Shown here: piece after piece, positions 1-64,000 of the stretch | Position numbering within the stretch: position 1 is the stretch's first letter | Layout of the letters: each line of letters opens with the position of its first letter | Origin: Thermoplasmata archaeon | GTDB lineage: Archaea > Thermoplasmatota > Thermoplasmata > RBG-16-68-12 > JAFNFQ01 | NCBI GenBank assembly: GCA_041489255.1 | Contig: JBGPQV010000008.1 | Location: 32,917-96,916 of the forward strand | Length of the DNA stretch: 64,000 bases | Direction of reading: 5' to 3' | Position numbers and translations under genes: made by a program | The notes under the pieces: model-generated | Told to the model about the DNA's origin: nothing | The model's input: only the letters and a program-made list of their open reading frames with translations | Databases searched by the model: none

Positions 1-2097
1 GTTGATTCGGGAAGCAGGTATGACGGATTGCGCCGACGCGCCGTTGGTTCGCCAAGCAGCCAAATCCCTTACTTGGTGGAATCGCACCGATTCCGAGGCG
101 GACTTCCTGAGCATGAGCAAGCAGGTGTAGGTTGTGGCGCCTCGGAACACTTGAAGGTCCCCGAAATGGACAACCTCTTCGAGGTACTTGTTTTTCGAAA
201 TCAGCGATCTGAGCGGTTCGCCGTATTGGGCCGTAAAGAACTTGTGTGGGAGAATGTAGCCCAAGCGCCCAGTGACCTTCAGGAGTTGAAGGCCCCGCTC
301 GACGAAAACCACGTAGATGTCGTAATTGCCCTTCGATGCGGTTTCAAAGTGGCGTTTGTAAAGCTCCACTTCAAGCGGAGCCCATTCCGTCATTGTTTGA
401 ACCCGGATGTAAGGCGGGTTGCCAATCACCACGTCGAACCCGCCTTCAGCGAAAACCTGCGCGAATTCCGTCTTCCAATCGAACGGATTGACCCGCCGGG
501 CTTGCTCTTCGTCAAGAATCAATTGCTGAAGATGTTTGTTCTCGATTAGCGAATTCCCGCATTTGATGTTGTCATCGAGGTCGGGAAGCGCCCGCTGATG
601 GAAGAGTTTCTGATTCTTTTCGATGGTTTCTCCCGACACCTGCTCCAGCACTCTCAGCAGGAGCGACAGTTTCGTTACTTCAACGGCTTGAGGGTCGATG
701 TCGCTCCCGAAGATATTGTTCAGTAGGATTCGTTTCCGCTCGCCCGATGTGAGGAACCACGATCCGCCGGGTCCTTGAACGATTTCATTCTTGAACTTCT
801 TCGGGCCATTCTCGACATACCAGTTCAGGTGCCAGTCCAAGAGGAACTGATAGGCGACCAAGAGGAACGAACCCGATCCACAAGCAGGGTCCAAAACGCG
901 AAGTCTGGAAACCTCTTTTGGGGTCTTGCCTTCAACAGCCTTTCCGGCCGTGTTGTTCACGATGTACCGAACAACGTAGGTTGGAGTGTAGTAGACCCCA
1001 CCCGCTTTCTTTACTTCTGGCTTTTCCTCGACGATGGCTCGATGGCCGGCTGTAAGCCGAATTACTTTGCCAAGGAATTGCTCGTAGACGTGCCCGAGGA
1101 TTTCAGCCGGAAGAACAGAGAACTCGTATGGACTTTCGGGATAGTAGAGCCGCCGTACGATATCCTTCAGGACTTTATCATCGATTACGAGTTTCGGGGT
1201 GAGTTCGTCGGGCGTGCCGTACCGATCCTTTTCGCGCGAGAAATAGAAGAGGCCGGAGTTGTATCTTTCATCCGCGAGCCGAAAGAATTCTTTGAGACGG
1301 TCATACGCCTGCTCGCTCTTCATCAACGTCTGGAGACGACCGTAGGTTTCGATGCCGCGATCTTCGCAAATTCGGAGGAATACGATTCGGTCGATTGTCG
1401 CCTGGACGGCATAGTTCAGCTCATACTGCGAGAGACTCGGATTCCGCAGCGCGATGTTTCGCGCGAGTTCGTCTCGCCAAGTCTCGATGTCTTCAAGGAA
1501 GGCCTGGTCAACTTCGACGGTTCCCTTTACGTCCTTCCAGGTCTCGGCGTATTGGTCGAACGATCCATTGAGTACGGCTTGTCGGGAGAAGGTGGCGTTG
1601 AAGACCTCCCAATTCGAGACAAGCTGGTCAAGGGAGAAATATCGTCGAAGCGCGGCGGCAGCGGAATCACCCTCCTTTGGACGGATTCGCGTATCATAGA
1701 TTGCCGTCTCTTCGAAGTTGGTTAGGATGCAAAGAGGCAGTTTCGCGTTCCAGCCATATCTCCGCAGTTGGACGGCGGGTGCCGGGTCGTCTTTGATTCT
1801 CACCGAAGGCTTCTTGGTTTCAAGGAAGAGCTTGCGCGTTTGTCCGATGCGCAGCGAATAGTCGGGGGCCTTCGTTGAGCCTCCAATTCTCAGCGTATCC
1901 TCGTGGATAACTTCCTTGTAAGCTGGTGCTGCTCCTTGCTTGTTTGAAACGTCCCACCCGAGGATCTCCAGCAAGGGATCAATGAACTCTTGGCGAAGTT
2001 GTGCCTCTTTGTAGGCAGGCGACTGGTAGGCGTCGCGGTTCCGCTTGTAGCGCTTTACGAGCTCGATGAGTTCTATTGGCGCGGAAGTCTTTTCCAA
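1..2097 (-). CDS. Type IIG (Eco57I-like) restriction-modification enzyme, N6-adenine MTase + REase; 3' end runs off window
   Basis: Not in ORF track (no stop in window). Manual minus-strand translation from TTG 2097: ...EAQLRQEFIDPLL..WDV..KAPDYSLR..FLETKKP (HsdR_N-like PD-(D/E)xK), GGVYYTP, DPACGSGSFL (motif I), NIFGSDID, GFDVVIGNPPY (motif IV, ~409-445), in the same frame as the start. Confidence 0.92.
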   Translation of the reverse strand, partial: MEKTSAPIELIELVKRYKRNRDAYQSPAYKEAQLRQEFIDPLLEILGWDVSNKQGAAPAYKEVIHEDTLRIGGSTKAPDYSLRIGQTRKLFLETKKPSVRIKDDPAPAVQLRRYGWNAKLPLCILTNFEETAIYDTRIRPKEGDSAAAALRRYFSLDQLVSNWEVFNATFSRQAVLNGSFDQYAETWKDVKGTVEVDQAFLEDIETWRDELARNIALRNPSLSQYELNYAVQATIDRIVFLRICEDRGIETYGRLQTLMKSEQAYDRLKEFFRLADERYNSGLFYFSREKDRYGTPDELTPKLVIDDKVLKDIVRRLYYPESPYEFSVLPAEILGHVYEQFLGKVIRLTAGHRAIVEEKPEVKKAGGVYYTPTYVVRYIVNNTAGKAVEGKTPKEVSRLRVLDPACGSGSFLLVAYQFLLDWHLNWYVENGPKKFKNEIVQGPGGSWFLTSGERKRILLNNIFGSDIDPQAVEVTKLSLLLRVLEQVSGETIEKNQKLFHQRALPDLDDNIKCGNSLIENKHLQQLILDEEQARRVNPFDWKTEFAQVFAEGGFDVVIGNPPYIRVQTMTEWAPLEVELYKRHFETASKGNYDIYVVFVERGLQLLKVTGRLGYILPHKFFTAQYGEPLRSLISKNKYLEEVVHFGDLQVFRGATTYTCLLMLRKSASESVRFHQVRDLAAWRTNGASAQSVIPASRIN

Positions 2098-2104
2098 GGC
2101 CGGT

Positions 2105-2557
2105 CTACCTTTGAACGCAAGGTGGAGTCTCCATAAGAACCTTCGGCTGTGAACGGGTTCGATGTCCCCGGCTGGCCCCCGGCAGGGGTCGCTTTGGGTA
2201 CAGGAACAGGGTCTTGGCCGACGCAGGCGGCCCCTCAAGCAGCATGTGGACCGGCTTCTCGGCTGTCAGGGCGGACCTGAACAGATCCTTGATGTCGTCG
2301 AAACCTATGATGGGTTCGAAACAGACGCCAAACCAACGTCATCCTTGCACGCGAGTGAATGCCTGTACCTCGCCCTTGCCTCGCTTTCGCGAGAGCGCGA
2401 CGTGGAGAATGACAATCGCCTGACCGTCCGTCTCTGCGTAGAAGGGAGTCTTGTCTAAGATAATGTGGTCTGGCACTGCTTCGACCACATTGGCGTCAAA
2501 CTCCTTCAGGTAGTGTGTGTCGACGCTCGGGAAATGAAGAATCTCTGTCCGGGCCAT
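2105..2557 (-). pseudogene. Mosaic remnant: AlaX-like editing protein N-terminus followed in frame, after TGA, by an AAA ATPase N-terminal fragment
   Basis: MARTEILHF..THYLKEFDANVVE...IILDKTPFYAETDGQ resembles the AlaX/AlaRS-editing start; after TGA (2339-2341) the same frame reads FEPIIGFDDIKDLFRSALTAEKPVHMLLEGPPASAKTLFL (Walker A-like). Confidence 0.6.
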
Positions 2558-2635
2558 CGAAGTGACCTCCGTGACACAGTCAATAAGCTCCAGACATAGT
2601 AGGTCAACTCCAGATATGGAGAGTCTGCCTGGAGC

Positions 2636-3688
2636 CTAGCCAGTCCTGGCTCCGCATTTGGGGCAAAAGGGCGCGCCAAGCACCAAGAGAGTGCCGCACT
2701 GATGGCAGAACAACTGTGGCGTCGGCGTCGAGGTGGGTGGAGCGGGATACGGCGGTTCTCCCTGTGGCGGCGCCGATGGGAATTGGATTCCCGATTGGGG
2801 CCATTGAAGAGGGGGCGGCGGAACCATCGCCTCGAAGGGCTGGGGGAAAAGCGGAGGTGGCGGCTGCGTTGGAACGATGGAGCGCACTGTCTTTGGACTA
2901 CGGGCAAGAACGCTCATTACGAACAGAAGTATGACCGGCACGACGATCAGCAGCGCCATCTGCGTAACCAGGAACAGGAAAAGCATGGCGATGATATTGA
3001 AAACGCCAATCACAAGGAGGCCAACGCTGTGCAAACCGAAAGTCAGCCTAACCTCACTTGGGACAGGTTCGAGTTTGGCGCTCTTGATGGACAATGCACC
3101 GCCGATGAACATGACTACTACTCCTGCGATTGCCATCCATAAGCCGAGTTCCCATCCCCAACTTGCCCCTAGGAGCTGGAAGCTCTGCCATGTGACATCC
3201 CTACTCCCGGAGATCGGGATATCCAAACCCATCGTGCTGAAGAGGCTGTATAGGAGGAGGAAATAGAAGAACCACCAGAACAATGCGATGACGGCCCAGA
3301 GCGGAGCGACGAACACGCGCGATCCCCGTCGGCGCCTTGCGGCACAATAGAAACCATTGAAAGCGGCAAGGCCGAGACTGATGGATATCGGCAACATCGC
3401 GATGGTGATGGCAAGATAGACAACCTTCAACTCTGACAGCAGATTTGAGGGGTCGAAGCCGACGACCTGCACGCCCACTCCAAGTGGACCTATGGTGAAA
3501 TCGAAGAGAGTCTGAGAGCCATTCACGACACTAGAATGCAGGCCCCACCAAGGGAGGATCACGGAGGCCACAACCAAGATTGCGCCTACAGCCAACAGAA
3601 CCCTGTCACCATACCTGAGCACCACTGATCTCTCAGACACGAATCTCCTCCTCGGGCGCTCATATGTATGTCCTACATTTATACTCAC
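2636..3688 (-). CDS. Multi-pass membrane protein with Pro-rich linker and C-terminal zinc ribbon
   Basis: About 6 hydrophobic segments, Pro-rich tail, CHQCG...FCPKCGA. Confidence 0.8.
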   Translation of the reverse strand: MSINVGHTYERPRRRFVSERSVVLRYGDRVLLAVGAILVVASVILPWWGLHSSVVNGSQTLFDFTIGPLGVGVQVVGFDPSNLLSELKVVYLAITIAMLPISISLGLAAFNGFYCAARRRRGSRVFVAPLWAVIALFWWFFYFLLLYSLFSTMGLDIPISGSRDVTWQSFQLLGASWGWELGLWMAIAGVVVMFIGGALSIKSAKLEPVPSEVRLTFGLHSVGLLVIGVFNIIAMLFLFLVTQMALLIVVPVILLFVMSVLARSPKTVRSIVPTQPPPPLFPQPFEAMVPPPPLQWPQSGIQFPSAPPQGEPPYPAPPTSTPTPQLFCHQCGTLLVLGAPFCPKCGARTG

Positions 3689-3992
3689 CGACGCTCAAGA
3701 ATCCTGCTCATCGAACACATTGCTCCCGAGTCGATTCAGTCTCATAGTCATTAGCCACGGAGCCTGTGTGTGAATGGCGTGTCAAGAAGGATTGCCGCCC
3801 TTGACCAAAGTTGTTGCATTCCGGGGTGGAGGGCAACACAACTATGATGAACGTCCGGCAGCGATTACTTTCAGTCTGTGCTGAGGACGTACCTAATCGC
3901 GTCGCTTTTCCAAAGCATCATAGGAACCAAGGTACCCGACTTCTCCTCCTGTGGCGTGCTGAGACCTCGTGCAAGGACAGGTGCTTCCGAGA

Positions 3993-4364
3993 CTAGCAAC
4001 TCCATGAATGTGGCTCATCTGGATTGGCCAGACACAGGTGCCTATGGACTCCCCCTGGTGTCTCACCGGTCATCATCGAGACGAAGTCTATCGCTCCGGG
4101 ACTGTCTCTTGCCGCGCAGGATATGGGACATGGTTCGCCATGGGTGGGACACACGGCGCCGCAACTCGCACCCTCCTCGTCGGTGGCAAGCGTTGTCATT
4201 TCCTTGACGGGGAGACAGATCTCACTCCCGAAGGGTCCTTGGTATCCGAAGTCCCTCCCGCATCTTGGGCACGAGGCCGCCCAGTCATATCCACCACTCA
4301 GTTGTTTCCACACCATCATGAGACCACAGCAAAAGAGTATTGGGGTATCTTGAGCCATGGCCAT
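3993..4364 (-). CDS. Small Cys/His-rich hypothetical protein (possible metal binding)
   Basis: FCCG..CPRCG and CGAVCPTHGEPCPISC..HRHLC..H motifs; competing overlapping ORFs exist. Confidence 0.35.
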   Translation of the reverse strand: MAMAQDTPILFCCGLMMVWKQLSGGYDWAASCPRCGRDFGYQGPFGSEICLPVKEMTTLATDEEGASCGAVCPTHGEPCPISCAARDSPGAIDFVSMMTGETPGGVHRHLCLANPDEPHSWSC

Positions 4365-4548
4365 GAAGTGGGCAGGGCTGCTTCATAAGCTTGTTTTCCC
4401 AAGGTAGATGAAAAGACCAGCCTGACCCGCCGAGTGCGCTGCCAATTTGAGAGTCGCTCATGGAAGATCCGGCACAACTCAGCTGCACGGGCACACATCA
4501 TGATGCATTTTGGACATCATTCGGAGGCGCCCCAAGCATGGCAGAGGC

Positions 4549-4821
4549 CTATGACTTGTTGTGCCTGGCCAATGCCGCCAACGCTTTGGGATCCCGATTG
4601 CGTGTCAGGAATTCCACCTTACCGCTTCTAATCTGCAGGAGGCCGATCGTAGAGAGGAACTCGACATCCTCCGCGAGTTGTGCCGTCTTGATCCTGATGT
4701 TCGATATCGATCTGGAAACAGAGGTGTCAGACACGCGCAGCCTTCTCGCGATCTCCTTGACCGTATTCCCTTCCCTAAGGTACTGAAGGATAGTCCTTTC
4801 CCGTTCAGTTATGAAGCCCAT
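4549..4821 (-). CDS. LuxR/sigma-type HTH transcriptional regulator
   Basis: ITERERTILQYLREGNTVKEIARRLRVSDTSVSRSISNIRIK is a LuxR-like HTH. Confidence 0.8.
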   Translation of the reverse strand: MGFITERERTILQYLREGNTVKEIARRLRVSDTSVSRSISNIRIKTAQLAEDVEFLSTIGLLQIRSGKVEFLTRNRDPKALAALARHNKS

Positions 4822-4894
4822 GAACGAAGTTCATGACTGACATGAGCGTAATGACGCTTTTCAACGCAACTAACGTCATTGGGTTAGTTTATTA

Positions 4895-5479
4895 TTGCAG
4901 AATGGCTTTCAGCCCTTCGTGCCTTTACGCGACGGGACTCTCGAGGATGCCTTGCGGCACGCCCTGAATTCATTTGATGCGGGTATGCAAGAAGACGGGT
5001 TCATGTGGCTCATGCTTTCAGCCAAGACCGGTGCCGACGATAGGGAATGGATCAGACGAATCGCCGATGAGATGTGGCGCCACGATACCTACCGTGTATG
5101 GGAGGTCTGGCAGGTGCGATGCAACAGCCCTGATGCAGGCGCCCAAGATTTCCTAGAACTCGCCCGCTCACACATGAGCAATGTCAGAGGATACGGGCCG
5201 GGCGTACCTCCCTTAACACCGTCTACATGTCCGTTGTTCGACCAGCTGAAGAGTGAATATCGATTGGCGGTTGAGGCGATGAGGGAAGCGGTCTCTAGGT
5301 CTCAACACCAGGAAGAGATGGCCCAGCTCATGGAAGAGACAGCCACCTACCATGCGCATTTTGGACGCTATTTTGAATGTAAGATCGTCCTGGAGAGCGT
5401 GTCTGAGCTTCGCCCACCGCGCAATCGCTGGCGCTTCTCGGATGAACCGGAGGACACATCTGATACCGAGGTTCCGTAG
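4895..5479 (+). CDS. Hypothetical protein
   Basis: 194-aa ORF divergent from the HTH gene; no recognisable motif; start uncertain. Confidence 0.5.
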   Translation: MQNGFQPFVPLRDGTLEDALRHALNSFDAGMQEDGFMWLMLSAKTGADDREWIRRIADEMWRHDTYRVWEVWQVRCNSPDAGAQDFLELARSHMSNVRGYGPGVPPLTPSTCPLFDQLKSEYRLAVEAMREAVSRSQHQEEMAQLMEETATYHAHFGRYFECKIVLESVSELRPPRNRWRFSDEPEDTSDTEVP

Positions 5480-5628
5480 GCTCGGTGCGAATTTTCGCCA
5501 TGAAGACGGAGGCCCAATCGGATTTCCTACGTCTGGTCGATACTCTTAAACAGAAGCTTCGCTCATACCGCTTTTGGCGCCGAAACCTTTAATTCAACAG
5601 GCGACCGAAAGGCTTATCCTAGTTACAG

Positions 5629-5701
5629 TGGGCTCGTCCGGATTCGAACCGGAGACCTTCACTATGTCAAAGTGACGTCATGACCGCTAGACTACGAGCC
5701 C
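5629..5701 (-). tRNA. tRNA-Val(GAC)
   Basis: GGGCTCG..TCACT-TTGACAT-AGTGA..GGTTCGAATCC..CGAGCCCA cloverleaf. Confidence 0.97.
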
Positions 5702-5834
5702 TTGTATGAGGCATTGACCCGCCCGCAATAAGGTTTTTGCCATGCGGCGGGATGCCACCGCAATAGGTATATCGGAGCGCCACATTGCCCAACCCGGCAT
5801 CCAATCCTCCATCGAATCATTCCAAGGTGAGCAA

Positions 5835-6932
5835 ATGGCCAGCATGGACAATTTCGAGTTCGCGCACAGGCACAGGAAGCAGGTCGTCTGGATGAGCCAG
5901 AACACGAACATGATCCCCCTCTCCCCGAAGATAAACGAGGCGATCCGCCAGTCGGTGAACGAGAGGGAGTACAACCTCTACGGCTTCAAGAAGGGCGTGT
6001 TCGGCCTCTGCGACGCGATAAAGGCGGACCTCAAGATGGAGGACTGGGACATACACCTCACCAACGGCGGCATCGAGGGGCTCTACATGGCCAACCGCGC
6101 CTTCCTCCAGCCCGGGGACGAGGTGATCGCGACGGACCCGTCCTTCATGCCGATCCACGACCAGGTGCTCATGGCGGGAGCGAAGGTCAGGGAGCTCGAC
6201 ATCTACCACGAGCCATGGAAGCTGACGCCGGAGCATGTGTCCGACGTGGCGACCCCGAAATCCAAGATGCTCCTCATCATCGACCCGAACAATCCCCTCG
6301 GCACGGCCTATACCCGCCAGGAGATTCGCGCGCTCTGTGAGGTCGCGGAGGACCGCGGCATGTTCGTCATCGACGACATCACGTACAGGGACTTCAACCC
6401 CCTGCACACCCTCGCGTCAGATTTCTACCCGGAGAAGACCATCGTCTCATACTCGTTCTCCAAGGGCTGCGGCATGGCGGGGATGCGTATCGGCGCGGTG
6501 CTCGCGCCGCCCGAGGTCATGAAAGCGATCAAGAAGTTCGACACGAACGTCCTCGGCGTGAATGTCCTCGCTCAGCGCGGCGCCTTGGCTGCGCTCGAGA
6601 CCAAGAAACGCTGGCTGCCGAAGCTCAGGCAGATCTGCCGCAAGAACCAGGATGTCATCAAGGCGGCCGTCTCAAAGGTCCGCGGCACATATCTGCCCGT
6701 CTTCCCCTCCCTCGCGAACATGTTCTGCATCGACATCAGGGAGACAGGGGTGAACCCGGAGAAGGTCGAGGCGATGTTGCTCCAGGATCACTACATACAC
6801 ACCAGGGCGGGGCAGTACCTGTCCAAGCGGTTTGGACCGCGGTTCGTCCGCGTGTCATTCTCCATACCTACGGAGCAGTGCAGGAAGTTCGCGGCGGCAT
6901 TCCCCAAAGTGATGAAAGCGCTATCGAAGTAG
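5835..6932 (+). CDS. PLP-dependent aminotransferase class I/II
   Basis: NNPLGT, DDITY, SFSKGCGMAGMRIG motifs; AGGTGA RBS before ATG 5835. Confidence 0.93.
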   Translation: MASMDNFEFAHRHRKQVVWMSQNTNMIPLSPKINEAIRQSVNEREYNLYGFKKGVFGLCDAIKADLKMEDWDIHLTNGGIEGLYMANRAFLQPGDEVIATDPSFMPIHDQVLMAGAKVRELDIYHEPWKLTPEHVSDVATPKSKMLLIIDPNNPLGTAYTRQEIRALCEVAEDRGMFVIDDITYRDFNPLHTLASDFYPEKTIVSYSFSKGCGMAGMRIGAVLAPPEVMKAIKKFDTNVLGVNVLAQRGALAALETKKRWLPKLRQICRKNQDVIKAAVSKVRGTYLPVFPSLANMFCIDIRETGVNPEKVEAMLLQDHYIHTRAGQYLSKRFGPRFVRVSFSIPTEQCRKFAAAFPKVMKALSK

Positions 6933-6984
6933 CTTCATAATTCCCGCCACAACCTTCATTGCGGCGTGACCGATTCCCATCACG

Positions 6985-7644
6985 ATGACCGCCAAGACCC
7001 CGAAGCGCGCCATGGTCAGGATCTACTCCGACGGCGGCGCAAGGGGCAATCCCGGGCCCGCCGCGATAGGGGTCGTGATCTGCGATCATGACGACGTCAT
7101 CATCAAGCCTTTCGGCGAGTACATCGGTCGAGCGACGAACAATGAAGCTGAGTACAGGGCCCTCATAAGGGGACTCGAGATCGCTGCGAAATACACGGAT
7201 AGCGAGATCATCTGCACGCTGGACAGCGAACTGGTCGTACGCCAGATGATCGGGGAATACAGGGCGAAAGAGCCGAGGATGCGGAGGCTCATGGAGGAGG
7301 CGAGTCGCACGGCGCGGCAATTCAGGCATGTCAAGTTCGTCAACCTCCCCAGAATGACCGGCCATCTCGCTTTAGCCGACAGACTCGTCAACGAGACTCT
7401 GGATGGAGCGCACTGCGCCTCCATAGACGAGATGCTGCGGGCGAGCATCACCAAGGAGGTTGAAATCGATTCGATGCATGATTCGGGAGTGGAGCAAGTT
7501 GATCCGTCCACCATCAGCTTGATGTTCATCGAACATTGCCTGCGGCAAGGTTGGATAGTCAAGAAGGGAAGCGGGCGTGGCAGCAAGTACCACGTCACCG
7601 AGACCGGGAAGAAGGAGCTTAGGAAGTTTGGAATATCGATCTGA
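6985..7644 (+). CDS. rnhA: Ribonuclease HI (archaeal type) with C-terminal winged-helix-like extension
   Basis: YSDGGARGNPGPAAIG, TNNEAEY, DSELVVRQ, ADRLVN motifs. Confidence 0.9.
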   Translation: MTAKTPKRAMVRIYSDGGARGNPGPAAIGVVICDHDDVIIKPFGEYIGRATNNEAEYRALIRGLEIAAKYTDSEIICTLDSELVVRQMIGEYRAKEPRMRRLMEEASRTARQFRHVKFVNLPRMTGHLALADRLVNETLDGAHCASIDEMLRASITKEVEIDSMHDSGVEQVDPSTISLMFIEHCLRQGWIVKKGSGRGSKYHVTETGKKELRKFGISI

Positions 7645-7655
7645 AAAGAAGTGAG

Positions 7656-7730
7656 TGCTCCCGCCGGGATTTGGACCCGGGTCCGAGGCTCGAAAGGCCT
7701 CTATCCTTGACCGGACTAGACTACGGGAGC
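7656..7730 (-). tRNA. tRNA-Glu(UUC)
   Basis: GCTCCCG..GAGGC-CTTTCGA-GCCTC..CCGGG-TCCAAAT-CCCGG-CGGGAGCA. Confidence 0.93.
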
Positions 7731-8054
7731 GTTGACCCGCCAGTTAAAGGGGGCAGTCATAAAGCCTTTGCCACTTGCGCCCGGCTTCTTCGCACACGGG
7801 CTTGACAGGATAAATCGGCAGGTTGGCGTCTCACAGCGACGCCTCGTGGAACATCCCCCGTTCGGGACTGCAGGATGCCTAGCTCTAAATACCGACTCGC
7901 CGGTCCTCCTTCTCGGAGACATTGGGAGACGAGAGGATGTCATGGGGATCTGGAAGCTGTGACGTACCGGTGTCGTTGAGAGCCCTATGTCGCTCCAAAC
8001 GCGGCGCTTCGTTCGGGTGTCCGGGCAGCGAAGGGGGACAGAGGAGGGACTAGA

Positions 8055-8837
8055 TTGGTTTCTCGGTCAACGAATCCATCCGGGCCTTGGAGCCTTCCGC
8101 CGCCTCACCCCAGTTACCTGCCTGAGGTCTTCCCGAGGGAGCACATATCGAGGGACGAGGTCCTCGTCTTTGAAACGAGGCCAAATCTCGTTCCTTTCAT
8201 CATCCAACCCATAATCGGGCTGATCGTGCTGGTTCTGCTGTTTTTCCCCTTTCTCATCTTGGCAGGCTATTATATGGACATGGCTTGCCTTCTTTTCGCG
8301 ATACTCTTCTTCGTCGTCATCCCGGTGCTGCAGATCTTCCTGAGCTACATGGACTGGATGGGGCGGAGATACGCGCTGACATCGGACAAGATAATGGCCG
8401 TGTCCGGGATCATATCGCGGCACCTCTACCAATGCACCTACGACAAGGTGCAGAACATCACCCTCCACCAGGGTGTTTTAGGGAGGATCATCGGCTACGG
8501 GACCATCGCCTTCTGGACTGCGGGATATGGCGGCGGAACGACCGGGATGGGCTACGAGCATCAGGTCATTGGCGGCGGCGGTGTCGTCTGGCTCAGGGTC
8601 AACGACCCAGTGAATCTCAAGAAGTATGTCGAGGAGGTCGTCAATGCCTTCCAACGGGAGAGGAAGATGCAGGAATACAAGGCCATGGCCGCCGTGCTGA
8701 CAGAATCGCAGAAGGCGGGAGTGCCTGCGCCTGCCGCCGCGACCTCAGGTGCTGTCAAGTTCTGCCCGAGCTGCGGCAATAGGGCCAGTGCTGGCGCCTT
8801 GTTCTGCGAAAAGTGCGGGAAGAAATTCGGGACATAG
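8055..8837 (+). CDS. Membrane protein with bacterial PH (bPH_2-like) domain and C-terminal zinc ribbon
   Basis: 2 TM helices, RYALTSDKI..GIISR..YDKVQNITLHQGVLGRIIGYGTI, FCPSCG..FCEKCG. Confidence 0.85.
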   Translation: MVSRSTNPSGPWSLPPPHPSYLPEVFPREHISRDEVLVFETRPNLVPFIIQPIIGLIVLVLLFFPFLILAGYYMDMACLLFAILFFVVIPVLQIFLSYMDWMGRRYALTSDKIMAVSGIISRHLYQCTYDKVQNITLHQGVLGRIIGYGTIAFWTAGYGGGTTGMGYEHQVIGGGGVVWLRVNDPVNLKKYVEEVVNAFQRERKMQEYKAMAAVLTESQKAGVPAPAAATSGAVKFCPSCGNRASAGALFCEKCGKKFGT

Positions 8838-8860
8838 GGTGGCGTCTCGCCGAGGACGGC

Positions 8861-9562
8861 TCAGAGCTCGCCCGCCATCTCCTTCGCTATCTGTCCGTAC
8901 TCCCGCTCGTTCATTGCGGCGGGATTGACCGAGAGGAGAAGGTATGAGTCGCTGAGCACCGATTTCTCGCTGAGCATCTGGACGAACTTCAGGACTGGCG
9001 GGAAACCATTCTGAGAGACCAGGTACTCGATTCCTTCCAGGAGCACGGCAGACTGTTTCTCCCTCTCCATGAAACCGACAGCCTGAGAGGCCAGGGCAGA
9101 CAGCTCTGTCGGCGAGACAGACTTCACGTCCCCTTTTACCTCCGACTCGCTCCTGCTCAGCCAGAGGAACTTCACGGACTTGGACTCGAAACGCAAGCCG
9201 AGTTCCCTCGGGTGAGTGCGGGTTATGCATAAACCATGGTGACCTTTCTCCAAGAGATCCGCGAAGTGGTCGAACACTGCCTCCGCCTTCTCCTCCTTGA
9301 TGACATAGCTACCTCTTCGGTCGGGGAGCATCCCGGTCCCTCTGGCAGATGCATGATCCTCGATCACCAGCCCATACTTCTCGAGCTGGCGGGCCTTGTC
9401 CTCCACGGATCGGGAGACCACCGCCATCTTGCTCTTCGCCATGATGTTGAGCTCGGTGGGGCTGTATCCCCGCGTGGTGAGCTTGGAGATGTCAGACCAC
9501 GCCTCCTTCTGACCCTCCTCGTAGCCCTTGAGATACGCTTTCTTGACCTCGTCCTTCGTCAT
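8861..9562 (-). CDS. DUF835-type protein (inactive KaiC/RecA-like fold) with N-terminal helical region
   Basis: GLCITRTHP..FLWLS..VSPTEL..VLLEGIEYLVSQNGF pattern. Confidence 0.85.
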   Translation of the reverse strand: MTKDEVKKAYLKGYEEGQKEAWSDISKLTTRGYSPTELNIMAKSKMAVVSRSVEDKARQLEKYGLVIEDHASARGTGMLPDRRGSYVIKEEKAEAVFDHFADLLEKGHHGLCITRTHPRELGLRFESKSVKFLWLSRSESEVKGDVKSVSPTELSALASQAVGFMEREKQSAVLLEGIEYLVSQNGFPPVLKFVQMLSEKSVLSDSYLLLSVNPAAMNEREYGQIAKEMAGEL

Positions 9563-9629
9563 GCAGTCGCGAGAATAGCGTGGCCGAGCATATATGAGCT
9601 TTCTGGACTGGCGGGCCTTTGGAGGACGT

Positions 9630-10391
9630 CTAACCGATGTAGCCGAGATCCTCTTTCGGGGCGACCTCGGGCCCTCCCTCGGTGTCCCTGAGCTTCGATG
9701 TGATCTGGTCTATCTGCTTCGCCTTGTTCTCCAGCTCGGCGAAGGATATCTTGAGATCCAGAACGTGCGTGAGGACCTCCAGGACGGCTTGAGCGCTCTT
9801 CGGATCCACGAAGTATCCCGATGTCTCGCCCATGAGGCAGACCGACTGCATGTCGTAGAGCTTGCCCAGACCGAGCAGCAGCCCGCTCGCTCCTACGATT
9901 CCCGCCCCGGGCTCACCGCGGGCGAATACGACCCCATGCTTCTCCATCTCCTTCACGAGGTCGATGCTGGTGGCCGCTCCAAGGACCCTGGGTTTGGTGA
10001 CCATGCGCCCCAAGCCATAGCCGCCGAGGGTGTACATCATCTTCACCCCGAGCCCCTTCAGTTCCTTGAGGATGAAGTCGCTCAGCTCGTACTGGCCCTC
10101 GGGGGTGAGTCCCTGATAGTCCCCTGTCATGATGACCATGTCGTCCGCCTTCGGCGTCCTCTTGACGTGGTAAAACTCGTGGTTGACGAGCCGGACCAAG
10201 CCATCGTCCTGGACGAGGACCTGTGGCGGGAAGAACTTGGAGTAGAGCTCGGCGAACTTGACGCCCTTGAGCTCGTCCTTCAGATGCTCGGCGGCGAGTT
10301 TGCCCACGTTCCCTATTCCCGGGAGCCCCTCGACGAAGATCGGGTTGGTCAGCACGGGCTTCTCAGTGTACCTCATCGTGATGTCATCCAT
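9630..10391 (-). CDS. Proteasome assembly chaperone (PAC2 family)
   Basis: EGLPGIGNVGKLAAEHL, FPPQV, GETSGYFVDPKSA; conserved position after nop10. Confidence 0.93.
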   Translation of the reverse strand: MDDITMRYTEKPVLTNPIFVEGLPGIGNVGKLAAEHLKDELKGVKFAELYSKFFPPQVLVQDDGLVRLVNHEFYHVKRTPKADDMVIMTGDYQGLTPEGQYELSDFILKELKGLGVKMMYTLGGYGLGRMVTKPRVLGAATSIDLVKEMEKHGVVFARGEPGAGIVGASGLLLGLGKLYDMQSVCLMGETSGYFVDPKSAQAVLEVLTHVLDLKISFAELENKAKQIDQITSKLRDTEGGPEVAPKEDLGYIG

Positions 10392-10554
10392 GGTCTGAAA
10401 CCTCCTTCTTGAGCCTCCTCCGGTATGCGCCATAGCGGTCCTCCGGGGAGTACCTTGGCGGGAGGGGCATAATAGTGGCGGCCCCGCACGCCGGGCAGGA
10501 ACCCTTGAGGGTGTACCGACCGCAGGCCTTGCACAGACGGATGAGTGTTCTCAA
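10384..10554 (-). CDS. nop10: H/ACA RNP protein Nop10
   Basis: Manual translation from TTG: LRTLIRLCKACGRYTLKGSCPACG...PPRYSPEDRYGAYRRRLKK. Confidence 0.93.
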   Translation of the reverse strand: MRTLIRLCKACGRYTLKGSCPACGAATIMPLPPRYSPEDRYGAYRRRLKKEVSDHG

Positions 10555-10555
10555 A

Positions 10556-11338
10556 CTAGGCTTCCTCCCTGATAAACTTGCCTTCTCCGCCGTGAGCCTC
10601 CAAATACTTCAGAACCTTCTTTGCGGCGTTCTCAATCTCCGACTCGGCCGTCTTGTAGTCAGGGGCGCGCACGACCAAGCGATACCTCGGCGCGCCTATG
10701 TATTGCACCTTGACCGTCACATGGTCTTCCTTGAGCGCCTTTGCGAGTGCATCCTTTATGTGGACTGCGCCGTCAGGTCTAGGGCAGGTCATCTCAAGGA
10801 AGCCGCCAATCCTGACGAACGGAGCGACTATGTTCTCCCTCGCGACCTCGATGAACGTCTTGATCCAATCGCCCTCGAATCCCTCCTCCCCGAGGACGCC
10901 CTCGTCGATGACGCACGCCTCCATCGCATGGTATATCGTGCCAAATGAATCCGCAATCTTGTATCCGAAATCCTCGAAGCATTTCTCGATGGCGATCCCC
11001 AACCTCTGCGCGACGATCGCGAACAGCTTGTCCCCCTTCTGTTCGTTCTTCCACTCCTGTATCTTCTCGCGGCGCTTGTGTTCATTGACCGCCTTGAAAG
11101 AGAGGTCCACGTGGCCCTTCGCCTTGTCGACCCGGAGGACCTTGCATACCAGCTTCTGACCCTCGCGGACGTAGTCCCTGATGTACTTGATCCAGCCGGA
11201 GGCCACCTCAGCAATATGGATGAAACCTTCCTTGCCGTTGTACTCGTCCAGCGCGACGAACGCGCCGAAATCCTTGACCGTCTGGACCGTGCAGACTACA
11301 AGCTCCCCTTCATCCGGAAACTCTGCTGCACGAACCAT
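10556..11338 (-). CDS. eif2a: Translation initiation factor 2 alpha subunit
   Basis: FPDEGELVVCTV S1 domain, EGFIHIAEVASGWIK, YIGAPRYR. Confidence 0.96.
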   Translation of the reverse strand: MVRAAEFPDEGELVVCTVQTVKDFGAFVALDEYNGKEGFIHIAEVASGWIKYIRDYVREGQKLVCKVLRVDKAKGHVDLSFKAVNEHKRREKIQEWKNEQKGDKLFAIVAQRLGIAIEKCFEDFGYKIADSFGTIYHAMEACVIDEGVLGEEGFEGDWIKTFIEVARENIVAPFVRIGGFLEMTCPRPDGAVHIKDALAKALKEDHVTVKVQYIGAPRYRLVVRAPDYKTAESEIENAAKKVLKYLEAHGGEGKFIREEA

Positions 11339-11514
11339 CACTCCACGACTCCGATCACCTCGGCCCTGACAAGGGCTTTGCCGCCTGTGGGCTCGAGGAT
11401 GACCGCGCCGCAGACCTGGCACGCGACGACCGATGCCGCCCTCTCGAAGACTATCTGCTCGTTCGGGCAGTCCTTGCACTTCACTCTCAGGAAACGCGCG
11501 CGGTCCTTCAGCAT
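11338..11514 (-). CDS. rps27e: 30S ribosomal protein S27e
   Basis: [31 protein letters not shown]. Confidence 0.96.
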
Positions 11515-11801
11515 CACTGCGCCTCCGTCAGCTCGAACTTCTTCGCCCTGATACCCCGCCGCTGGTGTGACTTCTTGCAGGACTTGCACTTGAACCGGAG
11601 ATGGAGCCTCCTCGTCGGCTTCTCTCGCTCCGGGCCGGGCTTGGGCTTGGGGAAACTGCCGTACCCTTTCAGCTTGCGCCTGTACCGCCTCTGGCCGAGC
11701 CTGAGCTCGGAACGGGGCCTGCTCTTCACCCTCTCCACTTCCAGCTCCACGTGCTTCTTGCAGTGGGGGCAGTAGCCCATTATCACCCTAGGCATCTTCA
11801 T
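11514..11801 (-). CDS. rpl44e: 50S ribosomal protein L44e
   Basis: [28 protein letters not shown]. Confidence 0.96.
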
Positions 11802-12061
11802 ATCTGGACCGTGCCGAGTTCACAGTCTTACTGCTATTAAAGGGTTGCTTCATGGCAGCGAGGCATTCGAAAACCGCGGGAACTGAGCAGAGCCGAGGTC
11901 ATAAATCGAGCGATCGGAATCGAGACCGGACTGTTCGAATCAGCACACGCTGAGGCTCTGCTTTCGCATGAGCCGCTGGCGTCCATGGCGGGAAGATTCT
12001 CCATCTTGATTAATAAATAGGAGCCTATATATATTCGGGCTCGGATAATTGGCGCGGTGCC

Positions 12062-12430
12062 TTGGTGGCGCGCGACGCAAGGATAAGCAAGAGGGACGAT
12101 ATCCTCGCAGAACTTATGACCAAGGCTGGCATGCCAAAGAACCTCTCCAAGGCTTTGATTTTCATCGCCAGGCGGAACGAAACGACCTCTGTGGAGATCG
12201 AGAAGGCCACGGGACTCCGCCAGCCAGAGGTTTCCATAGCGATGCAGGAGCTCAGGCGGCGCAGGTGGGTGGAGAAGAAGGAGATCAAGAAGGAGGGGAA
12301 GGGCAGGCCCGTGCACTCCTATAGGCTTTCTGTCCCGTTCCCCGAGATTGTTGATACAATCTGCGGACGGGAGGCCGAGAGGATCAAGCAGATAGAGGAG
12401 AACCTGAAGCGGCTGAGACAGCTCGCTTAG
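12062..12430 (+). CDS. Archaeal wHTH transcriptional regulator
   Basis: TSVEIEKATGLRQPEVSIAMQEL..GKGRPVHSYRL. Confidence 0.88.
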   Translation: MVARDARISKRDDILAELMTKAGMPKNLSKALIFIARRNETTSVEIEKATGLRQPEVSIAMQELRRRRWVEKKEIKKEGKGRPVHSYRLSVPFPEIVDTICGREAERIKQIEENLKRLRQLA

Positions 12431-13106
12431 CCCGCTCGAGGCGCTCGACGCCGCCTGCTTTTCCGACTATCACGAGGTCCGCCATGCCTGCAAAGATACC
12501 GTTCTGCACCGCGCCCGGGATGTTGTTTATAGTCTCCTCGAGAGCGGCGGGGTCGGGGATTCCTCCGAACGCGCAGTCCACGATGAAATTCCCGTTGTCC
12601 GTCATGTATGGGTTCATGCCGGATTTCCTAAGGCTCGGCTTGCAGCCGAGATCGCTGAGCCACCCCAGGGTCGCCTTCCACCCGAAGACATGGACTTCCA
12701 CGGGAACCGGCGTCTTCTCGCCGAGGTTCCTGACCACCTTGGATGAGTCGACCACGACGACGAATCGCTTCGATGCCTTGGCGACTATCTTCTCGCGGAA
12801 GAGCGCCCCGCCAAGTCCCTTGATGAGGTCCAGCTTCGGGTCGACCTCGTCGGCGCCGTCGACCGTCAGGTCAAGTTCCGGGTGATTCTGCAGCGTCCCG
12901 ACCTTGATGCCCGCCTGAGCCGCCAGGCGCTCCGTCTGCATCGAAGTGGGGACTCCTATGACGCTCATCCCTTCACGTGCGAGTTGCCCCAAGCGCTGGA
13001 TGAAGTAGCGGACGGTGGACCCCGTTCCTAGACCCACCGCCATGCCGTCTTTCACGAGCGCGACGGCGGCCTCTCCCGCGATCCTCTTCTCATCCTCAGC
13101 CGCCAT
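12384..13106 (-). CDS. rpiA: Ribose-5-phosphate isomerase A
   Basis: GLGTGST, DGADEVD, KGLGGALFREKI, TDNGNFIVD. Confidence 0.96.
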   Translation of the reverse strand: MAAEDEKRIAGEAAVALVKDGMAVGLGTGSTVRYFIQRLGQLAREGMSVIGVPTSMQTERLAAQAGIKVGTLQNHPELDLTVDGADEVDPKLDLIKGLGGALFREKIVAKASKRFVVVVDSSKVVRNLGEKTPVPVEVHVFGWKATLGWLSDLGCKPSLRKSGMNPYMTDNGNFIVDCAFGGIPDPAALEETINNIPGAVQNGIFAGMADLVIVGKAGGVERLERAKRAVSAASGSPLSA

Positions 13107-13813
13107 CACTTCACCCGCCACGTCTTCATGTCGCGGATAAGTTTGACAATCTCCGCCACCACCCTATCATCGAGCTTCCTGCCGAGGGCGGCACTCGCCT
13201 TCCTCGGGTCCCCCGTCCAGCCGGGCCAGAACGGTCGAACGTCATCCAGGATCGCATATTCGGGCATCCGGTTCTCCGCGGCTGGCGGGCGCTTCTTGAC
13301 CAGCTTCGGCTTCTCCGCCATGATCCGCGAGGTCTCGCCCATGCCCGCGTGCCCGTCCTCTGGCGGGAGCATGTTCTTGTTGTAGATGATGTCGTAATCG
13401 GAGAACACAAGGATCTTGACCTTCGACTTGCGCACGACCTCTCTTGCCGCCACTCTGAGGGCAGCCATGTGATCCTGCCCCGCGTGGCCCGTCAGGACGA
13501 TGATGTTCCTGAAGCCGTTGCGGACGAGTTCGGAGAGAATGTCGCGGACAGTCAACCTCAGGGCCTCGAAAGATATGGAGATCGTGCCCGGGTATTCCTT
13601 CGTCGTGTTGCACACGCCATAGTACAGGAATGGAGCGATGAAGGCGCCCGTCTTCTTGGAGACCATCTCTGCAACGCGCATGGGCTGGAAGCAGTCAGTC
13701 GCGAGAGGCAGGTGCGGTCCATGCTCCTCAATCGAACCGATCGGCAGTATGACAACAGACTTCTCATTCACCTTTTCCGCGAATTCGCGGGAGGTCATCT
13801 CTTCGAGCTTCAT
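13106..13813 (-). CDS. Creatininase family amidohydrolase
   Basis: PIGSIEEHGPHLPLATD, GHAG, HAGMGETS. Confidence 0.92.
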   Translation of the reverse strand: MKLEEMTSREFAEKVNEKSVVILPIGSIEEHGPHLPLATDCFQPMRVAEMVSKKTGAFIAPFLYYGVCNTTKEYPGTISISFEALRLTVRDILSELVRNGFRNIIVLTGHAGQDHMAALRVAAREVVRKSKVKILVFSDYDIIYNKNMLPPEDGHAGMGETSRIMAEKPKLVKKRPPAAENRMPEYAILDDVRPFWPGWTGDPRKASAALGRKLDDRVVAEIVKLIRDMKTWRVK

Positions 13814-13896
13814 CGCCTCCGTTATCCACTGCCCGCCGAAATAGCTTATCGTGGCGGGGGGATGGTTATTATTGGTGAAAACCCCTCCAGGGGTGC

Positions 13897-14571
13897 GTGA
13901 GAGTCGCCGCGTTATTCTCTGGCGGGAAGGATTCCACCTACGCGCTCTATGTTGCCCAACAGCGCGGATGGGAAGTGTGCAACCTCGTGACCATGGTCCC
14001 CGAGGACGCCGAATCCCTGCTGTATCATGTCCCGAACATCCACCTTGCCCCGCTTCTCTCAGAGTGCCTGGGAATCCCGCTGACCCTGGGAGAAGCGAGC
14101 GCGGGGGAATCCGGCGAAATCGGCGGTATGGAAGATGCTTTGAGGAACCTGCGGGTCGATGGCGTCGTCACGGGGGCGGTCGCGTCCGAGTACCAGAAGT
14201 CGCGCATCGATGGCGTCTGTCAGAATCTTGGTTTGAGGTGCTTCTCGCCTCTTTGGCGGCGAAATCAGGCGGGCCTTCTCGACGACTACATTGCGGCTGG
14301 ATTCCGCATCATTTTCTCGGGCGTGGCGGCTGAGGGTCTTGATTCCTCTTGGCTGGGGCGGGAATTGGATCAGAAGGCGAAAGAGGAATTGCTTTCTCTT
14401 CACGGGAAGCACGGCCTGAGTCCATGCGGCGAGGGCGGTGAGTACGAGTCCCTTGTCGTGGATGGACCGAACTTCAGGAGGAGATTGCGGATCGAGCAAT
14501 CGGAACCCCAATGGAAAGGCAATTCGGGGACGTTCAAGATCCTCAGGGCCATCGCGGTCGAAAAGCAGTGA
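13897..14571 (+). CDS. dph6: Diphthine--ammonia ligase
   Basis: FSGGKDS, SEYQKSR, CGEGGEYESLVVDGP. Confidence 0.92.
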   Translation: MRVAALFSGGKDSTYALYVAQQRGWEVCNLVTMVPEDAESLLYHVPNIHLAPLLSECLGIPLTLGEASAGESGEIGGMEDALRNLRVDGVVTGAVASEYQKSRIDGVCQNLGLRCFSPLWRRNQAGLLDDYIAAGFRIIFSGVAAEGLDSSWLGRELDQKAKEELLSLHGKHGLSPCGEGGEYESLVVDGPNFRRRLRIEQSEPQWKGNSGTFKILRAIAVEKQ

Positions 14572-14577
14572 ATGGAG

Positions 14578-14680
14578 TGGGGCTGCCCGAATTCGAATCG
14601 GAGTCTCCAGCTCCCAAAGCTGGAAGGATGGACCATTGTAGCCAGAGACCGATGGTCTCCAGTAGCTACCCCACAGCCCC
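14578..14680 (-). tRNA. tRNA-Pro(UGG) with 28-nt intron in the D-loop (14636-14663)
   Basis: GGGGCTG..GGGTAGCT[intron]TGGTCCATCCTT-CCAGC-TTTGGGA-GCTGG..TTCGAAT..CAGCCCCA; intron removal gives a 75-nt canonical tRNA. Confidence 0.9.
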
Positions 14681-14716
14681 ACTGACCGAAGATTGCAGAC
14701 CGATATCAACATTCGC

Positions 14717-15676
14717 TCAGGCTTTCCCGAGCATCTCCCTTGCGGCCAGTCGAACCGCCTCGGCGCTCTTGTAGCGTGGCCGCCATCCGGTCCGCTTGAG
14801 CTTCTCGATGGAGAGAATCATCTTCGTGACGTCGCCGGCCCAGCCGCGCCCGCCATCCACACCGCCGGCCCATTCGAACTCGACATCCTTGAGGCCCATC
14901 TCATCCGCCACAATCTTGGCGATGTCCTCGACCAGCATCATGTCCTCGCTGCCGACGTTGTAGAAGTCCACCTGCTCGCTTTCCGCCTTCCAGGCCGACA
15001 TCATCCCCGCCACGACGTCGCTCACATGGACGTAGGACTTCAGCGTGCCAGGGTACCGCCCGAGTATCTCCAGCTTCTTCGGGTTCTTCTTCAGCTTGTT
15101 CAAGAAGTCGAACGTGACGCCGTGAGTGCTCCTCCCGCCAACGACGTTCGCGAGGCGGAAGATCAGCGCCCGCCATCCGTTCGTCTTCGCATAGGCTGTG
15201 ATCAGGGCTTCCGACGCGAGCTTGGTCGCGCCGTAAGTGGAAATCGGGACGAGGGGGCCGTAATTCTCAGGTGTCGGCACGACAGGCGGCTCGCCATAGA
15301 TGGTCGAGGTCGATGTGAACAGCATCGTCTTGACGTCTGAGGAGCGCATCGCCTCGAGCAGCCTCTGAGTCAGGACGACATTCGATTCGAAGTGAAGGGA
15401 AGGCTGCTTGATCCCCGCGCGCACGTCCGGATTCGACGCGAGATGGATCACAACGTCCATGTCCTTGAGGAATCGGCGGATGGAACCCTTGAGGATGTCC
15501 GCCTTCGCAAATCTCATTCCATGCCCTTTGACCAGCGCGTCGACGAACTCCTTCTTCCCCGAGCTCAGATTGTCGAGGATGAGAACGTCGCAGGAGTCGC
15601 TCAGTGCCTCTGCTATATAGCTGCCTATGAAACCGGCTCCACCCGTTATCAGGACTCTGCTGCCTGCGATTGTCAT
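14717..15676 (-). CDS. NAD-dependent epimerase/dehydratase (GalE-like)
   Basis: TGGAGFIGS, TSTSTIYG, YGATK. Confidence 0.93.
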   Translation of the reverse strand: MTIAGSRVLITGGAGFIGSYIAEALSDSCDVLILDNLSSGKKEFVDALVKGHGMRFAKADILKGSIRRFLKDMDVVIHLASNPDVRAGIKQPSLHFESNVVLTQRLLEAMRSSDVKTMLFTSTSTIYGEPPVVPTPENYGPLVPISTYGATKLASEALITAYAKTNGWRALIFRLANVVGGRSTHGVTFDFLNKLKKNPKKLEILGRYPGTLKSYVHVSDVVAGMMSAWKAESEQVDFYNVGSEDMMLVEDIAKIVADEMGLKDVEFEWAGGVDGGRGWAGDVTKMILSIEKLKRTGWRPRYKSAEAVRLAAREMLGKA

Positions 15677-15800
15677 GAGTGACCCCTCCTCCGGGCTTGA
15701 AGCGCGGGCGGGTCGTCTGCCTAATGGGGATGGCGGTAATCAAGATTCCCATGCGCGGCGGGAGCATGATGATGGAGCAACGGACAGAATCGGCGGGTTC

Positions 15801-15986
15801 TCACCGCCAAATCGTCCTGAGTCCCGCCACCGACCTGAGTTCGTTGCCGCTGGTGATTAGAGGGATCTTGCTGTCGAGCGCGTCAGCGACAATCATCCGG
15901 TCATGCAACTCATGCAAATCGAGACTTATCAGAATATCCCAAGCCGAGTGCGACAGATGGGACAGGGTGATGAATGACGTTGCCAA
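15801..15986 (-). pseudogene. Truncated VapC/PIN toxin (C-terminal half only)
   Basis: ELHDRMIVADALDSKIPLITS..LRTIW matches the PIN C-terminus; only 61 aa, N-terminal DT motif absent. Confidence 0.7.
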
Positions 15987-15998
15987 GATCTTTAACGG

Positions 15999-16235
15999 TC
16001 AGATAGTCCTCATCTTCCGCAGTCTCTCGAGATCCTGTTCAAGTCCTGTCGAGTCGATCTTCCCCTTCAGAATCCCTCTGAGGCTCGTGCGCCCGTGCTT
16101 GAGGAGGATGCCCTCGCCGGCATCGACAATGAGAGCCTCCTCACCCTCCTTGAGGTGATGCTTCTCCCCGAGGCCTTTGGGCTGGGTGACCTGCCCTCTT
16201 GAGCGGATTCTCACGCCTTTTGTCATGTCGCGCAT
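15999..16235 (-). CDS. AbrB/MazE/SpoVT-family antitoxin
   Basis: VRIRSRGQVTQPK..LKEGEE..GEGILLK; directly upstream of the PIN fragment. Confidence 0.8.
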   Translation of the reverse strand: MRDMTKGVRIRSRGQVTQPKGLGEKHHLKEGEEALIVDAGEGILLKHGRTSLRGILKGKIDSTGLEQDLERLRKMRTI

Positions 16236-16434
16236 GATATCGCCTTTCGAGCATAACAACTTTACTTCAGGCAATGCGGATAAACCCAATGCCCCGAATG
16301 ACCGATATGCTTACTTCGTGACAGGATTCTTGAATGATTGCCCTTCTTTCACAAAGAACTGTGCAAGACTCTCTTGGAACTCAGGGCGGCCTTCGGACGG
16401 AATCCCCAAACGTTCCTGCGCTTGGCATGGAATC

Positions 16435-17050
16435 CCGGACGATTCGCTTGGCTCTGCAGACGGCCCGCACGGCATTCCGCACGGTCCAAGGGTCTTTGAA
16501 GACAGCCAAAACCCACTTCCAGACGACTGTCTGGGGCTTCCAGACAACCGTCTGGGACCTCTAGAAAGATGTCTGGCGGTTCCAGACGACCATTTTCGAC
16601 CATCAGAGGCCCGAATGGAGGTCCGGACCACCCGAACCTCCCGCCAGACGACTTTCTGCTGCCGCCAGACAACCGTCTGGGACCTCCGGACGACTGTCTG
16701 CGACCTCCAGAAGACCGTCTGGGGCTTCCAGACAACCGTCTGGCGGTCGCGGAAGGGAGTCAGAGGAGGGTTGGAGCCTTCTGACGCTTCCAGACAACTG
16801 TCTGGGACTCGCTTCGGACCGTCTGGCGGTTGCGGCGGACTGTCTGGGGCTTCCAGAAGATTGTCTGGAGCTTCCAGACAACTGTCTGAGACCCGTCTGG
16901 AATTCGCTGGATAAGGGAGTGGATCGGCTTGACATGTATTCGGGTCTTCTCACGGTCCGCCAAGACCGGCTTGATGTTGGTTTGAGTCGGCTGGAGGTGC
17001 GTCAGAGTGTTCTCATGGTCCGCGAGGATCGACCGGGATCGGAAGGGGAT
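16435..17050. repeat. Degenerate 21-bp tandem array, core CCAGAC-N4-GTCTGG
   Basis: Cores at 16519, 16540, 16582, 16644, 16665, 16686, 16707, 16728, 16790, 16853, 16874; weaker 21-nt periodicity on both flanks. Confidence 0.9.
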
Positions 17051-17248
17051 CGCTGAGAGGTGGAATCCAATTGGCTGACGGCCGTTGCTGCCTGTCCGCC
17101 ATGGTCCTGAAAAAGGAACCCGCTAGTATCATCGCGGGGAAGACTCATCCCCTCGCTCTCATCACAGACATCGCAGTGCGTGACTTGTCCGCTCTCAGCG
17201 TAACGAGTCTCTCGGATCTGGGGGCGCCTCTCAGTCACTGCGTGAACA

Positions 17249-17806
17249 TCATTCGTCGCCGCTCTCTTTCAGAATAAACTTGATAGCTAGTCTCGCGGCT
17301 TTCCCGCGATGCGAGAAATCGTTCTTCTCCTTCACTGTCATCTGGGCGAATGTCCTCCGCTGACTCTTCGGAATAAATATCGGGTCGTAGCCGAAACCGC
17401 TATTCCCTCGCATCTCCGTTGAGATGACGCCCTCGCACTTCCCGTGGAAGATGTGAGTCTCCCCGCTAACGCGGAGACCGAAGCATGTCTCGAACCTAGC
17501 CCCCCTCGCAGTCCACCCCATCATCAACTTCAGGATTCCTTGGCACCCCATGGTCTTGTACACGAATGAAGAGTAGACTCCAGGAAACCCGCCAAGCTTC
17601 TCGATGAACAGACCGGAATCATCGATGAGCAGGTCGCCTTCTCCCGCGGGAATCGTCTTGAGGCCGTACTCCACGACCTCGCCAACCGAGTCCGCCTGGA
17701 TCTCCGGGTATGGCTGATTCAGCCTCTCCAGCTCTATCCCCTTGGCGGCGAACATCTCGCTCACTTCCTTGAACTTCCCGTCGTTCGTCGTCACGAACTT
17801 GATCAA
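17249..17806 (-). CDS. rdgB: Non-canonical purine NTP pyrophosphatase (RdgB/HAM1)
   Basis: FVTTNDGK, DDSGL..GFPGVYS, GFGYDPIF, SHRGKA; TTG start overlapping the bud32 stop. Confidence 0.95.
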   Translation of the reverse strand: MIKFVTTNDGKFKEVSEMFAAKGIELERLNQPYPEIQADSVGEVVEYGLKTIPAGEGDLLIDDSGLFIEKLGGFPGVYSSFVYKTMGCQGILKLMMGWTARGARFETCFGLRVSGETHIFHGKCEGVISTEMRGNSGFGYDPIFIPKSQRRTFAQMTVKEKNDFSHRGKAARLAIKFILKESGDE

Positions 17807-18411
17807 GTGTAGCGCCCCCTCGACTCGATCTCCTTGACCTTCAGCAGGACCTCTTCGGCCCCCTCGTACACCTTGCGGTACGCGCCCGCCACGCTGTCGA
17901 ACAAATCCGGCATGTCCGAGTGCGCGCTCGTGAGGGCCTCCTTGAGCAGGTGCAGGTCCACGCCCTTCGCCTCGACACTCGATGACTTCTCCCCGAGGCT
18001 GAAGTCGATGAGGTGCACGCGGCCGCCGCGGTAGATCATGTTCGACGTCGTCAGGTCTCCGTGAACGATGTCTCCTGAGTGCAGCTTCGCGGCGACCTCC
18101 CCGACCTGTTCGCACAGAGCCTTCGGTTCGTGAGACCTCTTCTGCAGCATCTCCTTCACCGTCGGCCCCTCGATGAATTCGAGCGTGAGGCTGTTCTCCT
18201 CGACGTCGATGTCGTAGATGATCGGCACCGCAACGCCGAGCTCCCTCGCCCCGGTCATGAGCTTCACCTCTGTCCTGAGGCGGGACTTCCTCAGCGACTC
18301 GTCAAGCTGCGGGCTCCGGTAGGCCTTCGGCACGCGGTGCTTCACCACCACCTCCCGCCCGTGCCATGTCGATTTGCTCAGCTCCGCCTCCGCCCCGCGT
18401 TTCAGTATCAA
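17803..18411 (-). CDS. bud32: KEOPS complex kinase Bud32
   Basis: RGAEA, KHRVPKAYR, HGDLTTSNM, IDFSL, VDLHLL, RGRY C-terminus. Confidence 0.94.
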   Translation of the reverse strand: MILKRGAEAELSKSTWHGREVVVKHRVPKAYRSPQLDESLRKSRLRTEVKLMTGARELGVAVPIIYDIDVEENSLTLEFIEGPTVKEMLQKRSHEPKALCEQVGEVAAKLHSGDIVHGDLTTSNMIYRGGRVHLIDFSLGEKSSSVEAKGVDLHLLKEALTSAHSDMPDLFDSVAGAYRKVYEGAEEVLLKVKEIESRGRYT

Positions 18412-20275
18412 CGCGCTGGCGATGACTTCCTCCGTAGAAAAAGGTTCTGACCTCGCCCGCCGCGTCCTCCGTCGGCCTGAAGCTGAGTCCCGGCGGGAGG
18501 CGGGAAGCGTAGTTCGGACTGAGGAGCCTGTTATCGAGGATCGCGACGACGCCCCTGTCCTTCTCGCTCCTGATGCACCTGCCAGCCGCCTGCATGACCT
18601 TGTTGATCGCGGGGTAGAAGTACGCGTACTCGAAGCCCTTCTCGCTCCCGAACTTGGCGGCATAGTAATCGTCGAGCGCCCTGACCTCTGCTGTTGGCGG
18701 GCTGATGGGGAGCCCACCGATTATGACGCAGCTCAGAAGATTGTCGTTGTAGTCTATCCCTTCGGAGAAGGAGCCGCCGAGGACGCCGAAGAGCAGGACG
18801 CCGCCGCGCGCCTTGAGTTCGCGCATCCGGAGGATGACCATGTCCCTCTTCGCCTTGTCCCACTCGGGCCGCTCGACCATCAGGTGCTTGCGAATCGGCG
18901 TCGCCTTCAGCTTGTCCGCGACCTTCGACAGGACTCCGTAGGAGGGGAAGAAAGCGGCGAGGTTGCCCGGGCATGCTTCGGAGATCCCCGCCACCTCGCT
19001 TGCGATCGACTGCATCATCGAGTCAGTGCGCGCGCGGTAGAGCGTGGTGAGCTCCGGCGTCACTATCGTGAGCCTGTTCTCCTGCGGGAAAGGAGTGGGA
19101 TATGCCCTCAGTAAGACGCGCTTCTTCTCCAGCCCGAGCAGGTCGGCGTACATCTCCCCGGGGTGCAGCGTGCCGCTCATCATTATGGAGGAGTGCACCT
19201 GCCCGAAGACCTCGCGGCTGAGGACGGAGGGGTCGAGGAGGCGGAAGCCTATGCGCCCTTCGTCGCCGCCAGAGGCGACGCGCACCACGCGAGACCCCAT
19301 CTCGCTCCAGGACTTGAGGAACGACGCTATGTCCAGGAGCGCGGCGCCCCCGCCATCCCGCACCTCCGATTCACCGGCTCTCCTGCAAGCGTCCGCGAGG
19401 ATGACACAGCTCCACGGGCCGCCAGCGGCCGCCTGATCGATAAGGTCCATCAGCAGTCTCTCCTCCACCCGCCTCTCGCTCCTGACCTTGGCCAGGAAGG
19501 AATCGAGCACCTTGGAGAGTCGATGAAGCAACTCAGCGGCCTGCGGGTCGGACCTCCTCGCGTCCTTCGCCCCTCGGACGAGCTGGCGGGGGGAGAGGCT
19601 CCCGCATATCTGGGACCGGATCCTGTCCGGGAGGTTGTGCGCCTCGTCGATCACGAGGACCAGCTCCGGCATCTTCCTCCCGATGCGGGAGAGTATCGCA
19701 TCGCGCAGCGACGAGAAGACGTAGTTGTAGTCGCAGACCAGGACGTCCGCGCTCGAAGCGGCCTCCAGCCCGGCCTTGTGCGGGCAGACCCCCCGGCTCG
19801 AGCAGAGCTGCTGCATCTCCTGCACGTGCATCGGCTCCTTGAGTATCTCGGCCACGACCGCGTCGGCCTGGCGGTTGAAGTACCTGCAGGATCGCGTCCT
19901 CGACATGAGCGCGCAGTACTCGTTGAAGGCGCGCGCGCTCCGGGGACGGTTCTGCTGTGCGCACATGCTCTGTTTGCTGACAATGTCCACCGCCGAGACG
20001 GCGAGCGGCTTCGACCTGATCCGCCGGAGTGTGTCGACCACGATCCTGTGCTGGCTCTGGCGGGAGGTGAGGAAGAGGACGAACTTGTCCTCGCGGAGGG
20101 CAACGTCAAGCGAGGCGGCGAGACCCACGGCGGTCTTGCCGAGCCCGGTCGGCGCCTGAGCGAGGAGGTGCTTCCCATCGGAGACAGCATCGATCGCGTC
20201 CCTCAGGAACTCCTTCTGCCCCGCCCTTATCGACGAGAAAGGGAACGCGCGCGGCGGGAAATCCTCCGGATACAT
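18302..20275 (-). CDS. ATP-dependent Fe-S DNA helicase, XPD/Rad3 family
   Basis: APTGLGKT, Cys cluster, DEAHNL, SGTL, SEGID, QAAGRCIRSEKDRG. Confidence 0.93.
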   Translation of the reverse strand: MYPEDFPPRAFPFSSIRAGQKEFLRDAIDAVSDGKHLLAQAPTGLGKTAVGLAASLDVALREDKFVLFLTSRQSQHRIVVDTLRRIRSKPLAVSAVDIVSKQSMCAQQNRPRSARAFNEYCALMSRTRSCRYFNRQADAVVAEILKEPMHVQEMQQLCSSRGVCPHKAGLEAASSADVLVCDYNYVFSSLRDAILSRIGRKMPELVLVIDEAHNLPDRIRSQICGSLSPRQLVRGAKDARRSDPQAAELLHRLSKVLDSFLAKVRSERRVEERLLMDLIDQAAAGGPWSCVILADACRRAGESEVRDGGGAALLDIASFLKSWSEMGSRVVRVASGGDEGRIGFRLLDPSVLSREVFGQVHSSIMMSGTLHPGEMYADLLGLEKKRVLLRAYPTPFPQENRLTIVTPELTTLYRARTDSMMQSIASEVAGISEACPGNLAAFFPSYGVLSKVADKLKATPIRKHLMVERPEWDKAKRDMVILRMRELKARGGVLLFGVLGGSFSEGIDYNDNLLSCVIIGGLPISPPTAEVRALDDYYAAKFGSEKGFEYAYFYPAINKVMQAAGRCIRSEKDRGVVAILDNRLLSPNYASRLPPGLSFRPTEDAAGEVRTFFYGGSHRQRVDTETRGGGGAEQIDMARAGGGGEAPRAEGLPEPAA

Positions 20276-20411
20276 CCTCTCAACAACGAGAACGACTGTC
20301 CGCTCTGGCCTCATCTATGTTCCGTGCGGATGAATCTGGTATTGTTGTCGATAACCAGAGTGGATAATTGGCGGGGACTGATTAAGTATCCACCAAAAGG
20401 ATTGAACTAAC

Positions 20412-21335
20412 GTGCAGATTCCTCTGACAAAGTGCCCCCTCTGCGGGCTCCCCAGCGAAGACGCGGTCTGCTCTCGCTGCAACACCGTCATAGAGTGGGA
20501 GAGGGCAACGTGCCCGATCTGTGGCAGGATGTTCTCCACCTCGATTGCCGTGTGCGACGTCTGCGACGCGGCGCTCCGGATGCCTGAGGAGCTCGACGGC
20601 GAGGAGAAGGAACTCAAGCACCTGATGATGATCGCGGGCATCTCGAAGGAGGCTGCCAGGACGCTCTACATGCAGGGCATCCGCGACTTCTCCGACCTGG
20701 TGAAGCTGGCGCTGCCGCACAAGGCCGTGAAGATGGGGCTGCACAAGACAATCGCGCGCAGGATGATGATGGCGGACTTCGTGCGGCGCAGGCAGCAGGG
20801 GGATGGCGATAAATGCCCGATATGCTCTGGCCCCTACGACCCCGAGACAGGGCTCTGCGAGAAGTGCAAGTACTCTCCGCTCCCCGAGTGGTCCGAGCAC
20901 TGGATCAGGGAGCGGCTTGACAAGGTCACCGAGGAAGTGGAAAACCTCTGCGCCCACCCCGACTTCGAGGCGATGCCCGAGGAGATGAAGAAGCAGGTGC
21001 TCGCCGAGGTCAACGGGATGCTGGAGCCAATCTATAACGAGGAGAGACTGGTCTCCGAGCTGGAGGGGGTTTTCGGTTCACTCGACAAGGAAGAGGAGCA
21101 GGTCAAGCAGTATAGAATGCAGATGGAGGCGTGGAAATGCAAGGGGTTCGATGTCTCCGATCTGGAGAAGCTCCTGGAGAAGAATCCCGACGAGTTCCGG
21201 GTGAACTGCGTCAAGATACTGAGGCTGCAGATACGCAAGCAAATCAAGGACTTCAAGTTCGTCTGCCCACTGTGCGATGCCGGCCTGGAGCCCGAGGCGA
21301 AGGAGTGCCCCAACTGCGGGGCCCTGTTCGGCTAA
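20412..21335 (+). CDS. Multi-zinc-ribbon protein with helix-hairpin-helix-like segment
   Basis: Eight CxxC motifs; LMMIAGISKEAARTLYMQGI HhH-like segment. Confidence 0.8.
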   Translation: MQIPLTKCPLCGLPSEDAVCSRCNTVIEWERATCPICGRMFSTSIAVCDVCDAALRMPEELDGEEKELKHLMMIAGISKEAARTLYMQGIRDFSDLVKLALPHKAVKMGLHKTIARRMMMADFVRRRQQGDGDKCPICSGPYDPETGLCEKCKYSPLPEWSEHWIRERLDKVTEEVENLCAHPDFEAMPEEMKKQVLAEVNGMLEPIYNEERLVSELEGVFGSLDKEEEQVKQYRMQMEAWKCKGFDVSDLEKLLEKNPDEFRVNCVKILRLQIRKQIKDFKFVCPLCDAGLEPEAKECPNCGALFG

Positions 21336-21377
21336 GGGCAAGCCTAAATAGCGGCGCTCCTTCGTTACTTCCGAGAA

Positions 21378-22052
21378 ATGAGACCGACCTACGAGTACAT
21401 CCTGCAGCCAACGCCGACCAGGCGGGTGAGCTTCGGGCGGACTGAGCTGTTCAACTTGGGGATGGCGCTCGGTGCACTCACCCTGGTTTTCGTGCTTGTT
21501 TGGCTTAACCCGTTGTTCGGCGGCATCAAGCTTTCCGCGGACACACTGGGCATTGTCGCGGTCTCGTCGTTCATTGCGGTACTTACGGGTTTCCTGATGC
21601 ACGAAATCGCGCACAAGATCGTGGCGGTGAGATATGGGCTCTGGGCGGAATTCAGGGCAGATCGAAGGGGACTCCTCATCGCATTCGTCACCGCAATCTT
21701 TGGGTTTGTGTTCGCCGCTCCCGGTGCGGTGATGATCGCTGGTCCAGTGAGCCTTAGACAGAACGGGAAGATCAGCGCGGCTGGTCCTCTCACGAACCTA
21801 GGTTTCGGCGGGACATTCTTCGCGATATTGTTCGCCGTCATCTATTTCCATGTCGCGATTCCGCCGTTCTTGGGCTTCCTGATCGTCCAGATCACCATGG
21901 TGAACCTCATCCTCGGCACCTTCAACATGATACCGTTCCCGCCGCTCGACGGTTCGAAAATCTGGTCGTGGAAGAAGCCGGTGTGGGCGGGGATGTTCGC
22001 GGTCTTCGTGGTCCTTCTCGCGGCCTTCTTCATTTACTTCCAGATAATCTGA
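21378..22052 (+). CDS. Site-2 protease (M50 intramembrane metalloprotease)
   Basis: HEIAH, AGPLTN, FNMIPFPPLDGSK. Confidence 0.94.
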   Translation: MRPTYEYILQPTPTRRVSFGRTELFNLGMALGALTLVFVLVWLNPLFGGIKLSADTLGIVAVSSFIAVLTGFLMHEIAHKIVAVRYGLWAEFRADRRGLLIAFVTAIFGFVFAAPGAVMIAGPVSLRQNGKISAAGPLTNLGFGGTFFAILFAVIYFHVAIPPFLGFLIVQITMVNLILGTFNMIPFPPLDGSKIWSWKKPVWAGMFAVFVVLLAAFFIYFQII

Positions 22053-22800
22053 CGATGGTCGCGGCCATGTAGCCCGCACCGAAGCCGTTGTCGATGTTCA
22101 CCACCGCCACGCCGGGGCTGCAGGAACTCATCATGGCCAGCAGTGCCGCCAGACCGTCGAAGCTCGCCCCATATCCAACACTGGTCGGCACCGCGATCAC
22201 CGGCTTATCGACGAGCCCGGAGACCACGCTGGGAAGCGCGCCCTCCATTCCCGCAATGACCACGAGGACGTCCGCGCCCTCAAGCCTCCGCCTGTTGTCG
22301 AGGAGCCTGTGCACTCCCGCAACGCCTACATCGTAGAGCCTCTCGACGCGGCAGCTCATCGCCTCCGCCGTGACCGCCGCCTCCTCCGCCACGGGTATGT
22401 CTGATGTCCCGCCGGTGACGATGAGGACCTTGCCCCCCCTTTTCCGGGGCATCTGACCAATGACGATCATACGGGCCTTTTCGTGATACGCCATCTTCGA
22501 ACCTCTGAGACCCGCCTTCACAGCGCGGTAGTTGCCCTTGCTCGCCCGCGTCGCGAGTACTATGCTGTCATTCTTGCTCAACCGCTTCAGGACCTCGACT
22601 ATCTGGGCATTCGTCTTCCCAGGGCAATAGACGACCTCGGGGAAGTCCCGCCGGAGGGCCCTGTGCGTGTCGGGCTTCGCGAACCCCATGTCCTCGTACG
22701 GGAGCGAGCGCAATTCCTCGATTGCCTCGCCGATGCTCTTCTTCCCACGCTTCAGGTCTCTCAGCAGCCGCTCGATCGATTTCCTATCCATGGTCAGCAT
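22030..22800 (-). CDS. larB: Nickel-pincer cofactor biosynthesis carboxylase LarB
   Basis: TSDIPVAEEA, DVGVAGVHRL, AGMEGALPSVV, VPTSVGYG, VNIDNGFGA. Confidence 0.93.
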   Translation of the reverse strand: MLTMDRKSIERLLRDLKRGKKSIGEAIEELRSLPYEDMGFAKPDTHRALRRDFPEVVYCPGKTNAQIVEVLKRLSKNDSIVLATRASKGNYRAVKAGLRGSKMAYHEKARMIVIGQMPRKRGGKVLIVTGGTSDIPVAEEAAVTAEAMSCRVERLYDVGVAGVHRLLDNRRRLEGADVLVVIAGMEGALPSVVSGLVDKPVIAVPTSVGYGASFDGLAALLAMMSSCSPGVAVVNIDNGFGAGYMAATIVRLSGSK

Positions 22801-22851
22801 TCTCGCAAGGTGAGCTGGTGCATAAACGTTGGTCGAAAGCGGCTGGCGGTC

Positions 22852-24144
22852 CTACCCTACCTTCTCCCACTTCTCCAGTTCCAGCACGCTTGACAGGGTG
22901 CCGCCCCTCTTGATCTCCTCGCGGATCCTGTTCTCCCGCTCGAGCACGTCCAGGGAGCGGTTCGCTATCTCCACTGCGATCTCCTGCGGGATCACGATGA
23001 CGCCGTTCTCGTCTCCGACGATCCAGTCGCCGGTCCTGACGAGCTGACCGCCGCACTCAATCTCCGAGGCAATCTCCCCGTGCCCCTTCGGCTCTCCCGC
23101 CTTCGGCGTGACCGAACGCGAGAACACGGGGAAGCCGATGTCGAGTATCGTGTCGATGTCCCTGGCTGCCCCGTCTATGACGACTCCCGCCACGCCCTTG
23201 ACCTTGGCCGACCAAGATGCGAGCTCGCCCCAGACGGCGGTCGGGCCGCCGCCAACGTCGATGACGATGACGTCGCCCTTCTTCGCCCTGTCTATGGCCT
23301 CCACCGGTTTCGCCCAGTCGCCGTCAGCTGTCTTGACCGTGAGCGCCCGCCCGACCATCTTGGCCTTCCTGCTGACGCGGGGCAGCAGACCTTTCATCTC
23401 GCCGCGCTTCTGCATCGCGTCGGAGATGTTCGGCGTGCTCACCTTCGCGAACGCCTCGAACAGGTCCTCCTCGCCGTACTTCTTGTAGAGCTCGGTGTGA
23501 ATCTTCTCCCGTCTAGACATGGCGTCCTTGATCGCGCGCGCGGCATCCGCGACCTTCTCGGCCTTGGTTATCGCGCCGCCGACTATGATTATGCTCGCCC
23601 CCGCCTCGAGCGCGTCAGCGACAGTCTCGCTGTTCAGACCCCCCGCCACAGCCACGGGAATCTCAGCGATCTGGCATACCTCCCTGAGCTTCTGCATCGG
23701 GGTGTGCGCGGTCATCTGTTCGTCGATCGAAACGTGGATGCAGAGGTAGTCCACGCCCATGCCCTGCAGCTCCTTGGTCCTCTTCTGCATGTCCTCGACC
23801 GACATGAGGTCGGCCATGATCTTCGCGCCGTACCTCCTCGCTGCCTTCACCGCCTCCTTCATCGTGCCGTCGTCGGCCACCGCCATGACGGTGATGACTT
23901 CCGCTCCAGCTTTCGCGGCGATCTCGACCTCGAACGAGCCGGTGTCCATGACCTTGAGGTCCGCGACGATGACGCGCGAGGGGAACATCCTCTTCAGCGC
24001 CCTGACCGCCTCGACGCCCTCCGACTTGATCAGCGGCGTCCCTGCCTCGACCCAGTCTGCGCCTCCCGCAACGGCCTCCTCCGCCGCCTGCACCGCGCGC
24101 TTCAAATGCTGGAAGTCGAGGGCCACCTGAAGTACCGGCTCCAT
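22852..24144 (-). CDS. hxlA: Bifunctional 3-hexulose-6-phosphate synthase / RraA-like domain protein
   Basis: LQVALD, EAGTPLIK, DLKVMDTG N-terminal domain; STPNISDA..AVWGEL..DGAARD..GDENGV RraA domain. Confidence 0.92.
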   Translation of the reverse strand: MEPVLQVALDFQHLKRAVQAAEEAVAGGADWVEAGTPLIKSEGVEAVRALKRMFPSRVIVADLKVMDTGSFEVEIAAKAGAEVITVMAVADDGTMKEAVKAARRYGAKIMADLMSVEDMQKRTKELQGMGVDYLCIHVSIDEQMTAHTPMQKLREVCQIAEIPVAVAGGLNSETVADALEAGASIIIVGGAITKAEKVADAARAIKDAMSRREKIHTELYKKYGEEDLFEAFAKVSTPNISDAMQKRGEMKGLLPRVSRKAKMVGRALTVKTADGDWAKPVEAIDRAKKGDVIVIDVGGGPTAVWGELASWSAKVKGVAGVVIDGAARDIDTILDIGFPVFSRSVTPKAGEPKGHGEIASEIECGGQLVRTGDWIVGDENGVIVIPQEIAVEIANRSLDVLERENRIREEIKRGGTLSSVLELEKWEKVG

Positions 24145-24261
24145 GTGTTTCCGCATTACGCTCTGCACCACATAAATATGTATCGTCCGAGGGAGAATTT
24201 CGCCTGCATCGACGGCATCCGTGAATAACTTTATCATAGTCTGTTTCCTTGCGGGAGCATA

Positions 24262-25026
24262 ATGCTCGGCCGAGATGCTAGAGACAGACGCGAGCGGTGC
24301 AAGACCGGCATCGAAGGGCTGGACAACATCCTCAACGGCGGCGTCCCGAGGGGCAACACCGTCCTGATCACCGGCTCTGTCGGTACCGGCAAGACCTCAC
24401 TCTGCCTCGAGTTCCTTGTGCACGGCTCGAATTCGAACGAACCGAGCCTCTATGTCTCGGTGACGGAACCCTGCGACAAGCTGCTCAAGAACATCATCCC
24501 CTATGACTTTTTTGATGAGAGCCTGATGACCGACGGGAAGCTGCACTTCATCGACCTGCCGACCGTCTACGAAAGGCTCGGGCTAGAGAAGGCGGAGTTC
24601 GACTTCGAGGAGGTGGCCATCCTCATCTCCGCGATCGCGAGCATCGTGCACGAGCTCGGGATAAAGCGCCTGGTCATCGACTCGATCACATCCGTCTGCT
24701 ACCGCCTCAAGAGCCAGGAGAACATCAGGGACTTCATCCTCAAGCTGGGCTCGGTGCTGTCAGAGATGGGATGCACGTCGTTCCTGGTTTCAGAGATCAG
24801 CCCCGCGGAGGAGAGGTACAGCCTCTACGGGGTCGAGGAGGCGATCGCCGACGGCGTCATCGTGACAGGCAACCTCGAGAGGCGCGGCGACCTCCTCAGG
24901 ACGCTCCAGGTGGTCAAAATGAGAGGAACCATGCATTCAAGGGCGAAGTACGTGCTGGACCTGACGACCGTGGGCGTGCTGCTCGTCCCGCTGCTCAAGG
25001 GCGGAAGCGTCGCGGGAGGCGGGTGA
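24262..25026 (+). CDS. KaiC-like (RAD55/GvpD) ATPase, intact Walker A
   Basis: TGIEGLD, GSVGTGKT, LVIDSIT, VVKMRGT. Confidence 0.93.
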   Translation: MLGRDARDRRERCKTGIEGLDNILNGGVPRGNTVLITGSVGTGKTSLCLEFLVHGSNSNEPSLYVSVTEPCDKLLKNIIPYDFFDESLMTDGKLHFIDLPTVYERLGLEKAEFDFEEVAILISAIASIVHELGIKRLVIDSITSVCYRLKSQENIRDFILKLGSVLSEMGCTSFLVSEISPAEERYSLYGVEEAIADGVIVTGNLERRGDLLRTLQVVKMRGTMHSRAKYVLDLTTVGVLLVPLLKGGSVAGGG

Positions 25027-25027
25027 G

Positions 25028-25597
25028 ATGACAACCGCGACCCAGATCGCCGAGAAGCTCGACGCGCTCCCGGAGAGCTCCGCGGTCGCGCTCAAGATCA
25101 GGGGCGAGCAGTACTTCGACGTCATCAGGGGCATCCTCGACATCTTCGCGAAGAAGAAGGAGATGGACTCGATCTACGTCACCAGCACAATCCCGTGCCA
25201 GAGCATCATGAATGCGCTGCAGGTCCTGGAGATAGACACCGAGCGCATCTGGTTCGTCGACTGCATCAGCCAGATAATGATGTCTGTCGGGGAGAAGCAC
25301 CCCCACGCCATCTACGTCGAGAGCCCGACGATGCTGGAGAACCTGATGCTCAAAGTGGAATATCTCATACGGCGGGCCCAGGGCAAGAAGAAGCTGGTCA
25401 TCCTGGACAACATCAACTCCCTCGCGATACACAACAACATCAAGATCCTCAGCGAGTTCCTTCACATCCTCGTCAACAACCTGCGAAGCAAGAACACCTA
25501 CACCATCATCTTCTCGATGGAGGAGTACGAAACCGACGAGATGACGAACATGCTCAACCTCGTCTGCGATGAGAGCATGACGCTCGAGGGGGGATGA
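25028..25597 (+). CDS. Inactive RecA/KaiC-fold protein
   Basis: No Walker A; WFVDCIS..VESPT..LVILDNINSL; located between two KaiC genes. Confidence 0.8.
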   Translation: MTTATQIAEKLDALPESSAVALKIRGEQYFDVIRGILDIFAKKKEMDSIYVTSTIPCQSIMNALQVLEIDTERIWFVDCISQIMMSVGEKHPHAIYVESPTMLENLMLKVEYLIRRAQGKKKLVILDNINSLAIHNNIKILSEFLHILVNNLRSKNTYTIIFSMEEYETDEMTNMLNLVCDESMTLEGG

Positions 25598-25598
25598 G

Positions 25599-26339
25599 AT
25601 GGCCAAGGTCGTGAGCACGGGGCTGCCGGCGCTGGACAAGGCGCTCATGAACGGCCTGCCGGTCGGGTTCACCATGCTCGTCGCGGGGACCCCGGGTTCG
25701 GGGACGGAGCTCTTCGCGAAGCAGTTCGCCACGGCCCCTGGACAGGACGAACAGGTCGTGTACTTCGCGACGGCCGAGAGAGACGAGGACATCAAGTCCG
25801 CGATGGAGGACTTCAACTGGAAGTCCGACATGAAGATCGTCAACATCGGGAACATGTACTACGAGAGCGTCCTCGCGAAGAAGCTGGAGGTGTCGCGCGC
25901 GAGGCAGGAGGGGCTCTCGACTAAGGACCTCTCCAAGCTCAGGATGAAGTCGAAGCAGGAGCGCCCGGAGATCAACTTCCTGACCTCGCTCACGTACGAG
26001 GTCAGCAAGCTCAGGCCTCCCTTCCGCGTCGTCATAGATTCGCTGGACTTCTTCCTGGAGTACTACCAGCACGCTGACGTCCTCTCCGCCCTGAGGACGA
26101 TAAAGGCCCACACGCAGCACGAGGAGGGCGTCGCCCTGATCACGATGCTCACGAACGTCTACGACACTCGGACGCAGAGCGGGGTCGAGGAGATCGTCGA
26201 CTGCATCGTCGAGCTCGAGCGAATAAGGGATGGCGACTCGTTCAAGAGGTACCTGATCGTCAGGAAAGTCAGAAACCACCCCGAGAAGACCGGCATCTAC
26301 GCATACACGATCACCAAAGAGGGCATGGTTCCGGTCTGA
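25599..26339 (+). CDS. KaiC-like protein with degenerate Walker A
   Basis: STGLPALD, GTPGSGTE (Lys replaced), VVIDSLD, VRKVRNHP. Confidence 0.9.
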   Translation: MAKVVSTGLPALDKALMNGLPVGFTMLVAGTPGSGTELFAKQFATAPGQDEQVVYFATAERDEDIKSAMEDFNWKSDMKIVNIGNMYYESVLAKKLEVSRARQEGLSTKDLSKLRMKSKQERPEINFLTSLTYEVSKLRPPFRVVIDSLDFFLEYYQHADVLSALRTIKAHTQHEEGVALITMLTNVYDTRTQSGVEEIVDCIVELERIRDGDSFKRYLIVRKVRNHPEKTGIYAYTITKEGMVPV

Positions 26340-26470
26340 GGGAGCTTGGCTCGCGAGATTCCTGAGCCTAATCCTAGCAATGATTATCGCATCGATTATA
26401 TAGCGTCGAAATGCTTTTATAGCTCGAAGAACAGAGGGGATGATGCGGCAAAACCGCAGGAGGACAAAAT

Positions 26471-26965
26471 ATGAAGAAGCTTTGGCTCATCCGGAAGGAT
26501 GAAGAAGCAGTGTCTCCGGTCATCGCTACCATTCTGATGGTCGCGATTACCGTGGTATTGGCAGCCGTGTTGTACGTGATGGTGTCCGGTCTCCTCGGAG
26601 GCGGCGGAGGCACCGCAGCCAAGTCAGTCGGTTTCGCAGCTGCCTCTGCAGGCAACAACTGGACGTTGACGGTGGCCTCTGTATCCGCGTCGGGAATAAG
26701 CTACGCCACCACGACGTTCAAGATCTATGACGCGAACGGCGCACCGACGTCGACAAACCTCTTGAGTGTGATAATGGGAAGTCCGACCACCGGACAGTGC
26801 ACGAACTGGGCAGCAAAGAAGGTCTGCTACGTGCCAACGGGCGCCGGACAGCTTGAGGTCAAGGTAGGAGACAGACTCCTCGCCGATAAGACGACCTACG
26901 GCTCCAGCTACAGATGGGAACTGCTTGATGCGAGTTCGATCCTAGCAAACGGCGTCTTCTCATAG
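26471..26965 (+). CDS. Archaeal type IV pilin
   Basis: Class III-like signal RKDEEA/VSPVIATILMVAITVVLAAVLY; GGAGG RBS. Confidence 0.93.
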   Translation: MKKLWLIRKDEEAVSPVIATILMVAITVVLAAVLYVMVSGLLGGGGGTAAKSVGFAAASAGNNWTLTVASVSASGISYATTTFKIYDANGAPTSTNLLSVIMGSPTTGQCTNWAAKKVCYVPTGAGQLEVKVGDRLLADKTTYGSSYRWELLDASSILANGVFS

Positions 26966-26966
26966 A

Positions 26967-26995
26967 CGCCCCCTTTTCCTTTTTTTCTTTCTTTG
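26967..26995 (+). terminator. Oligo-T archaeal terminator after pilin 1
   Basis: cgccccc ttttcctttttttctttcttt immediately after the stop; similar tract follows pilin 3 (~28395-28420). Confidence 0.65.
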
Positions 26996-27018
26996 TCTAC
27001 CATGGAGAGGGCTAGCCG

Positions 27019-27462
27019 ATGCCCATGCTGCATGCTGAATCAGAACACGACAGGGCAGTCTCTCCAATAATAGCAATCCTTCTACTTCTTGCGATTACCG
27101 TCGTGCTGGCAAGCGTCATGTATGTGACGGTCTCGCGGATGATACCGAATGTCTCCGATAGTTCCAGACCTTTGGGCGTCGTGGTGGACAAAGCGGGAGC
27201 CAACTGGACCATAATCATCGCATCAGTGTCGGCAGGCGTCAGCCCCAGATTCGTCTACGTCGCCATTTCAGATCCCAACGGGACACCACTCCTACCATAC
27301 ACGCCGATAGCCGATATGACCGGATACCTGGACGCAGAGCCCATAGGCACACTCAGCGCCGGGGACAGGATATTGATTCCCATCCAAGACTATCCAGAAG
27401 GCTGCTTGATCACAATCAAGGACGACCAGAAGTTGCTGTTCAATGGCATCCTCCAAGGCTGA
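27019..27462 (+). CDS. Archaeal type IV pilin
   Basis: DRA/VSPIIAILLLLAITVVLASVMY. Confidence 0.9.
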   Translation: MPMLHAESEHDRAVSPIIAILLLLAITVVLASVMYVTVSRMIPNVSDSSRPLGVVVDKAGANWTIIIASVSAGVSPRFVYVAISDPNGTPLLPYTPIADMTGYLDAEPIGTLSAGDRILIPIQDYPEGCLITIKDDQKLLFNGILQG

Positions 27463-27545
27463 ACATGATTAGCCCAAACCTTCATGATACGGTCAACGAT
27501 TCGGGAGACAAAGGAAGGGGGTGAAATGCGACGGCGGAATCTGAC

Positions 27546-27680
27546 TTGGCGATTGTGCTGGTTCTGGTGATAATCCTGGAAGGCATCTGGCTTGCGGGAC
27601 TCACGTACCTCATGTGGAGACGTAGCCTCAAGAAGCCGAGGCAGGGGAAAAAGGAAGAACCTCCGGCGCAGGCGACCTAG
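27546..27680 (+). CDS. Small single-TM protein (possibly frameshifted from ATG 27526)
   Basis: Manual translation LAIVLVLVIILEGIWLAGLTYLMWRRSLKKPRQGKKEEPPAQAT*. Confidence 0.5.
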   Translation: MAIVLVLVIILEGIWLAGLTYLMWRRSLKKPRQGKKEEPPAQAT

Positions 27681-27922
27681 GGTTCCCTGACACGCGTTCG
27701 GAATGCGGCCTCGGCGCTGCAAAGCTGGATGCTGAAGATGGCCACAACCTCATAGCCATCGGGGTAACCAATCGACCGACCCGCCAATTGTCCCGCTTTG
27801 AGCCAGGTTGCCCTCTGCACTCTTTCTTCATGCGGGCGGCCATCATGTCATCGAAACCATCATATAGTCAATAAGGGCAGAGTAATGTCTTTGCGGTGAC
27901 GAACCGCAGAAGGACATAACGT

Positions 27923-28390
27923 ATGAGAAAGAGCTGGATGATCCGAAAGGATCTGGAAGGTGTGTCTCCGGTGATAGGCACCATCTTGATGGTGGCAATC
28001 ACCGTGGTGTTGGCAGCCGTGTTGTACGCGATGGTGGCGACGCCGCCGGCCCAGCAGGAGAACCCGATGGTAGGGCTCGTGGAGCAGGAGACGGGCGGGA
28101 ACTGGACCCTGCTCGTGAGTTCTGTCAGGGGTCAGGTCCCGCTGGACACGACGACCCTCTCAATCAAGAACAAGGATGGGGCCGTCATGTACCCGATGTC
28201 GGCTGTGCCACTGTCTCAGCTGACTGCGCAGAATTGGGCGACCTACAAGGTGATCTACCAGAAGCAGAAGCTCAGCGACACTTCCGTGACGTCGGGTTCG
28301 TCCATACTGATCGACAGGGCGGGGTATCCACACGGATGCAGCTACGTCCTTGCGACCGCGAACAACATAGTCGCGATGGGCGCTCTGTAG
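27923..28390 (+). CDS. Archaeal type IV pilin
   Basis: RKDLEG/VSPVIGTILMVAITVVLAAVLY. Confidence 0.92.
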   Translation: MRKSWMIRKDLEGVSPVIGTILMVAITVVLAAVLYAMVATPPAQQENPMVGLVEQETGGNWTLLVSSVRGQVPLDTTTLSIKNKDGAVMYPMSAVPLSQLTAQNWATYKVIYQKQKLSDTSVTSGSSILIDRAGYPHGCSYVLATANNIVAMGAL

Positions 28391-28426
28391 AGAGCGCCCC
28401 TTTTCTCTTTTTCTCTTGACTTTCGC

Positions 28427-28681
28427 CTACCCAGTCCACTTGAAGTCCTCGATCGGCATCGACAGGGAGGTCTTGGTCTCCGCCACGCGCCCGAACTGGA
28501 AGGTGAAGTCTGCGGCGGTCGAGGCGTCTGGCGCCTCGAATATCACGAGCGCGTCCGGCTTGCCCAGCAGCCCCAGGAACTCGTGGATCATGATGTTGTT
28601 GGGGATCTTGGGGTGCCTGAACAGTCGCGTCGCTTCCTCGAATTGTCCCGGGATTATTGTCAGCTGTGCGATGAACAACAT
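28427..28681 (-). CDS. Small ferredoxin-like fold protein (GYD-like)
   Basis: FLGLLGKPDALVIFEAPD..ETKT pattern. Confidence 0.65.
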   Translation of the reverse strand: MLFIAQLTIIPGQFEEATRLFRHPKIPNNIMIHEFLGLLGKPDALVIFEAPDASTAADFTFQFGRVAETKTSLSMPIEDFKWTG

Positions 28682-28715
28682 CTGGCCACCAATTCGACCA
28701 ACGCCCGGCCTCTAT

Positions 28716-29204
28716 TTATGCTTTGGCGGGAGGCTTGTCCGCTTCTTTCTTCACGGGGAGACGGTGGACCTTGACCCTCAGGTAGTGCGCCTGCGCGACC
28801 GTCGAGCCGAGTATCCTGTCGGAGAGCCTCTGCCGCGGGTCTCCCTCTCCCGCCAGGCCGGCGAGCGCGTCGATCATCGGGAAGAGGTACCAGAAGAACT
28901 TGGGGACGCTCCGCACGAAGGCCATGGCGGGGGTCAGGTTCCCTCGCTCGGCCCTCACTTTCAGCCGGAGCAGCACCTTCCCGGGGGTCTGCCCGACGGC
29001 GGCCTCGGAGATCGCCGAGTAGAGGAAGAATGAGAAGCCAGACATCAGGCCGAACATGACCATCTCGGTGACGCCGAGCACGGTGAGAATTGCCCAAGTC
29101 AGGAGCAGCACGAGGACTGCGTCGACGATGAACGCGCAGATCCGCTTCAGCCAGTGTACCTGGAGGACCCTGGTTCGTCCTAGGAGATCGAATCCGTTCG
29201 TCAA
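28716..29204 (-). CDS. RDD family membrane protein
   Basis: KRICAFIVD, GQTPGK, QRLSDRILGSTV. Confidence 0.9.
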   Translation of the reverse strand: MTNGFDLLGRTRVLQVHWLKRICAFIVDAVLVLLLTWAILTVLGVTEMVMFGLMSGFSFFLYSAISEAAVGQTPGKVLLRLKVRAERGNLTPAMAFVRSVPKFFWYLFPMIDALAGLAGEGDPRQRLSDRILGSTVAQAHYLRVKVHRLPVKKEADKPPAKA

Positions 29205-29487
29205 GAGTGCACCCGATTGTCTTCATCAGGCGACCGATATAAGAATCTATCTCAGGAGGCCGCGCGGCAGTCCGCCATGAAGAAGTGCCACTCAGATCGC
29301 CCATCACTCATCACGTTCAGCGTCGCTCTTCTCATCACGGTGGCGGCGGTGCCATGCACCCCGCCGTTCTTAGGCTTTTCCGAAGGATTGGTGTCATGGC
29401 TGGCGGTCGGCAGGTCCCCTCGCGCGAGATGAAAAATGAAAAGTGAAAGGTGGAAGGCGGGTAGTACCGCCTTCCTTGATCGTCGGC

Positions 29488-32400
29488 CTACTTCTTTTGC
29501 GGCGGCGGTGCCACTGGCCTCTGGGCCGGGGGCGCCGGCTTTGCGGGAGCCGGAGCGGCCGGTCTTGCCGGTGGCGCCTGCCTCATCGGCGGTGCCGGTG
29601 GGATCTCCTCGGGCGGGAGCTCCTCCTCGACCGGGGGCTTCTTGCGCCTCATCACGAGGAACAGCACAAGGGCCACAACGACGATGATCACGATGATCAG
29701 GATGATCCACACCATGAGATCGCTCGCCGGGCTTGGCCCAGCCTTCTCGGTCCAAGTTGCCGTGATGCTCTTCGGTGCGTCCATCGTGACCGTTGTCGCT
29801 GCTGTCGTAGCGGTCGAATCTCCTGTCCACGCGGTGAAGTCGTAGGTCTTGTCGCCAACGGTCGCCGGCGTGGTCACCGTCACTGTCGCGACGGCGCCCG
29901 CGTTGTACCATCCGTCTGTGTTGGTCTGGGTCGAATCGCCGCATGCGGTGGTGCCGCAGTTGGACGTCGCTGTCAGCTTGTACTGCACTTGCCAGCCTGC
30001 GGTGACGGTCTTGGGCGAATCCATTGTGATCGTCAACGGGCGAGTCGTCCCGGAGGCGTCGCCGGACCAGCTTGTGAAGACATAGCGCGTGTCAACAGTC
30101 ACATCAGCCGGAGAGTCGAGCGTTATCGACGCCTGCGTCCCCGCCTGATACCAGCAGTTGGCGTTCGAGCATGTTGCGGTGCCGTGTGCCGTAGTCACCG
30201 TGATCTTGTACTGGGTGATCCAGTTCGCCGTGGCAGTCTTCGGCGCGTTCATCGAGCTGAAGGTGTAGGATGTCGAGATCCCGGAGGCGTCGCCGCTCCA
30301 CAGCGAGAACACGTACTGGGTGTCCGTTACGCCGGGCCACGGTGACGTGACCGAGACGGTCGCAGCTGCGCCCTCGTTGTACCAGCAGTCCACGTTGCTG
30401 CACGCCAGGCCACCTAGGCCGGTGGGGCTCGCGGGTATCTGGCCGAGGGTGATCTTGTACTGCGGCTGGAAGTTCGCCATGAACGAGTTGCTTGACAGAA
30501 CCGTGTATGCCGCGTGGTTCGGGTTGGGGTTGCCGGACCAATCCTGGAAGACGTATTGCGTGGTGGCTCCACCCTGCGTGGTCTGAGTCACGTTGAACCA
30601 GTGGACGCTCATGAATTCCCACCAGAACGTCCTGAGTCCGTTTGCCGACACGAGCGTGTCGACCGTATAGTCCAGCGCAATCGGGCTCGTGTTCAGCGTG
30701 GTCTGGAACTCGTGGTGGCAGTAGGCGGTCTCGGTGATCGCGTCGTTCATTGTGACCGAGGCCGACTGACTTCCTCCAGTGTAGTTCCCCAGGCCGCTTC
30801 CAACCCATTTCCAGAACCTGTACTGCTCGCCAGCGGGCAGACCCGTCGGAGCAACCCAGTCGATGTTGACGGGGTCGCCCTTGACGTGCCAGCCCGATGT
30901 CGGCGTCACTGAGCCCATGCAGGTGTTCGAGTCCAGGACCATGGTGAGATAATACTCAGCGGACCACATCGAGATGTATGTCCTGGGTTCGATGATCGGA
31001 CCGATCGGTCTGATCTGCCTGAGATCGCCATCGCTCCACTGCAGGAACACGTACCTGCTGCCCGCGGAGGTCTGCGGAGTAAACATGATCAGGCTCGGCG
31101 ACGAACTCGCGTCCGCCCAACACCGCAACGGGGCGGGCATCTGGACGTCGCATCCTGGTATGTCGCTGCCGACAGTCGGACCCGGGCTCTCTATGTTGGC
31201 CCTGATCTGGATGAGATACTGGGTGATGAAGTTGGCAGTGTAAGTGTTTGCGCCCGGTATGGTGACGTTCCATCCCCATGTCGTCGGGCCGCCTATCCAG
31301 CGATCGAAGCGGTATCTCGTGTCGACCGGGCTTGGAGGCTGAGGCGACGAGGTGAGGAGCATGTGCGACACACCCGATGCGGACCAGAATGTCACAGGCG
31401 CGGAAGCCAGTGCGGTCGTGTCGAATCCGACGTTCAATCCCCCTGGATTCGTCTGTATGGTTATCTGGTACTCCAGACCGAAGTTGGCCGTAAGGTTGAG
31501 ACAGGTCGTGCCGACGACGGCGTTCCTCGTGCGCGTGGTGATTCCGTCCGACCAGTCGACGAATACGTAATGCTCTTCTGGTATCGCACCGTTCTGCGGT
31601 GAGGGCGCGTCTGCCGTGTACGTCTGCGGGCTCTCATAGGTCACGTACTGTGCTGTGTGAGACAGCCCCTTCCAGATCACCTGCAATCCGGTCGGGTTCG
31701 TGTCGAGCTGGACGCGGTACTTGGCGCTGAATTGCGCCGTCAGGCTGAACGAACCGGTGACGTCGATGGTCTTCAGCGGGAGCAGGTCCCCGTCCTGCCA
31801 CTGGGTGAACGTGCACTGCTTGCAAGAGCCATCCTGCTGCGGCGGGATTGGAGCGCGCACTGTGTGTGTGCTCCCCGGCGACCAGCGGGCTGTGTACGGA
31901 GTCTGAATCGTGAGTGTGTCGTCAATCACCAGGCTCATCGTGGAAGGCGAGCCACCGCAGGTAGAGTTGAGCCAGAACGGGTACGTGATGTAACCAGTCG
32001 TATAGATGTTGGAGTTTCCGTCCCTGTTGTCCTGCCATGCGACCTTCGGCGCGCCGGAGTAGTCAATGAAGACACTTGTCGACCTGTCCGCGTTTACTGC
32101 GCTCCCTGCATTGTCGCTTACTTTCTGTAAGGTCCAAACGCTCCCTGTGTCGGTGCTGGCCATGTCCGTCATCACATTGTTCGAGTAGTACGTGATGTGG
32201 AAGGTCGTTCCGACACCTGAGACTGAGATCGATCTCTGGTTGGTGACCGATGCGTCAAGCGGAACCACGCCGTTCGGGGTGGCCCAACCGTCGGTCGTCG
32301 TGAAGGCGTCTATCTGGTGTCTTGATGGGTCGGCCGCCTTGCGGTATGTGCCCGCGACGACGGCGTTCATTCCGTCAGATGCGCCTGCACCGAACAGCGC

Positions 32401-33432
32401 GTCGCTTGATGTTGCGACGCTGTTCCAGCCGCTCACTGGACTGGCTCCGTCCTCGGAGATATAGATCCAGAGCAGTTCCCATTCTGTGCCGTCCGTCACC
32501 TCATTGTCCATGACCTGGGTATAGTCGGCGCTGCCCCACCAAGCGGATGGGTGCATGGGATCGACGATGAAGCGCGTTCCTCCTGGTGCGGGATCGACCA
32601 GCCAGTAGAACCCGCCCAGGGGGGATGACCATCCCGACGGGTCGCCGTTTGCGTATTGCTCGCCAATCCAGTAGACGTTATGGGCTCCGCCGCCGCAGTT
32701 GGTTGCGGAGCTGCAGAACGCCTGTCCCTGTAGCATGATCCCGTCGTCATACGTGCCCACATTCCTCTGGGCGACGACCGAGGGATACTGGATATCGGTC
32801 AGGTCTCCCGTCCAAAGCGCGTTTATGTCAATTGTCCACCCGCTGAAGGTATTACCGTCTGGCGAGTGTGCGAATGGCTGCGCGTTCGGCTGCGCGTCGT
32901 CACGCCATGTCACGATTACCGTGCCTTGGGATGTGATCGCGATGGATGGGTCGATCTCGTTCGTGCCTGGCGTCGCTGCGAAGGGCTGCGTGATCCACGT
33001 CAGACCATCAGCCGAGACAGCCAGGTGGATGTCGTAGTCGGCACCGTTGTAGTGCTGGAAGACCAAATAATGGAGGCCGTCCGCCAAACCACCGAGGTTC
33101 GGGTATATCGCCAAGCTCGGCCTCGATTCCTCCGCCGCGTCGTTCCATACCTGGACGTTCGCGCCAAATGGAAGGTCCATCGGATGCGGCCCATTTCCCG
33201 CCGGCGGCGTCGGTGACACTGTCACCTTCATTCCCGTTGGCTGTACCACAAGCTGGCCGGTGTACTTGACGGCCTGCGGAGTCGGTATGCGTTCAACTCC
33301 GTTAACGTCCGGCGTCGTCGGTGCGGCTTTCGCCGTCTGCGCCGACGAGAGCGCCAGAACCAGGCTCATCAGTATTGCCCCGGCCAGGAGGATTAACAAT
33401 CTGTTTCTACCAAACTTTTTTGATGAAGTCAT
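29488..33432 (-). CDS. Large surface (glyco)protein: signal peptide, beta-propeller-like N-terminus, tandem InlB-B-like repeats, C-terminal TM anchor
   Basis: Repeats of Y(V)FxxWSGD..TITMDSPKTVTAxWxxQY; C-terminal hydrophobic helix + RRKK + Pro-rich tail. Confidence 0.9.
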   Translation of the reverse strand: MTSSKKFGRNRLLILLAGAILMSLVLALSSAQTAKAAPTTPDVNGVERIPTPQAVKYTGQLVVQPTGMKVTVSPTPPAGNGPHPMDLPFGANVQVWNDAAEESRPSLAIYPNLGGLADGLHYLVFQHYNGADYDIHLAVSADGLTWITQPFAATPGTNEIDPSIAITSQGTVIVTWRDDAQPNAQPFAHSPDGNTFSGWTIDINALWTGDLTDIQYPSVVAQRNVGTYDDGIMLQGQAFCSSATNCGGGAHNVYWIGEQYANGDPSGWSSPLGGFYWLVDPAPGGTRFIVDPMHPSAWWGSADYTQVMDNEVTDGTEWELLWIYISEDGASPVSGWNSVATSSDALFGAGASDGMNAVVAGTYRKAADPSRHQIDAFTTTDGWATPNGVVPLDASVTNQRSISVSGVGTTFHITYYSNNVMTDMASTDTGSVWTLQKVSDNAGSAVNADRSTSVFIDYSGAPKVAWQDNRDGNSNIYTTGYITYPFWLNSTCGGSPSTMSLVIDDTLTIQTPYTARWSPGSTHTVRAPIPPQQDGSCKQCTFTQWQDGDLLPLKTIDVTGSFSLTAQFSAKYRVQLDTNPTGLQVIWKGLSHTAQYVTYESPQTYTADAPSPQNGAIPEEHYVFVDWSDGITTRTRNAVVGTTCLNLTANFGLEYQITIQTNPGGLNVGFDTTALASAPVTFWSASGVSHMLLTSSPQPPSPVDTRYRFDRWIGGPTTWGWNVTIPGANTYTANFITQYLIQIRANIESPGPTVGSDIPGCDVQMPAPLRCWADASSSPSLIMFTPQTSAGSRYVFLQWSDGDLRQIRPIGPIIEPRTYISMWSAEYYLTMVLDSNTCMGSVTPTSGWHVKGDPVNIDWVAPTGLPAGEQYRFWKWVGSGLGNYTGGSQSASVTMNDAITETAYCHHEFQTTLNTSPIALDYTVDTLVSANGLRTFWWEFMSVHWFNVTQTTQGGATTQYVFQDWSGNPNPNHAAYTVLSSNSFMANFQPQYKITLGQIPASPTGLGGLACSNVDCWYNEGAAATVSVTSPWPGVTDTQYVFSLWSGDASGISTSYTFSSMNAPKTATANWITQYKITVTTAHGTATCSNANCWYQAGTQASITLDSPADVTVDTRYVFTSWSGDASGTTRPLTITMDSPKTVTAGWQVQYKLTATSNCGTTACGDSTQTNTDGWYNAGAVATVTVTTPATVGDKTYDFTAWTGDSTATTAATTVTMDAPKSITATWTEKAGPSPASDLMVWIILIIVIIVVVALVLFLVMRRKKPPVEEELPPEEIPPAPPMRQAPPARPAAPAPAKPAPPAQRPVAPPPQKK

Positions 33433-33607
33433 CTAACCACCTCCTTCTTGGAGCAATGTTAGAGCTGATTCGTCCAAACCTTAGCCCGCTATTTAAATTG
33501 TTTGGTGAGACGGTGCAAACATCAGGAGGGCGTGTTTCTCCAATCGGCACGGTCTCAGACCCGCCAACTCGGGCAAACAATATAGCGGACCTCGCGGCTT
33601 GCGTTGT

Positions 33608-34105
33608 GTGGTTCGCCTCATCGCCTACCATGCGGAGCAGTGCGACCCGAAGAAGTGCACCGCGAACAAGCTGCACCGCTTCGGACTCGTCGAGTTCAGA
33701 CCGTCAATCCGCTCTATACCGCCGCGCTGTGTCTTGCTGACTCCAATCGCCACGACCCTGCTTTCCCCCGCTGATGCCCGCATCGCAAGGAACCGCGGCA
33801 TCGCGGTGCTCGACCTCTCCTGGAAACGCGGGAGATTCCCGAGCGTCCCTCAGGCCAAATCGAGGATACTCCCCTACCTCGTCGCCGCCAACCCTGTCAA
33901 CTACGGGAATCCCCGTGCACTCTCATGCGCTGAGGCGTTTGCCGCCGCCCTCTTCATCCTCGGAGAACCGGAGCAGGCGAGCGCGGTCATGTCGAAATTC
34001 AAGTGGGGCGAGGTGTTCCTCGCGCTGAACAAGGAACCGCTCGAAACATACAGCGGATGCAGCAATCCGGATGAGGTCGCCAAGGCAGAGCGACTCTTCT
34101 GCTAG
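33608..34105 (+). CDS. tsr3: rRNA aminocarboxypropyltransferase Tsr3
   Basis: QCDPKKCT, LSPAD, LPYLVAANPVNYG, LSCAEA, FKWG..FLALN. Confidence 0.94.
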   Translation: MVRLIAYHAEQCDPKKCTANKLHRFGLVEFRPSIRSIPPRCVLLTPIATTLLSPADARIARNRGIAVLDLSWKRGRFPSVPQAKSRILPYLVAANPVNYGNPRALSCAEAFAAALFILGEPEQASAVMSKFKWGEVFLALNKEPLETYSGCSNPDEVAKAERLFC

Positions 34106-34181
34106 GAGATCGTCCTTCACTCCAACTCGCCCGTCCCAAGGGAGGGTTTAAGGCTGTGCACACCGATAAGGCGGCGATTCC

Positions 34182-34490
34182 ATGACACTCCCGAAGAAGC
34201 TCCATCATCTGTTCTGGGACTACGATGCCGCTGCTCTCGACTGGCCGTCCGATCGCGAGTTCGTGATTTCCCGGATACTCGCTTCCGGGGACTGGGAATC
34301 CATCAAGTGGCTCATGAACCGGGTGAAAACCGATGAGCTGCGTCGCTTCATCGTGAAGCGCCATGGGCGGGGGTTGGAATCTCGTCAACTCCGCTTTTGG
34401 GAACTCATCCTCGACATCCCGCGCGCAGAGGTGAACCGCTGGCTGAGGGCGATGGCGGGCAATCCGTGGCATGGGAGGAGACGGAAATGA
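34182..34490 (+). CDS. Antitoxin-like partner of AbiEii (DUF6922-like)
   Basis: HLFWDYD..FVISRIL..GDWESIKWL..FW; ATGA overlap with the downstream gene. Confidence 0.8.
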   Translation: MTLPKKLHHLFWDYDAAALDWPSDREFVISRILASGDWESIKWLMNRVKTDELRRFIVKRHGRGLESRQLRFWELILDIPRAEVNRWLRAMAGNPWHGRRRK

Positions 34491-35122
34491 AGTGGCATCT
34501 GGAAGTACTGCGATCGACCCAGGACAGAGCACTATTCGACCTCGGACCCACAATGGAGAGGCTGGGCTTCTATCTGGCGGGCGGGACTGCTGTCGCGCTT
34601 CATCTAGGTCACCGCCGCTCCGTCGACCTCGACTGGTTCTCCGGCGAGAGTCTCGGAGACATCATGAAGCTGGCAAGAGCGCTCACAGAGGGGGTCGGCT
34701 TCAAGGCAGGACGGGTGGCTCCAGGGACCTTGCATGGCGCTCGTTCGGGCGTCCGTCTGAGCTTCCTCGAATACTTCTACCCGAACCTGAGGAAACCCTC
34801 ATTCCTCGCGGAGTTCGGCTGTCGTGTCGCCTCCCTGGACGACCTTGCCTGCATGAAGCTCTCCGCAGTCGCCCAACGAGGATCCAAGAAGGATTTCGTG
34901 GACGTCTACGCGATTCTGCTGGAGCACCGCCCGCTTCCGGATATTCTGAAGCTCTATCAGAAGAAATATCATATATCGGACATATCTCACCTGCTCACCG
35001 GCCTGGCCTACTTCGACGACGCGGAGGAGGAGCCCATGCCGGTCATGCTGTGGCGTGTGAAGTGGGAGGAAGTGAAAGAGGCAATCCGCAAATCCCTGCG
35101 AGAATTCGCACGAAGCCCGTGA
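34487..35122 (+). CDS. AbiEii/AbiGii-family nucleotidyltransferase toxin
   Basis: FYLAGGTAVALHLGHRRSVDLDWF, MKLSAVAQRGSKKDFVD. Confidence 0.92.
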   Translation: MKWHLEVLRSTQDRALFDLGPTMERLGFYLAGGTAVALHLGHRRSVDLDWFSGESLGDIMKLARALTEGVGFKAGRVAPGTLHGARSGVRLSFLEYFYPNLRKPSFLAEFGCRVASLDDLACMKLSAVAQRGSKKDFVDVYAILLEHRPLPDILKLYQKKYHISDISHLLTGLAYFDDAEEEPMPVMLWRVKWEEVKEAIRKSLREFARSP

Positions 35123-35183
35123 AAGATCTCAGCCGTCATGAAGCTGCGAATGTGCGAAGACCGCTCTTGGAGAGGGAGCCGTT

Positions 35184-35360
35184 TCACTTGAAGTCCGGCG
35201 GGAGGAGATTCGGTATCGCGTCCTTGATCTCGTACCGGTAGTTGCACTTCTTGCAGAACAGGGACCCCTCGATTATCTCGTCCTTCTCCACGTCGACCTT
35301 CAGATCGAGGTCGCCCTTGCACACGGGGCAGCAGAGTATCTCCATCAGGTCTCGCTTCAT
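35184..35360 (-). CDS. trm112: Methyltransferase activator Trm112
   Basis: Manual translation MKRDLMEILCCPVCKGDL...CKKCNYRYEIKDAIPNLLPP. Confidence 0.93.
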   Translation of the reverse strand: MKRDLMEILCCPVCKGDLDLKVDVEKDEIIEGSLFCKKCNYRYEIKDAIPNLLPPDFK

Positions 35361-35492
35361 GCGGGCCGATGAAAGGTAGCTGTCGATATAAATGCTTTGA
35401 ACGCTACTGTTTCTTCCTTATCGGCTGTTTGATTCGCCCTCCATGGAGAACACTTCCGTCGAGATACTGATTTGACCAAGTCAGGGTGGGAG

Positions 35493-37406
35493 TTACGGCT
35501 TCACGATTGGCGGCAACTGCGCCTCCTTCTGGAAGTGCACCACGAGCCTCATGTTGCCGTCGACGAGCTCGGTCTCGACCTTATAGCCGAGCTTGTACAT
35601 CATCCTCTGCGCTTTCAGATTGTCCCCGAGGGTCTCCGCTATGAAACCTTGGACGCCGTTCGCCCGCGCGATCCTCGCGAGGTACCTGACGAGGAACTTG
35701 CCTATGCCCTTCCCCTGGTAGTCGTCGCGCACGAGGTAGGCGACCTCGGCCATGCCCGTGGCCCTGTTGAGGATGTAGCGGCCGACCGCGACCTCGATCT
35801 CCCGCTCGCCCTCCTTCACCATGCCGACGATGGCCATCGTCTCCATATAGTCGATGTTGACGTAGCGCGCGACCTCCTCGCGAGACCAGGACTTCAGGGG
35901 GGCGAAAAACCTCTTGGCAATCGAATCCTGAGACAGCGAATAGAGGAGGTCCTTCTCCAGCGGCTCGTCCGTCGGCTTGATCGGCCTGAAGAACACTGTG
36001 AGGCCGCCCTCGAACGTCTGCGTCGTCTCCAATTCCTCGGGATATATCCCGCCCTCTTCCGGAATGTCAGGCTGGTCCTCCGGCACCCAGTTCATCTTCT
36101 TCGCCGCCGCCATCAGCTCCTTCCTGAACTTCGGGTGGGCGATGTTGATGAGGGCGAGCGCCCTCTCGCGGATGTTCTTGCCATGGAGGTAGGCCACGCC
36201 CCACTCCGTCACTATGTAGTGCACGTCCCCCCTGGTAGTGACGACACCCGCCCCCTCGCTGAGCATCGGCGTGATCCTGGAAACTGTCCCTTCCTTGGCG
36301 GTCGACGGCAGGGCGATGATCGGCTTCCCACCCTTCGACCTCGCCGCGCCGCGCACGAAGTCCAGCTGCCCGCCGATCCCGCTGTAGAACATCCAGCCGA
36401 GGGAGTCCGCGCAGACCTGCCCGGTGACGTCTACCTGCAGCGCCGAGTTGATCGAGACCATCTTCTCGTTCTGCGCGATGATGAAGGGGTCGTTGGTGTA
36501 CTCGTTCGGGTGGAATTCGATGAACGGGTTGTTGTCGACGAAGTCGTAGAGCTTCCTCGTGCCCATGCAGAAAGACGCGATGACCTTGTCCTTATGCAAT
36601 GTCTTCTTGTGACACGTGATGACGCCGGCGTCCACCAGCCTCTTCATCCCGTCCGAGAACATCTCCGTGTGCACACCAAGGTCCTTCTTGTCCTTCAGCG
36701 AGTCCAGGACCGCATCAGGTATCGTCCCGATGCCCATCTGCAGCGTCGCGCCGTCCTCCACCAGCGTGCCGATATTGCGGCCTATCCTCTTGGCGATGTC
36801 GTCCGCCGGCGGCGGGACGCTCTCCATTATCGGCTCCTCGTGCTCCACGAGCATGTCGATGTCGTCCACGTGGATGAACGAGTCCCCGAGCGTCCGCGGC
36901 ATCTGCTTGTTCACCTGGGCGATCACGAGTTCGGCGTTGTCCGCGGCTGGCTTCACCACGTCCACCGAGACCCCGAAAGAGCAGAAGCCGTGCTCGTCAG
37001 GCGGCGTCACCTGCACCAGGGCGACGTCTATCGGCACTCTCCCCGTGTGGAAGAGGTTGGCGACCTCAGACAAGAACACCGGTGTGTAGTCTGCCCTGCC
37101 CTCCGCCACCGCCTCCCGGACGTTCGGGCCGATGAAGAACGCATTGTGCCTGAAGTTCTCGGTCCACTTCAACTCGGTGTAGGGCGCGACGCCGAGAGTC
37201 ATGATGTGGATGATCTCCGTGCCCCAGATCTTGTTCGCCCTGTTGGTGAGGGCGTGGACAAGCCCCTGCGGCTCTGCGCAACCTGACCCTATGAAAATCC
37301 TGTCCCCGCTCTTGACGGACTCCATCGCATCGTCAGCGGTGCGGACCTTCTTCGCGTACCTTTCCTGCCAGGGCTTGAGGGACGAATCGGAAACCATAGA
37401 GGGCAC
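35493..37406 (-). CDS. Acetyl-CoA hydrolase/transferase fused to a GNAT domain
   Basis: LQMGIGTIP, HTEMFSDG, GIGGQLDFVRGA; C-terminal VRDDYQGKGIG GNAT motif A. Confidence 0.93.
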   Translation of the reverse strand: MPSMVSDSSLKPWQERYAKKVRTADDAMESVKSGDRIFIGSGCAEPQGLVHALTNRANKIWGTEIIHIMTLGVAPYTELKWTENFRHNAFFIGPNVREAVAEGRADYTPVFLSEVANLFHTGRVPIDVALVQVTPPDEHGFCSFGVSVDVVKPAADNAELVIAQVNKQMPRTLGDSFIHVDDIDMLVEHEEPIMESVPPPADDIAKRIGRNIGTLVEDGATLQMGIGTIPDAVLDSLKDKKDLGVHTEMFSDGMKRLVDAGVITCHKKTLHKDKVIASFCMGTRKLYDFVDNNPFIEFHPNEYTNDPFIIAQNEKMVSINSALQVDVTGQVCADSLGWMFYSGIGGQLDFVRGAARSKGGKPIIALPSTAKEGTVSRITPMLSEGAGVVTTRGDVHYIVTEWGVAYLHGKNIRERALALINIAHPKFRKELMAAAKKMNWVPEDQPDIPEEGGIYPEELETTQTFEGGLTVFFRPIKPTDEPLEKDLLYSLSQDSIAKRFFAPLKSWSREEVARYVNIDYMETMAIVGMVKEGEREIEVAVGRYILNRATGMAEVAYLVRDDYQGKGIGKFLVRYLARIARANGVQGFIAETLGDNLKAQRMMYKLGYKVETELVDGNMRLVVHFQKEAQLPPIVKP

Positions 37407-37582
37407 TCTCTTTCCTTCGCCGTCATCTCCGCACTGGTTCTATAACTTTGTTTGTCCTTCGGGGAAAATGTGGGATGTAGGGGTAATTGGTGTATTGACC
37501 GACGGAAAGTGCCGCCACTGCGCGGGTCTCGGAGGCCAAGTTCTTTTTGCTGGGAGATTGTTCAGGGCGTCGGTGCAGAGGC

Positions 37583-38050
37583 ATGAAATGGGTCACTAGG
37601 ATGAAAGCCAAGGTCGATCGGATCGCGTGTCCGTGGCTGATACGCCTCTTCGTTGATCCTGAAGCGGATTTCCTCTTCGTGCCGGCAAGAAAAGTCAAGG
37701 AAACCGCCGCCAGGGAAAACGCGATCCCGTTCGACGCTCCCGGTGTTGAGCTGGGGCATTACAAAGTCGACGGCGAGGAGCGTGTCAGCTTTGACGCGAT
37801 TATCCGCAAGTACAAGCTCGACGACCCCGCCCTCCTCGATCTCGCCGAGATCGTCCGTTCTGCAGACTCCAAGCATGTGTCCAACCCGCGACCGGAGGGA
37901 ATCGGCCTCGAAGCGGCGGCGACCGGCTTCCGGATGATTGCAAAGGACGATCACGAGAATATGCGCATCCAGTTCCCCTTGTACGACGCGTTGTACGTGT
38001 ACTGCATGTCGCGAGTGAAACAGGGGAAGATTACTCCCGCCCACAGGTGA
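37583..38050 (+). CDS. Chromate resistance ChrB C-terminal domain protein
   Basis: MKWVTR..KVDRIACPWLIRLFVDPEADF..AIPFD..GVELGH. Confidence 0.92.
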   Translation: MKWVTRMKAKVDRIACPWLIRLFVDPEADFLFVPARKVKETAARENAIPFDAPGVELGHYKVDGEERVSFDAIIRKYKLDDPALLDLAEIVRSADSKHVSNPRPEGIGLEAAATGFRMIAKDDHENMRIQFPLYDALYVYCMSRVKQGKITPAHR

Positions 38051-38059
38051 GGGGTTCGC

Positions 38060-39250
38060 CTGGCGTCTCCTCTCGCGATCCTCACGGCGAACCGGGCAAC
38101 GAGGACCTTCGGCTACGGTTTCGCCAGCGTCCTCCTCGGGATCTACCTGAAGCTCCTCGGCGGGGACGATGCCATAGTCGTCGCGTCGCTCGGGATCTCG
38201 CTCCTGGCGGGGGCGGGGCTGAACGTGCTCGTCGGCTACTTCGGCGACAGGTTCGGCCGGCGCAGGGCCATGGTGGCCTTTGGGCTCACGATGTCTCTGG
38301 CGGGCCTCATCTTGGCGGTGGCGCCGTCGTTCCACTTTGCGCTGATTGCCCTCTTCTTCGGGGCGATGAGTCCGACAGGAACGGAGGTCAGCCCGTTCCT
38401 CTCGATCGAGCAGTCGATCGTCGCGGAGGTTGCCAAGGCGGGAAAGCGGACCAGAGCGTTCGCGGTCTACAACCTCTCGGGCACCCTGAGCGCCGCGATA
38501 GGTGCCCTGGCCAGCGGCATCCCGACGCTGCTGGCGGGTGGCGCGTTGACCTCACCCGATCCTCTGCGCCCCATGTTCGCGGTCTATTCGGTGCTCGGAC
38601 TCGTTGCGGCGGTCTTGAGCCGCATGCTGCCCGCGCAGGTAGAGATAGGACAGGAGCCTTCGCGCGTCCCTCTCTCGCCTCTTTCGAAATCCCGGATAAC
38701 AAGGATGTCTTCTCTGTTCGCCGTCGACGCCTTCGCTGGCGGGTTCGTGCTCCAGAGCTTCATCTCTCTGTGGTTCTACACCGTGTATCCTGAGTCCCGA
38801 GACATCCTCGGTCCGATCTTCTTCGTGGCGGGAATCCTGACCGCTTTCTCGTTCCTGCTTGCCGCACGCCTGGGGGAGCGCTTCGGTCTCCTGGAGACTA
38901 TGGTCTTCACTCACATCCCGTCCAGCGTGTTCCTGATCTTGATGCCCTTGGTCCCGGGCTTCCACTTCGCCCTGGCGATCTACCTGTGTCGCATGGCGGT
39001 CTCGCAAATGGATGTGCCTACCAGACAAGCCTACCTCGCCGGCATAGTGGCACGGAAGGAGAGGACCGCTGCCAACGCCGCGACCAACACGGCCCGGAAC
39101 GTCGCGCAATCGCTCGGACCGTTCTCGTCCGGCGCCATCATAACCGCGCTTGGCCTTTCTGTCGCGTTCTTTATCAGCGGCGGGTTGAAGATCGTCTATG
39201 ACCTAACCACCTACGCGACATTCCGCCATGTCCGACCGACGGAAACGTGA
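38060..39250 (+). CDS. MFS transporter (probable CTG start)
   Basis: Frame is open upstream of the called start: LASPLAILTANRATRTFGYGFASVLLGIYL; GDRFGRRR MFS motif A; MVFTHIPS..QMDVPTRQAY. Confidence 0.88.
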   Translation: MASPLAILTANRATRTFGYGFASVLLGIYLKLLGGDDAIVVASLGISLLAGAGLNVLVGYFGDRFGRRRAMVAFGLTMSLAGLILAVAPSFHFALIALFFGAMSPTGTEVSPFLSIEQSIVAEVAKAGKRTRAFAVYNLSGTLSAAIGALASGIPTLLAGGALTSPDPLRPMFAVYSVLGLVAAVLSRMLPAQVEIGQEPSRVPLSPLSKSRITRMSSLFAVDAFAGGFVLQSFISLWFYTVYPESRDILGPIFFVAGILTAFSFLLAARLGERFGLLETMVFTHIPSSVFLILMPLVPGFHFALAIYLCRMAVSQMDVPTRQAYLAGIVARKERTAANAATNTARNVAQSLGPFSSGAIITALGLSVAFFISGGLKIVYDLTTYATFRHVRPTET

Positions 39251-39353
39251 GTCGGTCCACTCCCTGCTCGACAGAGAGCTACCGCCAGAGTCAACGTGCC
39301 AAACGACGCAACGTTAAGTACGAGGACTATCTCTTTTTTGATAGGTCGATTAA

Positions 39354-39602
39354 ATGATGCGAAGCCCCATACGCAGCTTCTCTTTCGCCGGCATCATCTT
39401 CGGCGTGTTCGTTCTGGTCATAGGCATACTCTTCTTGCTGGTGAACCAGGGCGTCATCCCGATCCGATTCGACCTCTGGACGGTCTGTTCGCTCCTGCTC
39501 GTCATGCTCGGGTTCCTCATCATAGGAGGGAGCATTTACGCGCACAGGAGCATGCGCGGCCGATGGCGCCGCTGGGCCGAGGGCTTCGAGAAGGACTTCT
39601 GA
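39354..39602 (+). CDS. Small 2-TM membrane protein
   Basis: GIIFGVFVLVIGILFLLVNQGVI..LWTV..LLLVMLGFLII. Confidence 0.7.
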   Translation: MMRSPIRSFSFAGIIFGVFVLVIGILFLLVNQGVIPIRFDLWTVCSLLLVMLGFLIIGGSIYAHRSMRGRWRRWAEGFEKDF

Positions 39603-39606
39603 GAAG

Positions 39607-39680
39607 TGGACCGGCTGGGATTTGAACCCAGGGCCTTCTGCTTGCAAAGCAGACGATCTTCCAGGCTGATCTACCGGCCC
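39607..39680 (-). tRNA. tRNA-Ala(UGC)
   Basis: GGGCCGG..TCTGC-TTTGCAA-GCAGA..GGGTTCAAATCCC..CCGGTCCA; G3-U70 present. Confidence 0.97.
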
Positions 39681-39805
39681 GCGGGGGGAACGAATCCCAA
39701 CGGGGTAGATAAGCTTCTGCGGTCAGGGTGGGAATCGATATCTGGACCGCAAAATCCTTATCTCAAGTACCGCCGTATTGCCTTGGGCGGGAAGGAGTAC
39801 ATCTC

Positions 39806-42622
39806 ATGAAGCTGGCAGCGACACTCATCATCTGTATTCTGGTCTTCTCGGCGAGCCTCATCCTGCCAGGGCGATCTTCGGCGGGGCCGCAACGGCAACC
39901 TGCATTCCCGTACAACGACGCGCTCGTCCGACCTCGCGACCCGGCGTCCGGCCCCGCGCCGATGGCGAGCGCCCCTCCGGCGCCAGGGCCCGATGACCTG
40001 AGCGAGTACTTCATGGGCAAGGTGGCGGTCGGCGTCGTCCTCCTCGAGAGCGATGGATCGATCGACCCCAGCACAGAGGACTGGGACGCCTTCAGGCAGG
40101 ACGAGGTCAGGACACAGATCGAGGCGGGCCTGACGTGGTGGACGCAGCAGGACCTGCGTGCCAAGCTCAGCTTCACCTTCGAGTACCACATGTCGGTCCC
40201 AACCGGCTACGAGCCGATCAACCACAACGGCCCCTTCGACGAGTACCTGTGGATCAATGACGCGATGTCACACCTGGGCTACACCACCGGCGACGAATAC
40301 ACGAGGGTCTCGGACTGGTCCAATTACCTGAGGAGCTCCTACAATGCGGACTGGGCGTTCGCCATATTCGTCGTTGACAGCCTGAACGATGCGGACGGCT
40401 CGTTCACGACGGGCTACTGCGCCTACGCCTATCTCGGCGGGCCTTTCTTCATCATGACCTACGACAACGACGGCTACAGCATCGCGAACATGAACTACGT
40501 CGCGGCCCACGAGATGGCGCACATCTTCTACGCAACCGACGAGTACAACGGCGCGACCGAGCGCAGCGGCTACCTCAACGTCGCCGATATCGAGGGGAGC
40601 GGCTGCATAATGAATACTGGTAATTCGTGGTGCATCTCCGACGGCACGATCGGGCAGCTCGGATGGCGGGACACGGATGGAGACGACATCTTCGACATAC
40701 TCGACGAACCGCCGACGACGTTCCTGAACCCCTACTCGCCGGATCCCACGAACAACACGTCCCCATCCTATGTGGGGATCGCGAAGGTCGTGGCCTACAC
40801 GAACCGGAATCCCTATGGACCGGGGAACGACGTGACCATCAGCAAGATCACCGGCGCGCAGTTCTCGTTCGATGCGAGCCCATGGTTCATCGCGCAGGCC
40901 ACGGACGGATTGTTCAACAGCGAGAGCGAGGGCTTCAGGTTCATGACGTCGTCGCTCACGAGCGGAACCTACACATTCCATGCCAGGGCGGTCAACTCCG
41001 AGAACAACGTGGACATCGCCCCGCCATCGGACACGCTGACGATCGATGCCGAGAAGCCGGCGTCTGCGATGATGCCTTTCCAATCTATCGTGAACACGTC
41101 CCTGTTCAACCTCTCTGCAGACGCATCGGACAACCTCGGCGTGCAGTACGTTGACCTCTATTACTCGTACGAAGGCGGGTCGCCTCTGTGGTTCGACACG
41201 GTCACGGTCGCCCCATACAACTGGACCGTGTACACCGCCGCGATGGGTGGGGACGGGAACTACAGCTTCTACAGCATTGCGGTGGACGTGGCGGGCAACT
41301 GGGAAGACCCGCCAGCGGTGCCGGACCTGAACGTCCTCGTGGACACGATCAATCCAACATCCATGCTCGACTCGCTGCCGCCATACATCAATCAGAGCTC
41401 GTTCGCCATCACAGCCCACCCCGCAGACCGGAACGGAATCTCATCCATGGAGATCTGGATGGATTACCAATCGACCGGGATGCAGCTGCTCGCGACTCTG
41501 GACTCACCGCCGTGGGACTATTCCGTCGACGCCACGATGAACGGCGACGGTCACTACGTCTTCTACACCAGAGCGACGGACATCGCGGGCAACGTCGAAT
41601 CGCAGCACGCGCTGCCCGATGCGACGACCATCGTCGACACGACACCGCCCATCGCGGCGGCGATCGCCCTGTCGCAGTACAAGAACACGATGGGCTTCAG
41701 CGTCACCGCGACGGCCTCGGATTTGAACGGCGTGGATTCCGTGGCACTCTGGTTCAGGAGGAACGGGGGCACATGGACGCTGTTCTCCGAGAAGTCGGCG
41801 GCGCCATGGATCTGGGACTTCGACGCCTCGACCAGCGGGGAAGGCACCTACGAGTTCGTCACGATGGCGGTGGACAACGCTGGCAACATGGAGCAATGGC
41901 CCTCCAGCGCGGAGGCAACGACCATGGTGGACGTCACATCGCCAACGATCGATTTCACCGCGCCGGCCGTGGGAGTCTGGATTGACGAGTCACACGTGAC
42001 TGTCCGATGGACAGGGTTCGATGCGCTTTCCGGCCTGAAGGAATACCGCCTGCAGATCGGCGGCAACGTCTGGACATTGGCTGGTTCGTCTACGCAGTAC
42101 AATGTGGACTGGATAGATGATGGCGTTCAAACGGCCATGCTCACCGCGTGGGACAACGCGGGCAACTCAGCCTCGGAGCAGATGAGCCTCATGATAGACA
42201 CGACGCCGCCGGAACTGCAGTTCGAGACGCCTGACGATGGCGGTTCGGTCGATTCTCCAGCGAACGTCACCTGGCGGGGAACTGACGCGACATCGGGAAT
42301 CGACTTCTGCGAGTACGGCGTCGACGGCGGGCAAATGGTCGCGGTCGGCGCGAGCGTGACTGCAATCCTCGACCTCGGACCGGGCGATCATGCAGTCATC
42401 GTCTTAGCACATGACCGCGCAGGGAACTCGAAGTCGGCGACCATATCATTCACCGTTCGTGACTCGTCAACGATTGCGTCGCTGGATGTTCTCCTTCCCG
42501 CCATTCTGATCATCGTTGTGGCGATTACGATTATCCTCCTGTTCGTGCTCAAGAGGAGAAAGAAGAAAGAAGAAGAAAAGAACGCTCCGTTGCCGCCGCC
42601 GCCCCCTCCGCCGCCAATGTGA
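39806..42622 (+). CDS. Secreted zincin-type metalloprotease with tandem Ig-like domains and TM anchor
   Basis: Signal peptide; AAHEMAHIFYATDEY; GCIM Met-turn-like; repeated A(V/T)DxAGNxE..VDTTPP; C-terminal TM + KRRKKK. Confidence 0.88.
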   Translation: MKLAATLIICILVFSASLILPGRSSAGPQRQPAFPYNDALVRPRDPASGPAPMASAPPAPGPDDLSEYFMGKVAVGVVLLESDGSIDPSTEDWDAFRQDEVRTQIEAGLTWWTQQDLRAKLSFTFEYHMSVPTGYEPINHNGPFDEYLWINDAMSHLGYTTGDEYTRVSDWSNYLRSSYNADWAFAIFVVDSLNDADGSFTTGYCAYAYLGGPFFIMTYDNDGYSIANMNYVAAHEMAHIFYATDEYNGATERSGYLNVADIEGSGCIMNTGNSWCISDGTIGQLGWRDTDGDDIFDILDEPPTTFLNPYSPDPTNNTSPSYVGIAKVVAYTNRNPYGPGNDVTISKITGAQFSFDASPWFIAQATDGLFNSESEGFRFMTSSLTSGTYTFHARAVNSENNVDIAPPSDTLTIDAEKPASAMMPFQSIVNTSLFNLSADASDNLGVQYVDLYYSYEGGSPLWFDTVTVAPYNWTVYTAAMGGDGNYSFYSIAVDVAGNWEDPPAVPDLNVLVDTINPTSMLDSLPPYINQSSFAITAHPADRNGISSMEIWMDYQSTGMQLLATLDSPPWDYSVDATMNGDGHYVFYTRATDIAGNVESQHALPDATTIVDTTPPIAAAIALSQYKNTMGFSVTATASDLNGVDSVALWFRRNGGTWTLFSEKSAAPWIWDFDASTSGEGTYEFVTMAVDNAGNMEQWPSSAEATTMVDVTSPTIDFTAPAVGVWIDESHVTVRWTGFDALSGLKEYRLQIGGNVWTLAGSSTQYNVDWIDDGVQTAMLTAWDNAGNSASEQMSLMIDTTPPELQFETPDDGGSVDSPANVTWRGTDATSGIDFCEYGVDGGQMVAVGASVTAILDLGPGDHAVIVLAHDRAGNSKSATISFTVRDSSTIASLDVLLPAILIIVVAITIILLFVLKRRKKKEEEKNAPLPPPPPPPPM

Positions 42623-42624
42623 GA

Positions 42625-42936
42625 CTAGGACCTGAGCACGATCTCGATGTTGACGCCGTCGGGGACCTGTATCCTCATGAGCTGCCTCAGCGCCCTCTCG
42701 TCGGCGTCGAGCTCGATGAGCCTCTTGTGCACGCGCATCTCCCACCTGTCCCAGGTCTCGCTGCCCTCGCCGTCGGGGCTCTTCCTCACAGGCACGACGA
42801 GCCTCTTCGTCGGCAGGGGCACGGGCCCACTCATGTCGACGCCGGTGCGCTGACTGATCGCCTTGATCTGCCTGCACACGTCATCGACCTTGCGGGGGTC
42901 GGTGCCGCTTAGCGAGATTCTAGCCTTCTGCGGCAT
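42625..42936 (-). CDS. rpsJ: 30S ribosomal protein S10
   Basis: [30 protein letters not shown]. Confidence 0.98.
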
Positions 42937-42976
42937 CTACACACACCAAGCCCCGAGACTGACCTGACCGTGCACT

Positions 42977-44248
42977 TCAGCGCTTCTCCACTTCGATGCA
43001 GACGCCTGCAGCGACGGTCTGGCCCATGTCCCTGATAGCGAAACGCGCGAGCGGCGGGAAGTCCGCCTGCTTCTCGATGACCATGGGCTTCGTCGGGCGC
43101 ACCCTGACGCGCGCGGAGTCGCCGGTCTTCAGGAACTCCGGCTTGTCAGGCAGCGCGACGCCCGTCTTCGGGTCGAGCTTCGCAATCAGCTCCTCGAATG
43201 TGCACGCAACCTGCGCGGTGTGGCAGTGGAAGACTGGCGTGTATCCCAACGTGATCACGCTCGGGTGGTTGAGGACGATGATCTGCGCCACGAACGTCTT
43301 CGCCACGGTCGGCGGGTTGTCCACCGGTCCAGCGACGTCCCCGCGCCTGATGTCCTTCTTGTCCACTCCTCTGACGTTGAACCCGACATTGTCTCCAGGC
43401 TCCGCCTGGGCCATGTTCTCGTGGTGCATCTCGATGCTCTTCACTTCGCCGACCTTGTCCGCCGGCTCGAAGATTATCTTGTCGTTCGGCTTGAGGATGC
43501 CCGTCTCTATCCTGCCGACGGGGACGGTCCCGACGCCGGTGATGGAGTAGACGTCCTGCACAGGGATCCTCAGGGGCTTCTCTGTCGGCTTCGCGGGTAC
43601 CTGCAGCGTGTCAAGTGCGGGGACCAGCGACGGCCCCTTGTACCAGGGCATCTTGGAGCTCGACTTCGTGATGTTCTCGCCCTTGTACGAGCTTATCGGG
43701 ATGATCAGCGTCGTGTCGGGCTTGTAGCCTATCGGCTTCAGCAGCGCGCTCACGTCGTTCTTGACCTCGTTGAACCTGGCCTCGTTGTACTCCGGCTTCG
43801 TCGCGTCCATCTTGTTGATGACGACGATCAGCTGGTTCACGCCCAGGGTCCTCGCGAGCCAGACGTGCTCCCTCGTCTGCGTCTGCACTCCCTCGGCCGC
43901 GCCGACCACGAGCACCGCGGCGTCAGCCTGGCTCGTGCCGGTGATCATGTTCTTGACGAAGTCCCTGTGGCCTGGCGCGTCGATGATGGTGAAGTAGTAC
44001 TTGTCCGTGTCAAACCGCTTGTGGGCGATGTCGATGGTGAGGCCCCTCTCCCTCTCCTCCTTCACACGGTCCATGACGAAGGCGAACTCGAACGTGGCCT
44101 TGCCCAATCGCTCGGCCTCTTTCTTCAAGTTCTCCAGTTCGTGGGCCTCGATGTTGCCCGTATCGTACAGGATTCTACCTACAGTCGTCGACTTGCCGTG
44201 GTCCACATGACCGATGAACACTAGGTTCAAGTGCGGCTTGGCTGGCAT
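42977..44248 (-). CDS. tuf: Elongation factor 1-alpha
   Basis: [36 protein letters not shown]. Confidence 0.98.
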
Positions 44249-44327
44249 GCTTTTCTCTCCGTAGGCGTCCCTTATCGTCTTGGTCTATTTATGCTTTGCT
44301 TGTTGAGCGGATTCGCTCACCGAGGGA

Positions 44328-46526
44328 CTACGCGGAGTAATAGGCCTCGTCGTACGGCTGGGGGCTCAGGCCCTTGCGCTCGCGGATCTTGCGGACGACC
44401 TCTTCCTGGAGGTTCCCCGGCATCGGCTCGAAGCCAGCGTTCTCGGTCGACCAGAGGACCCTGCCCTGCGTCGCGCTCCTGATCGCGGTCGCGAACCCGA
44501 ACATCTGCGCGACGGGTACGCGTGAAGCGATGACGGTGACCTCGCCCTCCTGGTTGATGTCCTGTATCACGCCGCGTCTGCTCTGGACGTCGCCTATCGC
44601 GGCGCCCATCAGCTCCTGCGGGAGGTTCATGAAGACCTTCTGGATCGGCTCGAGGAGGATGCGCCTGCCCTGGCACATCGCGCCGTATATCGCAGACCTG
44701 ACCGCGGGGATGACCTGCGCGGGGCCGCGGTGCACCGAGTCATCGTGCAGCTTCGCGTCTACGATCCTGACCTTGACGGCCATGCACTTCTCCTGGCCGA
44801 GGGGGCCCTTGGTCATCGCCTCGATGTAGGCCTCCTTGACGAGCTCCATCGTCTCGTGCAGGCTCTGTATCCCCTTGGTCGCGTCGATGAACATGTTGGT
44901 GTCCTGGATCCAGACGACGTCCTTCGCCTCGTCCTTGCTCATGCCGAGTTCCTGCAGCTGCTTCGCCAGCGCCTTGGAGTCCTTGATCCTCTGCTTCGTC
45001 GGTATCGTGCCCTCCAAGATCGCCTTCACCACCGCGGGCTCGAGGGGCTCGACCTCCATGTAGAACCTGTTGTGCTTGTTGGGGGACTTGCCCTCGAAGG
45101 GGCCGCCTTTTCCAGCCACGCACTCCCTGTAGACTACGATCGGTGTGGAGGCGATTATCGGGACCTTGTGGTCGTTGATGATCCTGTACTCCGTGATTTC
45201 CAGGTGCAGTTCGCCCATCCCGGACATCAGGTGCTCGCCGGTCTCCTGGTTGATCTCGACCTCGATGCTCGGGTCGGCCTTGGCAATCGACCTCAGGACG
45301 TCGACCAGCTTCGGCAGGTCCGACGTGCTCTTCGCCTCGATCGCGACAGTCACGACCGGCTCGGAGTAGTGGACGATCCTCTCGAAAGGCTGCATGTTCT
45401 TGTCGTCGGAGACTGTGCTCCCCGCAATCGCGTCCTTCAAGCCGACGCAGGCGACCACGTTCCCCGCCGCTATCTCCTCGACTGGAATCCTGTCCGGACC
45501 GACGATCATCGCGACGGTCTGCACCCTCTGGGGGTTCGGCATCCCTATGACCCAGAGCTCCTGGCCCCTCTTGATCCTCCCGCTGAAGAGCCTGCCCGCC
45601 GCGACCTCGCCCGCGTGCGGGTCGATGATGATCTTGGTGATCATGAAGCCCACGGGGGCGTCCTCCTTGACGTTGAGCATCGCCTTGCCGACCGGCGATT
45701 CGAGGTCACCCTTCCAGATGACCGGTATCCTCGTCTTCTGCGCCTCGAGCGGATTGGGGAGGTGCTTGATCACAGCGTCCAACACAATCTTGTGCAGGGG
45801 TGCGATCTTGCTGAGCTCCTTCTGCGTCCCTTTCTGCAGGTGGTTGTAGACGTCTCTGAACGTGATGCCGGACCTCTTCATGAACGGCACGGAGATGGCC
45901 CACTTGTGGAACGCGGAGCCGAACAGCACGTTGCCGCTCTCCACGTTCAGCTTCCACTTCTCCTTGAGGTCGTCGGGAAGCAACTTCAGGATCCTGGTGT
46001 TGATCTCCGTGATGATCTTGACGAAGCGCTGCTGCATCTCGTCCGGCCCGACCTTCAGCTCGTTGATCAGGCGGTCGACCTTGTTGATGAAGAGCATCGG
46101 CCTGACGCGCTCCTTGATCGCCTGGCGGATGACCGTCTCCGTCTGAGGCATGATGCCCTCGACCGCGTCGTCAAGGATGATGACGCCGTCTATCGCTCTC
46201 ATCGCCCTGGTCACGTCGCCTCCGAAGTCGACGTGGCCCGGTGTGTCGATCAGGTTCACGAGGTACTGCTTGCCCTCGTACTCGTGAACCATTGAAGCGA
46301 TGGCGGCATTGATTGTGATCCCCCTGGCCTGCTCCTGCTCGTCGTAGTCCATGAAGAGCTGCTGGCCCGCCAGCTCCTCGCTCATCATGCCCGCCCCTGC
46401 GATGAGGGAGTCGCTCAGCGTGGTCTTGCCGTGGTCGATGTGCGCGGCGGTGCCGATGTTGCGGATGTACTCCTTCTTGTGAATCAGCGTCTCCGCTTTC
46501 TTTATGTTGTCCTCTTTGCGTCCCAT
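44328..46526 (-). CDS. fusA: Elongation factor 2
   Basis: AHIDHGKTT, DTPGHVDFGGDVTRAMR, diphthamide-site HRGPAQ. Confidence 0.98.
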   Translation of the reverse strand: MGRKEDNIKKAETLIHKKEYIRNIGTAAHIDHGKTTLSDSLIAGAGMMSEELAGQQLFMDYDEQEQARGITINAAIASMVHEYEGKQYLVNLIDTPGHVDFGGDVTRAMRAIDGVIILDDAVEGIMPQTETVIRQAIKERVRPMLFINKVDRLINELKVGPDEMQQRFVKIITEINTRILKLLPDDLKEKWKLNVESGNVLFGSAFHKWAISVPFMKRSGITFRDVYNHLQKGTQKELSKIAPLHKIVLDAVIKHLPNPLEAQKTRIPVIWKGDLESPVGKAMLNVKEDAPVGFMITKIIIDPHAGEVAAGRLFSGRIKRGQELWVIGMPNPQRVQTVAMIVGPDRIPVEEIAAGNVVACVGLKDAIAGSTVSDDKNMQPFERIVHYSEPVVTVAIEAKSTSDLPKLVDVLRSIAKADPSIEVEINQETGEHLMSGMGELHLEITEYRIINDHKVPIIASTPIVVYRECVAGKGGPFEGKSPNKHNRFYMEVEPLEPAVVKAILEGTIPTKQRIKDSKALAKQLQELGMSKDEAKDVVWIQDTNMFIDATKGIQSLHETMELVKEAYIEAMTKGPLGQEKCMAVKVRIVDAKLHDDSVHRGPAQVIPAVRSAIYGAMCQGRRILLEPIQKVFMNLPQELMGAAIGDVQSRRGVIQDINQEGEVTVIASRVPVAQMFGFATAIRSATQGRVLWSTENAGFEPMPGNLQEEVVRKIRERKGLSPQPYDEAYYSA

Positions 46527-46587
46527 GGGAATCACCAGACTAACTTGCTGAAATGTATAAACCTTTTTGGAGCCCCGCCGGCGGCCT

Positions 46588-47346
46588 CTAACGGGCCGAC
46601 GACGCCACCCGCTCCATCTCCTCCTTCCTCGTGATCGCGGCGGAGCTCATGTCGCCCTTCGCCGCAGCAAGTATCTCGTCGGCCAGGCACTCGTGGATCG
46701 GCTTCACGTTCTTGAAGGAGGACTGTACAGCTCCCTGGCAGATGCTCCTGAGGGCGACGTCGAGCCTGCGGGAGGGTGCTATGTCGACGGCCTTGGGCAC
46801 CGAAATGCCGCCGTACTTCAGGCGGGTGACCTCCTCGCGCGGCGCCGCCTTCTCGAGCGCGTCGACCATGACCTGGATGGGGTTGGCCTTCGCCTTCTTC
46901 TCTATTGATTCCATTGCCATGCGGACCGCCTTGTAGGCCTTCGACTTCTTGCCCGTGTAGACCTCGGTGCGCATCATGTTGTTGATGAAACGCTCGACGA
47001 TGTTCGTCTTCGCCTTTCCGAAGGGCTTGTTCGCATACCTGCCGCCCGTGTGCGGGATGACTATCGGCGTGAGGTTGATGTAGTGGCTGAGCCCCGCGTC
47101 GTGGACCACGACCTCGGAGATGTCCCACCTGTCGAAGATCAGCATCTTCATCGGGGGCTTCTTCTTCGGCTTCTTCTCCTTGACCGGCTTCGCTTCCTTG
47201 GGCTCGCCCTCCGGTGGCGGTGCTTCTCCCTCGGGTGGCGGCGGCGGGGTCGGCTCCTCTGCGGCCTCCGCTGGCGGTGGCGGCGGTGGCGTCTCGGGAG
47301 TCTCTTTGACCTCTCCTTCGACCGCCGGTTTCTCTTCTCCCTCCAT
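46588..47346 (-). CDS. rps7: 30S ribosomal protein S7 with Pro/Glu-rich N-terminal extension
   Basis: PHTGGR, APREEVTR, VDIAPSRRLD, KEEMERVASSAR. Confidence 0.96.
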   Translation of the reverse strand: MEGEEKPAVEGEVKETPETPPPPPPAEAAEEPTPPPPPEGEAPPPEGEPKEAKPVKEKKPKKKPPMKMLIFDRWDISEVVVHDAGLSHYINLTPIVIPHTGGRYANKPFGKAKTNIVERFINNMMRTEVYTGKKSKAYKAVRMAMESIEKKAKANPIQVMVDALEKAAPREEVTRLKYGGISVPKAVDIAPSRRLDVALRSICQGAVQSSFKNVKPIHECLADEILAAAKGDMSSAAITRKEEMERVASSAR

Positions 47347-47351
47347 CTGAC

Positions 47352-47789
47352 TCACCTCACCGGCTTCTCCTTCCTGCCGCGGACGAGCTCGTCCAGGGAA
47401 ACGTCGTTGACCTTGATGACCTTGAACCGCACCCCGGGGATGTCCCCGTAGGACCGCCCCATCCTCCCGCCGATCCCCTCCACGAGGACCTCGTCGTGCT
47501 CGTCGATGAAGTTGATCGCGCCGTCGCCGACGGCGAAGGCGGTGATCTGCCGCCCGTTCTTGATGAGCTGCAGCTTGACGCACTTCCTCAGCGCGGAGTT
47601 GGGCTGCTTCGCCTCTATCGCGACCTTCTCCAGGACTATGCCTTTCGCCTGCGCCGCGCCTTCCAGCGGGTCGGACTTCTCCTTGAGGTGAAGGGCCCGC
47701 CTCTTGTAGTACCTGCTCGACCAGCGATACTTCTGCCGGTCCCGGGAAAGCTTCCTTGCGGCGCCTAGACCTCTAGCCAATACGCTCAC
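47352..47789 (-). CDS. rps12: 30S ribosomal protein S12
   Basis: [20 protein letters not shown]. Confidence 0.98.
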
Positions 47790-47900
47790 TCCATGGGTGG
47801 TGCAGAGTCTAAGTGAGGAGTCCTATTTAAGCGTAATTAATCAGGCCAGGGGACGGGGCTATTGTTGAGAGGCGAGGGACATCGATCGTCCATGCCGTAG

Positions 47901-48460
47901 TTATGGACAAGTATCCACAAGACAGAATGCCAAGCGATGTATCACAATGGTCACATTCGGCCGTGGCGGGTGGGACGCAACTCGCGCGTGTTGTGGATAA
48001 GTATCCACAACTCCAAATGCCCTGCGGTGTGCCGCAGCGGTCGCAAACCACCGTGGCGGGCAAGAGGCCACTTTCGGGTTTTGTGGACAAGTATCCACAA
48101 GTCGGGTCCGCCCGGCCCGAGGAGGCGAGGTCACTTTCACCCCTCCCCCGCCAAGCCGTTCAAGCCGGGTTTGTGGACAAGTATCCACATGGAGATCGGA
48201 TGCGGGCTCGAAGTCCGGAGGGTCAATGGGAAGCGATATGTCTACTTCTGGTCGTACGCGCGAGAGAACGGGAGCAGCAGGAGGAGATGGCGGTACCTGG
48301 GGCCCGCGGGTGCCGATAGAACGAGAAGACGGGCGTTGGAGTCGCTGACCGCCCACTACTCTTCGATCAAGAAGGAGGTGGACAGGAGGTTAGCAGTGAT
48401 GAAGATGAAGGCCTCCGCTCCCTAAGGCGGCAGCGGGCGGTTGTGGATGAGTATCCACAA
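47901..48460. repeat. Five 20-bp palindromes TTGTGGA(C/T)AAGTATCCACAA in 90-bp phase
   Basis: Copies start at 47901, 47991, 48081, 48171 and 48441 (spacings 90, 90, 90, 270). Confidence 0.95.
48189..48425 (+). CDS. 78-aa basic protein resembling the SSV-type integrase N-terminal (ORF D-335-like) / DUF6788-like DNA-binding domain
   Basis: LEVRRVNGKRYVYFWSY..NG..RRRWRYLGP followed by an amphipathic helix; the ATG begins within palindrome 4. Confidence 0.75.
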   Translation: MEIGCGLEVRRVNGKRYVYFWSYARENGSSRRRWRYLGPAGADRTRRRALESLTAHYSSIKKEVDRRLAVMKMKASAP

Positions 48461-49175
48461 GTCGGTCCAATCGTTGCCGCCCCGCCTCGAACGGTCGCGG
48501 CGGGAATCTGAGGAAGAGGTCGAGTGACCCCGTAACGAGCATGCCGACGATGAACTGCTGGACCAGGTAGCCTATGACCGACGAGACGGTGCAGGCGACC
48601 GAGAAGACGATCGCGCTGCCCATCCCGTCCGCCTCGGGGTCCGACTCCCCCCAGAACTTCTTGACGACCCTCTGGCCCCACCATGAGGCGTCCTTGCCGT
48701 AGGTGTCCTGGGTAAGATACGGGTTGACTATGTTGCACCTCATCAGGTGCGCGGAGACCATGTCGAGGATCATCGAGACGATAATCCCCGGATTGGAGAT
48801 CAGATTCCCAATCATCTGGGGGAACTGGCTGATGGCGTTGAACATGTCCCCTATCTGAAGGAATATGGACAGGTCCTCGAACAGTCCCGCCAAGAATCCG
48901 AGGAAGAAACCGAAGACCGCTCCCGCCAACGCTGGTTCGAGGAAGAAGGAGAGGAAGCCCGCCACGAGCTTACCGAGGATGTATGTGAGGCCTCCCCCGG
49001 CGGTCTTCTTCATGACGTTGCCGGCGAAGTCGCAGGCTCCGGCCTCCACCTCGTAGCCCCACATGTAGTCAGACCAGAAGTCTATCTCGAAGGTGGTGCT
49101 GTCCCTGTCATTGCCTCGGTAGATGCCGTTGTGTGTAGCCCAGGAGTCCTTGAATACAAAGGAGATCGCCGTCAC
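48390..49175 (-). pseudogene. Internal fragment of a large secreted protein (Ig-like end + hydrophobic helices)
   Basis: YEVEAGACDFAGN Ig-strand motif, then GAVFGFFLGFLAGLF and further hydrophobic helices; no clear start or natural end. Confidence 0.55.
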
Positions 49176-49272
49176 GCCGGAGCTGTCCTTTCGATTCGAA
49201 GAACGAGGTATTTTCCATTTTGAGCATTGAGCACGTGCTATGAAGGGGAATCGCTTGTTCGAATCGCCTCAC

Positions 49273-49360
49273 ATTCGAACGTTGTTCGACCTTCGTTCGA
49301 CAGGTGTTCGTACCATCCTCGTACCACGCTCGTACCATGTTCGTCAACTGTTCGTTATGG
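49273..49360. repeat. Eight 11-bp tandem units, consensus gtTCGtaccat
   Basis: attcgaacgtt/gttcgaccttc/gttcgacaggt/gttcgtaccat/cctcgtaccac/gctcgtaccat/gttcgtcaact/gttcgttatgg. Confidence 0.85.
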
Positions 49361-49945
49361 ACAGGACGTGCATTCGCATCGAAGATTGCCCGGACCATAC
49401 TCTTACCGACTTGATACCAAGCCCTTAACAACATGAAATCGAACTGGCGAGATGTTCGCGTCCAACACGCTGAGTGTTCGATTGAGACAGAATCACGCCT
49501 GCCATGTTAGGGATGGTTTGAGCCCAACGGGGAAGTCATCAGATGGTTCCAGCCGCGGTCTTGGATGCACATTGTTAAGAGTTGCGAAAGCGGAACCGCT
49601 GAAAGCCCATATCATGAATATGCCCGGAAGCTGATGACAGATGGCAGGCCGACAGGGCCATACCAACACATTGCATCGTGCATTCTGATTGATGAACATG
49701 CCGCTGCGTTGCGTTTGCGAGATGCGCATCTGTCACGTCAAGGACCGTCCTATCAGCTGGAGATTCTCCATCTACTTCACGACTAGCCTAGATGACTGCG
49801 CAAAAACGTAGGCGTTGCCTTTCGCGGGATATGCCCGGCCGAATCGACCGATCTTGCGGGGGATCGACGATTACCGCATCTCCAAGCGCCCAAGAGGGTC
49901 GGTGGAGACGCGGTGGTCGCCGGCTGCGAGTAGGATTCTTGAGGC

Positions 49946-51721
49946 ATGTCCTCGTGCAGGGAGAACGAGGGCATCCGCAATCCCTGTGCCCCATCCTCCC
50001 AGATATATCTTTATTCCACTACCGCCATGACGAGCAACGCGTTCAAGATGCGGCGGTGGGAGATGATTGGCGGATCTCGTTTCGTTCGTGGAGGCCGATT
50101 TGCGGCGGGTCGATATCGCCGAAACGGTGGAAGTCCCAGAGGTTATGGCTGGCCCGCCACCATCGAGCTCCTCTCGCCTCTCGACGCCGCAATCTCAGAT
50201 TCCCGCAATTCCTTCATGATGATCATCTGCCCCTCATGCAGATTCGTTCACGAGGAGGGCGGCATCTGCATCTCCCGCCAATTCGGCGACCTCACGCTGT
50301 GGAACCGCTCCATGAGCCAGGGCGAGATACGTGCCCTCAGCTTCCTGGACAGGGGGCTGAATGGGATAGTCGTGCCGAGAGGGCTGTTCATGCAGTCGCA
50401 GTTCTTCGCGTCGATGAACGACTCCTCGTACGCCAGCTTCGGACCGGGCAACCCGCTCCTCGGCTCGACCGTCATGGGCATCGACAACGCCCGGGAGCTG
50501 AACTCGCGGGTCGTGCAGCAGCTCATAGCCGCCAACCTGACGCTGGCGGAGGCGTGGGCCTGGATCCTCGGGCTGGAGAGGAACTCCACGGGGCAGAACA
50601 CTTCCTTCCCCCTGGTGGTGACGAGGGAGGTCTACACGATAGGCTTCGACCCGATGCTCATGAACGTCCTGCCCAACATGACGGTGGAGAACAGCGGCAA
50701 CAGCTCGCTGCCCGCCCCGCCGACGCGCGTGCCGACCTACTGGGAACTGATGTGGAACTCGTTCACGGGACTCGTCTCGGCGGTGTGGAACGCTGTGGTG
50801 GCGGTTGCCCAGTTCATCGCAAACGTGATGCTGGCGGTGATCAAGTGGGGCATAGGGCTGGCTAAGGCGATTGCCGAGGGGAAGGGGTTGGAGTACATCT
50901 ACGAGACGGTGGTGAAGCCGTTCGTGGAGGCGCTGCTGGCGTTCATACGATTCCTAATTGAATTCTTCAAAGCGATTCTGAATGTCTTATTCACACCGGT
51001 TCGTCTGTTCTTGGAAAGCTTAGGCAGGGCTGTGAGGGATGGGTTCAGGCCGGCCTACAGCCAAATCGAGATGGCAGAGGCGTGCGACATGAATGAAGCG
51101 GGCGACGCAGCTGCCCAAGGGTATGCTGACAGGGCAGCGATGTTGGTTACTGATATCTTCGTCTCGATAATGATGACCGCGATACTGATTTACCTAATAC
51201 TCATGGCTGTCGATGTCACGGTGAAGCCCGTGGCAACTCTCTTGGCGGGAATCGTGATCATGATTGCATTGGGAATGGTGCTCAGTGCGATGGCTATTGC
51301 TGGCTTCAGCGGAGGATATTCCGGACTTCCGCCCGCGCCCGGCGACCCCGGTGGAGCCCCTAATGCGGTCATGGGCATCATCCCGGACGATTATTGGCTT
51401 ACTGAACGTATATTCTCAACGACCCTCCGGTTTTGCGTAACATTGGCGATGCTTATCCTCGACGACCTGAGTGTTCTTGGGGCGATATCCATCACCTTAG
51501 GCGTCGTGAGTCTAGCCCTGATCTTCATTGGTGCGACATTCGACAAGCGAAGCAACGAGGGGCGATGGTTGCTGGCTATCGGCCTTTTCCTAGGATTGCT
51601 ATCTGTCATCCTGGCCACGATTTCCGTGGCGATGCAAGGATTTGGCCTTCACACAGGAGTCGGAATCGCCATGTCGATTGGCGCGTTTGGGATGGCTTAC
51701 CTGAACGTGTTGTCGATGTAG
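49946..51721 (+). CDS. 5'-truncated LamG-linked protein with multi-helical hydrophobic C-terminus (putative toxin cassette)
   Basis: Recognisable sequence begins at DLTLWNRSMSQGEI (LamG C-terminal strand, 50288); amphipathic helices then several TM helices; the first ~115 codons look unrelated. Confidence 0.65.
   Translation: MSSCRENEGIRNPCAPSSQIYLYSTTAMTSNAFKMRRWEMIGGSRFVRGGRFAAGRYRRNGGSPRGYGWPATIELLSPLDAAISDSRNSFMMIICPSCRFVHEEGGICISRQFGDLTLWNRSMSQGEIRALSFLDRGLNGIVVPRGLFMQSQFFASMNDSSYASFGPGNPLLGSTVMGIDNARELNSRVVQQLIAANLTLAEAWAWILGLERNSTGQNTSFPLVVTREVYTIGFDPMLMNVLPNMTVENSGNSSLPAPPTRVPTYWELMWNSFTGLVSAVWNAVVAVAQFIANVMLAVIKWGIGLAKAIAEGKGLEYIYETVVKPFVEALLAFIRFLIEFFKAILNVLFTPVRLFLESLGRAVRDGFRPAYSQIEMAEACDMNEAGDAAAQGYADRAAMLVTDIFVSIMMTAILIYLILMAVDVTVKPVATLLAGIVIMIALGMVLSAMAIAGFSGGYSGLPPAPGDPGGAPNAVMGIIPDDYWLTERIFSTTLRFCVTLAMLILDDLSVLGAISITLGVVSLALIFIGATFDKRSNEGRWLLAIGLFLGLLSVILATISVAMQGFGLHTGVGIAMSIGAFGMAYLNVLSM
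50288..50506 (+). repeat. 219-bp direct repeat, copy 1
   Basis: Colinear, without indels, with 52601-52819; first ~135 nt differ only synonymously. Confidence 0.92.
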
Positions 51722-51741
51722 TGAGGAGAAAGAGATGTCAA

Positions 51742-52278
51742 ATGAATGAGCATGATGATTTGGGAGCCATAGTCTCCGAAGAGAGATTGGTATTCCATCT
51801 CGCTGTCGCAAGCGTGCTCGCAATCGCCGTCATTCTCAGTGGGTGGTTGGCATTCGCTATCCTGCTATATCCTGCCCTCACCCGTGCGTTTTCAGGAGGT
51901 GATCCATGGGGTGGAAACAATCCTCTTGGAATCGTCTTGGGCTTTCTGGCAAGTCTGTATGGCTTCATCTTGAGTGTCGCTGCGTTATCCTATAAGAGAC
52001 GCGCGAGGATCTACTGGGCGGGAATATCCCCGTCTTGGATCCCGCCCGGAAAGAGATCAAAGAGATACTGGCCTTTTTCTGAAATCAATGATTTGGAATT
52101 GACCGTCAGAGAAGATGGATTCTGGGTGGTTCGCTTCGCCTTGGAGTTGAAGGGTCCGTTGAGGTGGATTCTGCCGATTCGTCCGAACAAGGAAATCCTC
52201 AGCAGACCCATGATGACCAAAGCCGGATTCGCACTCGCCCATTTGAGGTCGCGTGGAATTCGGGAACGAAGAGCGTAG
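51742..52278 (+). CDS. 2-TM protein with soluble C-terminal domain (immunity-like)
   Basis: GTGAGGAG RBS, starts 20 nt after the upstream stop; two TM helices followed by a beta-rich domain. Confidence 0.75.
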   Translation: MNEHDDLGAIVSEERLVFHLAVASVLAIAVILSGWLAFAILLYPALTRAFSGGDPWGGNNPLGIVLGFLASLYGFILSVAALSYKRRARIYWAGISPSWIPPGKRSKRYWPFSEINDLELTVREDGFWVVRFALELKGPLRWILPIRPNKEILSRPMMTKAGFALAHLRSRGIRERRA

Positions 52279-52427
52279 GATTCAACCCATGCCGCATCAT
52301 TCAGAAATCGTGCGCGATAGGGGAGGAGAATACGGCCACTCCCTATTAGCCAAACGGCTTGACAACGATTCGCGAAAGCAAGTGGCCCCTAGTCTGAACT
52401 TGATTTCCGATGTACGGGTCGCATTGA

Positions 52428-52837
52428 ACCAGTGGCACGTCGTCACGCTTACATACGACGGACAGATTTCCACGGTCTATCTGGACGGCGAGAAGATACA
52501 CTCGAAGACGTGGGAGCAGGCATGGTTGCCGCACCCGTCGGACCCGTACCTCTGCGTCTTCAACGGGGCGGGCGCCTCGCCCTTCAACGGCTACATCGAC
52601 GATCTGACGCTCTGGAACCGCTCCATGAGCCAGGGAGAGATACGCGCCCTCAGCTTCCTGGACAGGGGGCTGAACGGGATCGTCGTGCCGAGAGGGTTGT
52701 TCATGCAGTCGCAGTTCTTCGCGTCGATGAACTCCTCCACCGGTTCCGTCGTCCACTTGGGCAACCCACTCCCCGGTTCGACGACCACGGGCAATGACAA
52801 CTCGCGCGAGCTGAACTCGACCTTGTGCAGTTATTGA
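52428..52837 (+). pseudogene. Orphan LamG (concanavalin A-like) domain fragment
   Basis: NQWHVVTLTYDG..VYLDG..FNGYIDDLTLWNRSMSQGEI; truncated at both ends. Confidence 0.8.
52601..52819 (+). repeat. 219-bp direct repeat, copy 2
   Basis: Same peptide as 50288-50506 up to FFASMN, then divergent but alignable to RELNS. Confidence 0.92.
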
Positions 52838-52983
52838 TGAGGTACATCTAACCAAAGTCGTCTATCGTCGGCCTACCGATTGTCCCCTGGCATGGCGGGA
52901 ATACACTTCTTTCGATTCGGATTCTTCCTACAAACCCGTAGCAGAGAAAGACTCTTTTCGCGGGCTGTCGTCAAATCACGCGT

Positions 52984-53514
52984 CTACGCTATTGATCCGT
53001 CATCCAGCTGCTTGATGATCGACCTACCCTGCATCGTGATGTTGTAGATGTGCGGCGGCACACCGCGCCTTATCGCCCTGGACTTCTCCTTGCTGACCAG
53101 CTGCAGGACCTCCAGGACCCTCAGGTGGTTGTAGAGGCCGGGCTCAGACAGGCCCAGCTCCTCAGACAGTTCCACGACAGTGCAGTCGGGGTTCGCCGCG
53201 AGGAACTCGAGAATAGCCTTCTTGCTCTCGCTGAGAGCTTCTGTGGTCGTCATCTTGGTGGGCTTGGTCGGCTCGAGCGTGAGCCTCTCGTAGATCCTCG
53301 TGCCCTTCTCAGAAGGACTGATGATAACACTGACCAGCTCGTTCTCCTCCGCCTTGATCAGGTGGCGGTAGACCGCTTCCGGAGCGATCCCCAGCATTTC
53401 CGCGAGCTCGGGGATCTGCGTGTCGCGGTTCTTGAAGAGCTTGTTCTCGACAACGATTTCAAGGACCTCGCGTTGTCGTTCTGTCAGCCCTCTTACCTCG
53501 TCGACTGCAATCAT
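52984..53514 (-). CDS. Tandem HTH/ArsR-like wHTH transcriptional regulator
   Basis: LTERQREVL..IPELAEMLGIAPEAVYRHL and TVVELSEELGLSEPGLYNHLRVLE..YNITMQG. Confidence 0.85.
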   Translation of the reverse strand: MIAVDEVRGLTERQREVLEIVVENKLFKNRDTQIPELAEMLGIAPEAVYRHLIKAEENELVSVIISPSEKGTRIYERLTLEPTKPTKMTTTEALSESKKAILEFLAANPDCTVVELSEELGLSEPGLYNHLRVLEVLQLVSKEKSRAIRRGVPPHIYNITMQGRSIIKQLDDGSIA

Positions 53515-53587
53515 GCCTAGTAGATTAGGGCGGTAGCTCTTAAAGCTTCACGGCTAGAATGCCAATCCGCGACTATCACTCGCGTTA

Positions 53588-54658
53588 TTACGCGTACTGA
53601 TAGATATTGTCAGGGAGGCGGCCCTTGTTGAACTCCTCTTCCAACTCCTCGAGCATCAGTATGCGCTTGTACGTCGGGGGATGCGTCGAGAACAGCTCGT
53701 TCGCCTTGGTCCAGTGACTCTTCGCCTCGTGCTCCATCGCCTTTCTCAGCTCGAACTCATCGATCTCCCCGTCCTTGTTGAGGTCGTACTCCGCCATCTT
53801 GTCCTTCAGGAGTGCGGCGTCCTCACTCGCCTTGACGGGGTCCCCGATGAAGAACGCGCGCAGGCCGCTCGGCTCCTTCTCGGCGGGTGTGAGTGAGAGC
53901 CCGTAGGCGATCTTGACCAGGGCGGACCTGAGGTAGCGGGGGCTTCCGGTCGCGGCAGCGGAATACGCGTCCGCATAGTACTCCCTCGTCCTCGAGAGAT
54001 GCAGCACGAGAAGCTGCGTGATGAAGTAGACGAAGTAGGATATCAAGGCGACCGCCAAGGCCGCTGCGATGGCCCCTCCCTTGTCCTTCGAGCTCCTGCC
54101 GCCGCTACTCGCGCGGATCATCACCAAGCCTCCCCTCGCGATTATGTAGGCGACGATGGGGATCGCGGACACGAGAGTCATGGTGATCACGTCGCCGTGC
54201 CTCAGGTGCCCTATCTCGTGCGCGATGACGCCCTCTATCTCCTGCTTGTTGAGGCGCTCGAGCAGGCCGCTGTGGAGGACCAGCTCTGATGAGCGTATCG
54301 TCCTCCCGAAGACGAACGCGTTCGGTGTCGGGTCCTCTATCACCGCGACCTTGGGCATCGGGACCTGCGCCTTTGCGGCGAGGCTCTGCACCGTGTCGTA
54401 GAGCCACGGGTTGTCCTGCCTCTGGATATAGTACTTGATATGCGCCGCCCACCGCACGATCGCAGGGGAGATCAGCCACTGCAGGAAGATGAAGCCAACG
54501 CAGACGAGGACCAGTACGACGAGCCCGAACGGGAAGAAGTCCAGGTCGAGGAAGTAGTCGATCACCGCCACGATGCCAAGGAGGAACAGCGAGAACATCG
54601 TGAGGAGCAGTATCACCGTCGCCTCGGAGCCGCGCCTCAGCTTTCCCAACGAGCCCAT
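53588..54658 (-). CDS. htpX: Zinc metalloprotease HtpX (M48) with EF-hand-like insert
   Basis: PNAFVFG, HEIGH, REYYAD, STHPP; DLNKDGEIDEFE. Confidence 0.93.
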   Translation of the reverse strand: MGSLGKLRRGSEATVILLLTMFSLFLLGIVAVIDYFLDLDFFPFGLVVLVLVCVGFIFLQWLISPAIVRWAAHIKYYIQRQDNPWLYDTVQSLAAKAQVPMPKVAVIEDPTPNAFVFGRTIRSSELVLHSGLLERLNKQEIEGVIAHEIGHLRHGDVITMTLVSAIPIVAYIIARGGLVMIRASSGGRSSKDKGGAIAAALAVALISYFVYFITQLLVLHLSRTREYYADAYSAAATGSPRYLRSALVKIAYGLSLTPAEKEPSGLRAFFIGDPVKASEDAALLKDKMAEYDLNKDGEIDEFELRKAMEHEAKSHWTKANELFSTHPPTYKRILMLEELEEEFNKGRLPDNIYQYA

Positions 54659-54703
54659 GCGGAACCGTATTATCCCCCGCCAGATATCAGCGTTTCGTTA
54701 ATC

Positions 54704-55480
54704 ATGGTGGATCTGGTCGAGTCGCTGAACTGCTCGCACTGCGGCGCTCCCCTGGACCTGAGCCCCGGGGAGATCATAGTCACGTGCAGGTATTGCGGCT
54801 CCGACGTGCGGATTGCGGGAGAGAAGAGGTTCCTCCTGAAGCACTCGATGGTCGCGACGCAGTACCAGGAGGAGGCGATCAGGCAGGTGATTGCTTCCTG
54901 GATGGCGGGAGGTGCATTCAGGCCGGACGACCTCGCGAGATCGTCGCGGATCGAGAGCCTCGATTGTGTCTATCTTCCCTTCTACGTCTTCGAGGTCGAC
55001 GCATCGACGACCTGGCGGGGAGTCCTGTCGAGGACGGGACAGCCGTTCGAGAAGAGCGGCGAGCTGAGGAAGAACTACTTCTGGAAGATCCTGGGGAGGC
55101 GCTCCTCGCCCTTCCCCACGCGCGAGTACAGGCTGCCCCTCGCTGCGAAGACCACGTTCGACATGTCGCAGATGGTCAAGGGCTCCAAGTTCCTGAACGC
55201 GGAGATGGACGAGGACGAGGCGAAGAAGCTAGTCGTGGATGAGGTGACTGAGCACCAGAAGCAGTTGCTACTCCAGGAAGAGGTGGACGACGTCATCGAG
55301 GCGAAGACCGCCGTCGACGTCAAGGACGCCGAGTTCGTCCACGCCCCGATCTGGTTCATGCGCTACAGCTACCGCAAGAAGATGTACGAGATGACCGTCG
55401 ACGGCGCGTCGGGCGAGGTCATCAAGGCCGACGTGCCGCCGCCGGAGACCGGCTTCGGGTCGCTGTTCTCCCGGCGATGA
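54704..55480 (+). CDS. Zinc-ribbon protein (YdjG-like)
   Basis: CSHCGAP..CRYCGS, VYLPFYVF, HAPIWFMRYSY..VDGASGEV. Confidence 0.82.
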   Translation: MVDLVESLNCSHCGAPLDLSPGEIIVTCRYCGSDVRIAGEKRFLLKHSMVATQYQEEAIRQVIASWMAGGAFRPDDLARSSRIESLDCVYLPFYVFEVDASTTWRGVLSRTGQPFEKSGELRKNYFWKILGRRSSPFPTREYRLPLAAKTTFDMSQMVKGSKFLNAEMDEDEAKKLVVDEVTEHQKQLLLQEEVDDVIEAKTAVDVKDAEFVHAPIWFMRYSYRKKMYEMTVDGASGEVIKADVPPPETGFGSLFSRR

Positions 55481-55595
55481 CTGCCTCCAGCTGACTTCTC
55501 ACCGCCGCGATTCTTGTGAATAGTCTTTTAAGCGAGACCATCATTGTCTAGCCGCAATTGATGGGAGCGACGCGCTCCATAAGGGAGGAAAAGAC

Positions 55596-56132
55596 TTGCC
55601 CGATATCAGAGACAAAGTAGAGGAAGACCGCGGTCTTCTGAAAAGAATACAGATGCACATCCCAGGCTACGCCGGCTACCGCCGGCGCGAGGACCTGAGG
55701 GCGGCGGACAAGCTGCTGCGCATACAGATCGCAGACAAGCTCACCGCCATCCGCAAGGATGTGGAGAACACGAGGGGCTTCATGACGCGCAGCTACATGC
55801 GCGACAACATCGAGCAGCTCGGCAACCTCATCCTCAGCTTCCAGGAGGTCGAGGGCAAGCTGCGCTACTCCGCCGGCGGGTACTCCGGCCTCTCAGCCGA
55901 CATCCGCATCGAGGAGGGCGAGCTGGAGAAGCTCTACGAGTACGACTACACCATGGTCACAGCGCTTGACGCGATCGCGCAGGCGGTGCCGCCGATGGAC
56001 ACGGCGGTGAAGGCGAAGGACAAGAACGCCGCGGCGTCGGGCATCGACACCGTCCAGAACAGCCTCAACGCGCTGCACACAGCGTTCAAGCAGAGGCTTG
56101 TCATCATCACGGGGACGGAGGCGGTGAGATAA
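55596..56132 (+). CDS. Helical/coiled-coil protein conserved with SPFH operons
   Basis: IPGYAGYRRREDLRAADKLLR..GYSG..KLYEYD; GGGAGG RBS, TTG start. Confidence 0.82.
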   Translation: MPDIRDKVEEDRGLLKRIQMHIPGYAGYRRREDLRAADKLLRIQIADKLTAIRKDVENTRGFMTRSYMRDNIEQLGNLILSFQEVEGKLRYSAGGYSGLSADIRIEEGELEKLYEYDYTMVTALDAIAQAVPPMDTAVKAKDKNAAASGIDTVQNSLNALHTAFKQRLVIITGTEAVR

Positions 56133-57325
56133 TGTCGTTCGCAGCACTCAGCACGATAGGGCTATTCGGCGGCGGGAAGAGGTCGGACCAGACGGCGGCG
56201 CACAAGGAGGGCCTCAGCGGCTCCATGACGATTGCCTGGGACGACCAGTACAAGCGCGGCAACATCATGTGGAAGGTCCCGCGCAACATCAGGATGAACG
56301 ACAACATCGTCGTCAGGGAAGACGAGATCGCGGTGTTCTACCGAGACGGGAAGGCGCTCGCCTACCTCGACGTCCCGAACAGGTACGCCCTGACGAGCCA
56401 GAACGCCCCGATAGTCGGCTGGCTCGTGAAGGTCTTCTCAGGGGTGCAGCAGCAGGCCGAGGTCTATTACCTGCAGAAGCGCATCTTCGACGGGAAGTTC
56501 GGCAGCAAGGACCCCTTCATCTTCGAGGACCCCGACTTCGACCTCATCGAGCTGAGGACGTTCGGCGAGTTCCGCTACAAGATCGCGTCCGCCGAGAACT
56601 TCATCAACCAGTTCGTCGGCACATTCGGCCTCGCGACCAGCGTAGACGTCGAGAACAGGATCAGGGAGGAGCTGGTGAAGCAGCTGTACGTGACGATAGG
56701 CAACATGAAAGGCCAGGGGATGAAGGTCACCCAGCTCGCGATCAGCCTCAACCAGATCGAGCAGTTCACCCTGGAGAACGCCAAGCCCCACTTCGGGAAC
56801 CTGGGCATCGAGATAGTCCAGCTCTCGGGCCTCAACATACCCATACCCGAGGAGATCAAGGAGGCCATACGCAAGGCGTCCGGGGCGAGGGTCCTCGGCC
56901 GCGCCGGCCCCGGCGGCGTGGCGGCGTACCAGCAGTTCGCCGTCGCCGATTCGATGAAGACGGCTGCGGCGCAGCCTGGCGGCGCGGCGGGGCTCGGCAT
57001 GGGCCTCGGTGCCGGTATGGGCATGGGTTACGCCATGGGCTCGCAGGTGCCGGGGATGATGCAGCCCGCGCAGCAAGCCCAGCAGACGAAGGCGTGCGTG
57101 AAATGCGGCAAGCAGATACCCGTGAGCCTGAGGTTCTGCGGTGAGTGCGGCGCCGAGCAAGTCGAGGGCAAGCCTTGCGTCAAGTGCGGGAAGACCGTCG
57201 CACCGGGACTGAAGTTCTGCGGTGAGTGCGGTACGTCCCAGACGATTGCATGCCCGGCGTGCAAGGCCGAGAACCCGGGCAACCTGAAGTTCTGCGGCAA
57301 CTGCGGGAAGCCGCTGGCGGGATGA
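56132..57325 (+). CDS. SPFH/band-7 domain protein with double zinc ribbons (YdjI-like)
   Basis: IVVREDEIAVFYRDGK, Gly-rich GMGLGAGMGMG, three CxxC..CxxC ribbons. Confidence 0.9.
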   Translation: MSFAALSTIGLFGGGKRSDQTAAHKEGLSGSMTIAWDDQYKRGNIMWKVPRNIRMNDNIVVREDEIAVFYRDGKALAYLDVPNRYALTSQNAPIVGWLVKVFSGVQQQAEVYYLQKRIFDGKFGSKDPFIFEDPDFDLIELRTFGEFRYKIASAENFINQFVGTFGLATSVDVENRIREELVKQLYVTIGNMKGQGMKVTQLAISLNQIEQFTLENAKPHFGNLGIEIVQLSGLNIPIPEEIKEAIRKASGARVLGRAGPGGVAAYQQFAVADSMKTAAAQPGGAAGLGMGLGAGMGMGYAMGSQVPGMMQPAQQAQQTKACVKCGKQIPVSLRFCGECGAEQVEGKPCVKCGKTVAPGLKFCGECGTSQTIACPACKAENPGNLKFCGNCGKPLAG

Positions 57326-57326
57326 G

Positions 57327-57791
57327 GTGATGAACTTGGCCGCACCTCCGCCGCCCCCATTCCAGCCCCCGGTCCAGCAGCAGCCGATGGGCCGGTCCCT
57401 TTCGACGGCCGCCCTGGCGGCGGTCGCCATCCTGGCGTTCTTCATAATCGGGCTGATCTACGTCTATATTTTCGTCTTCAGCGAGATGGACATCATATCC
57501 GCCTACTGGTGGTCCGGCTTCGTCGGGTTCATCTTCGCCTTCATATTCTACCTGGTCCACGCTGCTGTCGAGGAACCCGTGACGAGGATAATCAGCGGGA
57601 CTTTCTTCGCGCTCGGCGCGATGTTCTTCTACGCCGCGATCGGCTTCGGGAGCGGGGACCCCAACTCGAAGATCCTGTGGCTCATCGTGCTGTCGGTCAT
57701 AGTCCTGGTCGTCCTGCTGTTCGTCTGGAGGATGGCCGCGCAGGGAACGGCGGACGAGCAGAGGCGGGCGATGAGGAAGAGGACGCCTTAA
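57327..57791 (+). CDS. 4-TM membrane protein
   Basis: Four hydrophobic helices; translationally coupled to the SPFH gene. Confidence 0.82.
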   Translation: MMNLAAPPPPPFQPPVQQQPMGRSLSTAALAAVAILAFFIIGLIYVYIFVFSEMDIISAYWWSGFVGFIFAFIFYLVHAAVEEPVTRIISGTFFALGAMFFYAAIGFGSGDPNSKILWLIVLSVIVLVVLLFVWRMAAQGTADEQRRAMRKRTP

Positions 57792-57861
57792 TCATGGGCA
57801 TCGACGCTCAGAAGGTTTCGCTCTCAGCACAAGGAAGCTCGCCCTGCCGCGATGTCCATGG

Positions 57862-58011
57862 TCACTGCTTGAACTCGCTGAACTCCTCGTAGTCCCCCAT
57901 AATCGCGCCGCAGTTGGGGCACTCGTCCTCATCCCATTCCAGCTCGTATCCACATTCAGGACAGCGCGCCGTCTCGAACCACCCTGGAAACCTGATACTC
58001 TTCCCTCTCAT
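57862..58011 (-). CDS. 49-aa zinc-ribbon protein
   Basis: Manual translation MRGKSIRFPGWFETARCPECGYELEWDEDECPNCGAIMGDYEEFSEFKQ*. Confidence 0.7.
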   Translation of the reverse strand: MRGKSIRFPGWFETARCPECGYELEWDEDECPNCGAIMGDYEEFSEFKQ

Positions 58012-58039
58012 AAACCAGACGGTCTAATGAAGGGACGCG

Positions 58040-59719
58040 CTAGAATTCGCTCAGCTTCGTCTGCCCTTTCCTGTCGACGCGCTTGACCTCCGCGCTTTCC
58101 ACTTTCTCCCTCGCCTCCTGTCGCAGGTGCTCCATCACCTTCTCCGGCCGCGCGGTCACGAAGGTCTCGCCCGATGGCTCGCCGACGAATATCTTCTGCT
58201 TCAGCTCGCGCCTTAGCCTCTCGAGCTCCTGATGCATCCTCTTCTCCTTCCTCCTCGCGGAGTAATAGTAGATCTCGTCGCGAGTGTCCTTCGTGACGAG
58301 CACGACGACCCTCCCCGGCCTGCGCCGCCCTGTCCGTCCTCGCCTCTGGATCGTCCTGATCTCCGAGGGCACCGGCTCGTAGAAGACGACGAGGTCCGTC
58401 GAGGGGATGTCGAGGCCCTCCTCCGCCACCGATGTCGCGACGAGGACGTTGAACTCCCCCCTGCTGAACTTCTCAATGATCTCCACCTGCTCCTTCTGCT
58501 TCAGGCCCTTGTCCGCCCCCTTGGTCGCCTGGCCGACGAACCTGACGGGCTTCACCCCCGGTATCGTCGAGAGTTCCCTCGTGATGATCTCCGAGGTGTC
58601 GCGGTAGTGAGTGAAGACTATGATCCTGGAGTCCTGCTTCCTCATGAGCTGGTCTCTGACCACCCAGAGGATCCTGGCGATCTTCGTGTGCTCGACCTGT
58701 GTGCCGAGCGCCTTGGCCATCGCCTCCTTGACCCACCTGTTCTTGAGCATCTGCCTGTCAGCCCGCGACGCGCCCTCCGATCCGGCGTTCTTCTCCGCCC
58801 TTTCGAAGTAGTTCCTCACTGATTCGAGGCCCTGCGTCTCCGCGAGCTCGACCGCGTGGTCTATCTTCATCGCGAGTGCGACGGCGGTGGCGGCCCTGTA
58901 GAGGTGGAAGTTCTTCTCGTTCCCCTGGAGCCGCGCGTGGATCTGGTCGCCGAGCGTGAGGAGGTCCCTCCTCGTGACCATTTCCTCCTCCTTCAGGAAC
59001 CCGTGGGATTTGATGTCGGCGATACACTCCTCGAAGGCCTTCCTCAGTGGGCCCGCAACCTCCTTCCCTTCCGCGGTGACGTCGACTCGAAGCGGCTCGA
59101 TCGCAATGTCCTGGACGTACCTGACGACGTCCGGGTCGTACTCTGTCCTTATCTCGACAGCCTCGAACCCGAGGTTGCCGCACACCTCCAGTATCTTCTC
59201 CGAGCTGCTGCCAGGGGAGGCCGTGGTTCCCATCACGAGCCCGCCGCGCCTCGCCTTGTACGCCGCGGCGATGTCGACGTACGCGTAGTCGCCCACCGCC
59301 CTGTGCGCCTCGTCGAAGACGATGAGCGAAACCTCGTCGAGAGTGAACTTGCCAGCCCTGATGTCGTTCTTGATGACCTGCGGGGTCGAGCATATTATCT
59401 GGTTCTCCCGCCAGAGGAGTTCCCTCTCGTCCGGCGGCGTCGCCTCGCCGGTGAACATCGCGATCCTGTCGATCGAGAGTGCCCCCCTCAGAGAGGCCGT
59501 ATGCTGCTCGACGAGCGGCTTCGTCGGCGCGAGGAAAAGGACCTTCCCGCCGCGAGTCCTGAGGACCTCCGCGACCACCCTTATGGCGATCGCGGTCTTG
59601 CCCATGCCCGTCGGGAGCACGACCAGAGTCGACCTCTTCAGGCTCGACCTCGCGATCGCCGCCTGGTACTCCCTCTCCTCGATGACGTCCTTGCGTATCA
59701 GAGGGCTCTCGACAAACAC
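58040..59719 (-). CDS. Hef/FANCM-like DEAH helicase lacking the ERCC4 nuclease domain
   Basis: REYQ, LPTGMGKT, DEAHRAVG, TASPGS, TSVAEEGLDIP, QRRGRTGR. Confidence 0.93.
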   Translation of the reverse strand: MFVESPLIRKDVIEEREYQAAIARSSLKRSTLVVLPTGMGKTAIAIRVVAEVLRTRGGKVLFLAPTKPLVEQHTASLRGALSIDRIAMFTGEATPPDERELLWRENQIICSTPQVIKNDIRAGKFTLDEVSLIVFDEAHRAVGDYAYVDIAAAYKARRGGLVMGTTASPGSSSEKILEVCGNLGFEAVEIRTEYDPDVVRYVQDIAIEPLRVDVTAEGKEVAGPLRKAFEECIADIKSHGFLKEEEMVTRRDLLTLGDQIHARLQGNEKNFHLYRAATAVALAMKIDHAVELAETQGLESVRNYFERAEKNAGSEGASRADRQMLKNRWVKEAMAKALGTQVEHTKIARILWVVRDQLMRKQDSRIIVFTHYRDTSEIITRELSTIPGVKPVRFVGQATKGADKGLKQKEQVEIIEKFSRGEFNVLVATSVAEEGLDIPSTDLVVFYEPVPSEIRTIQRRGRTGRRRPGRVVVLVTKDTRDEIYYYSARRKEKRMHQELERLRRELKQKIFVGEPSGETFVTARPEKVMEHLRQEAREKVESAEVKRVDRKGQTKLSEF

Positions 59720-59751
59720 GAAGGTGTCAATGCTGGGGTGCTCGCTTTAAT

Positions 59752-62379
59752 CTATCGGATGCCCCTGCGTTTCTTCCTGTGGTTGATCATGATGGCGATG
59801 GCGATCAGCAGGATGAACACCACGACGATAAGGACGAAGTACTTGCTGAGCCGCGCGAGGCCGAGCGGGTCGTTGATCGTGACCTGAGCGTCGAACGAGT
59901 CCTTTGAAGAGTGCGTCGCGTTCGATCTGACGGTGAGCGAGAAGGTCTCGACGGTACCCCTCGGCGCGTCCCCTGGCGTCTGGACTATGAGAGTCGCGAC
60001 AGCCTCCCTGTCCGGCTTGAGCTTGATGATGACCGATTCAGGGATCTCCGGCGGGCTCGCGCTTGTGCTCAGCCCGACGATCCAGCTCGCCTCCGATGTC
60101 ACGACGAAGCTGAACTTGTCCTCGGAATCGCCGAGGTTGACGACCTTGAACAGGAACGAGGCCTTGTCCCCCGGCTCGACCGTCTGCTCCGTGACTATGG
60201 GGATGATGCCGACAGCCTTGCCGAACGGGTACGGCGAGACGAAGATGTCGTCGATCCACCACCCGCCTTCGACCGGCATGTGGCCCGCCGTGCACTCGAA
60301 CTTCACTCGCATCGTACCGGAGGTCGACGCGCTGGCCGTCAGGTTCGCGTAGAAGAATGTCCACTCCGCCTCGGTGTTGTTGAACCTCCCGCCGGGCACC
60401 TGGAACCAAGCGCCGCCGTTGAAAGACACGTTCACGTACGCGAAGTCTGTGTTGTTCGCCTTCGTGTCTCCGGTCACCGCGAGGGCGTAATGGTGGAAGA
60501 AGCTGAGGTAGAGCTGCCCGCCCTGGAACGCGATGTCGCCGGATTCCATGGTGTAGTGCGAAGAGATCGTGTTCAGGCCGCCGAAGTAGCCGAACCGCCA
60601 GCTGCTGTTGGGGCTCATCGCGTCTCCCGCGTACCCGCCGACGGTCACTATCCGCCACTGATGGAGCTCGCCCGCGGGCGATGCGGTCCACCCCTTGTTC
60701 CCCGCCTCGACGTCGTCGAAGAAGTAGGCGCTCATCGCGTTGAAGTGAGTCAGCTTGTAGTTGTTCTCGGGAAATTGGTCGCGGGCGAGGACCGCGCTTA
60801 CCTCGACGAAGAAGCGGCCTGTGGATGGCGGCGCGTAGGACCAAGTGAGATTGATGTATGTCTTCGCGACGACGCTGTAGGAGCGGGTGTTGCTGTAGAC
60901 GACGTGGGCCTGGTCGTGTGCTCCGCGGTAGATCGTCACGTTGACCGGGATGCCCGTCTGATCCCGTCCCCCGAGGTTCGCCACCTCGACCCCTATCCGG
61001 AGAGTCGAACCGACCACCACGCTCTTCGTGTTTGTCACATCGATGACCGCCACGTCGTCGTCGACGACCTTGGATATGTCCGCGGTCATGATCGCCCCTG
61101 CCGCGCTGATACTGAAGACCTTCCAGCCGGTCCTGACGTTCCCGTACCCGTTGCTGTTCGGGTTGGAGTCTGGGGTGAATCCGTCTGGGTTGTTCGTCCA
61201 CGGGTCCCCCGCGTCTGTCGGCGAATCCCCGCTCGCGCCGTCTTCCTCCTCGAGGTCGACCATCCTGTGCGCGTCGTTCGTGTTGTCGTGCTGGGACTCG
61301 TCTATGTGCCAGATGAGCAATCCCGCGCCGGGCATGTTTGAATCATAGCCGGTCTTCTCCCTGTTCTCCACGAGGAAGTATTCCGTGCCGCCTGATTCTT
61401 GGATGGGTAGCTTGTACACGACCTTGTCGGTCTCCGCCTGCAGTATGTCGACGCCGTACCTGGCGGTCGTCACCTCGACGACCTGGGCCCAGCCCAGCTT
61501 CGCCTTGCACCACGCGCCGATATGCGCGGGGTTCGTCCCCCTGCTCAGGGGAGGCCCGGCCCATGATCCCGTGGCCATAAGGTCCCAGATACCAGCGCCG
61601 GACCCGCCGGTGGCGGTGTTGTATAAATCCGGCAGCCCGAGGTCGTGACCGAACTCGTGCGCGATCACGCCTATGGGGGAGTTCTCCGAAACCATCGTGT
61701 AGCCGTATATCTGGACGCCGTCCACCATGAGGTTGGGGCTCACAACTGCCCACCTGTGCGACCAGATGTCGCTCAGGGTCCCGCTGTCCTCTTGGCCGTT
61801 TCCAGCATGGACGATGAGAAGGTGATCCACCACTCCATCCCCGTCGTGGTCGAAACTACTGAAATCGACGGAGGCATCGGCAAGATTGACGGTATCTGTA
61901 ACGAGGTCATAGATGGGCCCATTGTAGTCGTCGTACCCGGAAGTGCTGTCTGTCCCGTAATAGTCAACCGTGTGCACGCTCTGGAACCATGTGTTGCCCC
62001 CGACCGTAGCCATAACAGTGTACGCGCCATAGGAGACTTCGCTGTAGTAGCTCCTCAGGTTGCCGTGGGACATCCCGTTCATCAGCGCGTCCACGTAGGC
62101 GGGGGTGTGCGACGCCACGTGCGTCTTCCCAACGAACTCGACGAGCAGCACGACGATGTCGTTGGTCAGCGGTGCGCGTGTCCTCCCCGTGGATCCGAGC
62201 ATCGGCGGGTTCTGCCTGAAGGGCATCGTATCGTAGACCTCGGGATTGGGCTCCATGTAGTGGGGTCCAAGAGGTGCGTCTGTCGCAGGCTCCTGAGGGG
62301 CGCGCGCGTGGCTCGGAAGGAATGTGAGGAAGGAAAGTACCATCGAGATAACGAGCAACAGGGAGAGAGGTCGTCTCAT
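59752..62379 (-). CDS. M6 family metalloprotease (immune inhibitor A-like) with CARDB/Ig domains and TM anchor
   Basis: DIWSHRW, AHEFGHDLGLPDLY, WDLMATGSW, EYFLVENR, GLLIWHID. Confidence 0.93.
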   Translation of the reverse strand: MRRPLSLLLVISMVLSFLTFLPSHARAPQEPATDAPLGPHYMEPNPEVYDTMPFRQNPPMLGSTGRTRAPLTNDIVVLLVEFVGKTHVASHTPAYVDALMNGMSHGNLRSYYSEVSYGAYTVMATVGGNTWFQSVHTVDYYGTDSTSGYDDYNGPIYDLVTDTVNLADASVDFSSFDHDGDGVVDHLLIVHAGNGQEDSGTLSDIWSHRWAVVSPNLMVDGVQIYGYTMVSENSPIGVIAHEFGHDLGLPDLYNTATGGSGAGIWDLMATGSWAGPPLSRGTNPAHIGAWCKAKLGWAQVVEVTTARYGVDILQAETDKVVYKLPIQESGGTEYFLVENREKTGYDSNMPGAGLLIWHIDESQHDNTNDAHRMVDLEEEDGASGDSPTDAGDPWTNNPDGFTPDSNPNSNGYGNVRTGWKVFSISAAGAIMTADISKVVDDDVAVIDVTNTKSVVVGSTLRIGVEVANLGGRDQTGIPVNVTIYRGAHDQAHVVYSNTRSYSVVAKTYINLTWSYAPPSTGRFFVEVSAVLARDQFPENNYKLTHFNAMSAYFFDDVEAGNKGWTASPAGELHQWRIVTVGGYAGDAMSPNSSWRFGYFGGLNTISSHYTMESGDIAFQGGQLYLSFFHHYALAVTGDTKANNTDFAYVNVSFNGGAWFQVPGGRFNNTEAEWTFFYANLTASASTSGTMRVKFECTAGHMPVEGGWWIDDIFVSPYPFGKAVGIIPIVTEQTVEPGDKASFLFKVVNLGDSEDKFSFVVTSEASWIVGLSTSASPPEIPESVIIKLKPDREAVATLIVQTPGDAPRGTVETFSLTVRSNATHSSKDSFDAQVTINDPLGLARLSKYFVLIVVVFILLIAIAIMINHRKKRRGIR

Positions 62380-62479
62380 CGCGCTACCGACAGAGTCTAT
62401 CAGGCAGACCATATATAACTGTTGATTTGTGATTTCATTTGTCGAAAGGCATCTCGTGCGCATCGGTCATGCGTGCGCG

Positions 62480-63754
62480 TCAGAGCTTCGCCCTTTCGAA
62501 GGCTTCTCCGCCCTTGACCGGTTTGGTCGCGTCAATGCCGACCTTCGACGTCGTCTCCCCCGCGCTTGGGTCGAGAGAACTCCCTCTCGCGCCGTGCAGG
62601 ATCACGAGCCCCTTGTCCGCCTGGAACCTCGTCGCGACAGCCCACTCAACGTCCCTGTCGCTGTACACGTCGACATCCTCGTCGACGATTATCACTTGCT
62701 TCATCGAGGTGTGCGCGCCGAACGCCGCCATGATCGCGTTCTTCGAGTCGCCCTCGCTCTGCTTGCGGATCGAGACGACACCGTGCAGCCAAGAGCAGCC
62801 GCCCTCGGTCAGCCTGACTCCCGCAACGTGAGGCACCGCCCTCGATACCGCCTCGTGGATCAGTGGCTCGCGAGGCATGCCCATGAACATCATGTGCTCG
62901 TCCCCGCCGCTCAGCAGCGCATGGTACACCGCGTTATCGCGGCTGTAGATCCGCTCGATGACCACGACCGGCTCCTCCCTGACCTTGTCGTACGACCCGA
63001 TGATGTCGACGAACGGGCCTTCTTTTTGCTTCTCCGCGGTGAGACGCCCCTCGAGGACGTATTCGGCCTCGGCGGGGACGGTGAGCCCGCTGCGGATTTT
63101 GACCGCGGAGAGCTTTTCTCCAAGGCACTTCTCTTTCAGCGCGGCGGCGATTGTCATCTCATCCCTGCCGTACTCAACCGAGGTGCCGCCGGCGATCAGG
63201 TTCCAAGGGTCGAGTCCGATGCAGATCGCCACCTTCAGCTCCTGCCCGGCGTCGAGGGCGCTGCGATGCATGTGGTATAGATGGCGGGGAACGACACGCG
63301 CGACTCCCCTCTTGCCGTCGAGGATGAGGGTCCTGTGGAAAGAGAGGTTCCTCTTCCCCTCCCATTCCGCCACCCAGACGCCCGATGTGATATAGCGGCC
63401 CGCGTCACCTGGATAGTATTTCGGGACCGGCGATTCCCGCAGGTCGAAGTCCTCGCTCTGGTTCTTCAGGAAGCCCGCCTTGTCGGTGACCTCGAAATCC
63501 TTCGGATGGCGGATCGCGTCGAGGAGGCGCAGCACCAGGCCGCGCTTATCTGTCTTCATCGCGGCGGCGATCCTGTCTCGCGTGCTCCAGAGGTTGCCGA
63601 CGGCCTGGTACCCGTCCAGGTCCTTGAACCAGACAGGTTTGTGGAGATTCGCGAGCAGGTGTTTCGTGACCTCCAGCTCGCGACTCACTCGTTCCTTGAC
63701 CTCGACCGTTTCGTCTCTGAAGACCTCGAGCCAATCGTGGATTGGCATGAACAC
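62480..63754 (-). CDS. UbiD family decarboxylase
   Basis: DAGRYITSG, EGPFVD, VDEDVDV..VEWAVATRFQ, SSLDPS, KVGIDAT. Confidence 0.93.
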   Translation of the reverse strand: MFMPIHDWLEVFRDETVEVKERVSRELEVTKHLLANLHKPVWFKDLDGYQAVGNLWSTRDRIAAAMKTDKRGLVLRLLDAIRHPKDFEVTDKAGFLKNQSEDFDLRESPVPKYYPGDAGRYITSGVWVAEWEGKRNLSFHRTLILDGKRGVARVVPRHLYHMHRSALDAGQELKVAICIGLDPWNLIAGGTSVEYGRDEMTIAAALKEKCLGEKLSAVKIRSGLTVPAEAEYVLEGRLTAEKQKEGPFVDIIGSYDKVREEPVVVIERIYSRDNAVYHALLSGGDEHMMFMGMPREPLIHEAVSRAVPHVAGVRLTEGGCSWLHGVVSIRKQSEGDSKNAIMAAFGAHTSMKQVIIVDEDVDVYSDRDVEWAVATRFQADKGLVILHGARGSSLDPSAGETTSKVGIDATKPVKGGEAFERAKL

Positions 63755-64000
63755 ACCACGGGGGACAAAGGTCTCCTCGTATAAGCTACTCTCCGAGACT
63801 CCGATACCTCGCCGGGTATGGTTGTTGAGGATACATAGACTTGTCCACGCGTGAGGAGATCACGGTCGCGTCACCGCCATTGGGATGAGGACGTCTTCCA
63901 ACCCGAAGGCGTGGACGAACCGGAGGAACCACGAGGAATCCTCGGTGCCACCCTCCCTCTGGATCGGCGTCGCCTTCGTCCTCCGGTGGACGCACGCCTG

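Follow-up and report, generated by a model that had tools for sequence, protein, structure and literature searches.

A family of small basic proteins in Thermoplasmata with clade-matched palindromes points to undescribed self-regulating DNA-binding proteins

A gene for a 78-aa, very basic protein lies between copies of a 20-bp palindrome in the 64,000-base stretch of archaeal DNA analysed here (the window), and relatives of this protein are accompanied by palindromes whose type follows the protein clade. Taken together, the palindromes and the relatives point to a previously undescribed family of DNA-binding proteins that regulate themselves. On comparison of the sequences, we consider it about an even call that the protein is a sequence-specific, probably dimeric DNA binder that would repress its own promoter through cognate operators.

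Palindrome array and spacers in the window

The palindrome has the 20-bp consensus TTGTGGAyrAGTATCCACAa, and a renewed search of the window returned five plus-strand copies, at 47901, 47991, 48081, 48171 and 48441, with 2, 0, 1, 2 and 1 mismatches, respectively. The AG centre is read in a single orientation because the plus strand fitted better at every copy, and the distances between successive copies are 90, 90, 90 and 270 nt, in agreement with the original prediction of five same-orientation copies with a last gap of three times 90. No further 20-mer site was found anywhere in the 64,000 bases, where shuffles (n = 100) predict 0.01 matches, and the remaining 20-mer matches in the window come from the reverse strand at three of the five sites and fit less well. 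Copy 1 (TTATGGACAAGTATCCACAA, 47901..47920, plus strand; repeat family D1) lies farthest upstream, copy 2 (47991..48010, plus) is a perfect 9+2+9 palindrome and is followed by copy 3 (48081..48100, plus), while copy 4 (48171..48190, plus), next to the putative promoter, is a candidate operator whose position is retained in the orthologue L066. The last two bases of copy 4, which ends at 48190, are the AT of the start codon at 48189, as had been predicted. Copy 5 (48441..48460, plus) lies 15 nt 3′ of the stop codon and falls within the 3′ tail of a convergent ORF (48390-49175). Variation among the palindromes, whether inside the window or relative to L066, is found mainly at the centre-proximal positions 8-9. 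The window and L066 differ at 3 positions in 80 nt of palindrome and at 6 in 208 nt of spacer, and at this small distance the palindromes are conserved no better than the spacers.

Three 70-nt spacers separate copies 1 to 4 (47921..48170, plus strand). Spacers 1 and 2 are clearly related, each with a decayed box-like block, and the intact upstream box described below sits in spacer 3. The alignment of spacers 1 and 2 scored 25, a value reached by none of 500 shuffles (mean 13.4, maximum 22), and units 1 and 2 are 70% identical across 90 nt. The claim that the spacers are related to each other therefore held for spacers 1 and 2 and, at p = 0.038, for spacers 2 and 3, but not for spacers 1 and 3 (p = 0.22, shuffle test). 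Tandem Repeats Finder, applied to the window, missed the array. The 90-bp phase arose by tandem duplication of a palindrome-plus-box unit, and at the loci compared its exact length is restricted to the lineage of the window; the phase differs between clades, and the 90-bp phase that was to be sought around homologues is not a trait of the family. Decay of gene copies as the source of the 90-bp units was rejected, the spacers matching the gene at chance level (p = 0.50, 0.17 and 0.96). A CRISPR array found no support either, in line with the original prediction: spacers 1 and 2 resemble each other, a gene occupies one "spacer" of 250 nt, and a Pfam scan of 63 window ORFs, some of which had no match of any kind, found no Cas family.

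The protein family and its matched palindromes

The enclosed gene (48189..48425, plus strand; stop codon 48423-48425) encodes a protein with a pI of 10.9 and a net charge of +12, which belongs to a Thermoplasmata family without a name (median pI 10.1). The automatic ORF list opens this frame at 47937, and homologues set the start at M-E-I-G-C-G. Between the window and L066 the ORF differs at 11 positions, comprising 4 residue-changing differences, 6 silent ones and 1 stop-codon swap; judged by its sequence, the 78-aa ORF is a real gene. A search of 1.84 billion representatives placed 73 clusters (50% identity) in the family at E ≤ 1e-3 and 17 at E ≤ 1e-10. Homologous loci were collected with a custom degenerate DNA pattern, which gave at least 119 loci, and among the matches listed at least 109 encode a family ORF and 10 are chance bacterial matches. 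These family loci derive from at least 43 Thermoplasmata assemblies, with up to 5 per assembly, again among the matches listed, and their source annotation is "hypothetical protein" throughout. The 78-aa protein matched nothing in Pfam (0 families at E ≤ 1), NCBIfam or PHROGs, a Pfam search with 39 family members at E ≤ 10 gave no family in common, a PDB sequence profile search returned nothing under E 0.35, and phage and plasmid collections held no match to the family. Its neighbours in the protein atlas are Thermoplasmatota clusters without names; the nearest named family, DUF6788 at 0.85, is a lead only, and no paper that mentions DUF6788 was found.

An AlphaFold2 model of the protein (pLDDT 92.5) has three beta strands and one long helix, and a homodimer prediction scored 0.29 against a mark of 0.42, a value that speaks neither for nor against a dimer. 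The HMM and structure search that the original prediction had called for was run and gave no Pfam match and no fold match at E ≤ 1e-3 in PDB or BFVD. The best PDB matches were weak (E 0.09-0.3, TM 0.27-0.36) and comprised PC4/Sub1 and Pur-alpha, which are single-strand binders, and none of the Pfam, NCBIfam, PHROGs, PDB sequence or fold searches tied the protein to a known DNA-binding family. Arm-type and AP2-like DNA-binding domains of integrases place a helix after an antiparallel three-stranded sheet, and the protein resembles them in this three-strand-then-helix order and in a sequence pattern similar to G..Y.Y....G+....Y.G. The likeness to the N-terminal domain of SSV-type integrases that had been proposed from the letters nevertheless found no support in Pfam, fold or fusion searches, and an SSV-type or Arm-type assignment was set aside with 0 Pfam families at E ≤ 1 and no fold match at E ≤ 1e-3. 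Arm-DNA-bind_5 matched 1 of 39 members, weakly (E 0.063), integrase-type domains were absent from the fold-search match lists, and no fused integrase form was found, the one candidate among longer proteins being a 234-aa singleton (weak evidence). No tyrosine recombinase or integrase neighbours the gene in the window or at the loci examined.

Palindromes were found at nearly all homologous loci. Among the matches listed, 106 of 110 loci, many of them orthologues and hence not independent, carry a clean inverted repeat with arms of 7 or more pairs, no more than 110 nt upstream of the start, two of these (L018 and L054) being doubtful picks and the remaining 4 loci showing degenerate copies. The homologue palindromes are 20-22 bp long and lie close upstream of the start in nearly all of the matches listed. 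At 60 of 102 loci, also among the matches listed, the outer arms recur in a downstream copy at or just 3′ of the stop codon, and the other 42 have no such copy. The palindrome type tracks the protein clade, and residues 2 and 7-10 vary along with the palindrome; clades A and B have the arms TACCTCT and the residues RVR in common, and paralogues within one genome have differing palindromes. In 888,119 nt of sequence centred on family genes, all 9 matches to the window-type palindrome, all 15 of the GTTAACC type, all 17 of the GTTATrG type and 78 of 85 of the TACCTC type lie within 450 nt of a family gene, and a few extra copies occur between convergent gene ends. In the GTTA-type clades the midpoint of the upstream copy falls about 25 nt ahead of the ATG, and the centre of this copy is more AT-rich than that of its partner at 14 of 19 loci, equal at 5 and less so at none. 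A cognate site that lies at the gene's own putative promoter and co-varies with the protein, as expected of an autoregulated operator and its binder, was found across the family.

The comparison strongly supports the original prediction of a module made of a protein and its cognate site. Homologues without flanking palindromes, which would have spoken against that prediction, were not found, since 106 of the 110 loci have the upstream inverted repeat and the other 4 degenerate copies; from these repeats and their clade-matched types, the outcome of the proposed refutation test is therefore favourable.

Promoter elements and the proposed autorepression

A shared upstream box (WTTCGSNCACCYC) stands at fixed distances in 82 of 102 loci among the matches listed. 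In the window it reads TTTCACCCCTCCC (48135..48147, plus strand; score 11.0, with the 95% shuffle threshold at 7.0) and ends 41 nt before the ATG. Between box and palindrome lies a GTTCAAGCC element (48158..48166, plus) centred about 27 nt before the ATG, a candidate core-promoter element, and clades A and B have a GGTTCA(A/T)-like sequence at the equivalent position. The promoter assignment is weak because the shared box is not a canonical TATA, unlike the CTATAAAGG-like boxes carried by neighbouring genes at the same loci. The AT-rich tract that had been noticed beside the array (47821..47845) is present and is identical in L066. It contains TTAAATAG (47823-47830, minus strand), about 37 nt before the GTG of rps12, a likely TATA box for this divergent neighbour (47352..47789, minus; Ribosom_S12_S23, E 1.4e-46), and TAATTAAT (47834-47841), which could be a rightward TATA. 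A scan for sigma-70 promoters and terminators, which is not applicable to archaea, gave nothing useful. Upstream neighbours are divergent at 65 loci and co-directional at 38, and downstream neighbours convergent at 57 and co-directional at 43 (automatic ORFs, among the matches listed), so neighbour orientation is patternless. The neighbours are housekeeping genes, syntenic and conserved only within orthologue groups, and among the loci examined no conserved neighbour was found that names a target or partner.

The autoregulated operator array is the best fit among the three roles suggested in the original prediction, the others being an origin- or centromere-like array and recombination sites that mark out a cassette. 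The small, very basic protein would bind the palindromes around its own gene, probably as a dimer, its beta sheet and N-terminal arm reading the outer arms TTGTGGA/TCCACAA and its long helix pairing two subunits. Because copy 4 lies between the box and TATA-position element and the start codon, bound protein would block transcription initiation there, and the result would be negative autoregulation. Copy 5 may be a second anchor 3′ of the stop codon, either forming a loop over the gene or stopping read-through, and copies 1-3 may be extra operators that came with tandem duplication of the 90-bp unit and act cooperatively or as decoys. A site 3′ of the stop codon is superfluous for an ordinary repressor, which counts against the autorepressor reading, and a palindrome abutting the ATG, as in the window and clade A, could equally serve as a 5′ RNA hairpin.

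This last point belongs to an alternative that we regard as unlikely, in which the protein binds hairpins of the transcribed palindromes at the 5′ and 3′ ends of its small mRNA and so controls its own translation or mRNA stability; were transcription to begin at the AT-rich tract, a long leader would carry several hairpins in a row. The possible rightward TATA at 47834-47841 would allow such a leader, palindrome copies stand at both ends of the coding region, a hairpin at copy 4 would take the start codon's A into its stem, and the best, weak fold matches are single-strand nucleic-acid binders. In clade A the right arm, AGAGGTA, which we take to resemble a Shine-Dalgarno sequence or ribosome-binding site, is found 2-6 nt ahead of the ATG, and the left arm looks like the complement of such a sequence. 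A sense-strand RNA hairpin is nevertheless not favoured because the arm mismatches show no G.T excess (23 G.T/T.G against 48 A.C/C.A and 37 others), and an RNA loop needs more than the 2-nt centre, so that inner pairs would have to open. The array region also does not fold better than its shuffled versions (z = -1.44, a level reached by 7 of 100 shuffles), Rfam matched neither the array nor 12 further loci, the sole matches being three far-off tRNAs, and the GTTA-type upstream copy, with its TATA-like centre at the TATA position, is a DNA-level feature.

We give only the slenderest chance to the idea that another factor binds the palindromes, or that they are a mere promoter or terminator motif, and that the small protein does something unrelated. 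The shared box does imply at least one common factor acting here, but such a factor cannot account for palindromes that differ between the paralogues of one genome yet track the protein clade.

Autorepression by the protein itself has close parallels in the ribbon-helix-helix (RHH) proteins Arc, CopG and MetJ, small autorepressors with palindromic operators at their own promoters. The family shares with RHH repressors a very small basic protein with a likely beta-sheet reading head, the palindromic form and own-promoter position of the operator, and a large number of paralogues that each have a separate operator. It departs from their strand-helix-helix fold in having a model of three strands and one long helix, no RHH family was found in the Pfam or PDB searches, and, unlike RHH operators, those of the family bracket the whole gene in most loci and are accompanied by a family-wide upstream box.

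Mobile elements, chromosomal landmarks and meaning

Several features of the modules recall mobile elements. According to the accessible text of PMC3116915, RAYT genes are flanked by their own class of REP sequences and REPIN clusters are tandem repeats that include the flanks; such systems are also treated in 10.1101/2022.05.22.493013 and 10.1101/2021.07.10.451892. As far as these sources describe REP/RAYT systems, the family is like them in having a single-copy gene flanked by its own short palindrome class, several classes per genome, mostly vertical inheritance at stable sites and tandem clusters that include flanking sequence. By the same descriptions it is unlike them in that its protein has no tyrosine (HUH) transposase domain and is half the size, its hosts are archaea, and its palindromes are not dispersed in the 888 kb centred on family genes. 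That the unit of box, palindrome, gene and palindrome is a small selfish element, REP/RAYT- or IS200-like, or the descendant of one, with a protein that moves or copies the flanking palindromes, seems to us very unlikely. The placement of the gene between same-orientation cognate palindromes, the several classes per genome, the tandem duplication of the unit in the window and the occurrence of the module in all orientations relative to its neighbours are consistent with it, as are a few solitary copies in intergenic gaps between convergent genes and the similarity of non-syntenic paralogues, which stops sharply at the downstream palindrome. Pfam found no HUH/Y1, transposase or integrase domain in the protein, though, and its 78 aa, three strands and one helix leave too little room for any known recombinase fold. 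The palindromes almost never occur away from a family gene in the 888 kb and are absent from the other 63 kb of the window, the housekeeping neighbours are syntenic within orthologue groups, and phage and plasmid collections gave no matches. The suggestion of recombination sites defining a cassette found no support in these searches, with no adjacent integrase or transposase, no phage or plasmid match and spacers that are not decayed gene copies.

Partition proteins such as ParR, ParG and omega bind iterated repeats at their own promoters, and the window resembles these systems in its small protein, its phased repeats beside the gene and the autoregulation expected of it. It is unlike them in having no adjacent ParA/ParM-type NTPase, the family modules lie on chromosomes, where a genome has several paralogues, and one or two sites are all that most family members possess, unlike the partition arrays. 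The likeness of the palindrome arms to the bacterial DnaA box exists at the level of letters but is a coincidence, since the arms in other clades are unrelated, and a DnaA-box cluster found no support in this archaeal window, which encodes aEF-2 and an archaeal/eukaryotic-type S7; to our knowledge, archaea lack DnaA. Archaeal origins have ORB elements beside orc1/cdc6, according to the accessible text of PMC4153887, and the window shares with origins so described its repeated dyads next to the gene of the presumed binder and an AT-rich tract close by, but its palindrome is unrelated to the ORB consensus given there, and the tract is probably better read as the rps12 promoter than as an origin feature. 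It is highly improbable, in our view, that the modules are chromosomal landmarks (accessory origins, segregation or boundary sites) with the small protein as a dedicated binder. An array of phased sites beside the gene of its binder would suit such a role, the sites bracket transcription units at some loci, and the module of one clade lies 87-114 nt from an element that matches the ORB consensus as given in that text. The window itself has no ORB-like element (0 matches at up to 3 mismatches and no loose match), neither Orc1/Cdc6 nor a partition NTPase was found among its 63 scanned ORFs or at locus L063, the phase varies between clades, and the GC-skew profile has no clear switch at the array, its cumulative curve showing a shallow minimum at about 46-48 kb amid noisy values. 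An origin or centromere role, as first suggested, is thus not supported, with no ORB-like element, Orc1/Cdc6 or partition NTPase found in the window.

A broader proposal, which we hold to be quite unlikely, is that the modules are more than ordinary local regulators: they would be orthogonal, self-contained cassettes of a protein and its private palindrome, several per genome and driven by the common, non-canonical promoter box through a shared factor, and would form either an archaeal counterpart of domesticated REP/RAYT-type replicators built on a new minimal DNA-binding fold or a set of landmarks for boundary, segregation or origin-accessory functions. A literature search found no description of a system with this layout, as the original prediction had also stated.

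If the family does consist of self-regulating binders, it would be a new archaeal family of proteins that bind nucleic acids sequence-specifically and whose fold has no match in any library. Should the protein prove merely an autorepressor, the family would still provide a compact set of orthogonal repressor-operator pairs. Sites that bracket the gene, a box common to all paralogues and arrays built by unit duplication are unusual for a simple repressor, and these three features may indicate an undescribed function in Thermoplasmata, a class in which experimental genetics is almost absent. The roughly ten protein clades with matched palindromes would then be material for deriving the recognition code of a minimal beta-sheet reader.

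A phased palindrome array around a small gene

A mismatch scan of the 64-kb window with the 20-mer TTGTGGATAAGTATCCACAA returned five forward-strand sites, starting at 47901 (copy 1, two mismatches), 47991 (copy 2, none), 48081 (copy 3, one), 48171 (copy 4, two) and 48441 (copy 5, one), and no further site, against a chance expectation of 0.01 matches. These are the sites of the original prediction, as are the copy-to-copy steps of 90, 90, 90 and 270 and the single orientation of the AG centre, since reverse-strand readings of the same sites always score worse. The copies differ mainly at centre-adjacent positions 8 and 9, and also at position 3 in copy 1 and position 20 in copy 4. A 78-codon open frame (48189–48425, forward strand) begins with an ATG at 48189 that overlaps copy 4, as claimed. 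The exclusion of a CRISPR array was upheld, while the claim that the 70-nt spacers are related to each other held for spacers 1 and 2 (score not attained in any of 500 shuffles), was marginal for 2 and 3 (p = 0.038) and failed for 1 and 3 (p = 0.22). Units 1 and 2 are 70% identical across the full 90 nt. Decayed gene copies as the origin of the array were rejected by the spacer comparison. In spacers 1 and 2 the box found upstream of the gene survives in decayed form, so each 90-bp unit is a block of palindrome plus box and the array is a regulatory unit duplicated in tandem; on this comparison of sequences, the conspicuous 90-bp phase reflects a local duplication.

Left of the array lie rps12 (47352–47789, reverse strand), S7 and aEF-2, which identify the organism as an archaeon. 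The AT-rich tract noted beside the array is present, but instead of serving an origin it is best read as the putative rps12 promoter, with TTAAATAG on the reverse strand about 37 nt ahead of the rps12 GTG. An origin found no support, as the window contains neither an ORB-like element nor Orc1/Cdc6. Cumulative GC skew has a shallow minimum near 46–48 kb amid noisy values. The reported likeness of the arms to the bacterial DnaA box is real to the extent that the nonamer occurs on the reverse strand of copy 2, but it is a coincidence, because the host is archaeal and the arms of other clades are unrelated. The S7 ORF (46588–47583, reverse strand) is rich in Pro, Glu and Lys over a long stretch preceding the S7 domain, which matches from residue 141; this mechanically called ORF overlaps the end of rps12, so its true start is probably further in, and a low-complexity N-terminal extension remains even then. 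Between 48000 and 54000, G+C drops to ~0.57 from ~0.61 on both sides, and this stretch encodes two large proteins that are predicted to be membrane proteins and match no family. A tandem repeat of an 11-nt/22-nt unit (~3.3 copies, 49283–49355) occupies a gap between two predicted membrane-protein genes. Many archaea have a longer operon upstream of rps12, which the 48000–54000 stretch breaks up here.

A protein family with clade-specific palindromes

The 78-aa protein had no match in Pfam, NCBIfam or PHROGs. A word-indexed search found two close relatives (92% and 87% identity), whose over-long N-termini both read the palindrome as LWISIH; in P0002, two LWISIH copies lie exactly 30 residues apart, so conservation of both the palindrome and the 90-nt step extends to a relative with 87% identity. 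An exhaustive search extended the family to 73 clusters at E ≤ 1e-3, of which 17 reach E ≤ 1e-10; almost all are 70–120 aa long, and every member is named "hypothetical protein" at source. Five long repetitive matches look spurious. The family signature is M-x-[VIL]-G-C-G, G-x-x-Y-[LV]-Y-F-W-x-Y-E and Y-[VIL]-G-[PR] followed by a long helix, and its members are basic (median pI 10.1; window protein pI 10.9, net charge +12). An AlphaFold2 model from a 39-row alignment (pLDDT 92.5) places strands at residues 5–12, 15–26 and 29–39 and one helix at 43–76. Fold searches of PDB and BFVD gave nothing at E ≤ 1e-3, the top PDB matches being PC4/Sub1 and Pur-alpha (E 0.09–0.3, TM ~0.3), and a sequence-profile search of PDB gave no match. 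The proposed SSV-integrase-like domain thus received no support from Pfam, fold or profile searches, other family members included. Only one longer protein, a 234-aa singleton, matched the family profile, and that search returned no fusion, to an integrase or otherwise. One 107-aa protein, P0074, has two tandem beta-sheet modules without the long helix.

Scanning genome contigs with a degenerate DNA pattern for G-C-G ... Y-x-Y-F-W gave at least 119 loci, 10 of them chance bacterial matches without the ORF, and the family ORF was present in 109 of those listed. The 109 come from at least 43 assemblies labelled Thermoplasmata, Thermoplasmatota or Methanobacteriota, with up to at least five loci per assembly (lower bounds); the window holds a single member within its 64 kb. 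When homologues were checked for flanking palindromes, nearly every one had a 20–22 bp palindrome directly ahead of its start codon, which strongly supports the predicted module of a protein and its cognate site. Under strict criteria (7 or more pairs per arm, no more than one mismatch, within 110 nt), 106 of 110 loci listed qualify, two of them doubtfully (L018, at a contig edge, and L054), and the four failures (L011, L019, L072, L074) carry degenerate copies of their own clade's palindrome.

From the protein tree and locus anatomy, the palindrome is constant within protein clades and different between them: TTGTGGAyrAGTATCCACAA in the window, ATACCTCTACTTAGAGGTAT in clade A, CTACCTCTrAACAGAGGTAG in clade B, and, in further clades, GTTAACCTTAAGTAAGGTTAAC, GTTATrGTTAAATAACyATAAC, GTTACCCTTAAGTAAGGGTAAC, GTTATCGTTAAATAACGATAAC, GTTAyCACCAAACGGTGGTAAC and GTTAACCTTGTTTAAGGTTAAC. 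Variable residues 2 and 7–10 co-vary with the arms; clades A and B share arms TACCTCT and residues RVR, and Q2 and K10 are common to the GTTA-type clades. Across the window and loci together (888,119 nt), matches within 450 nt of a family gene made up 9/9 for the window type, 15/15 for GTTAACC, 17/17 for GTTATrG and 78/85 for TACCTC. The palindromes are therefore tied to family genes in a sample centred on those genes, and dispersed copies may exist elsewhere in the genomes. The few copies farther off are intergenic, and several sit between the ends of convergent genes, so that neighbouring genes are bracketed as well. Such additional cognate palindromes, kilobases away, were seen in L048 (1169, 2117, 2431), L057 (261, 523, 3111, 6081) and L052 (1449, 4134).

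At 60 of 102 evaluable loci the outer arms recur in a second copy 254–334 nt downstream, at or just past the stop codon, regardless of the next gene's orientation; the C-terminal H-T-S-T-stop of clade A is encoded by this copy. Among the loci listed, additional copies upstream are confined to the wider clade of the window, at −90, −180 and −270 from the promoter-proximal copy in the window and L066, −79, −137 and −215 in L049, −79 and −140 in L044, −89 and −138 in L089, −89 and −137 in L107, −84 in L067, −96 in L061 and −93 in L084. Because these offsets vary, the exact 90-bp phase is a trait of the window lineage and not of the family. The near-identical strain locus L066, with an rps12 100% identical to the window's, differs at 9 of 288 nt in the array and at 11 positions in the ORF (4 replacements, 6 silent, 1 stop-codon swap). 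Across 47300–48660, rps12 and its promoter differ once in ~600 nt and the array and small gene 20 times in ~525 nt; the module may either evolve much faster than its neighbour rps12 or have been exchanged. At L022, from the assembly of L014 and L066, the family gene stops after 23 codons behind an intact L014-type palindrome and is probably a decaying paralogue.

A shared upstream box and the genomic setting

The box WTTCGSNCACCYC scores above a 95% shuffle threshold at 82 of 102 loci, ahead of the promoter-proximal palindrome, oriented as the gene and at fixed distances from the start codon: box end to ATG is 38–41 nt in GTTA-type clades, 41 nt in the window (box 48135–48147), 50–54 nt in clade A, 51–64 nt in clade B and 52–63 nt in the GTTATCG clade. 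As the box is common to all paralogues and the palindromes differ, its reader should be a shared factor. It does not qualify as a canonical TATA box; boxes resembling CTATAAAGG are present at neighbouring genes of these loci. Clades A and B and the window have a GGTTCA(A/T)-like sequence between box and palindrome, in the window GTTCAAGCC (48158–48166), centred ~27 nt before the ATG. A TATA element usually lies at this distance in leaderless transcripts, and GTTCAAGCC would take that place in a presumed transcript of this kind. In GTTA-type clades it is the palindrome itself whose centre lies ~25 nt before the ATG. Compared with the centre of the downstream copy, this centre is richer in A+T at 14 of 19 loci and equal to it at the other 5, with no locus showing the reverse. 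The promoter-proximal palindrome presumably overlaps the core promoter or start site.

No conserved partner gene was found among neighbours of the loci listed. Neighbours are housekeeping genes, including class I tRNA synthetase, thiolase, CDP-archaeol synthase, diphthamide synthesis protein, HflX-like GTPase, QueC, SAM synthetase, DNA ligase and KaiC-like ATPase, and are held in common within orthologue groups only. By mechanical ORF calls, the upstream neighbour is divergent at 65 loci and co-directional at 38, the downstream one convergent at 57 and co-directional at 43. No integrase, transposase, Orc1/Cdc6, Cas or partition NTPase was found beside the loci examined or in the window, and phage and plasmid collections gave no match. 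The suggested excisable cassette gained no support. In the GTTAACCTTAAGTAAGGTTAAC clade, an element close to the Methanomassiliicoccales ORB consensus given in PMC4153887 lies just upstream of the module, 87–114 nt before the family gene in L019, L038, L056, L063, L072, L081, L112 and L114 and ~780 nt before it in L054 and L074. Most of these loci have a second, inverted ORB-like element ~2.4 kb further upstream, which in L063 falls inside a GcvT-like ORF; no Orc1/Cdc6 was found in 8 kb of L063.

A candidate autoregulatory module

These observations suggest a small basic protein that would read the outer arms of its own private palindrome, probably as a dimer, since the site is symmetric and its variable positions lie near the centre. 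Protein on the promoter-proximal copy would keep transcription from initiating, a form of negative autoregulation; the copy past the stop codon could act through a loop or as a roadblock, and duplicated upstream units could add cooperative or decoy sites. We infer binding, dimer, promoter and repression alike. The palindromes may also work as RNA hairpins, as the clade A right arm resembles a ribosome-binding site, the window stem would take in the A of the ATG, and the weak fold matches are single-strand binders. Arm mismatches, however, comprise 23 G.T/T.G against 48 A.C/C.A and 37 others across distinct copies, 67 upstream and 46 downstream (counts not independent), leaving no trace of selection for a sense-strand hairpin. 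The array does not surpass shuffled sequences in predicted folding (z = −1.44), and Rfam gave no match near the site in the window or at the palindromes of 12 loci. We therefore lean, from sequence patterns, towards DNA rather than RNA as the target.

A literature search of main texts gave no account of the family or its layout, in agreement with the earlier statement that no described system with this layout was known. A comparison with REP/RAYT was drawn from PMC3116915. The protein-plus-palindrome module is real, conserved and so far undescribed, and most likely represents a new family of autoregulating DNA binders, set apart by its unusual gene-bracketing layout and its shared promoter box.

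What the first reader, a model, noticed from the sequence alone, without database searches (positions are those of the whole stretch)
49946..52837. LamG-anchored hydrophobic cassette + immunity-like gene + orphan repeat: candidate archaeal polymorphic toxin locus
Seen: a 219-bp segment encoding the end of a LamG domain occurs twice (50288-50506, 52601-52819), and its first part differs only synonymously. Copy 1 leads into amphipathic and then multi-TM helices, where codons look visibly more AT-rich after about 50940. It is followed 20 nt later by an AT-richer 2-TM gene with its own RBS. Copy 2 is a truncated orphan. Neither copy has a signal peptide or intact N-terminus. Knowledge: polymorphic toxin loci (Rhs/CdiA) keep orphan C-terminal cassettes, each led by a conserved homology stretch and followed by an immunity gene. 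Inference: silent, swappable membrane-active tips for a giant LamG surface protein encoded elsewhere.
Basis: partly seen in the sequence, partly recalled or inferred. Interest (0 to 1): 0.72.

Follow-up and report, generated by a model that had tools for sequence, protein, structure and literature searches.

The report
Archaeal swappable membrane-tail cassette locus
This stretch of a sediment archaeon's genome holds a spare copy of the variable, membrane-spanning tail of a giant surface protein together with its matching small membrane gene, an arrangement that looks like the toxin and immunity cassette arrays bacteria use to fight or recognise neighbours.

Summary
The 219-bp duplication is real: 83.6% identical, and the first 44 codons differ at 8 sites, all synonymous.

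- The same genome encodes two giant proteins of about 3000 aa (signal peptide, BNR, FN3, LamG). Their last roughly 480 aa match copy 1.
- Across 23 complete family members, near-identical conserved regions switch abruptly to unrelated multi-TM tails.
- 21 of 23 are followed directly by a small TM gene, and that gene's type tracks the tail type.
- Giant plus tandem "orphan" arrays recur in other Methanomassiliicoccales and in other orders of the phylum.

Two points are new.
- Orphans in this lineage, copy 1 included, begin with a conserved in-frame leader of about 50 aa carrying a CxxC..VH..C motif and their own start codons. They may therefore not be silent.
- The same-genus genome lacks this 3.9-kb segment and the whole family.

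No toxin domain, fold match, RNA data or binding prediction supports toxicity.

Best reading, 0.6: a polymorphic membrane effector with a cognate partner, organised as a cassette system. Self-recognition or a variable anchor remain possible. I rate it a new variant of a known kind.

The parts
48930..52868 (.). Segment present here but absent from the same-genus genome G001. There the two flanks (98% and 96% identical) lie 22 nt apart. The break cuts inside ORF 48390-49175(-) and inside element Y, so G001 carries a deletion.
49292..49987 (+). Non-coding-looking upstream unit. 49292-50503 recurs at 82% in metagenome contig L041 within a housekeeping context. 49627-49987 is 82% identical to the region just upstream of the C2 giant gene. 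49274-49653 also recurs in G001:C8. A TATA-like ATATATCTTTATT follows at 50003-50015.
   Evidence: sequence read
49946..51721 (+). Orphan cassette ORF (copy 1). It is 591 aa from the first ATG; other in-frame ATGs lie at 50027, 50048 and 50063. It has no signal peptide.
50132..50281 (+). Leader X: GYGWPATIELLSPL...DSR..MMIICPSCRFVHEEGGIC. It is a conserved CxxC-x2-VH-x5-C (zinc-knuckle-like) peptide in frame with the cassette. Four copies exist in this genome.
50288..50506 (+). Repeat copy 1: the last LamG strand (DLTLWNRSMSQGEIR) plus the start of the conserved stalk.
50288..50960 (+). Conserved module shared with the giants (GLNGIVVPRG ... VENSGN ... WNAVVAV ... VVKPFVEALLAF). It is 83% identical in DNA to C16 up to 50944 and 75% to C2 up to 50973. 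The model shows a small alpha/beta domain, a Pro-rich linker, then the first long hydrophobic helices.
50961..51718 (+). Variable multi-TM tail; its start is approximate, in the range 50940-50990. It is related to the tail of metagenome orphan L031:9665-11428 (41% over 206 aa) and weakly to the C2 giant tail (30%). It is unrelated to the C16 tail. GC is lower than in the conserved module.
51742..52278 (+). Small cognate gene, 178 aa: a TM hairpin (model helices 14-50 and 61-85), then five strands and a C-terminal helix. No Pfam or NCBIfam family matches. Its homologue follows the L031 orphan that has the related tail (32%, E 1e-21).
52253..52837 (+). Copy 2: a truncated orphan of the X-less class that begins mid-LamG (..NQWHVVTLTYDG). 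LamG homology starts at about 52426 and repeat copy 2 is 52601-52819. It ends ..GNDNSRELNSTLCSY* with no tail and no small gene.
52821..52887 (+). Element Y: a conserved sequence of about 65 nt that closes the array. It also lies downstream of the C16 giant (40201-40267, 90%) and of the X remnant in C2 (206798-206893, 83%).

Best explanation
The locus is a dispersed 'orphan' module of a polymorphic C-terminal cassette system built on giant LamG/FN3 surface proteins of Methanomassiliicoccales.

A cassette has two parts: a variable multi-TM tail, and a small gene right behind it encoding a two-TM protein whose type matches the tail.

Shown here:
- A conserved module is followed by unrelated tails beyond a sharp boundary.
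- The tail and the small gene co-vary.
- Tandem orphans follow the giants.
- Presence among relatives is patchy and changed recently.

Inferred:
- The tail is a membrane-acting effector or identity determinant displayed or delivered by the giant protein.
- The small protein is its cognate protector or partner in the producer's membrane.
- Orphans supply alternative tail and partner pairs, which can replace the tail of a full-length gene by homologous recombination through the roughly 0.7-0.9-kb conserved module.

The window carries one intact orphan (leader X, module, tail, partner gene) and the 3'-truncated remnant of a second orphan of another class.

My sub-probabilities: cassette architecture 0.9; conflict or recognition function 0.75; tail is toxic and the small gene is immunity 0.5.
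For: Giants in the same genome. Two ORFs of 3041 and 2984 aa carry an N-terminal hydrophobic signal, BNR, FN3, PPC, TSP3 and two LamG domains. Their C-termini match copy 1 at 64% and 52%.

Sharp boundary. The C16 tail region vs L029, and C2 vs L030, are about 100% identical for roughly 190-200 residues, then 10-30%. Of 68 pairs that are at least 60% identical in the 180 aa before the boundary, 62 have unrelated tails.

Partner gene. 21 of 23 complete members have a small TM ORF directly downstream; the 2 misses lie 121 and 312 nt from contig ends.

Co-variation over 210 pairs of 21 modules:
- tail and small gene both related: 12
- tail only: 6
- small gene only: 0
- neither: 192
One example is L024 vs L029, with the pre-boundary region at 38%, the tail at 32% and the small gene at 37%.

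Arrays.
- G011 has a giant, a small gene, an 839-aa orphan, a small gene, an 817-aa orphan, a small gene and a fragment.
- L031 has a giant and two orphans.
- The same gene order holds in other orders of the phylum.

Accessory distribution. 14 of 79 genomes of the order have a match, as do 7 of 401 in the phylum sample. The same-genus genome G001 lacks this segment and the giants.

GC. Tails average 0.541 and small genes 0.552, against 0.609 before the boundary. The tail is lower in 22 of 23.

Coding constraint. 8 synonymous and 0 non-synonymous changes between the two window copies show that both derive from genes under purifying selection, not from a local duplication that then decayed.
Against: - No known toxin, pre-toxin, protease or secretion domain was found. 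Pfam and NCBIfam give nothing for tails or small proteins.
- The tail model is a generic helical/TM bundle with no fold match: Foldseek gives no hit at E<=1e-3, and the best VIA Z of 11.3 is within the range of chance for helical bundles.
- A C-terminal multi-TM region of a Sec-exported protein would ordinarily just be its membrane anchor. How it could reach another cell is unexplained.
- 6 tail-related pairs have no detectably related small gene. Four of these involve the C2 giant, whose 103-aa small gene looks truncated.
- The lower GC of tails may partly reflect hydrophobic codon usage.
- The orphans have start codons and a conserved leader, unlike classic silent orphans.
- Several metagenome contigs come from related samples, so the pair counts are not independent.
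Confidence: 0.6

Rival explanations
1. Self or kin recognition without killing. The variable TM tail and its two-TM partner form a strain-specific identity pair in the membrane. This resembles Proteus IdsD/IdsE, which I recall from memory. The giant ectodomain mediates cell-to-cell contact, and orphans store alternative identities.
For: The evidence is the same architecture: sharp polymorphism, a co-varying membrane partner and orphan arrays. No enzymatic or known pore-forming toxin domain is present. The adhesin-type ectodomain has BNR, FN3, LamG and TSP3 domains.
Against: No binding evidence was obtained. Recognition determinants are expected on exposed parts, whereas the variable part here is mostly membrane-embedded.
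Confidence: 0.2
2. A structural reading. The tail is only a fast-evolving membrane anchor of a giant surface protein, and the small protein is an insertion or assembly helper. The 'orphans' are decaying products of gene duplication and internal deletion with no function.
For: The tail is C-terminal and multi-TM, as an anchor would be. Many fragments are clearly dead: copy 2, the X remnants in C1 and C2, and L041. The upstream unit of copy 1 resembles the upstream region of a giant gene.
Against: Unrelated tails sit behind about 100% identical modules, which needs recombination rather than drift. Orphans of 500-840 aa stay open in a 59% GC genome and recur with the same junction types in different contigs. 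An assembly helper would not need to co-vary in discrete types.
Confidence: 0.13
3. Variation to escape viruses or predators. Cassette switching changes the giant protein's membrane-proximal part to evade something that exploits it, and the small gene is a co-adapted subunit.
For: The distribution is patchy and turnover is rapid. The orphan reservoir is as expected for variation systems.
Against: The variable part is membrane-embedded rather than exposed. The exposed domains are conserved. No invertase, recombinase or DGR lies nearby (ORF lists).
Confidence: 0.05
4. The duplication is an assembly artefact or a chance similarity.
For: The genome is a metagenome-assembled draft of 41 contigs.
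Against: The copies are 16% divergent, with a pattern of purely synonymous change. Contigs from several sediment runs cover the region without differences, one of them spanning 50390-52727. Homologous arrays exist in other genomes.
Confidence: 0.01

Closest known systems
Bacterial polymorphic toxin systems with orphan modules (CdiA-CT/CdiI, Rhs-CT/RhsI). Their features are recalled from memory; Zhang et al. 2012 and Ruhe et al. 2020 were seen only as entries in the reference list of PMC8416519.
   Same: A large exported protein; a conserved body with a sharp switch to unrelated C-termini; a small cognate gene immediately downstream; tandem orphan tail and partner modules that keep a piece of the conserved region; lower GC in the variable part; patchy distribution.
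   Different: This system is archaeal. It has no FHA, YD or RHS repeats, no VENN or PxxxxDPxGL demarcation, no CdiB, and no Pfam toxin domain. The variable part is a 4-8-TM helical tail. Many orphans carry their own conserved CCHC leader and start codon.
Membrane-depolarising polymorphic effectors with membrane immunity proteins (CdiA-CT of E. coli EC93, T7SS TspA/TsaI, T6SS Tse4/Tsi4, pore-forming colicins). All recalled from memory.
   Same: A hydrophobic or helical effector part is paired with a small multi-pass membrane protein encoded directly downstream.
   Different: No sequence or fold relationship was found. The delivery route is unknown. Activity is untested.
VARTIG module of Thermococcales (Makarova et al. 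2021, PMC8416519; I read the abstract and passages)
   Same: An archaeal large surface protein with a hypervariable C-terminal part attributed to recombination, variable downstream genes, and an organisation the authors liken to polymorphic toxin systems. Its function is also unknown.
   Different: VARTIG varies in a C-terminal Ig domain and is reported only in Thermococcales. Here the body is BNR/FN3/LamG, the variable part is a multi-TM tail, the partner is a two-TM protein, and orphans have a zinc-knuckle-like leader.
Predicted archaeal polymorphic toxin systems (Makarova et al. 2019, mBio). This paper is not held in the library; I know it only from its citation in PMC8416519.
   Same: It is cited as predicting contact-dependent toxin delivery systems in many archaea, none characterised experimentally.
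   Different: I could not check whether this family is included. Searches for Methanomassiliicoccales with 'polymorphic toxin' found 0 papers. Public names of the 16 closest proteins are 'hypothetical protein' or none.
Neisseria pilE/pilS silent cassettes and shufflons (recalled from memory)
   Same: Partial gene copies lacking the 5' part serve as donors, with short conserved sequences flanking the cassettes. X and Y here could be counterparts.
   Different: There is no evidence of programmed switching. All cassettes point in one direction, no recombinase is adjacent, and each cassette brings a partner gene.

Membership tests
Polymorphic toxin system (generic definition, recalled) | Large exported protein with an N-terminal secretion signal | tested here: met
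   The giants start with a charged n-region followed by a hydrophobic segment (MRSLAAKLASVFCVAVILTV...; a TM is predicted at residue 23 or 63 of the open frames)..
Polymorphic toxin system (generic definition, recalled) | Conserved body, then unrelated C-termini beyond a sharp boundary | tested here: met
   About 100% identity drops to 10-30% within roughly 30 residues in two pairs. 62 of 68 close pairs have unrelated tails.
Polymorphic toxin system (generic definition, recalled) | Cognate small gene immediately downstream that co-varies with the C-terminus | tested here: met
   21 of 23 have an adjacent small TM gene. Pair counts are 12 both related, 6 tail only, 0 small gene only and 192 neither. 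The pairs are not independent.
Polymorphic toxin system (generic definition, recalled) | Orphan C-terminal modules downstream of, or dispersed from, the main gene | tested here: met
   Arrays are present in G011, L030, L031, L033-L035 and L060-L062. The window itself is a dispersed orphan.
Polymorphic toxin system (generic definition, recalled) | C-terminal domain is toxic and the downstream protein neutralises it | not testable with these tools
   No toxin family or fold was found. An expression and rescue assay is needed.
CDI (CdiA/CdiB/CdiI) | FHA-type repeats, VENN demarcation, CdiB partner | tested here: not met
   Pfam on both giants shows only BNR, FN3, Pur_ac_phosph_N, PPC, TSP3 and Laminin_G_3. 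A conserved VENSGN exists about 100 aa before the boundary, but it is not the CdiA motif in context.
Rhs/YD-repeat toxins | YD repeats and RHS core | tested here: not met
   No such Pfam hit in either giant.
VARTIG (PMC8416519) | Hypervariable C-terminal Ig domain of a large Ig-domain protein; Thermococcales | tested here: not met
   The variable part here is a multi-TM tail, and the organism belongs to Methanomassiliicoccales.
Laminin_G_3 (PF13385), for copy 2 | Profile match above the gathering score | tested here: met
   59.3 bits against a cutoff of 27.6, E 6.1e-16, profile positions 69-150 of 151 only, so it is a partial domain.
Membrane-anchored bacterial PH (bPH) proteins, including SunI-like immunity proteins, for the small gene | TM segment(s) followed by a PH-like beta sandwich capped by a C-terminal helix | tested here: inconclusive
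   The model has a TM hairpin, five strands and a C-terminal helix, at pLDDT 70. Pfam bPH_7 at E 0.016 and bPH_8 at E 0.088 each hit only 1 of 15 members, below the cutoff. Fold searches gave no clear match.
Zinc knuckle / zinc ribbon, for leader X | Four metal ligands in conserved spacing | tested here: inconclusive
   C33, C36 and C46 are invariant, and V39 and H40 are at least 90% conserved, in 14 copies from two divergent lineages. There is no Pfam match, and no structure or metal data.

The most novel reading that the evidence does not exclude
This may be an undescribed archaeal cell-to-cell conflict system. A giant glycan-binding fibre presents or delivers a polymorphic membrane-inserting tail, and a two-TM protein gives type-specific protection. 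The 'orphans' would then not be silent. Each would be translated from its own start with a conserved CCHC zinc-knuckle leader, acting either as a new export or targeting tag for short stand-alone effectors, or as a recombination-guiding cassette border that is also read as protein.
Probability: 0.25. Interest if true: 0.85.

Novelty: new variant of a known kind. Interest (0 to 1): 0.7.

Why it matters
Polymorphic toxin and immunity arrays are central to bacterial competition and kin discrimination. In archaea they have only been predicted, and according to PMC8416519 none had been characterised.

This family gives a concrete and fairly widespread test case. A profile search found 423 cluster representatives in public data, and its parts are clearly delimited:
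- a sharp recombination boundary
- discrete tail and partner types
- a leader specific to the orphans

If the tails act on membranes, this would show how organisms with a single membrane and an S-layer attack or recognise each other. It would also add a new class of membrane effector and immunity pair. If they do not, it is a striking case of cassette-style diversification of a membrane anchor, which itself needs explaining.

Tried and rejected
- Structure of the 480-aa tail (AlphaFold with 57 sequences, pLDDT 70, pTM 0.34). Foldseek against PDB gave no hit at E<=1e-3. VIA wide gave a best Z of 11.3 on generic helical bundles, which is within the chance range stated for helical models. This supports neither a pore-forming nor a fusogenic fold.
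- Structure of the small protein. Foldseek gave no hit at E<=1e-3. The VIA list was filled by helical hairpins and the beta domain was barely tested.
- Complex prediction of the tail (326 aa, 4-row alignment) with the small protein (178 aa, 3-row alignment): no verdict, score 0.00 in two runs. This is not evidence either way.
- Family and look-alike searches. NCBIfam found nothing at E<=0.1 except one chance-level transporter hit. The ESM Atlas best score was 0.77, a lead only. Rfam on 47700-53200 gave only a sub-threshold sRNA hit. No tRNA lies in 40000-60000.
- An RNA structure in leader X is not supported. The covariation term is -0.02, and 2 of 19 pairs carry a double change.
- A word-based search for X in longer proteins found only the window's own protein. 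X is not detected at the giants' N-termini or in the distant arrays.
- Expression: no RNA holder is listed among the sequencing runs.
- A joint 52578->52825 seen in contigs is the paralogous C16 locus (31-nt LamG remnant plus Y), not a deletion variant.
- The window-type small gene was sought as a stand-alone 'orphan immunity' gene in 79 genomes of the order. Only two weak hits appeared (E about 2e-4), one of them again next to a module.
- The idea that X derives from the giants' own 5' ends is rejected. An HMM search of all six frames found only the 4 orphan-associated copies.
Makarova et al. 2019 is not held.
Full report
**1. The observation**

The window holds two copies of a 219-bp segment, 50288-50506 and 52601-52819. 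They are 83.6% identical. The repeat finder, MAFFT and blastn (224 nt, 83.5%) report the same pair.

- In the first 44 codons, 8 codons differ and all 8 changes are synonymous. In codons 45-73, 17 differ and 13 change the residue.
- Copy 2 lies in ORF 52253-52837. This ORF matches Pfam Laminin_G_3 over profile positions 69-150 of 151 (E 6.1e-16).
- Copy 1 lies in ORF 49946-51721. That ORF continues into predicted TM segments.
- GC falls from 0.65-0.66 to 0.52 near 50900 and stays low through the next gene.
- That next gene starts at 51742, 20 nt after the stop, behind a GAGGAG. It has two predicted TM helices.
- The arrangement is not an assembly artefact. The copies differ at 16% of sites. 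Contigs from several sediment runs cover the region without differences, and one spans 50390-52727.

A run of 8 synonymous and 0 non-synonymous changes means both copies come from genes that stayed under purifying selection while they diverged. This is two family members placed in tandem. It is not a local duplication that then decayed.

**2. The full-length genes exist**

The window is G000:C8:32917-96916. The same genome has two giant ORFs, C16:41266-50388(-) of 3041 aa and C2:194938-203889(+) of 2984 aa. Their C-terminal regions match residues about 100-530 of the copy-1 ORF at 64% and 52%.

Pfam finds BNR-like, FN3 and Pur_ac_phosph_N repeats, PPC, TSP3 and two Laminin_G_3 domains. It finds nothing in the last roughly 500 aa. 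Both proteins begin with a charged and then hydrophobic signal-like segment.

A relative's record title places the group in Methanomassiliicoccales.

**3. The family and its boundary**

I aligned the 300-aa region that starts at DLTLWNRS, taken from eight copies (A2). A profile search of 1.84 billion cluster representatives found 423 proteins at E<=1e-3, 168 at E<=1e-10 and 46 at E<=1e-30.

Among the 150 listed, lengths fall into two groups. One is giants of 2000-6000 aa with the module about 450-500 aa from the end. The other is short forms of 400-1000 aa.

The 16 closest proteins are named 'hypothetical protein' or have no name.

Conservation stops at a fixed place, around VVKPFVEALLAFIRW.
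- The C16 giant and metagenome contig L029 are about 100% identical for roughly 190 residues and then 10-30%.
- C2 and L030 behave the same way.
- Of 68 pairs that are at least 60% identical in the 180 aa before the boundary, 62 have tails with no detectable similarity.
- In the window, DNA homology to C16 ends at 50944 and to C2 at 50973. This is exactly where GC drops.
- Over 23 members, GC averages 0.609 before the boundary, 0.541 in tails and 0.552 in the small genes. The tail is lower in 22 of 23, and the genome is 0.590. Hydrophobic codon usage may contribute to this.

**4. The small gene is a cognate partner**

Of 23 module-bearing ORFs with a complete 3' end, 21 have a small ORF with predicted TM segments directly downstream, often overlapping. 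These come from G000, G011 and the metagenome contigs. The two exceptions end 121 and 312 nt before a contig end.

Among the 210 pairs of the 21 modules:
- tail related and small gene related: 12
- tail only: 6
- small gene only: 0
- neither: 192

The pairs are not independent, because some contigs are close kin. The pattern still holds across distant lineages. G011's L024 and contig L029 are 38% identical before the boundary, 32% in the tail and 37% in the small protein.

The window's tail is 41% identical to that of orphan L031:9665-11428 (E 6e-43), and their small proteins are 32% identical (E 1e-21).

Four of the six tail-only pairs involve the C2 giant. Its 103-aa small gene abuts a degenerate X copy and looks truncated.

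Most small proteins share one plan: a short N-terminus, a TM hairpin, then about 90 aa rich in strands. The model of the window protein shows helices 14-50 and 61-85, five strands and a C-terminal helix, at pLDDT 70. A bPH-like fold is suspected but not shown.

**5. Orphan arrays**

- In G011, a different family of the order, contig C8 carries in one direction: a 2888-aa giant, a 173-aa two-TM gene, an 839-aa orphan, a small TM gene, an 817-aa orphan, a small TM gene, and a 174-aa orphan fragment.
- L031 has a giant followed by two orphans, each with a small gene. L030, L033, L034 and L035 show further tandem pairs.
- The same order (giant, small two-TM gene, orphan, small two-TM gene) is found in three genomes of other orders of the phylum.
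- Distribution is patchy. 14 of 79 genomes of the order and 6 of 10 genera have a match at E<=1e-8, as do 7 of 401 in a sample of the phylum.

**6. Two classes of orphan, and leader X**

Copy 1 is not just a broken N-terminus. Residues 64-114 of its ORF (50132-50281) form a conserved leader, GYGWPATLELLSP...DSR..KM.ICPxCxxVHExGGxC.

- I found 15 copies in the loci examined. Each is followed in the same reading frame by giant-derived sequence.
- The junction differs between copies. It falls at DLTLWNRS (the window, L029, L030, L043), at GNxNPLEL (L030, L031, L033, L035, and the C1 and C2 remnants), elsewhere in L034, and at KANTLLLTPNDWS in G011.
- Three Cys are invariant, and the V and H of the motif are at least 90% conserved, across 14 copies from the two divergent lineages.
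- In ten equal-length copies, differences by codon position are 446, 436 and 696. Variable sites number 22, 21 and 36 of 43. This indicates coding constraint.
- Blocks of 8-15 fully conserved nucleotides suggest DNA-level constraint as well. There is no support for an RNA structure.
- In-frame ATGs with purine-rich sequence lie 12-35 codons upstream (read). In the window they are at 50027, 50048 and 50063, behind a TATA-like ATATATCTTTATT.
- X occurs four times in G000, always with orphans or their remnants and never at the giants' 5' ends. It is absent from the distant arrays.

The second class lacks X and begins in mid-LamG at ..QWHVVTLTYDG. It includes L031 orphan 1, L039, L040, L042 and the window's copy 2. 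Copy 2 is cut after ..GNDNSRELN, where the roughly 65-nt element Y begins (52821-52887). Y also closes the C16 locus and an X remnant in C2.

**7. The locus is recent and dispensable**

In the same-genus genome G001, window 44500-48929 (98% identical) and 52869-56500 (96%) lie 22 nt apart. The junction cuts inside ORF 48390-49175(-) and inside Y, so G001 carries a deletion of 48930-52868.

G001 also shows no module match and no DNA similarity to either giant's body. Its completeness is 94%.

The unit 49292-50503 recurs at 82% in contig L041 among housekeeping genes, truncated soon after the module starts. Window 49627-49987 is 82% identical to the region just upstream of the C2 giant.

**8. 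What it most likely is**

The architecture meets every sequence-level criterion of a polymorphic toxin system that can be tested here. Those criteria are recalled from memory.

The function is inferred. I think the most likely reading is a conflict or recognition system in which the tail acts in membranes and the small protein is its type-specific protector or partner. Orphans would serve as exchangeable tail and partner pairs, through the conserved module as the homology arm.

Against the toxin reading:
- No toxin family was found.
- No fold match was found.
- A C-terminal multi-TM region would ordinarily be an anchor.
- The delivery route is unknown.

The rivals are non-lethal self-recognition, a variable anchor with an assembly helper, and variation to evade viruses. 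An expression and rescue test would separate them.

**9. Comparison and novelty**

The closest analogues are:
- CdiA and Rhs orphan arrays. Their repeats and motifs were tested and are not present.
- Membrane-depolarising effectors with membrane immunity proteins, recalled from memory.
- The VARTIG module of Thermococcales, which varies in an Ig domain (PMC8416519; abstract and passages read).

That paper states that archaeal polymorphic toxin systems were predicted in 2019 and had not been characterised. I could not read the 2019 paper.

- A search for Methanomassiliicoccales with 'polymorphic toxin' found 0 papers.
- I scanned the listings of three other searches and saw no description of this family.

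I therefore rate it a new variant of a known kind. Its distinctive features are the multi-TM variable tail, the two-TM partner and the CCHC-led orphans.

Noticed in passing
window 47901-48465: Five copies of a 25-nt palindromic repeat (TTGTGGACAAGTATCCACAA), four spaced exactly 90 nt apart and the fifth 270 nt on. They sit just upstream of rps12 and overlap the 5' part of ORF 47937-48425. The likely real product starts at MEIGCGLEVRRVNGKRYVYFWSYARENG (about 48162-48425) and has no Pfam or NCBIfam match. Paralogues lie at C5:118399-118743 (84%) and C1:376613-376885 (42%). The repeats could be operator or iteron sites of a small DNA-binding protein of a mobile element.
   Followed up: partly
window 48390-49175 (-): A 261-aa ORF with a Gly/Phe/Leu-rich hydrophobic middle part. 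It has a 63%-identical paralogue at C4:33122-33695 and a 74% DNA match in G001:C36. Its first 82 codons are removed by the G001 deletion. No family is assigned.
   Followed up: partly
L053 (G000:C1:374001-382000): A remnant of leader X (C1:378288-378983, minus strand) lies among ORFs that look like HEPN and nucleotidyltransferase pairs, read by eye and not run through a family search. Two copies of the MELGCGL..YLYFWRYE small-protein family are nearby. One of their upstream regions contains GCGWPATID, which resembles the first residues of X.
   Followed up: no
L051 3600-4220 and L052 205-556 (G000 C16 and C2, flanking the giants): This is the conserved 3' end of another large surface-protein family with a C-terminal TM anchor. 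It has more than 20 partial copies at 70-83% in the same-genus genome G001. Window 49274-49653 matches G001:C8:53523-53902 (84%), just downstream of one such copy.
   Followed up: partly
window 46588-47583 (-): The ribosomal protein S7 frame is open for about 130 extra codons upstream, encoding a Pro/Glu/Lys-rich stretch that overlaps the end of the S12 gene. I did not check whether this extension is translated.
   Followed up: no
L052 10177-11919 (G000:C2:204177-205919): Two ORFs of 260 and 318 aa of unknown function sit between the degenerate X copy behind the C2 giant and the second X-Y remnant. They may be cargo inserted into the array.
   Followed up: no
L037:5555-6109: An orphan whose leader keeps GYGWPATLDLL but has lost the CxxC..H..C part. 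This shows that the leader can decay while the cassette stays open.
   Followed up: no
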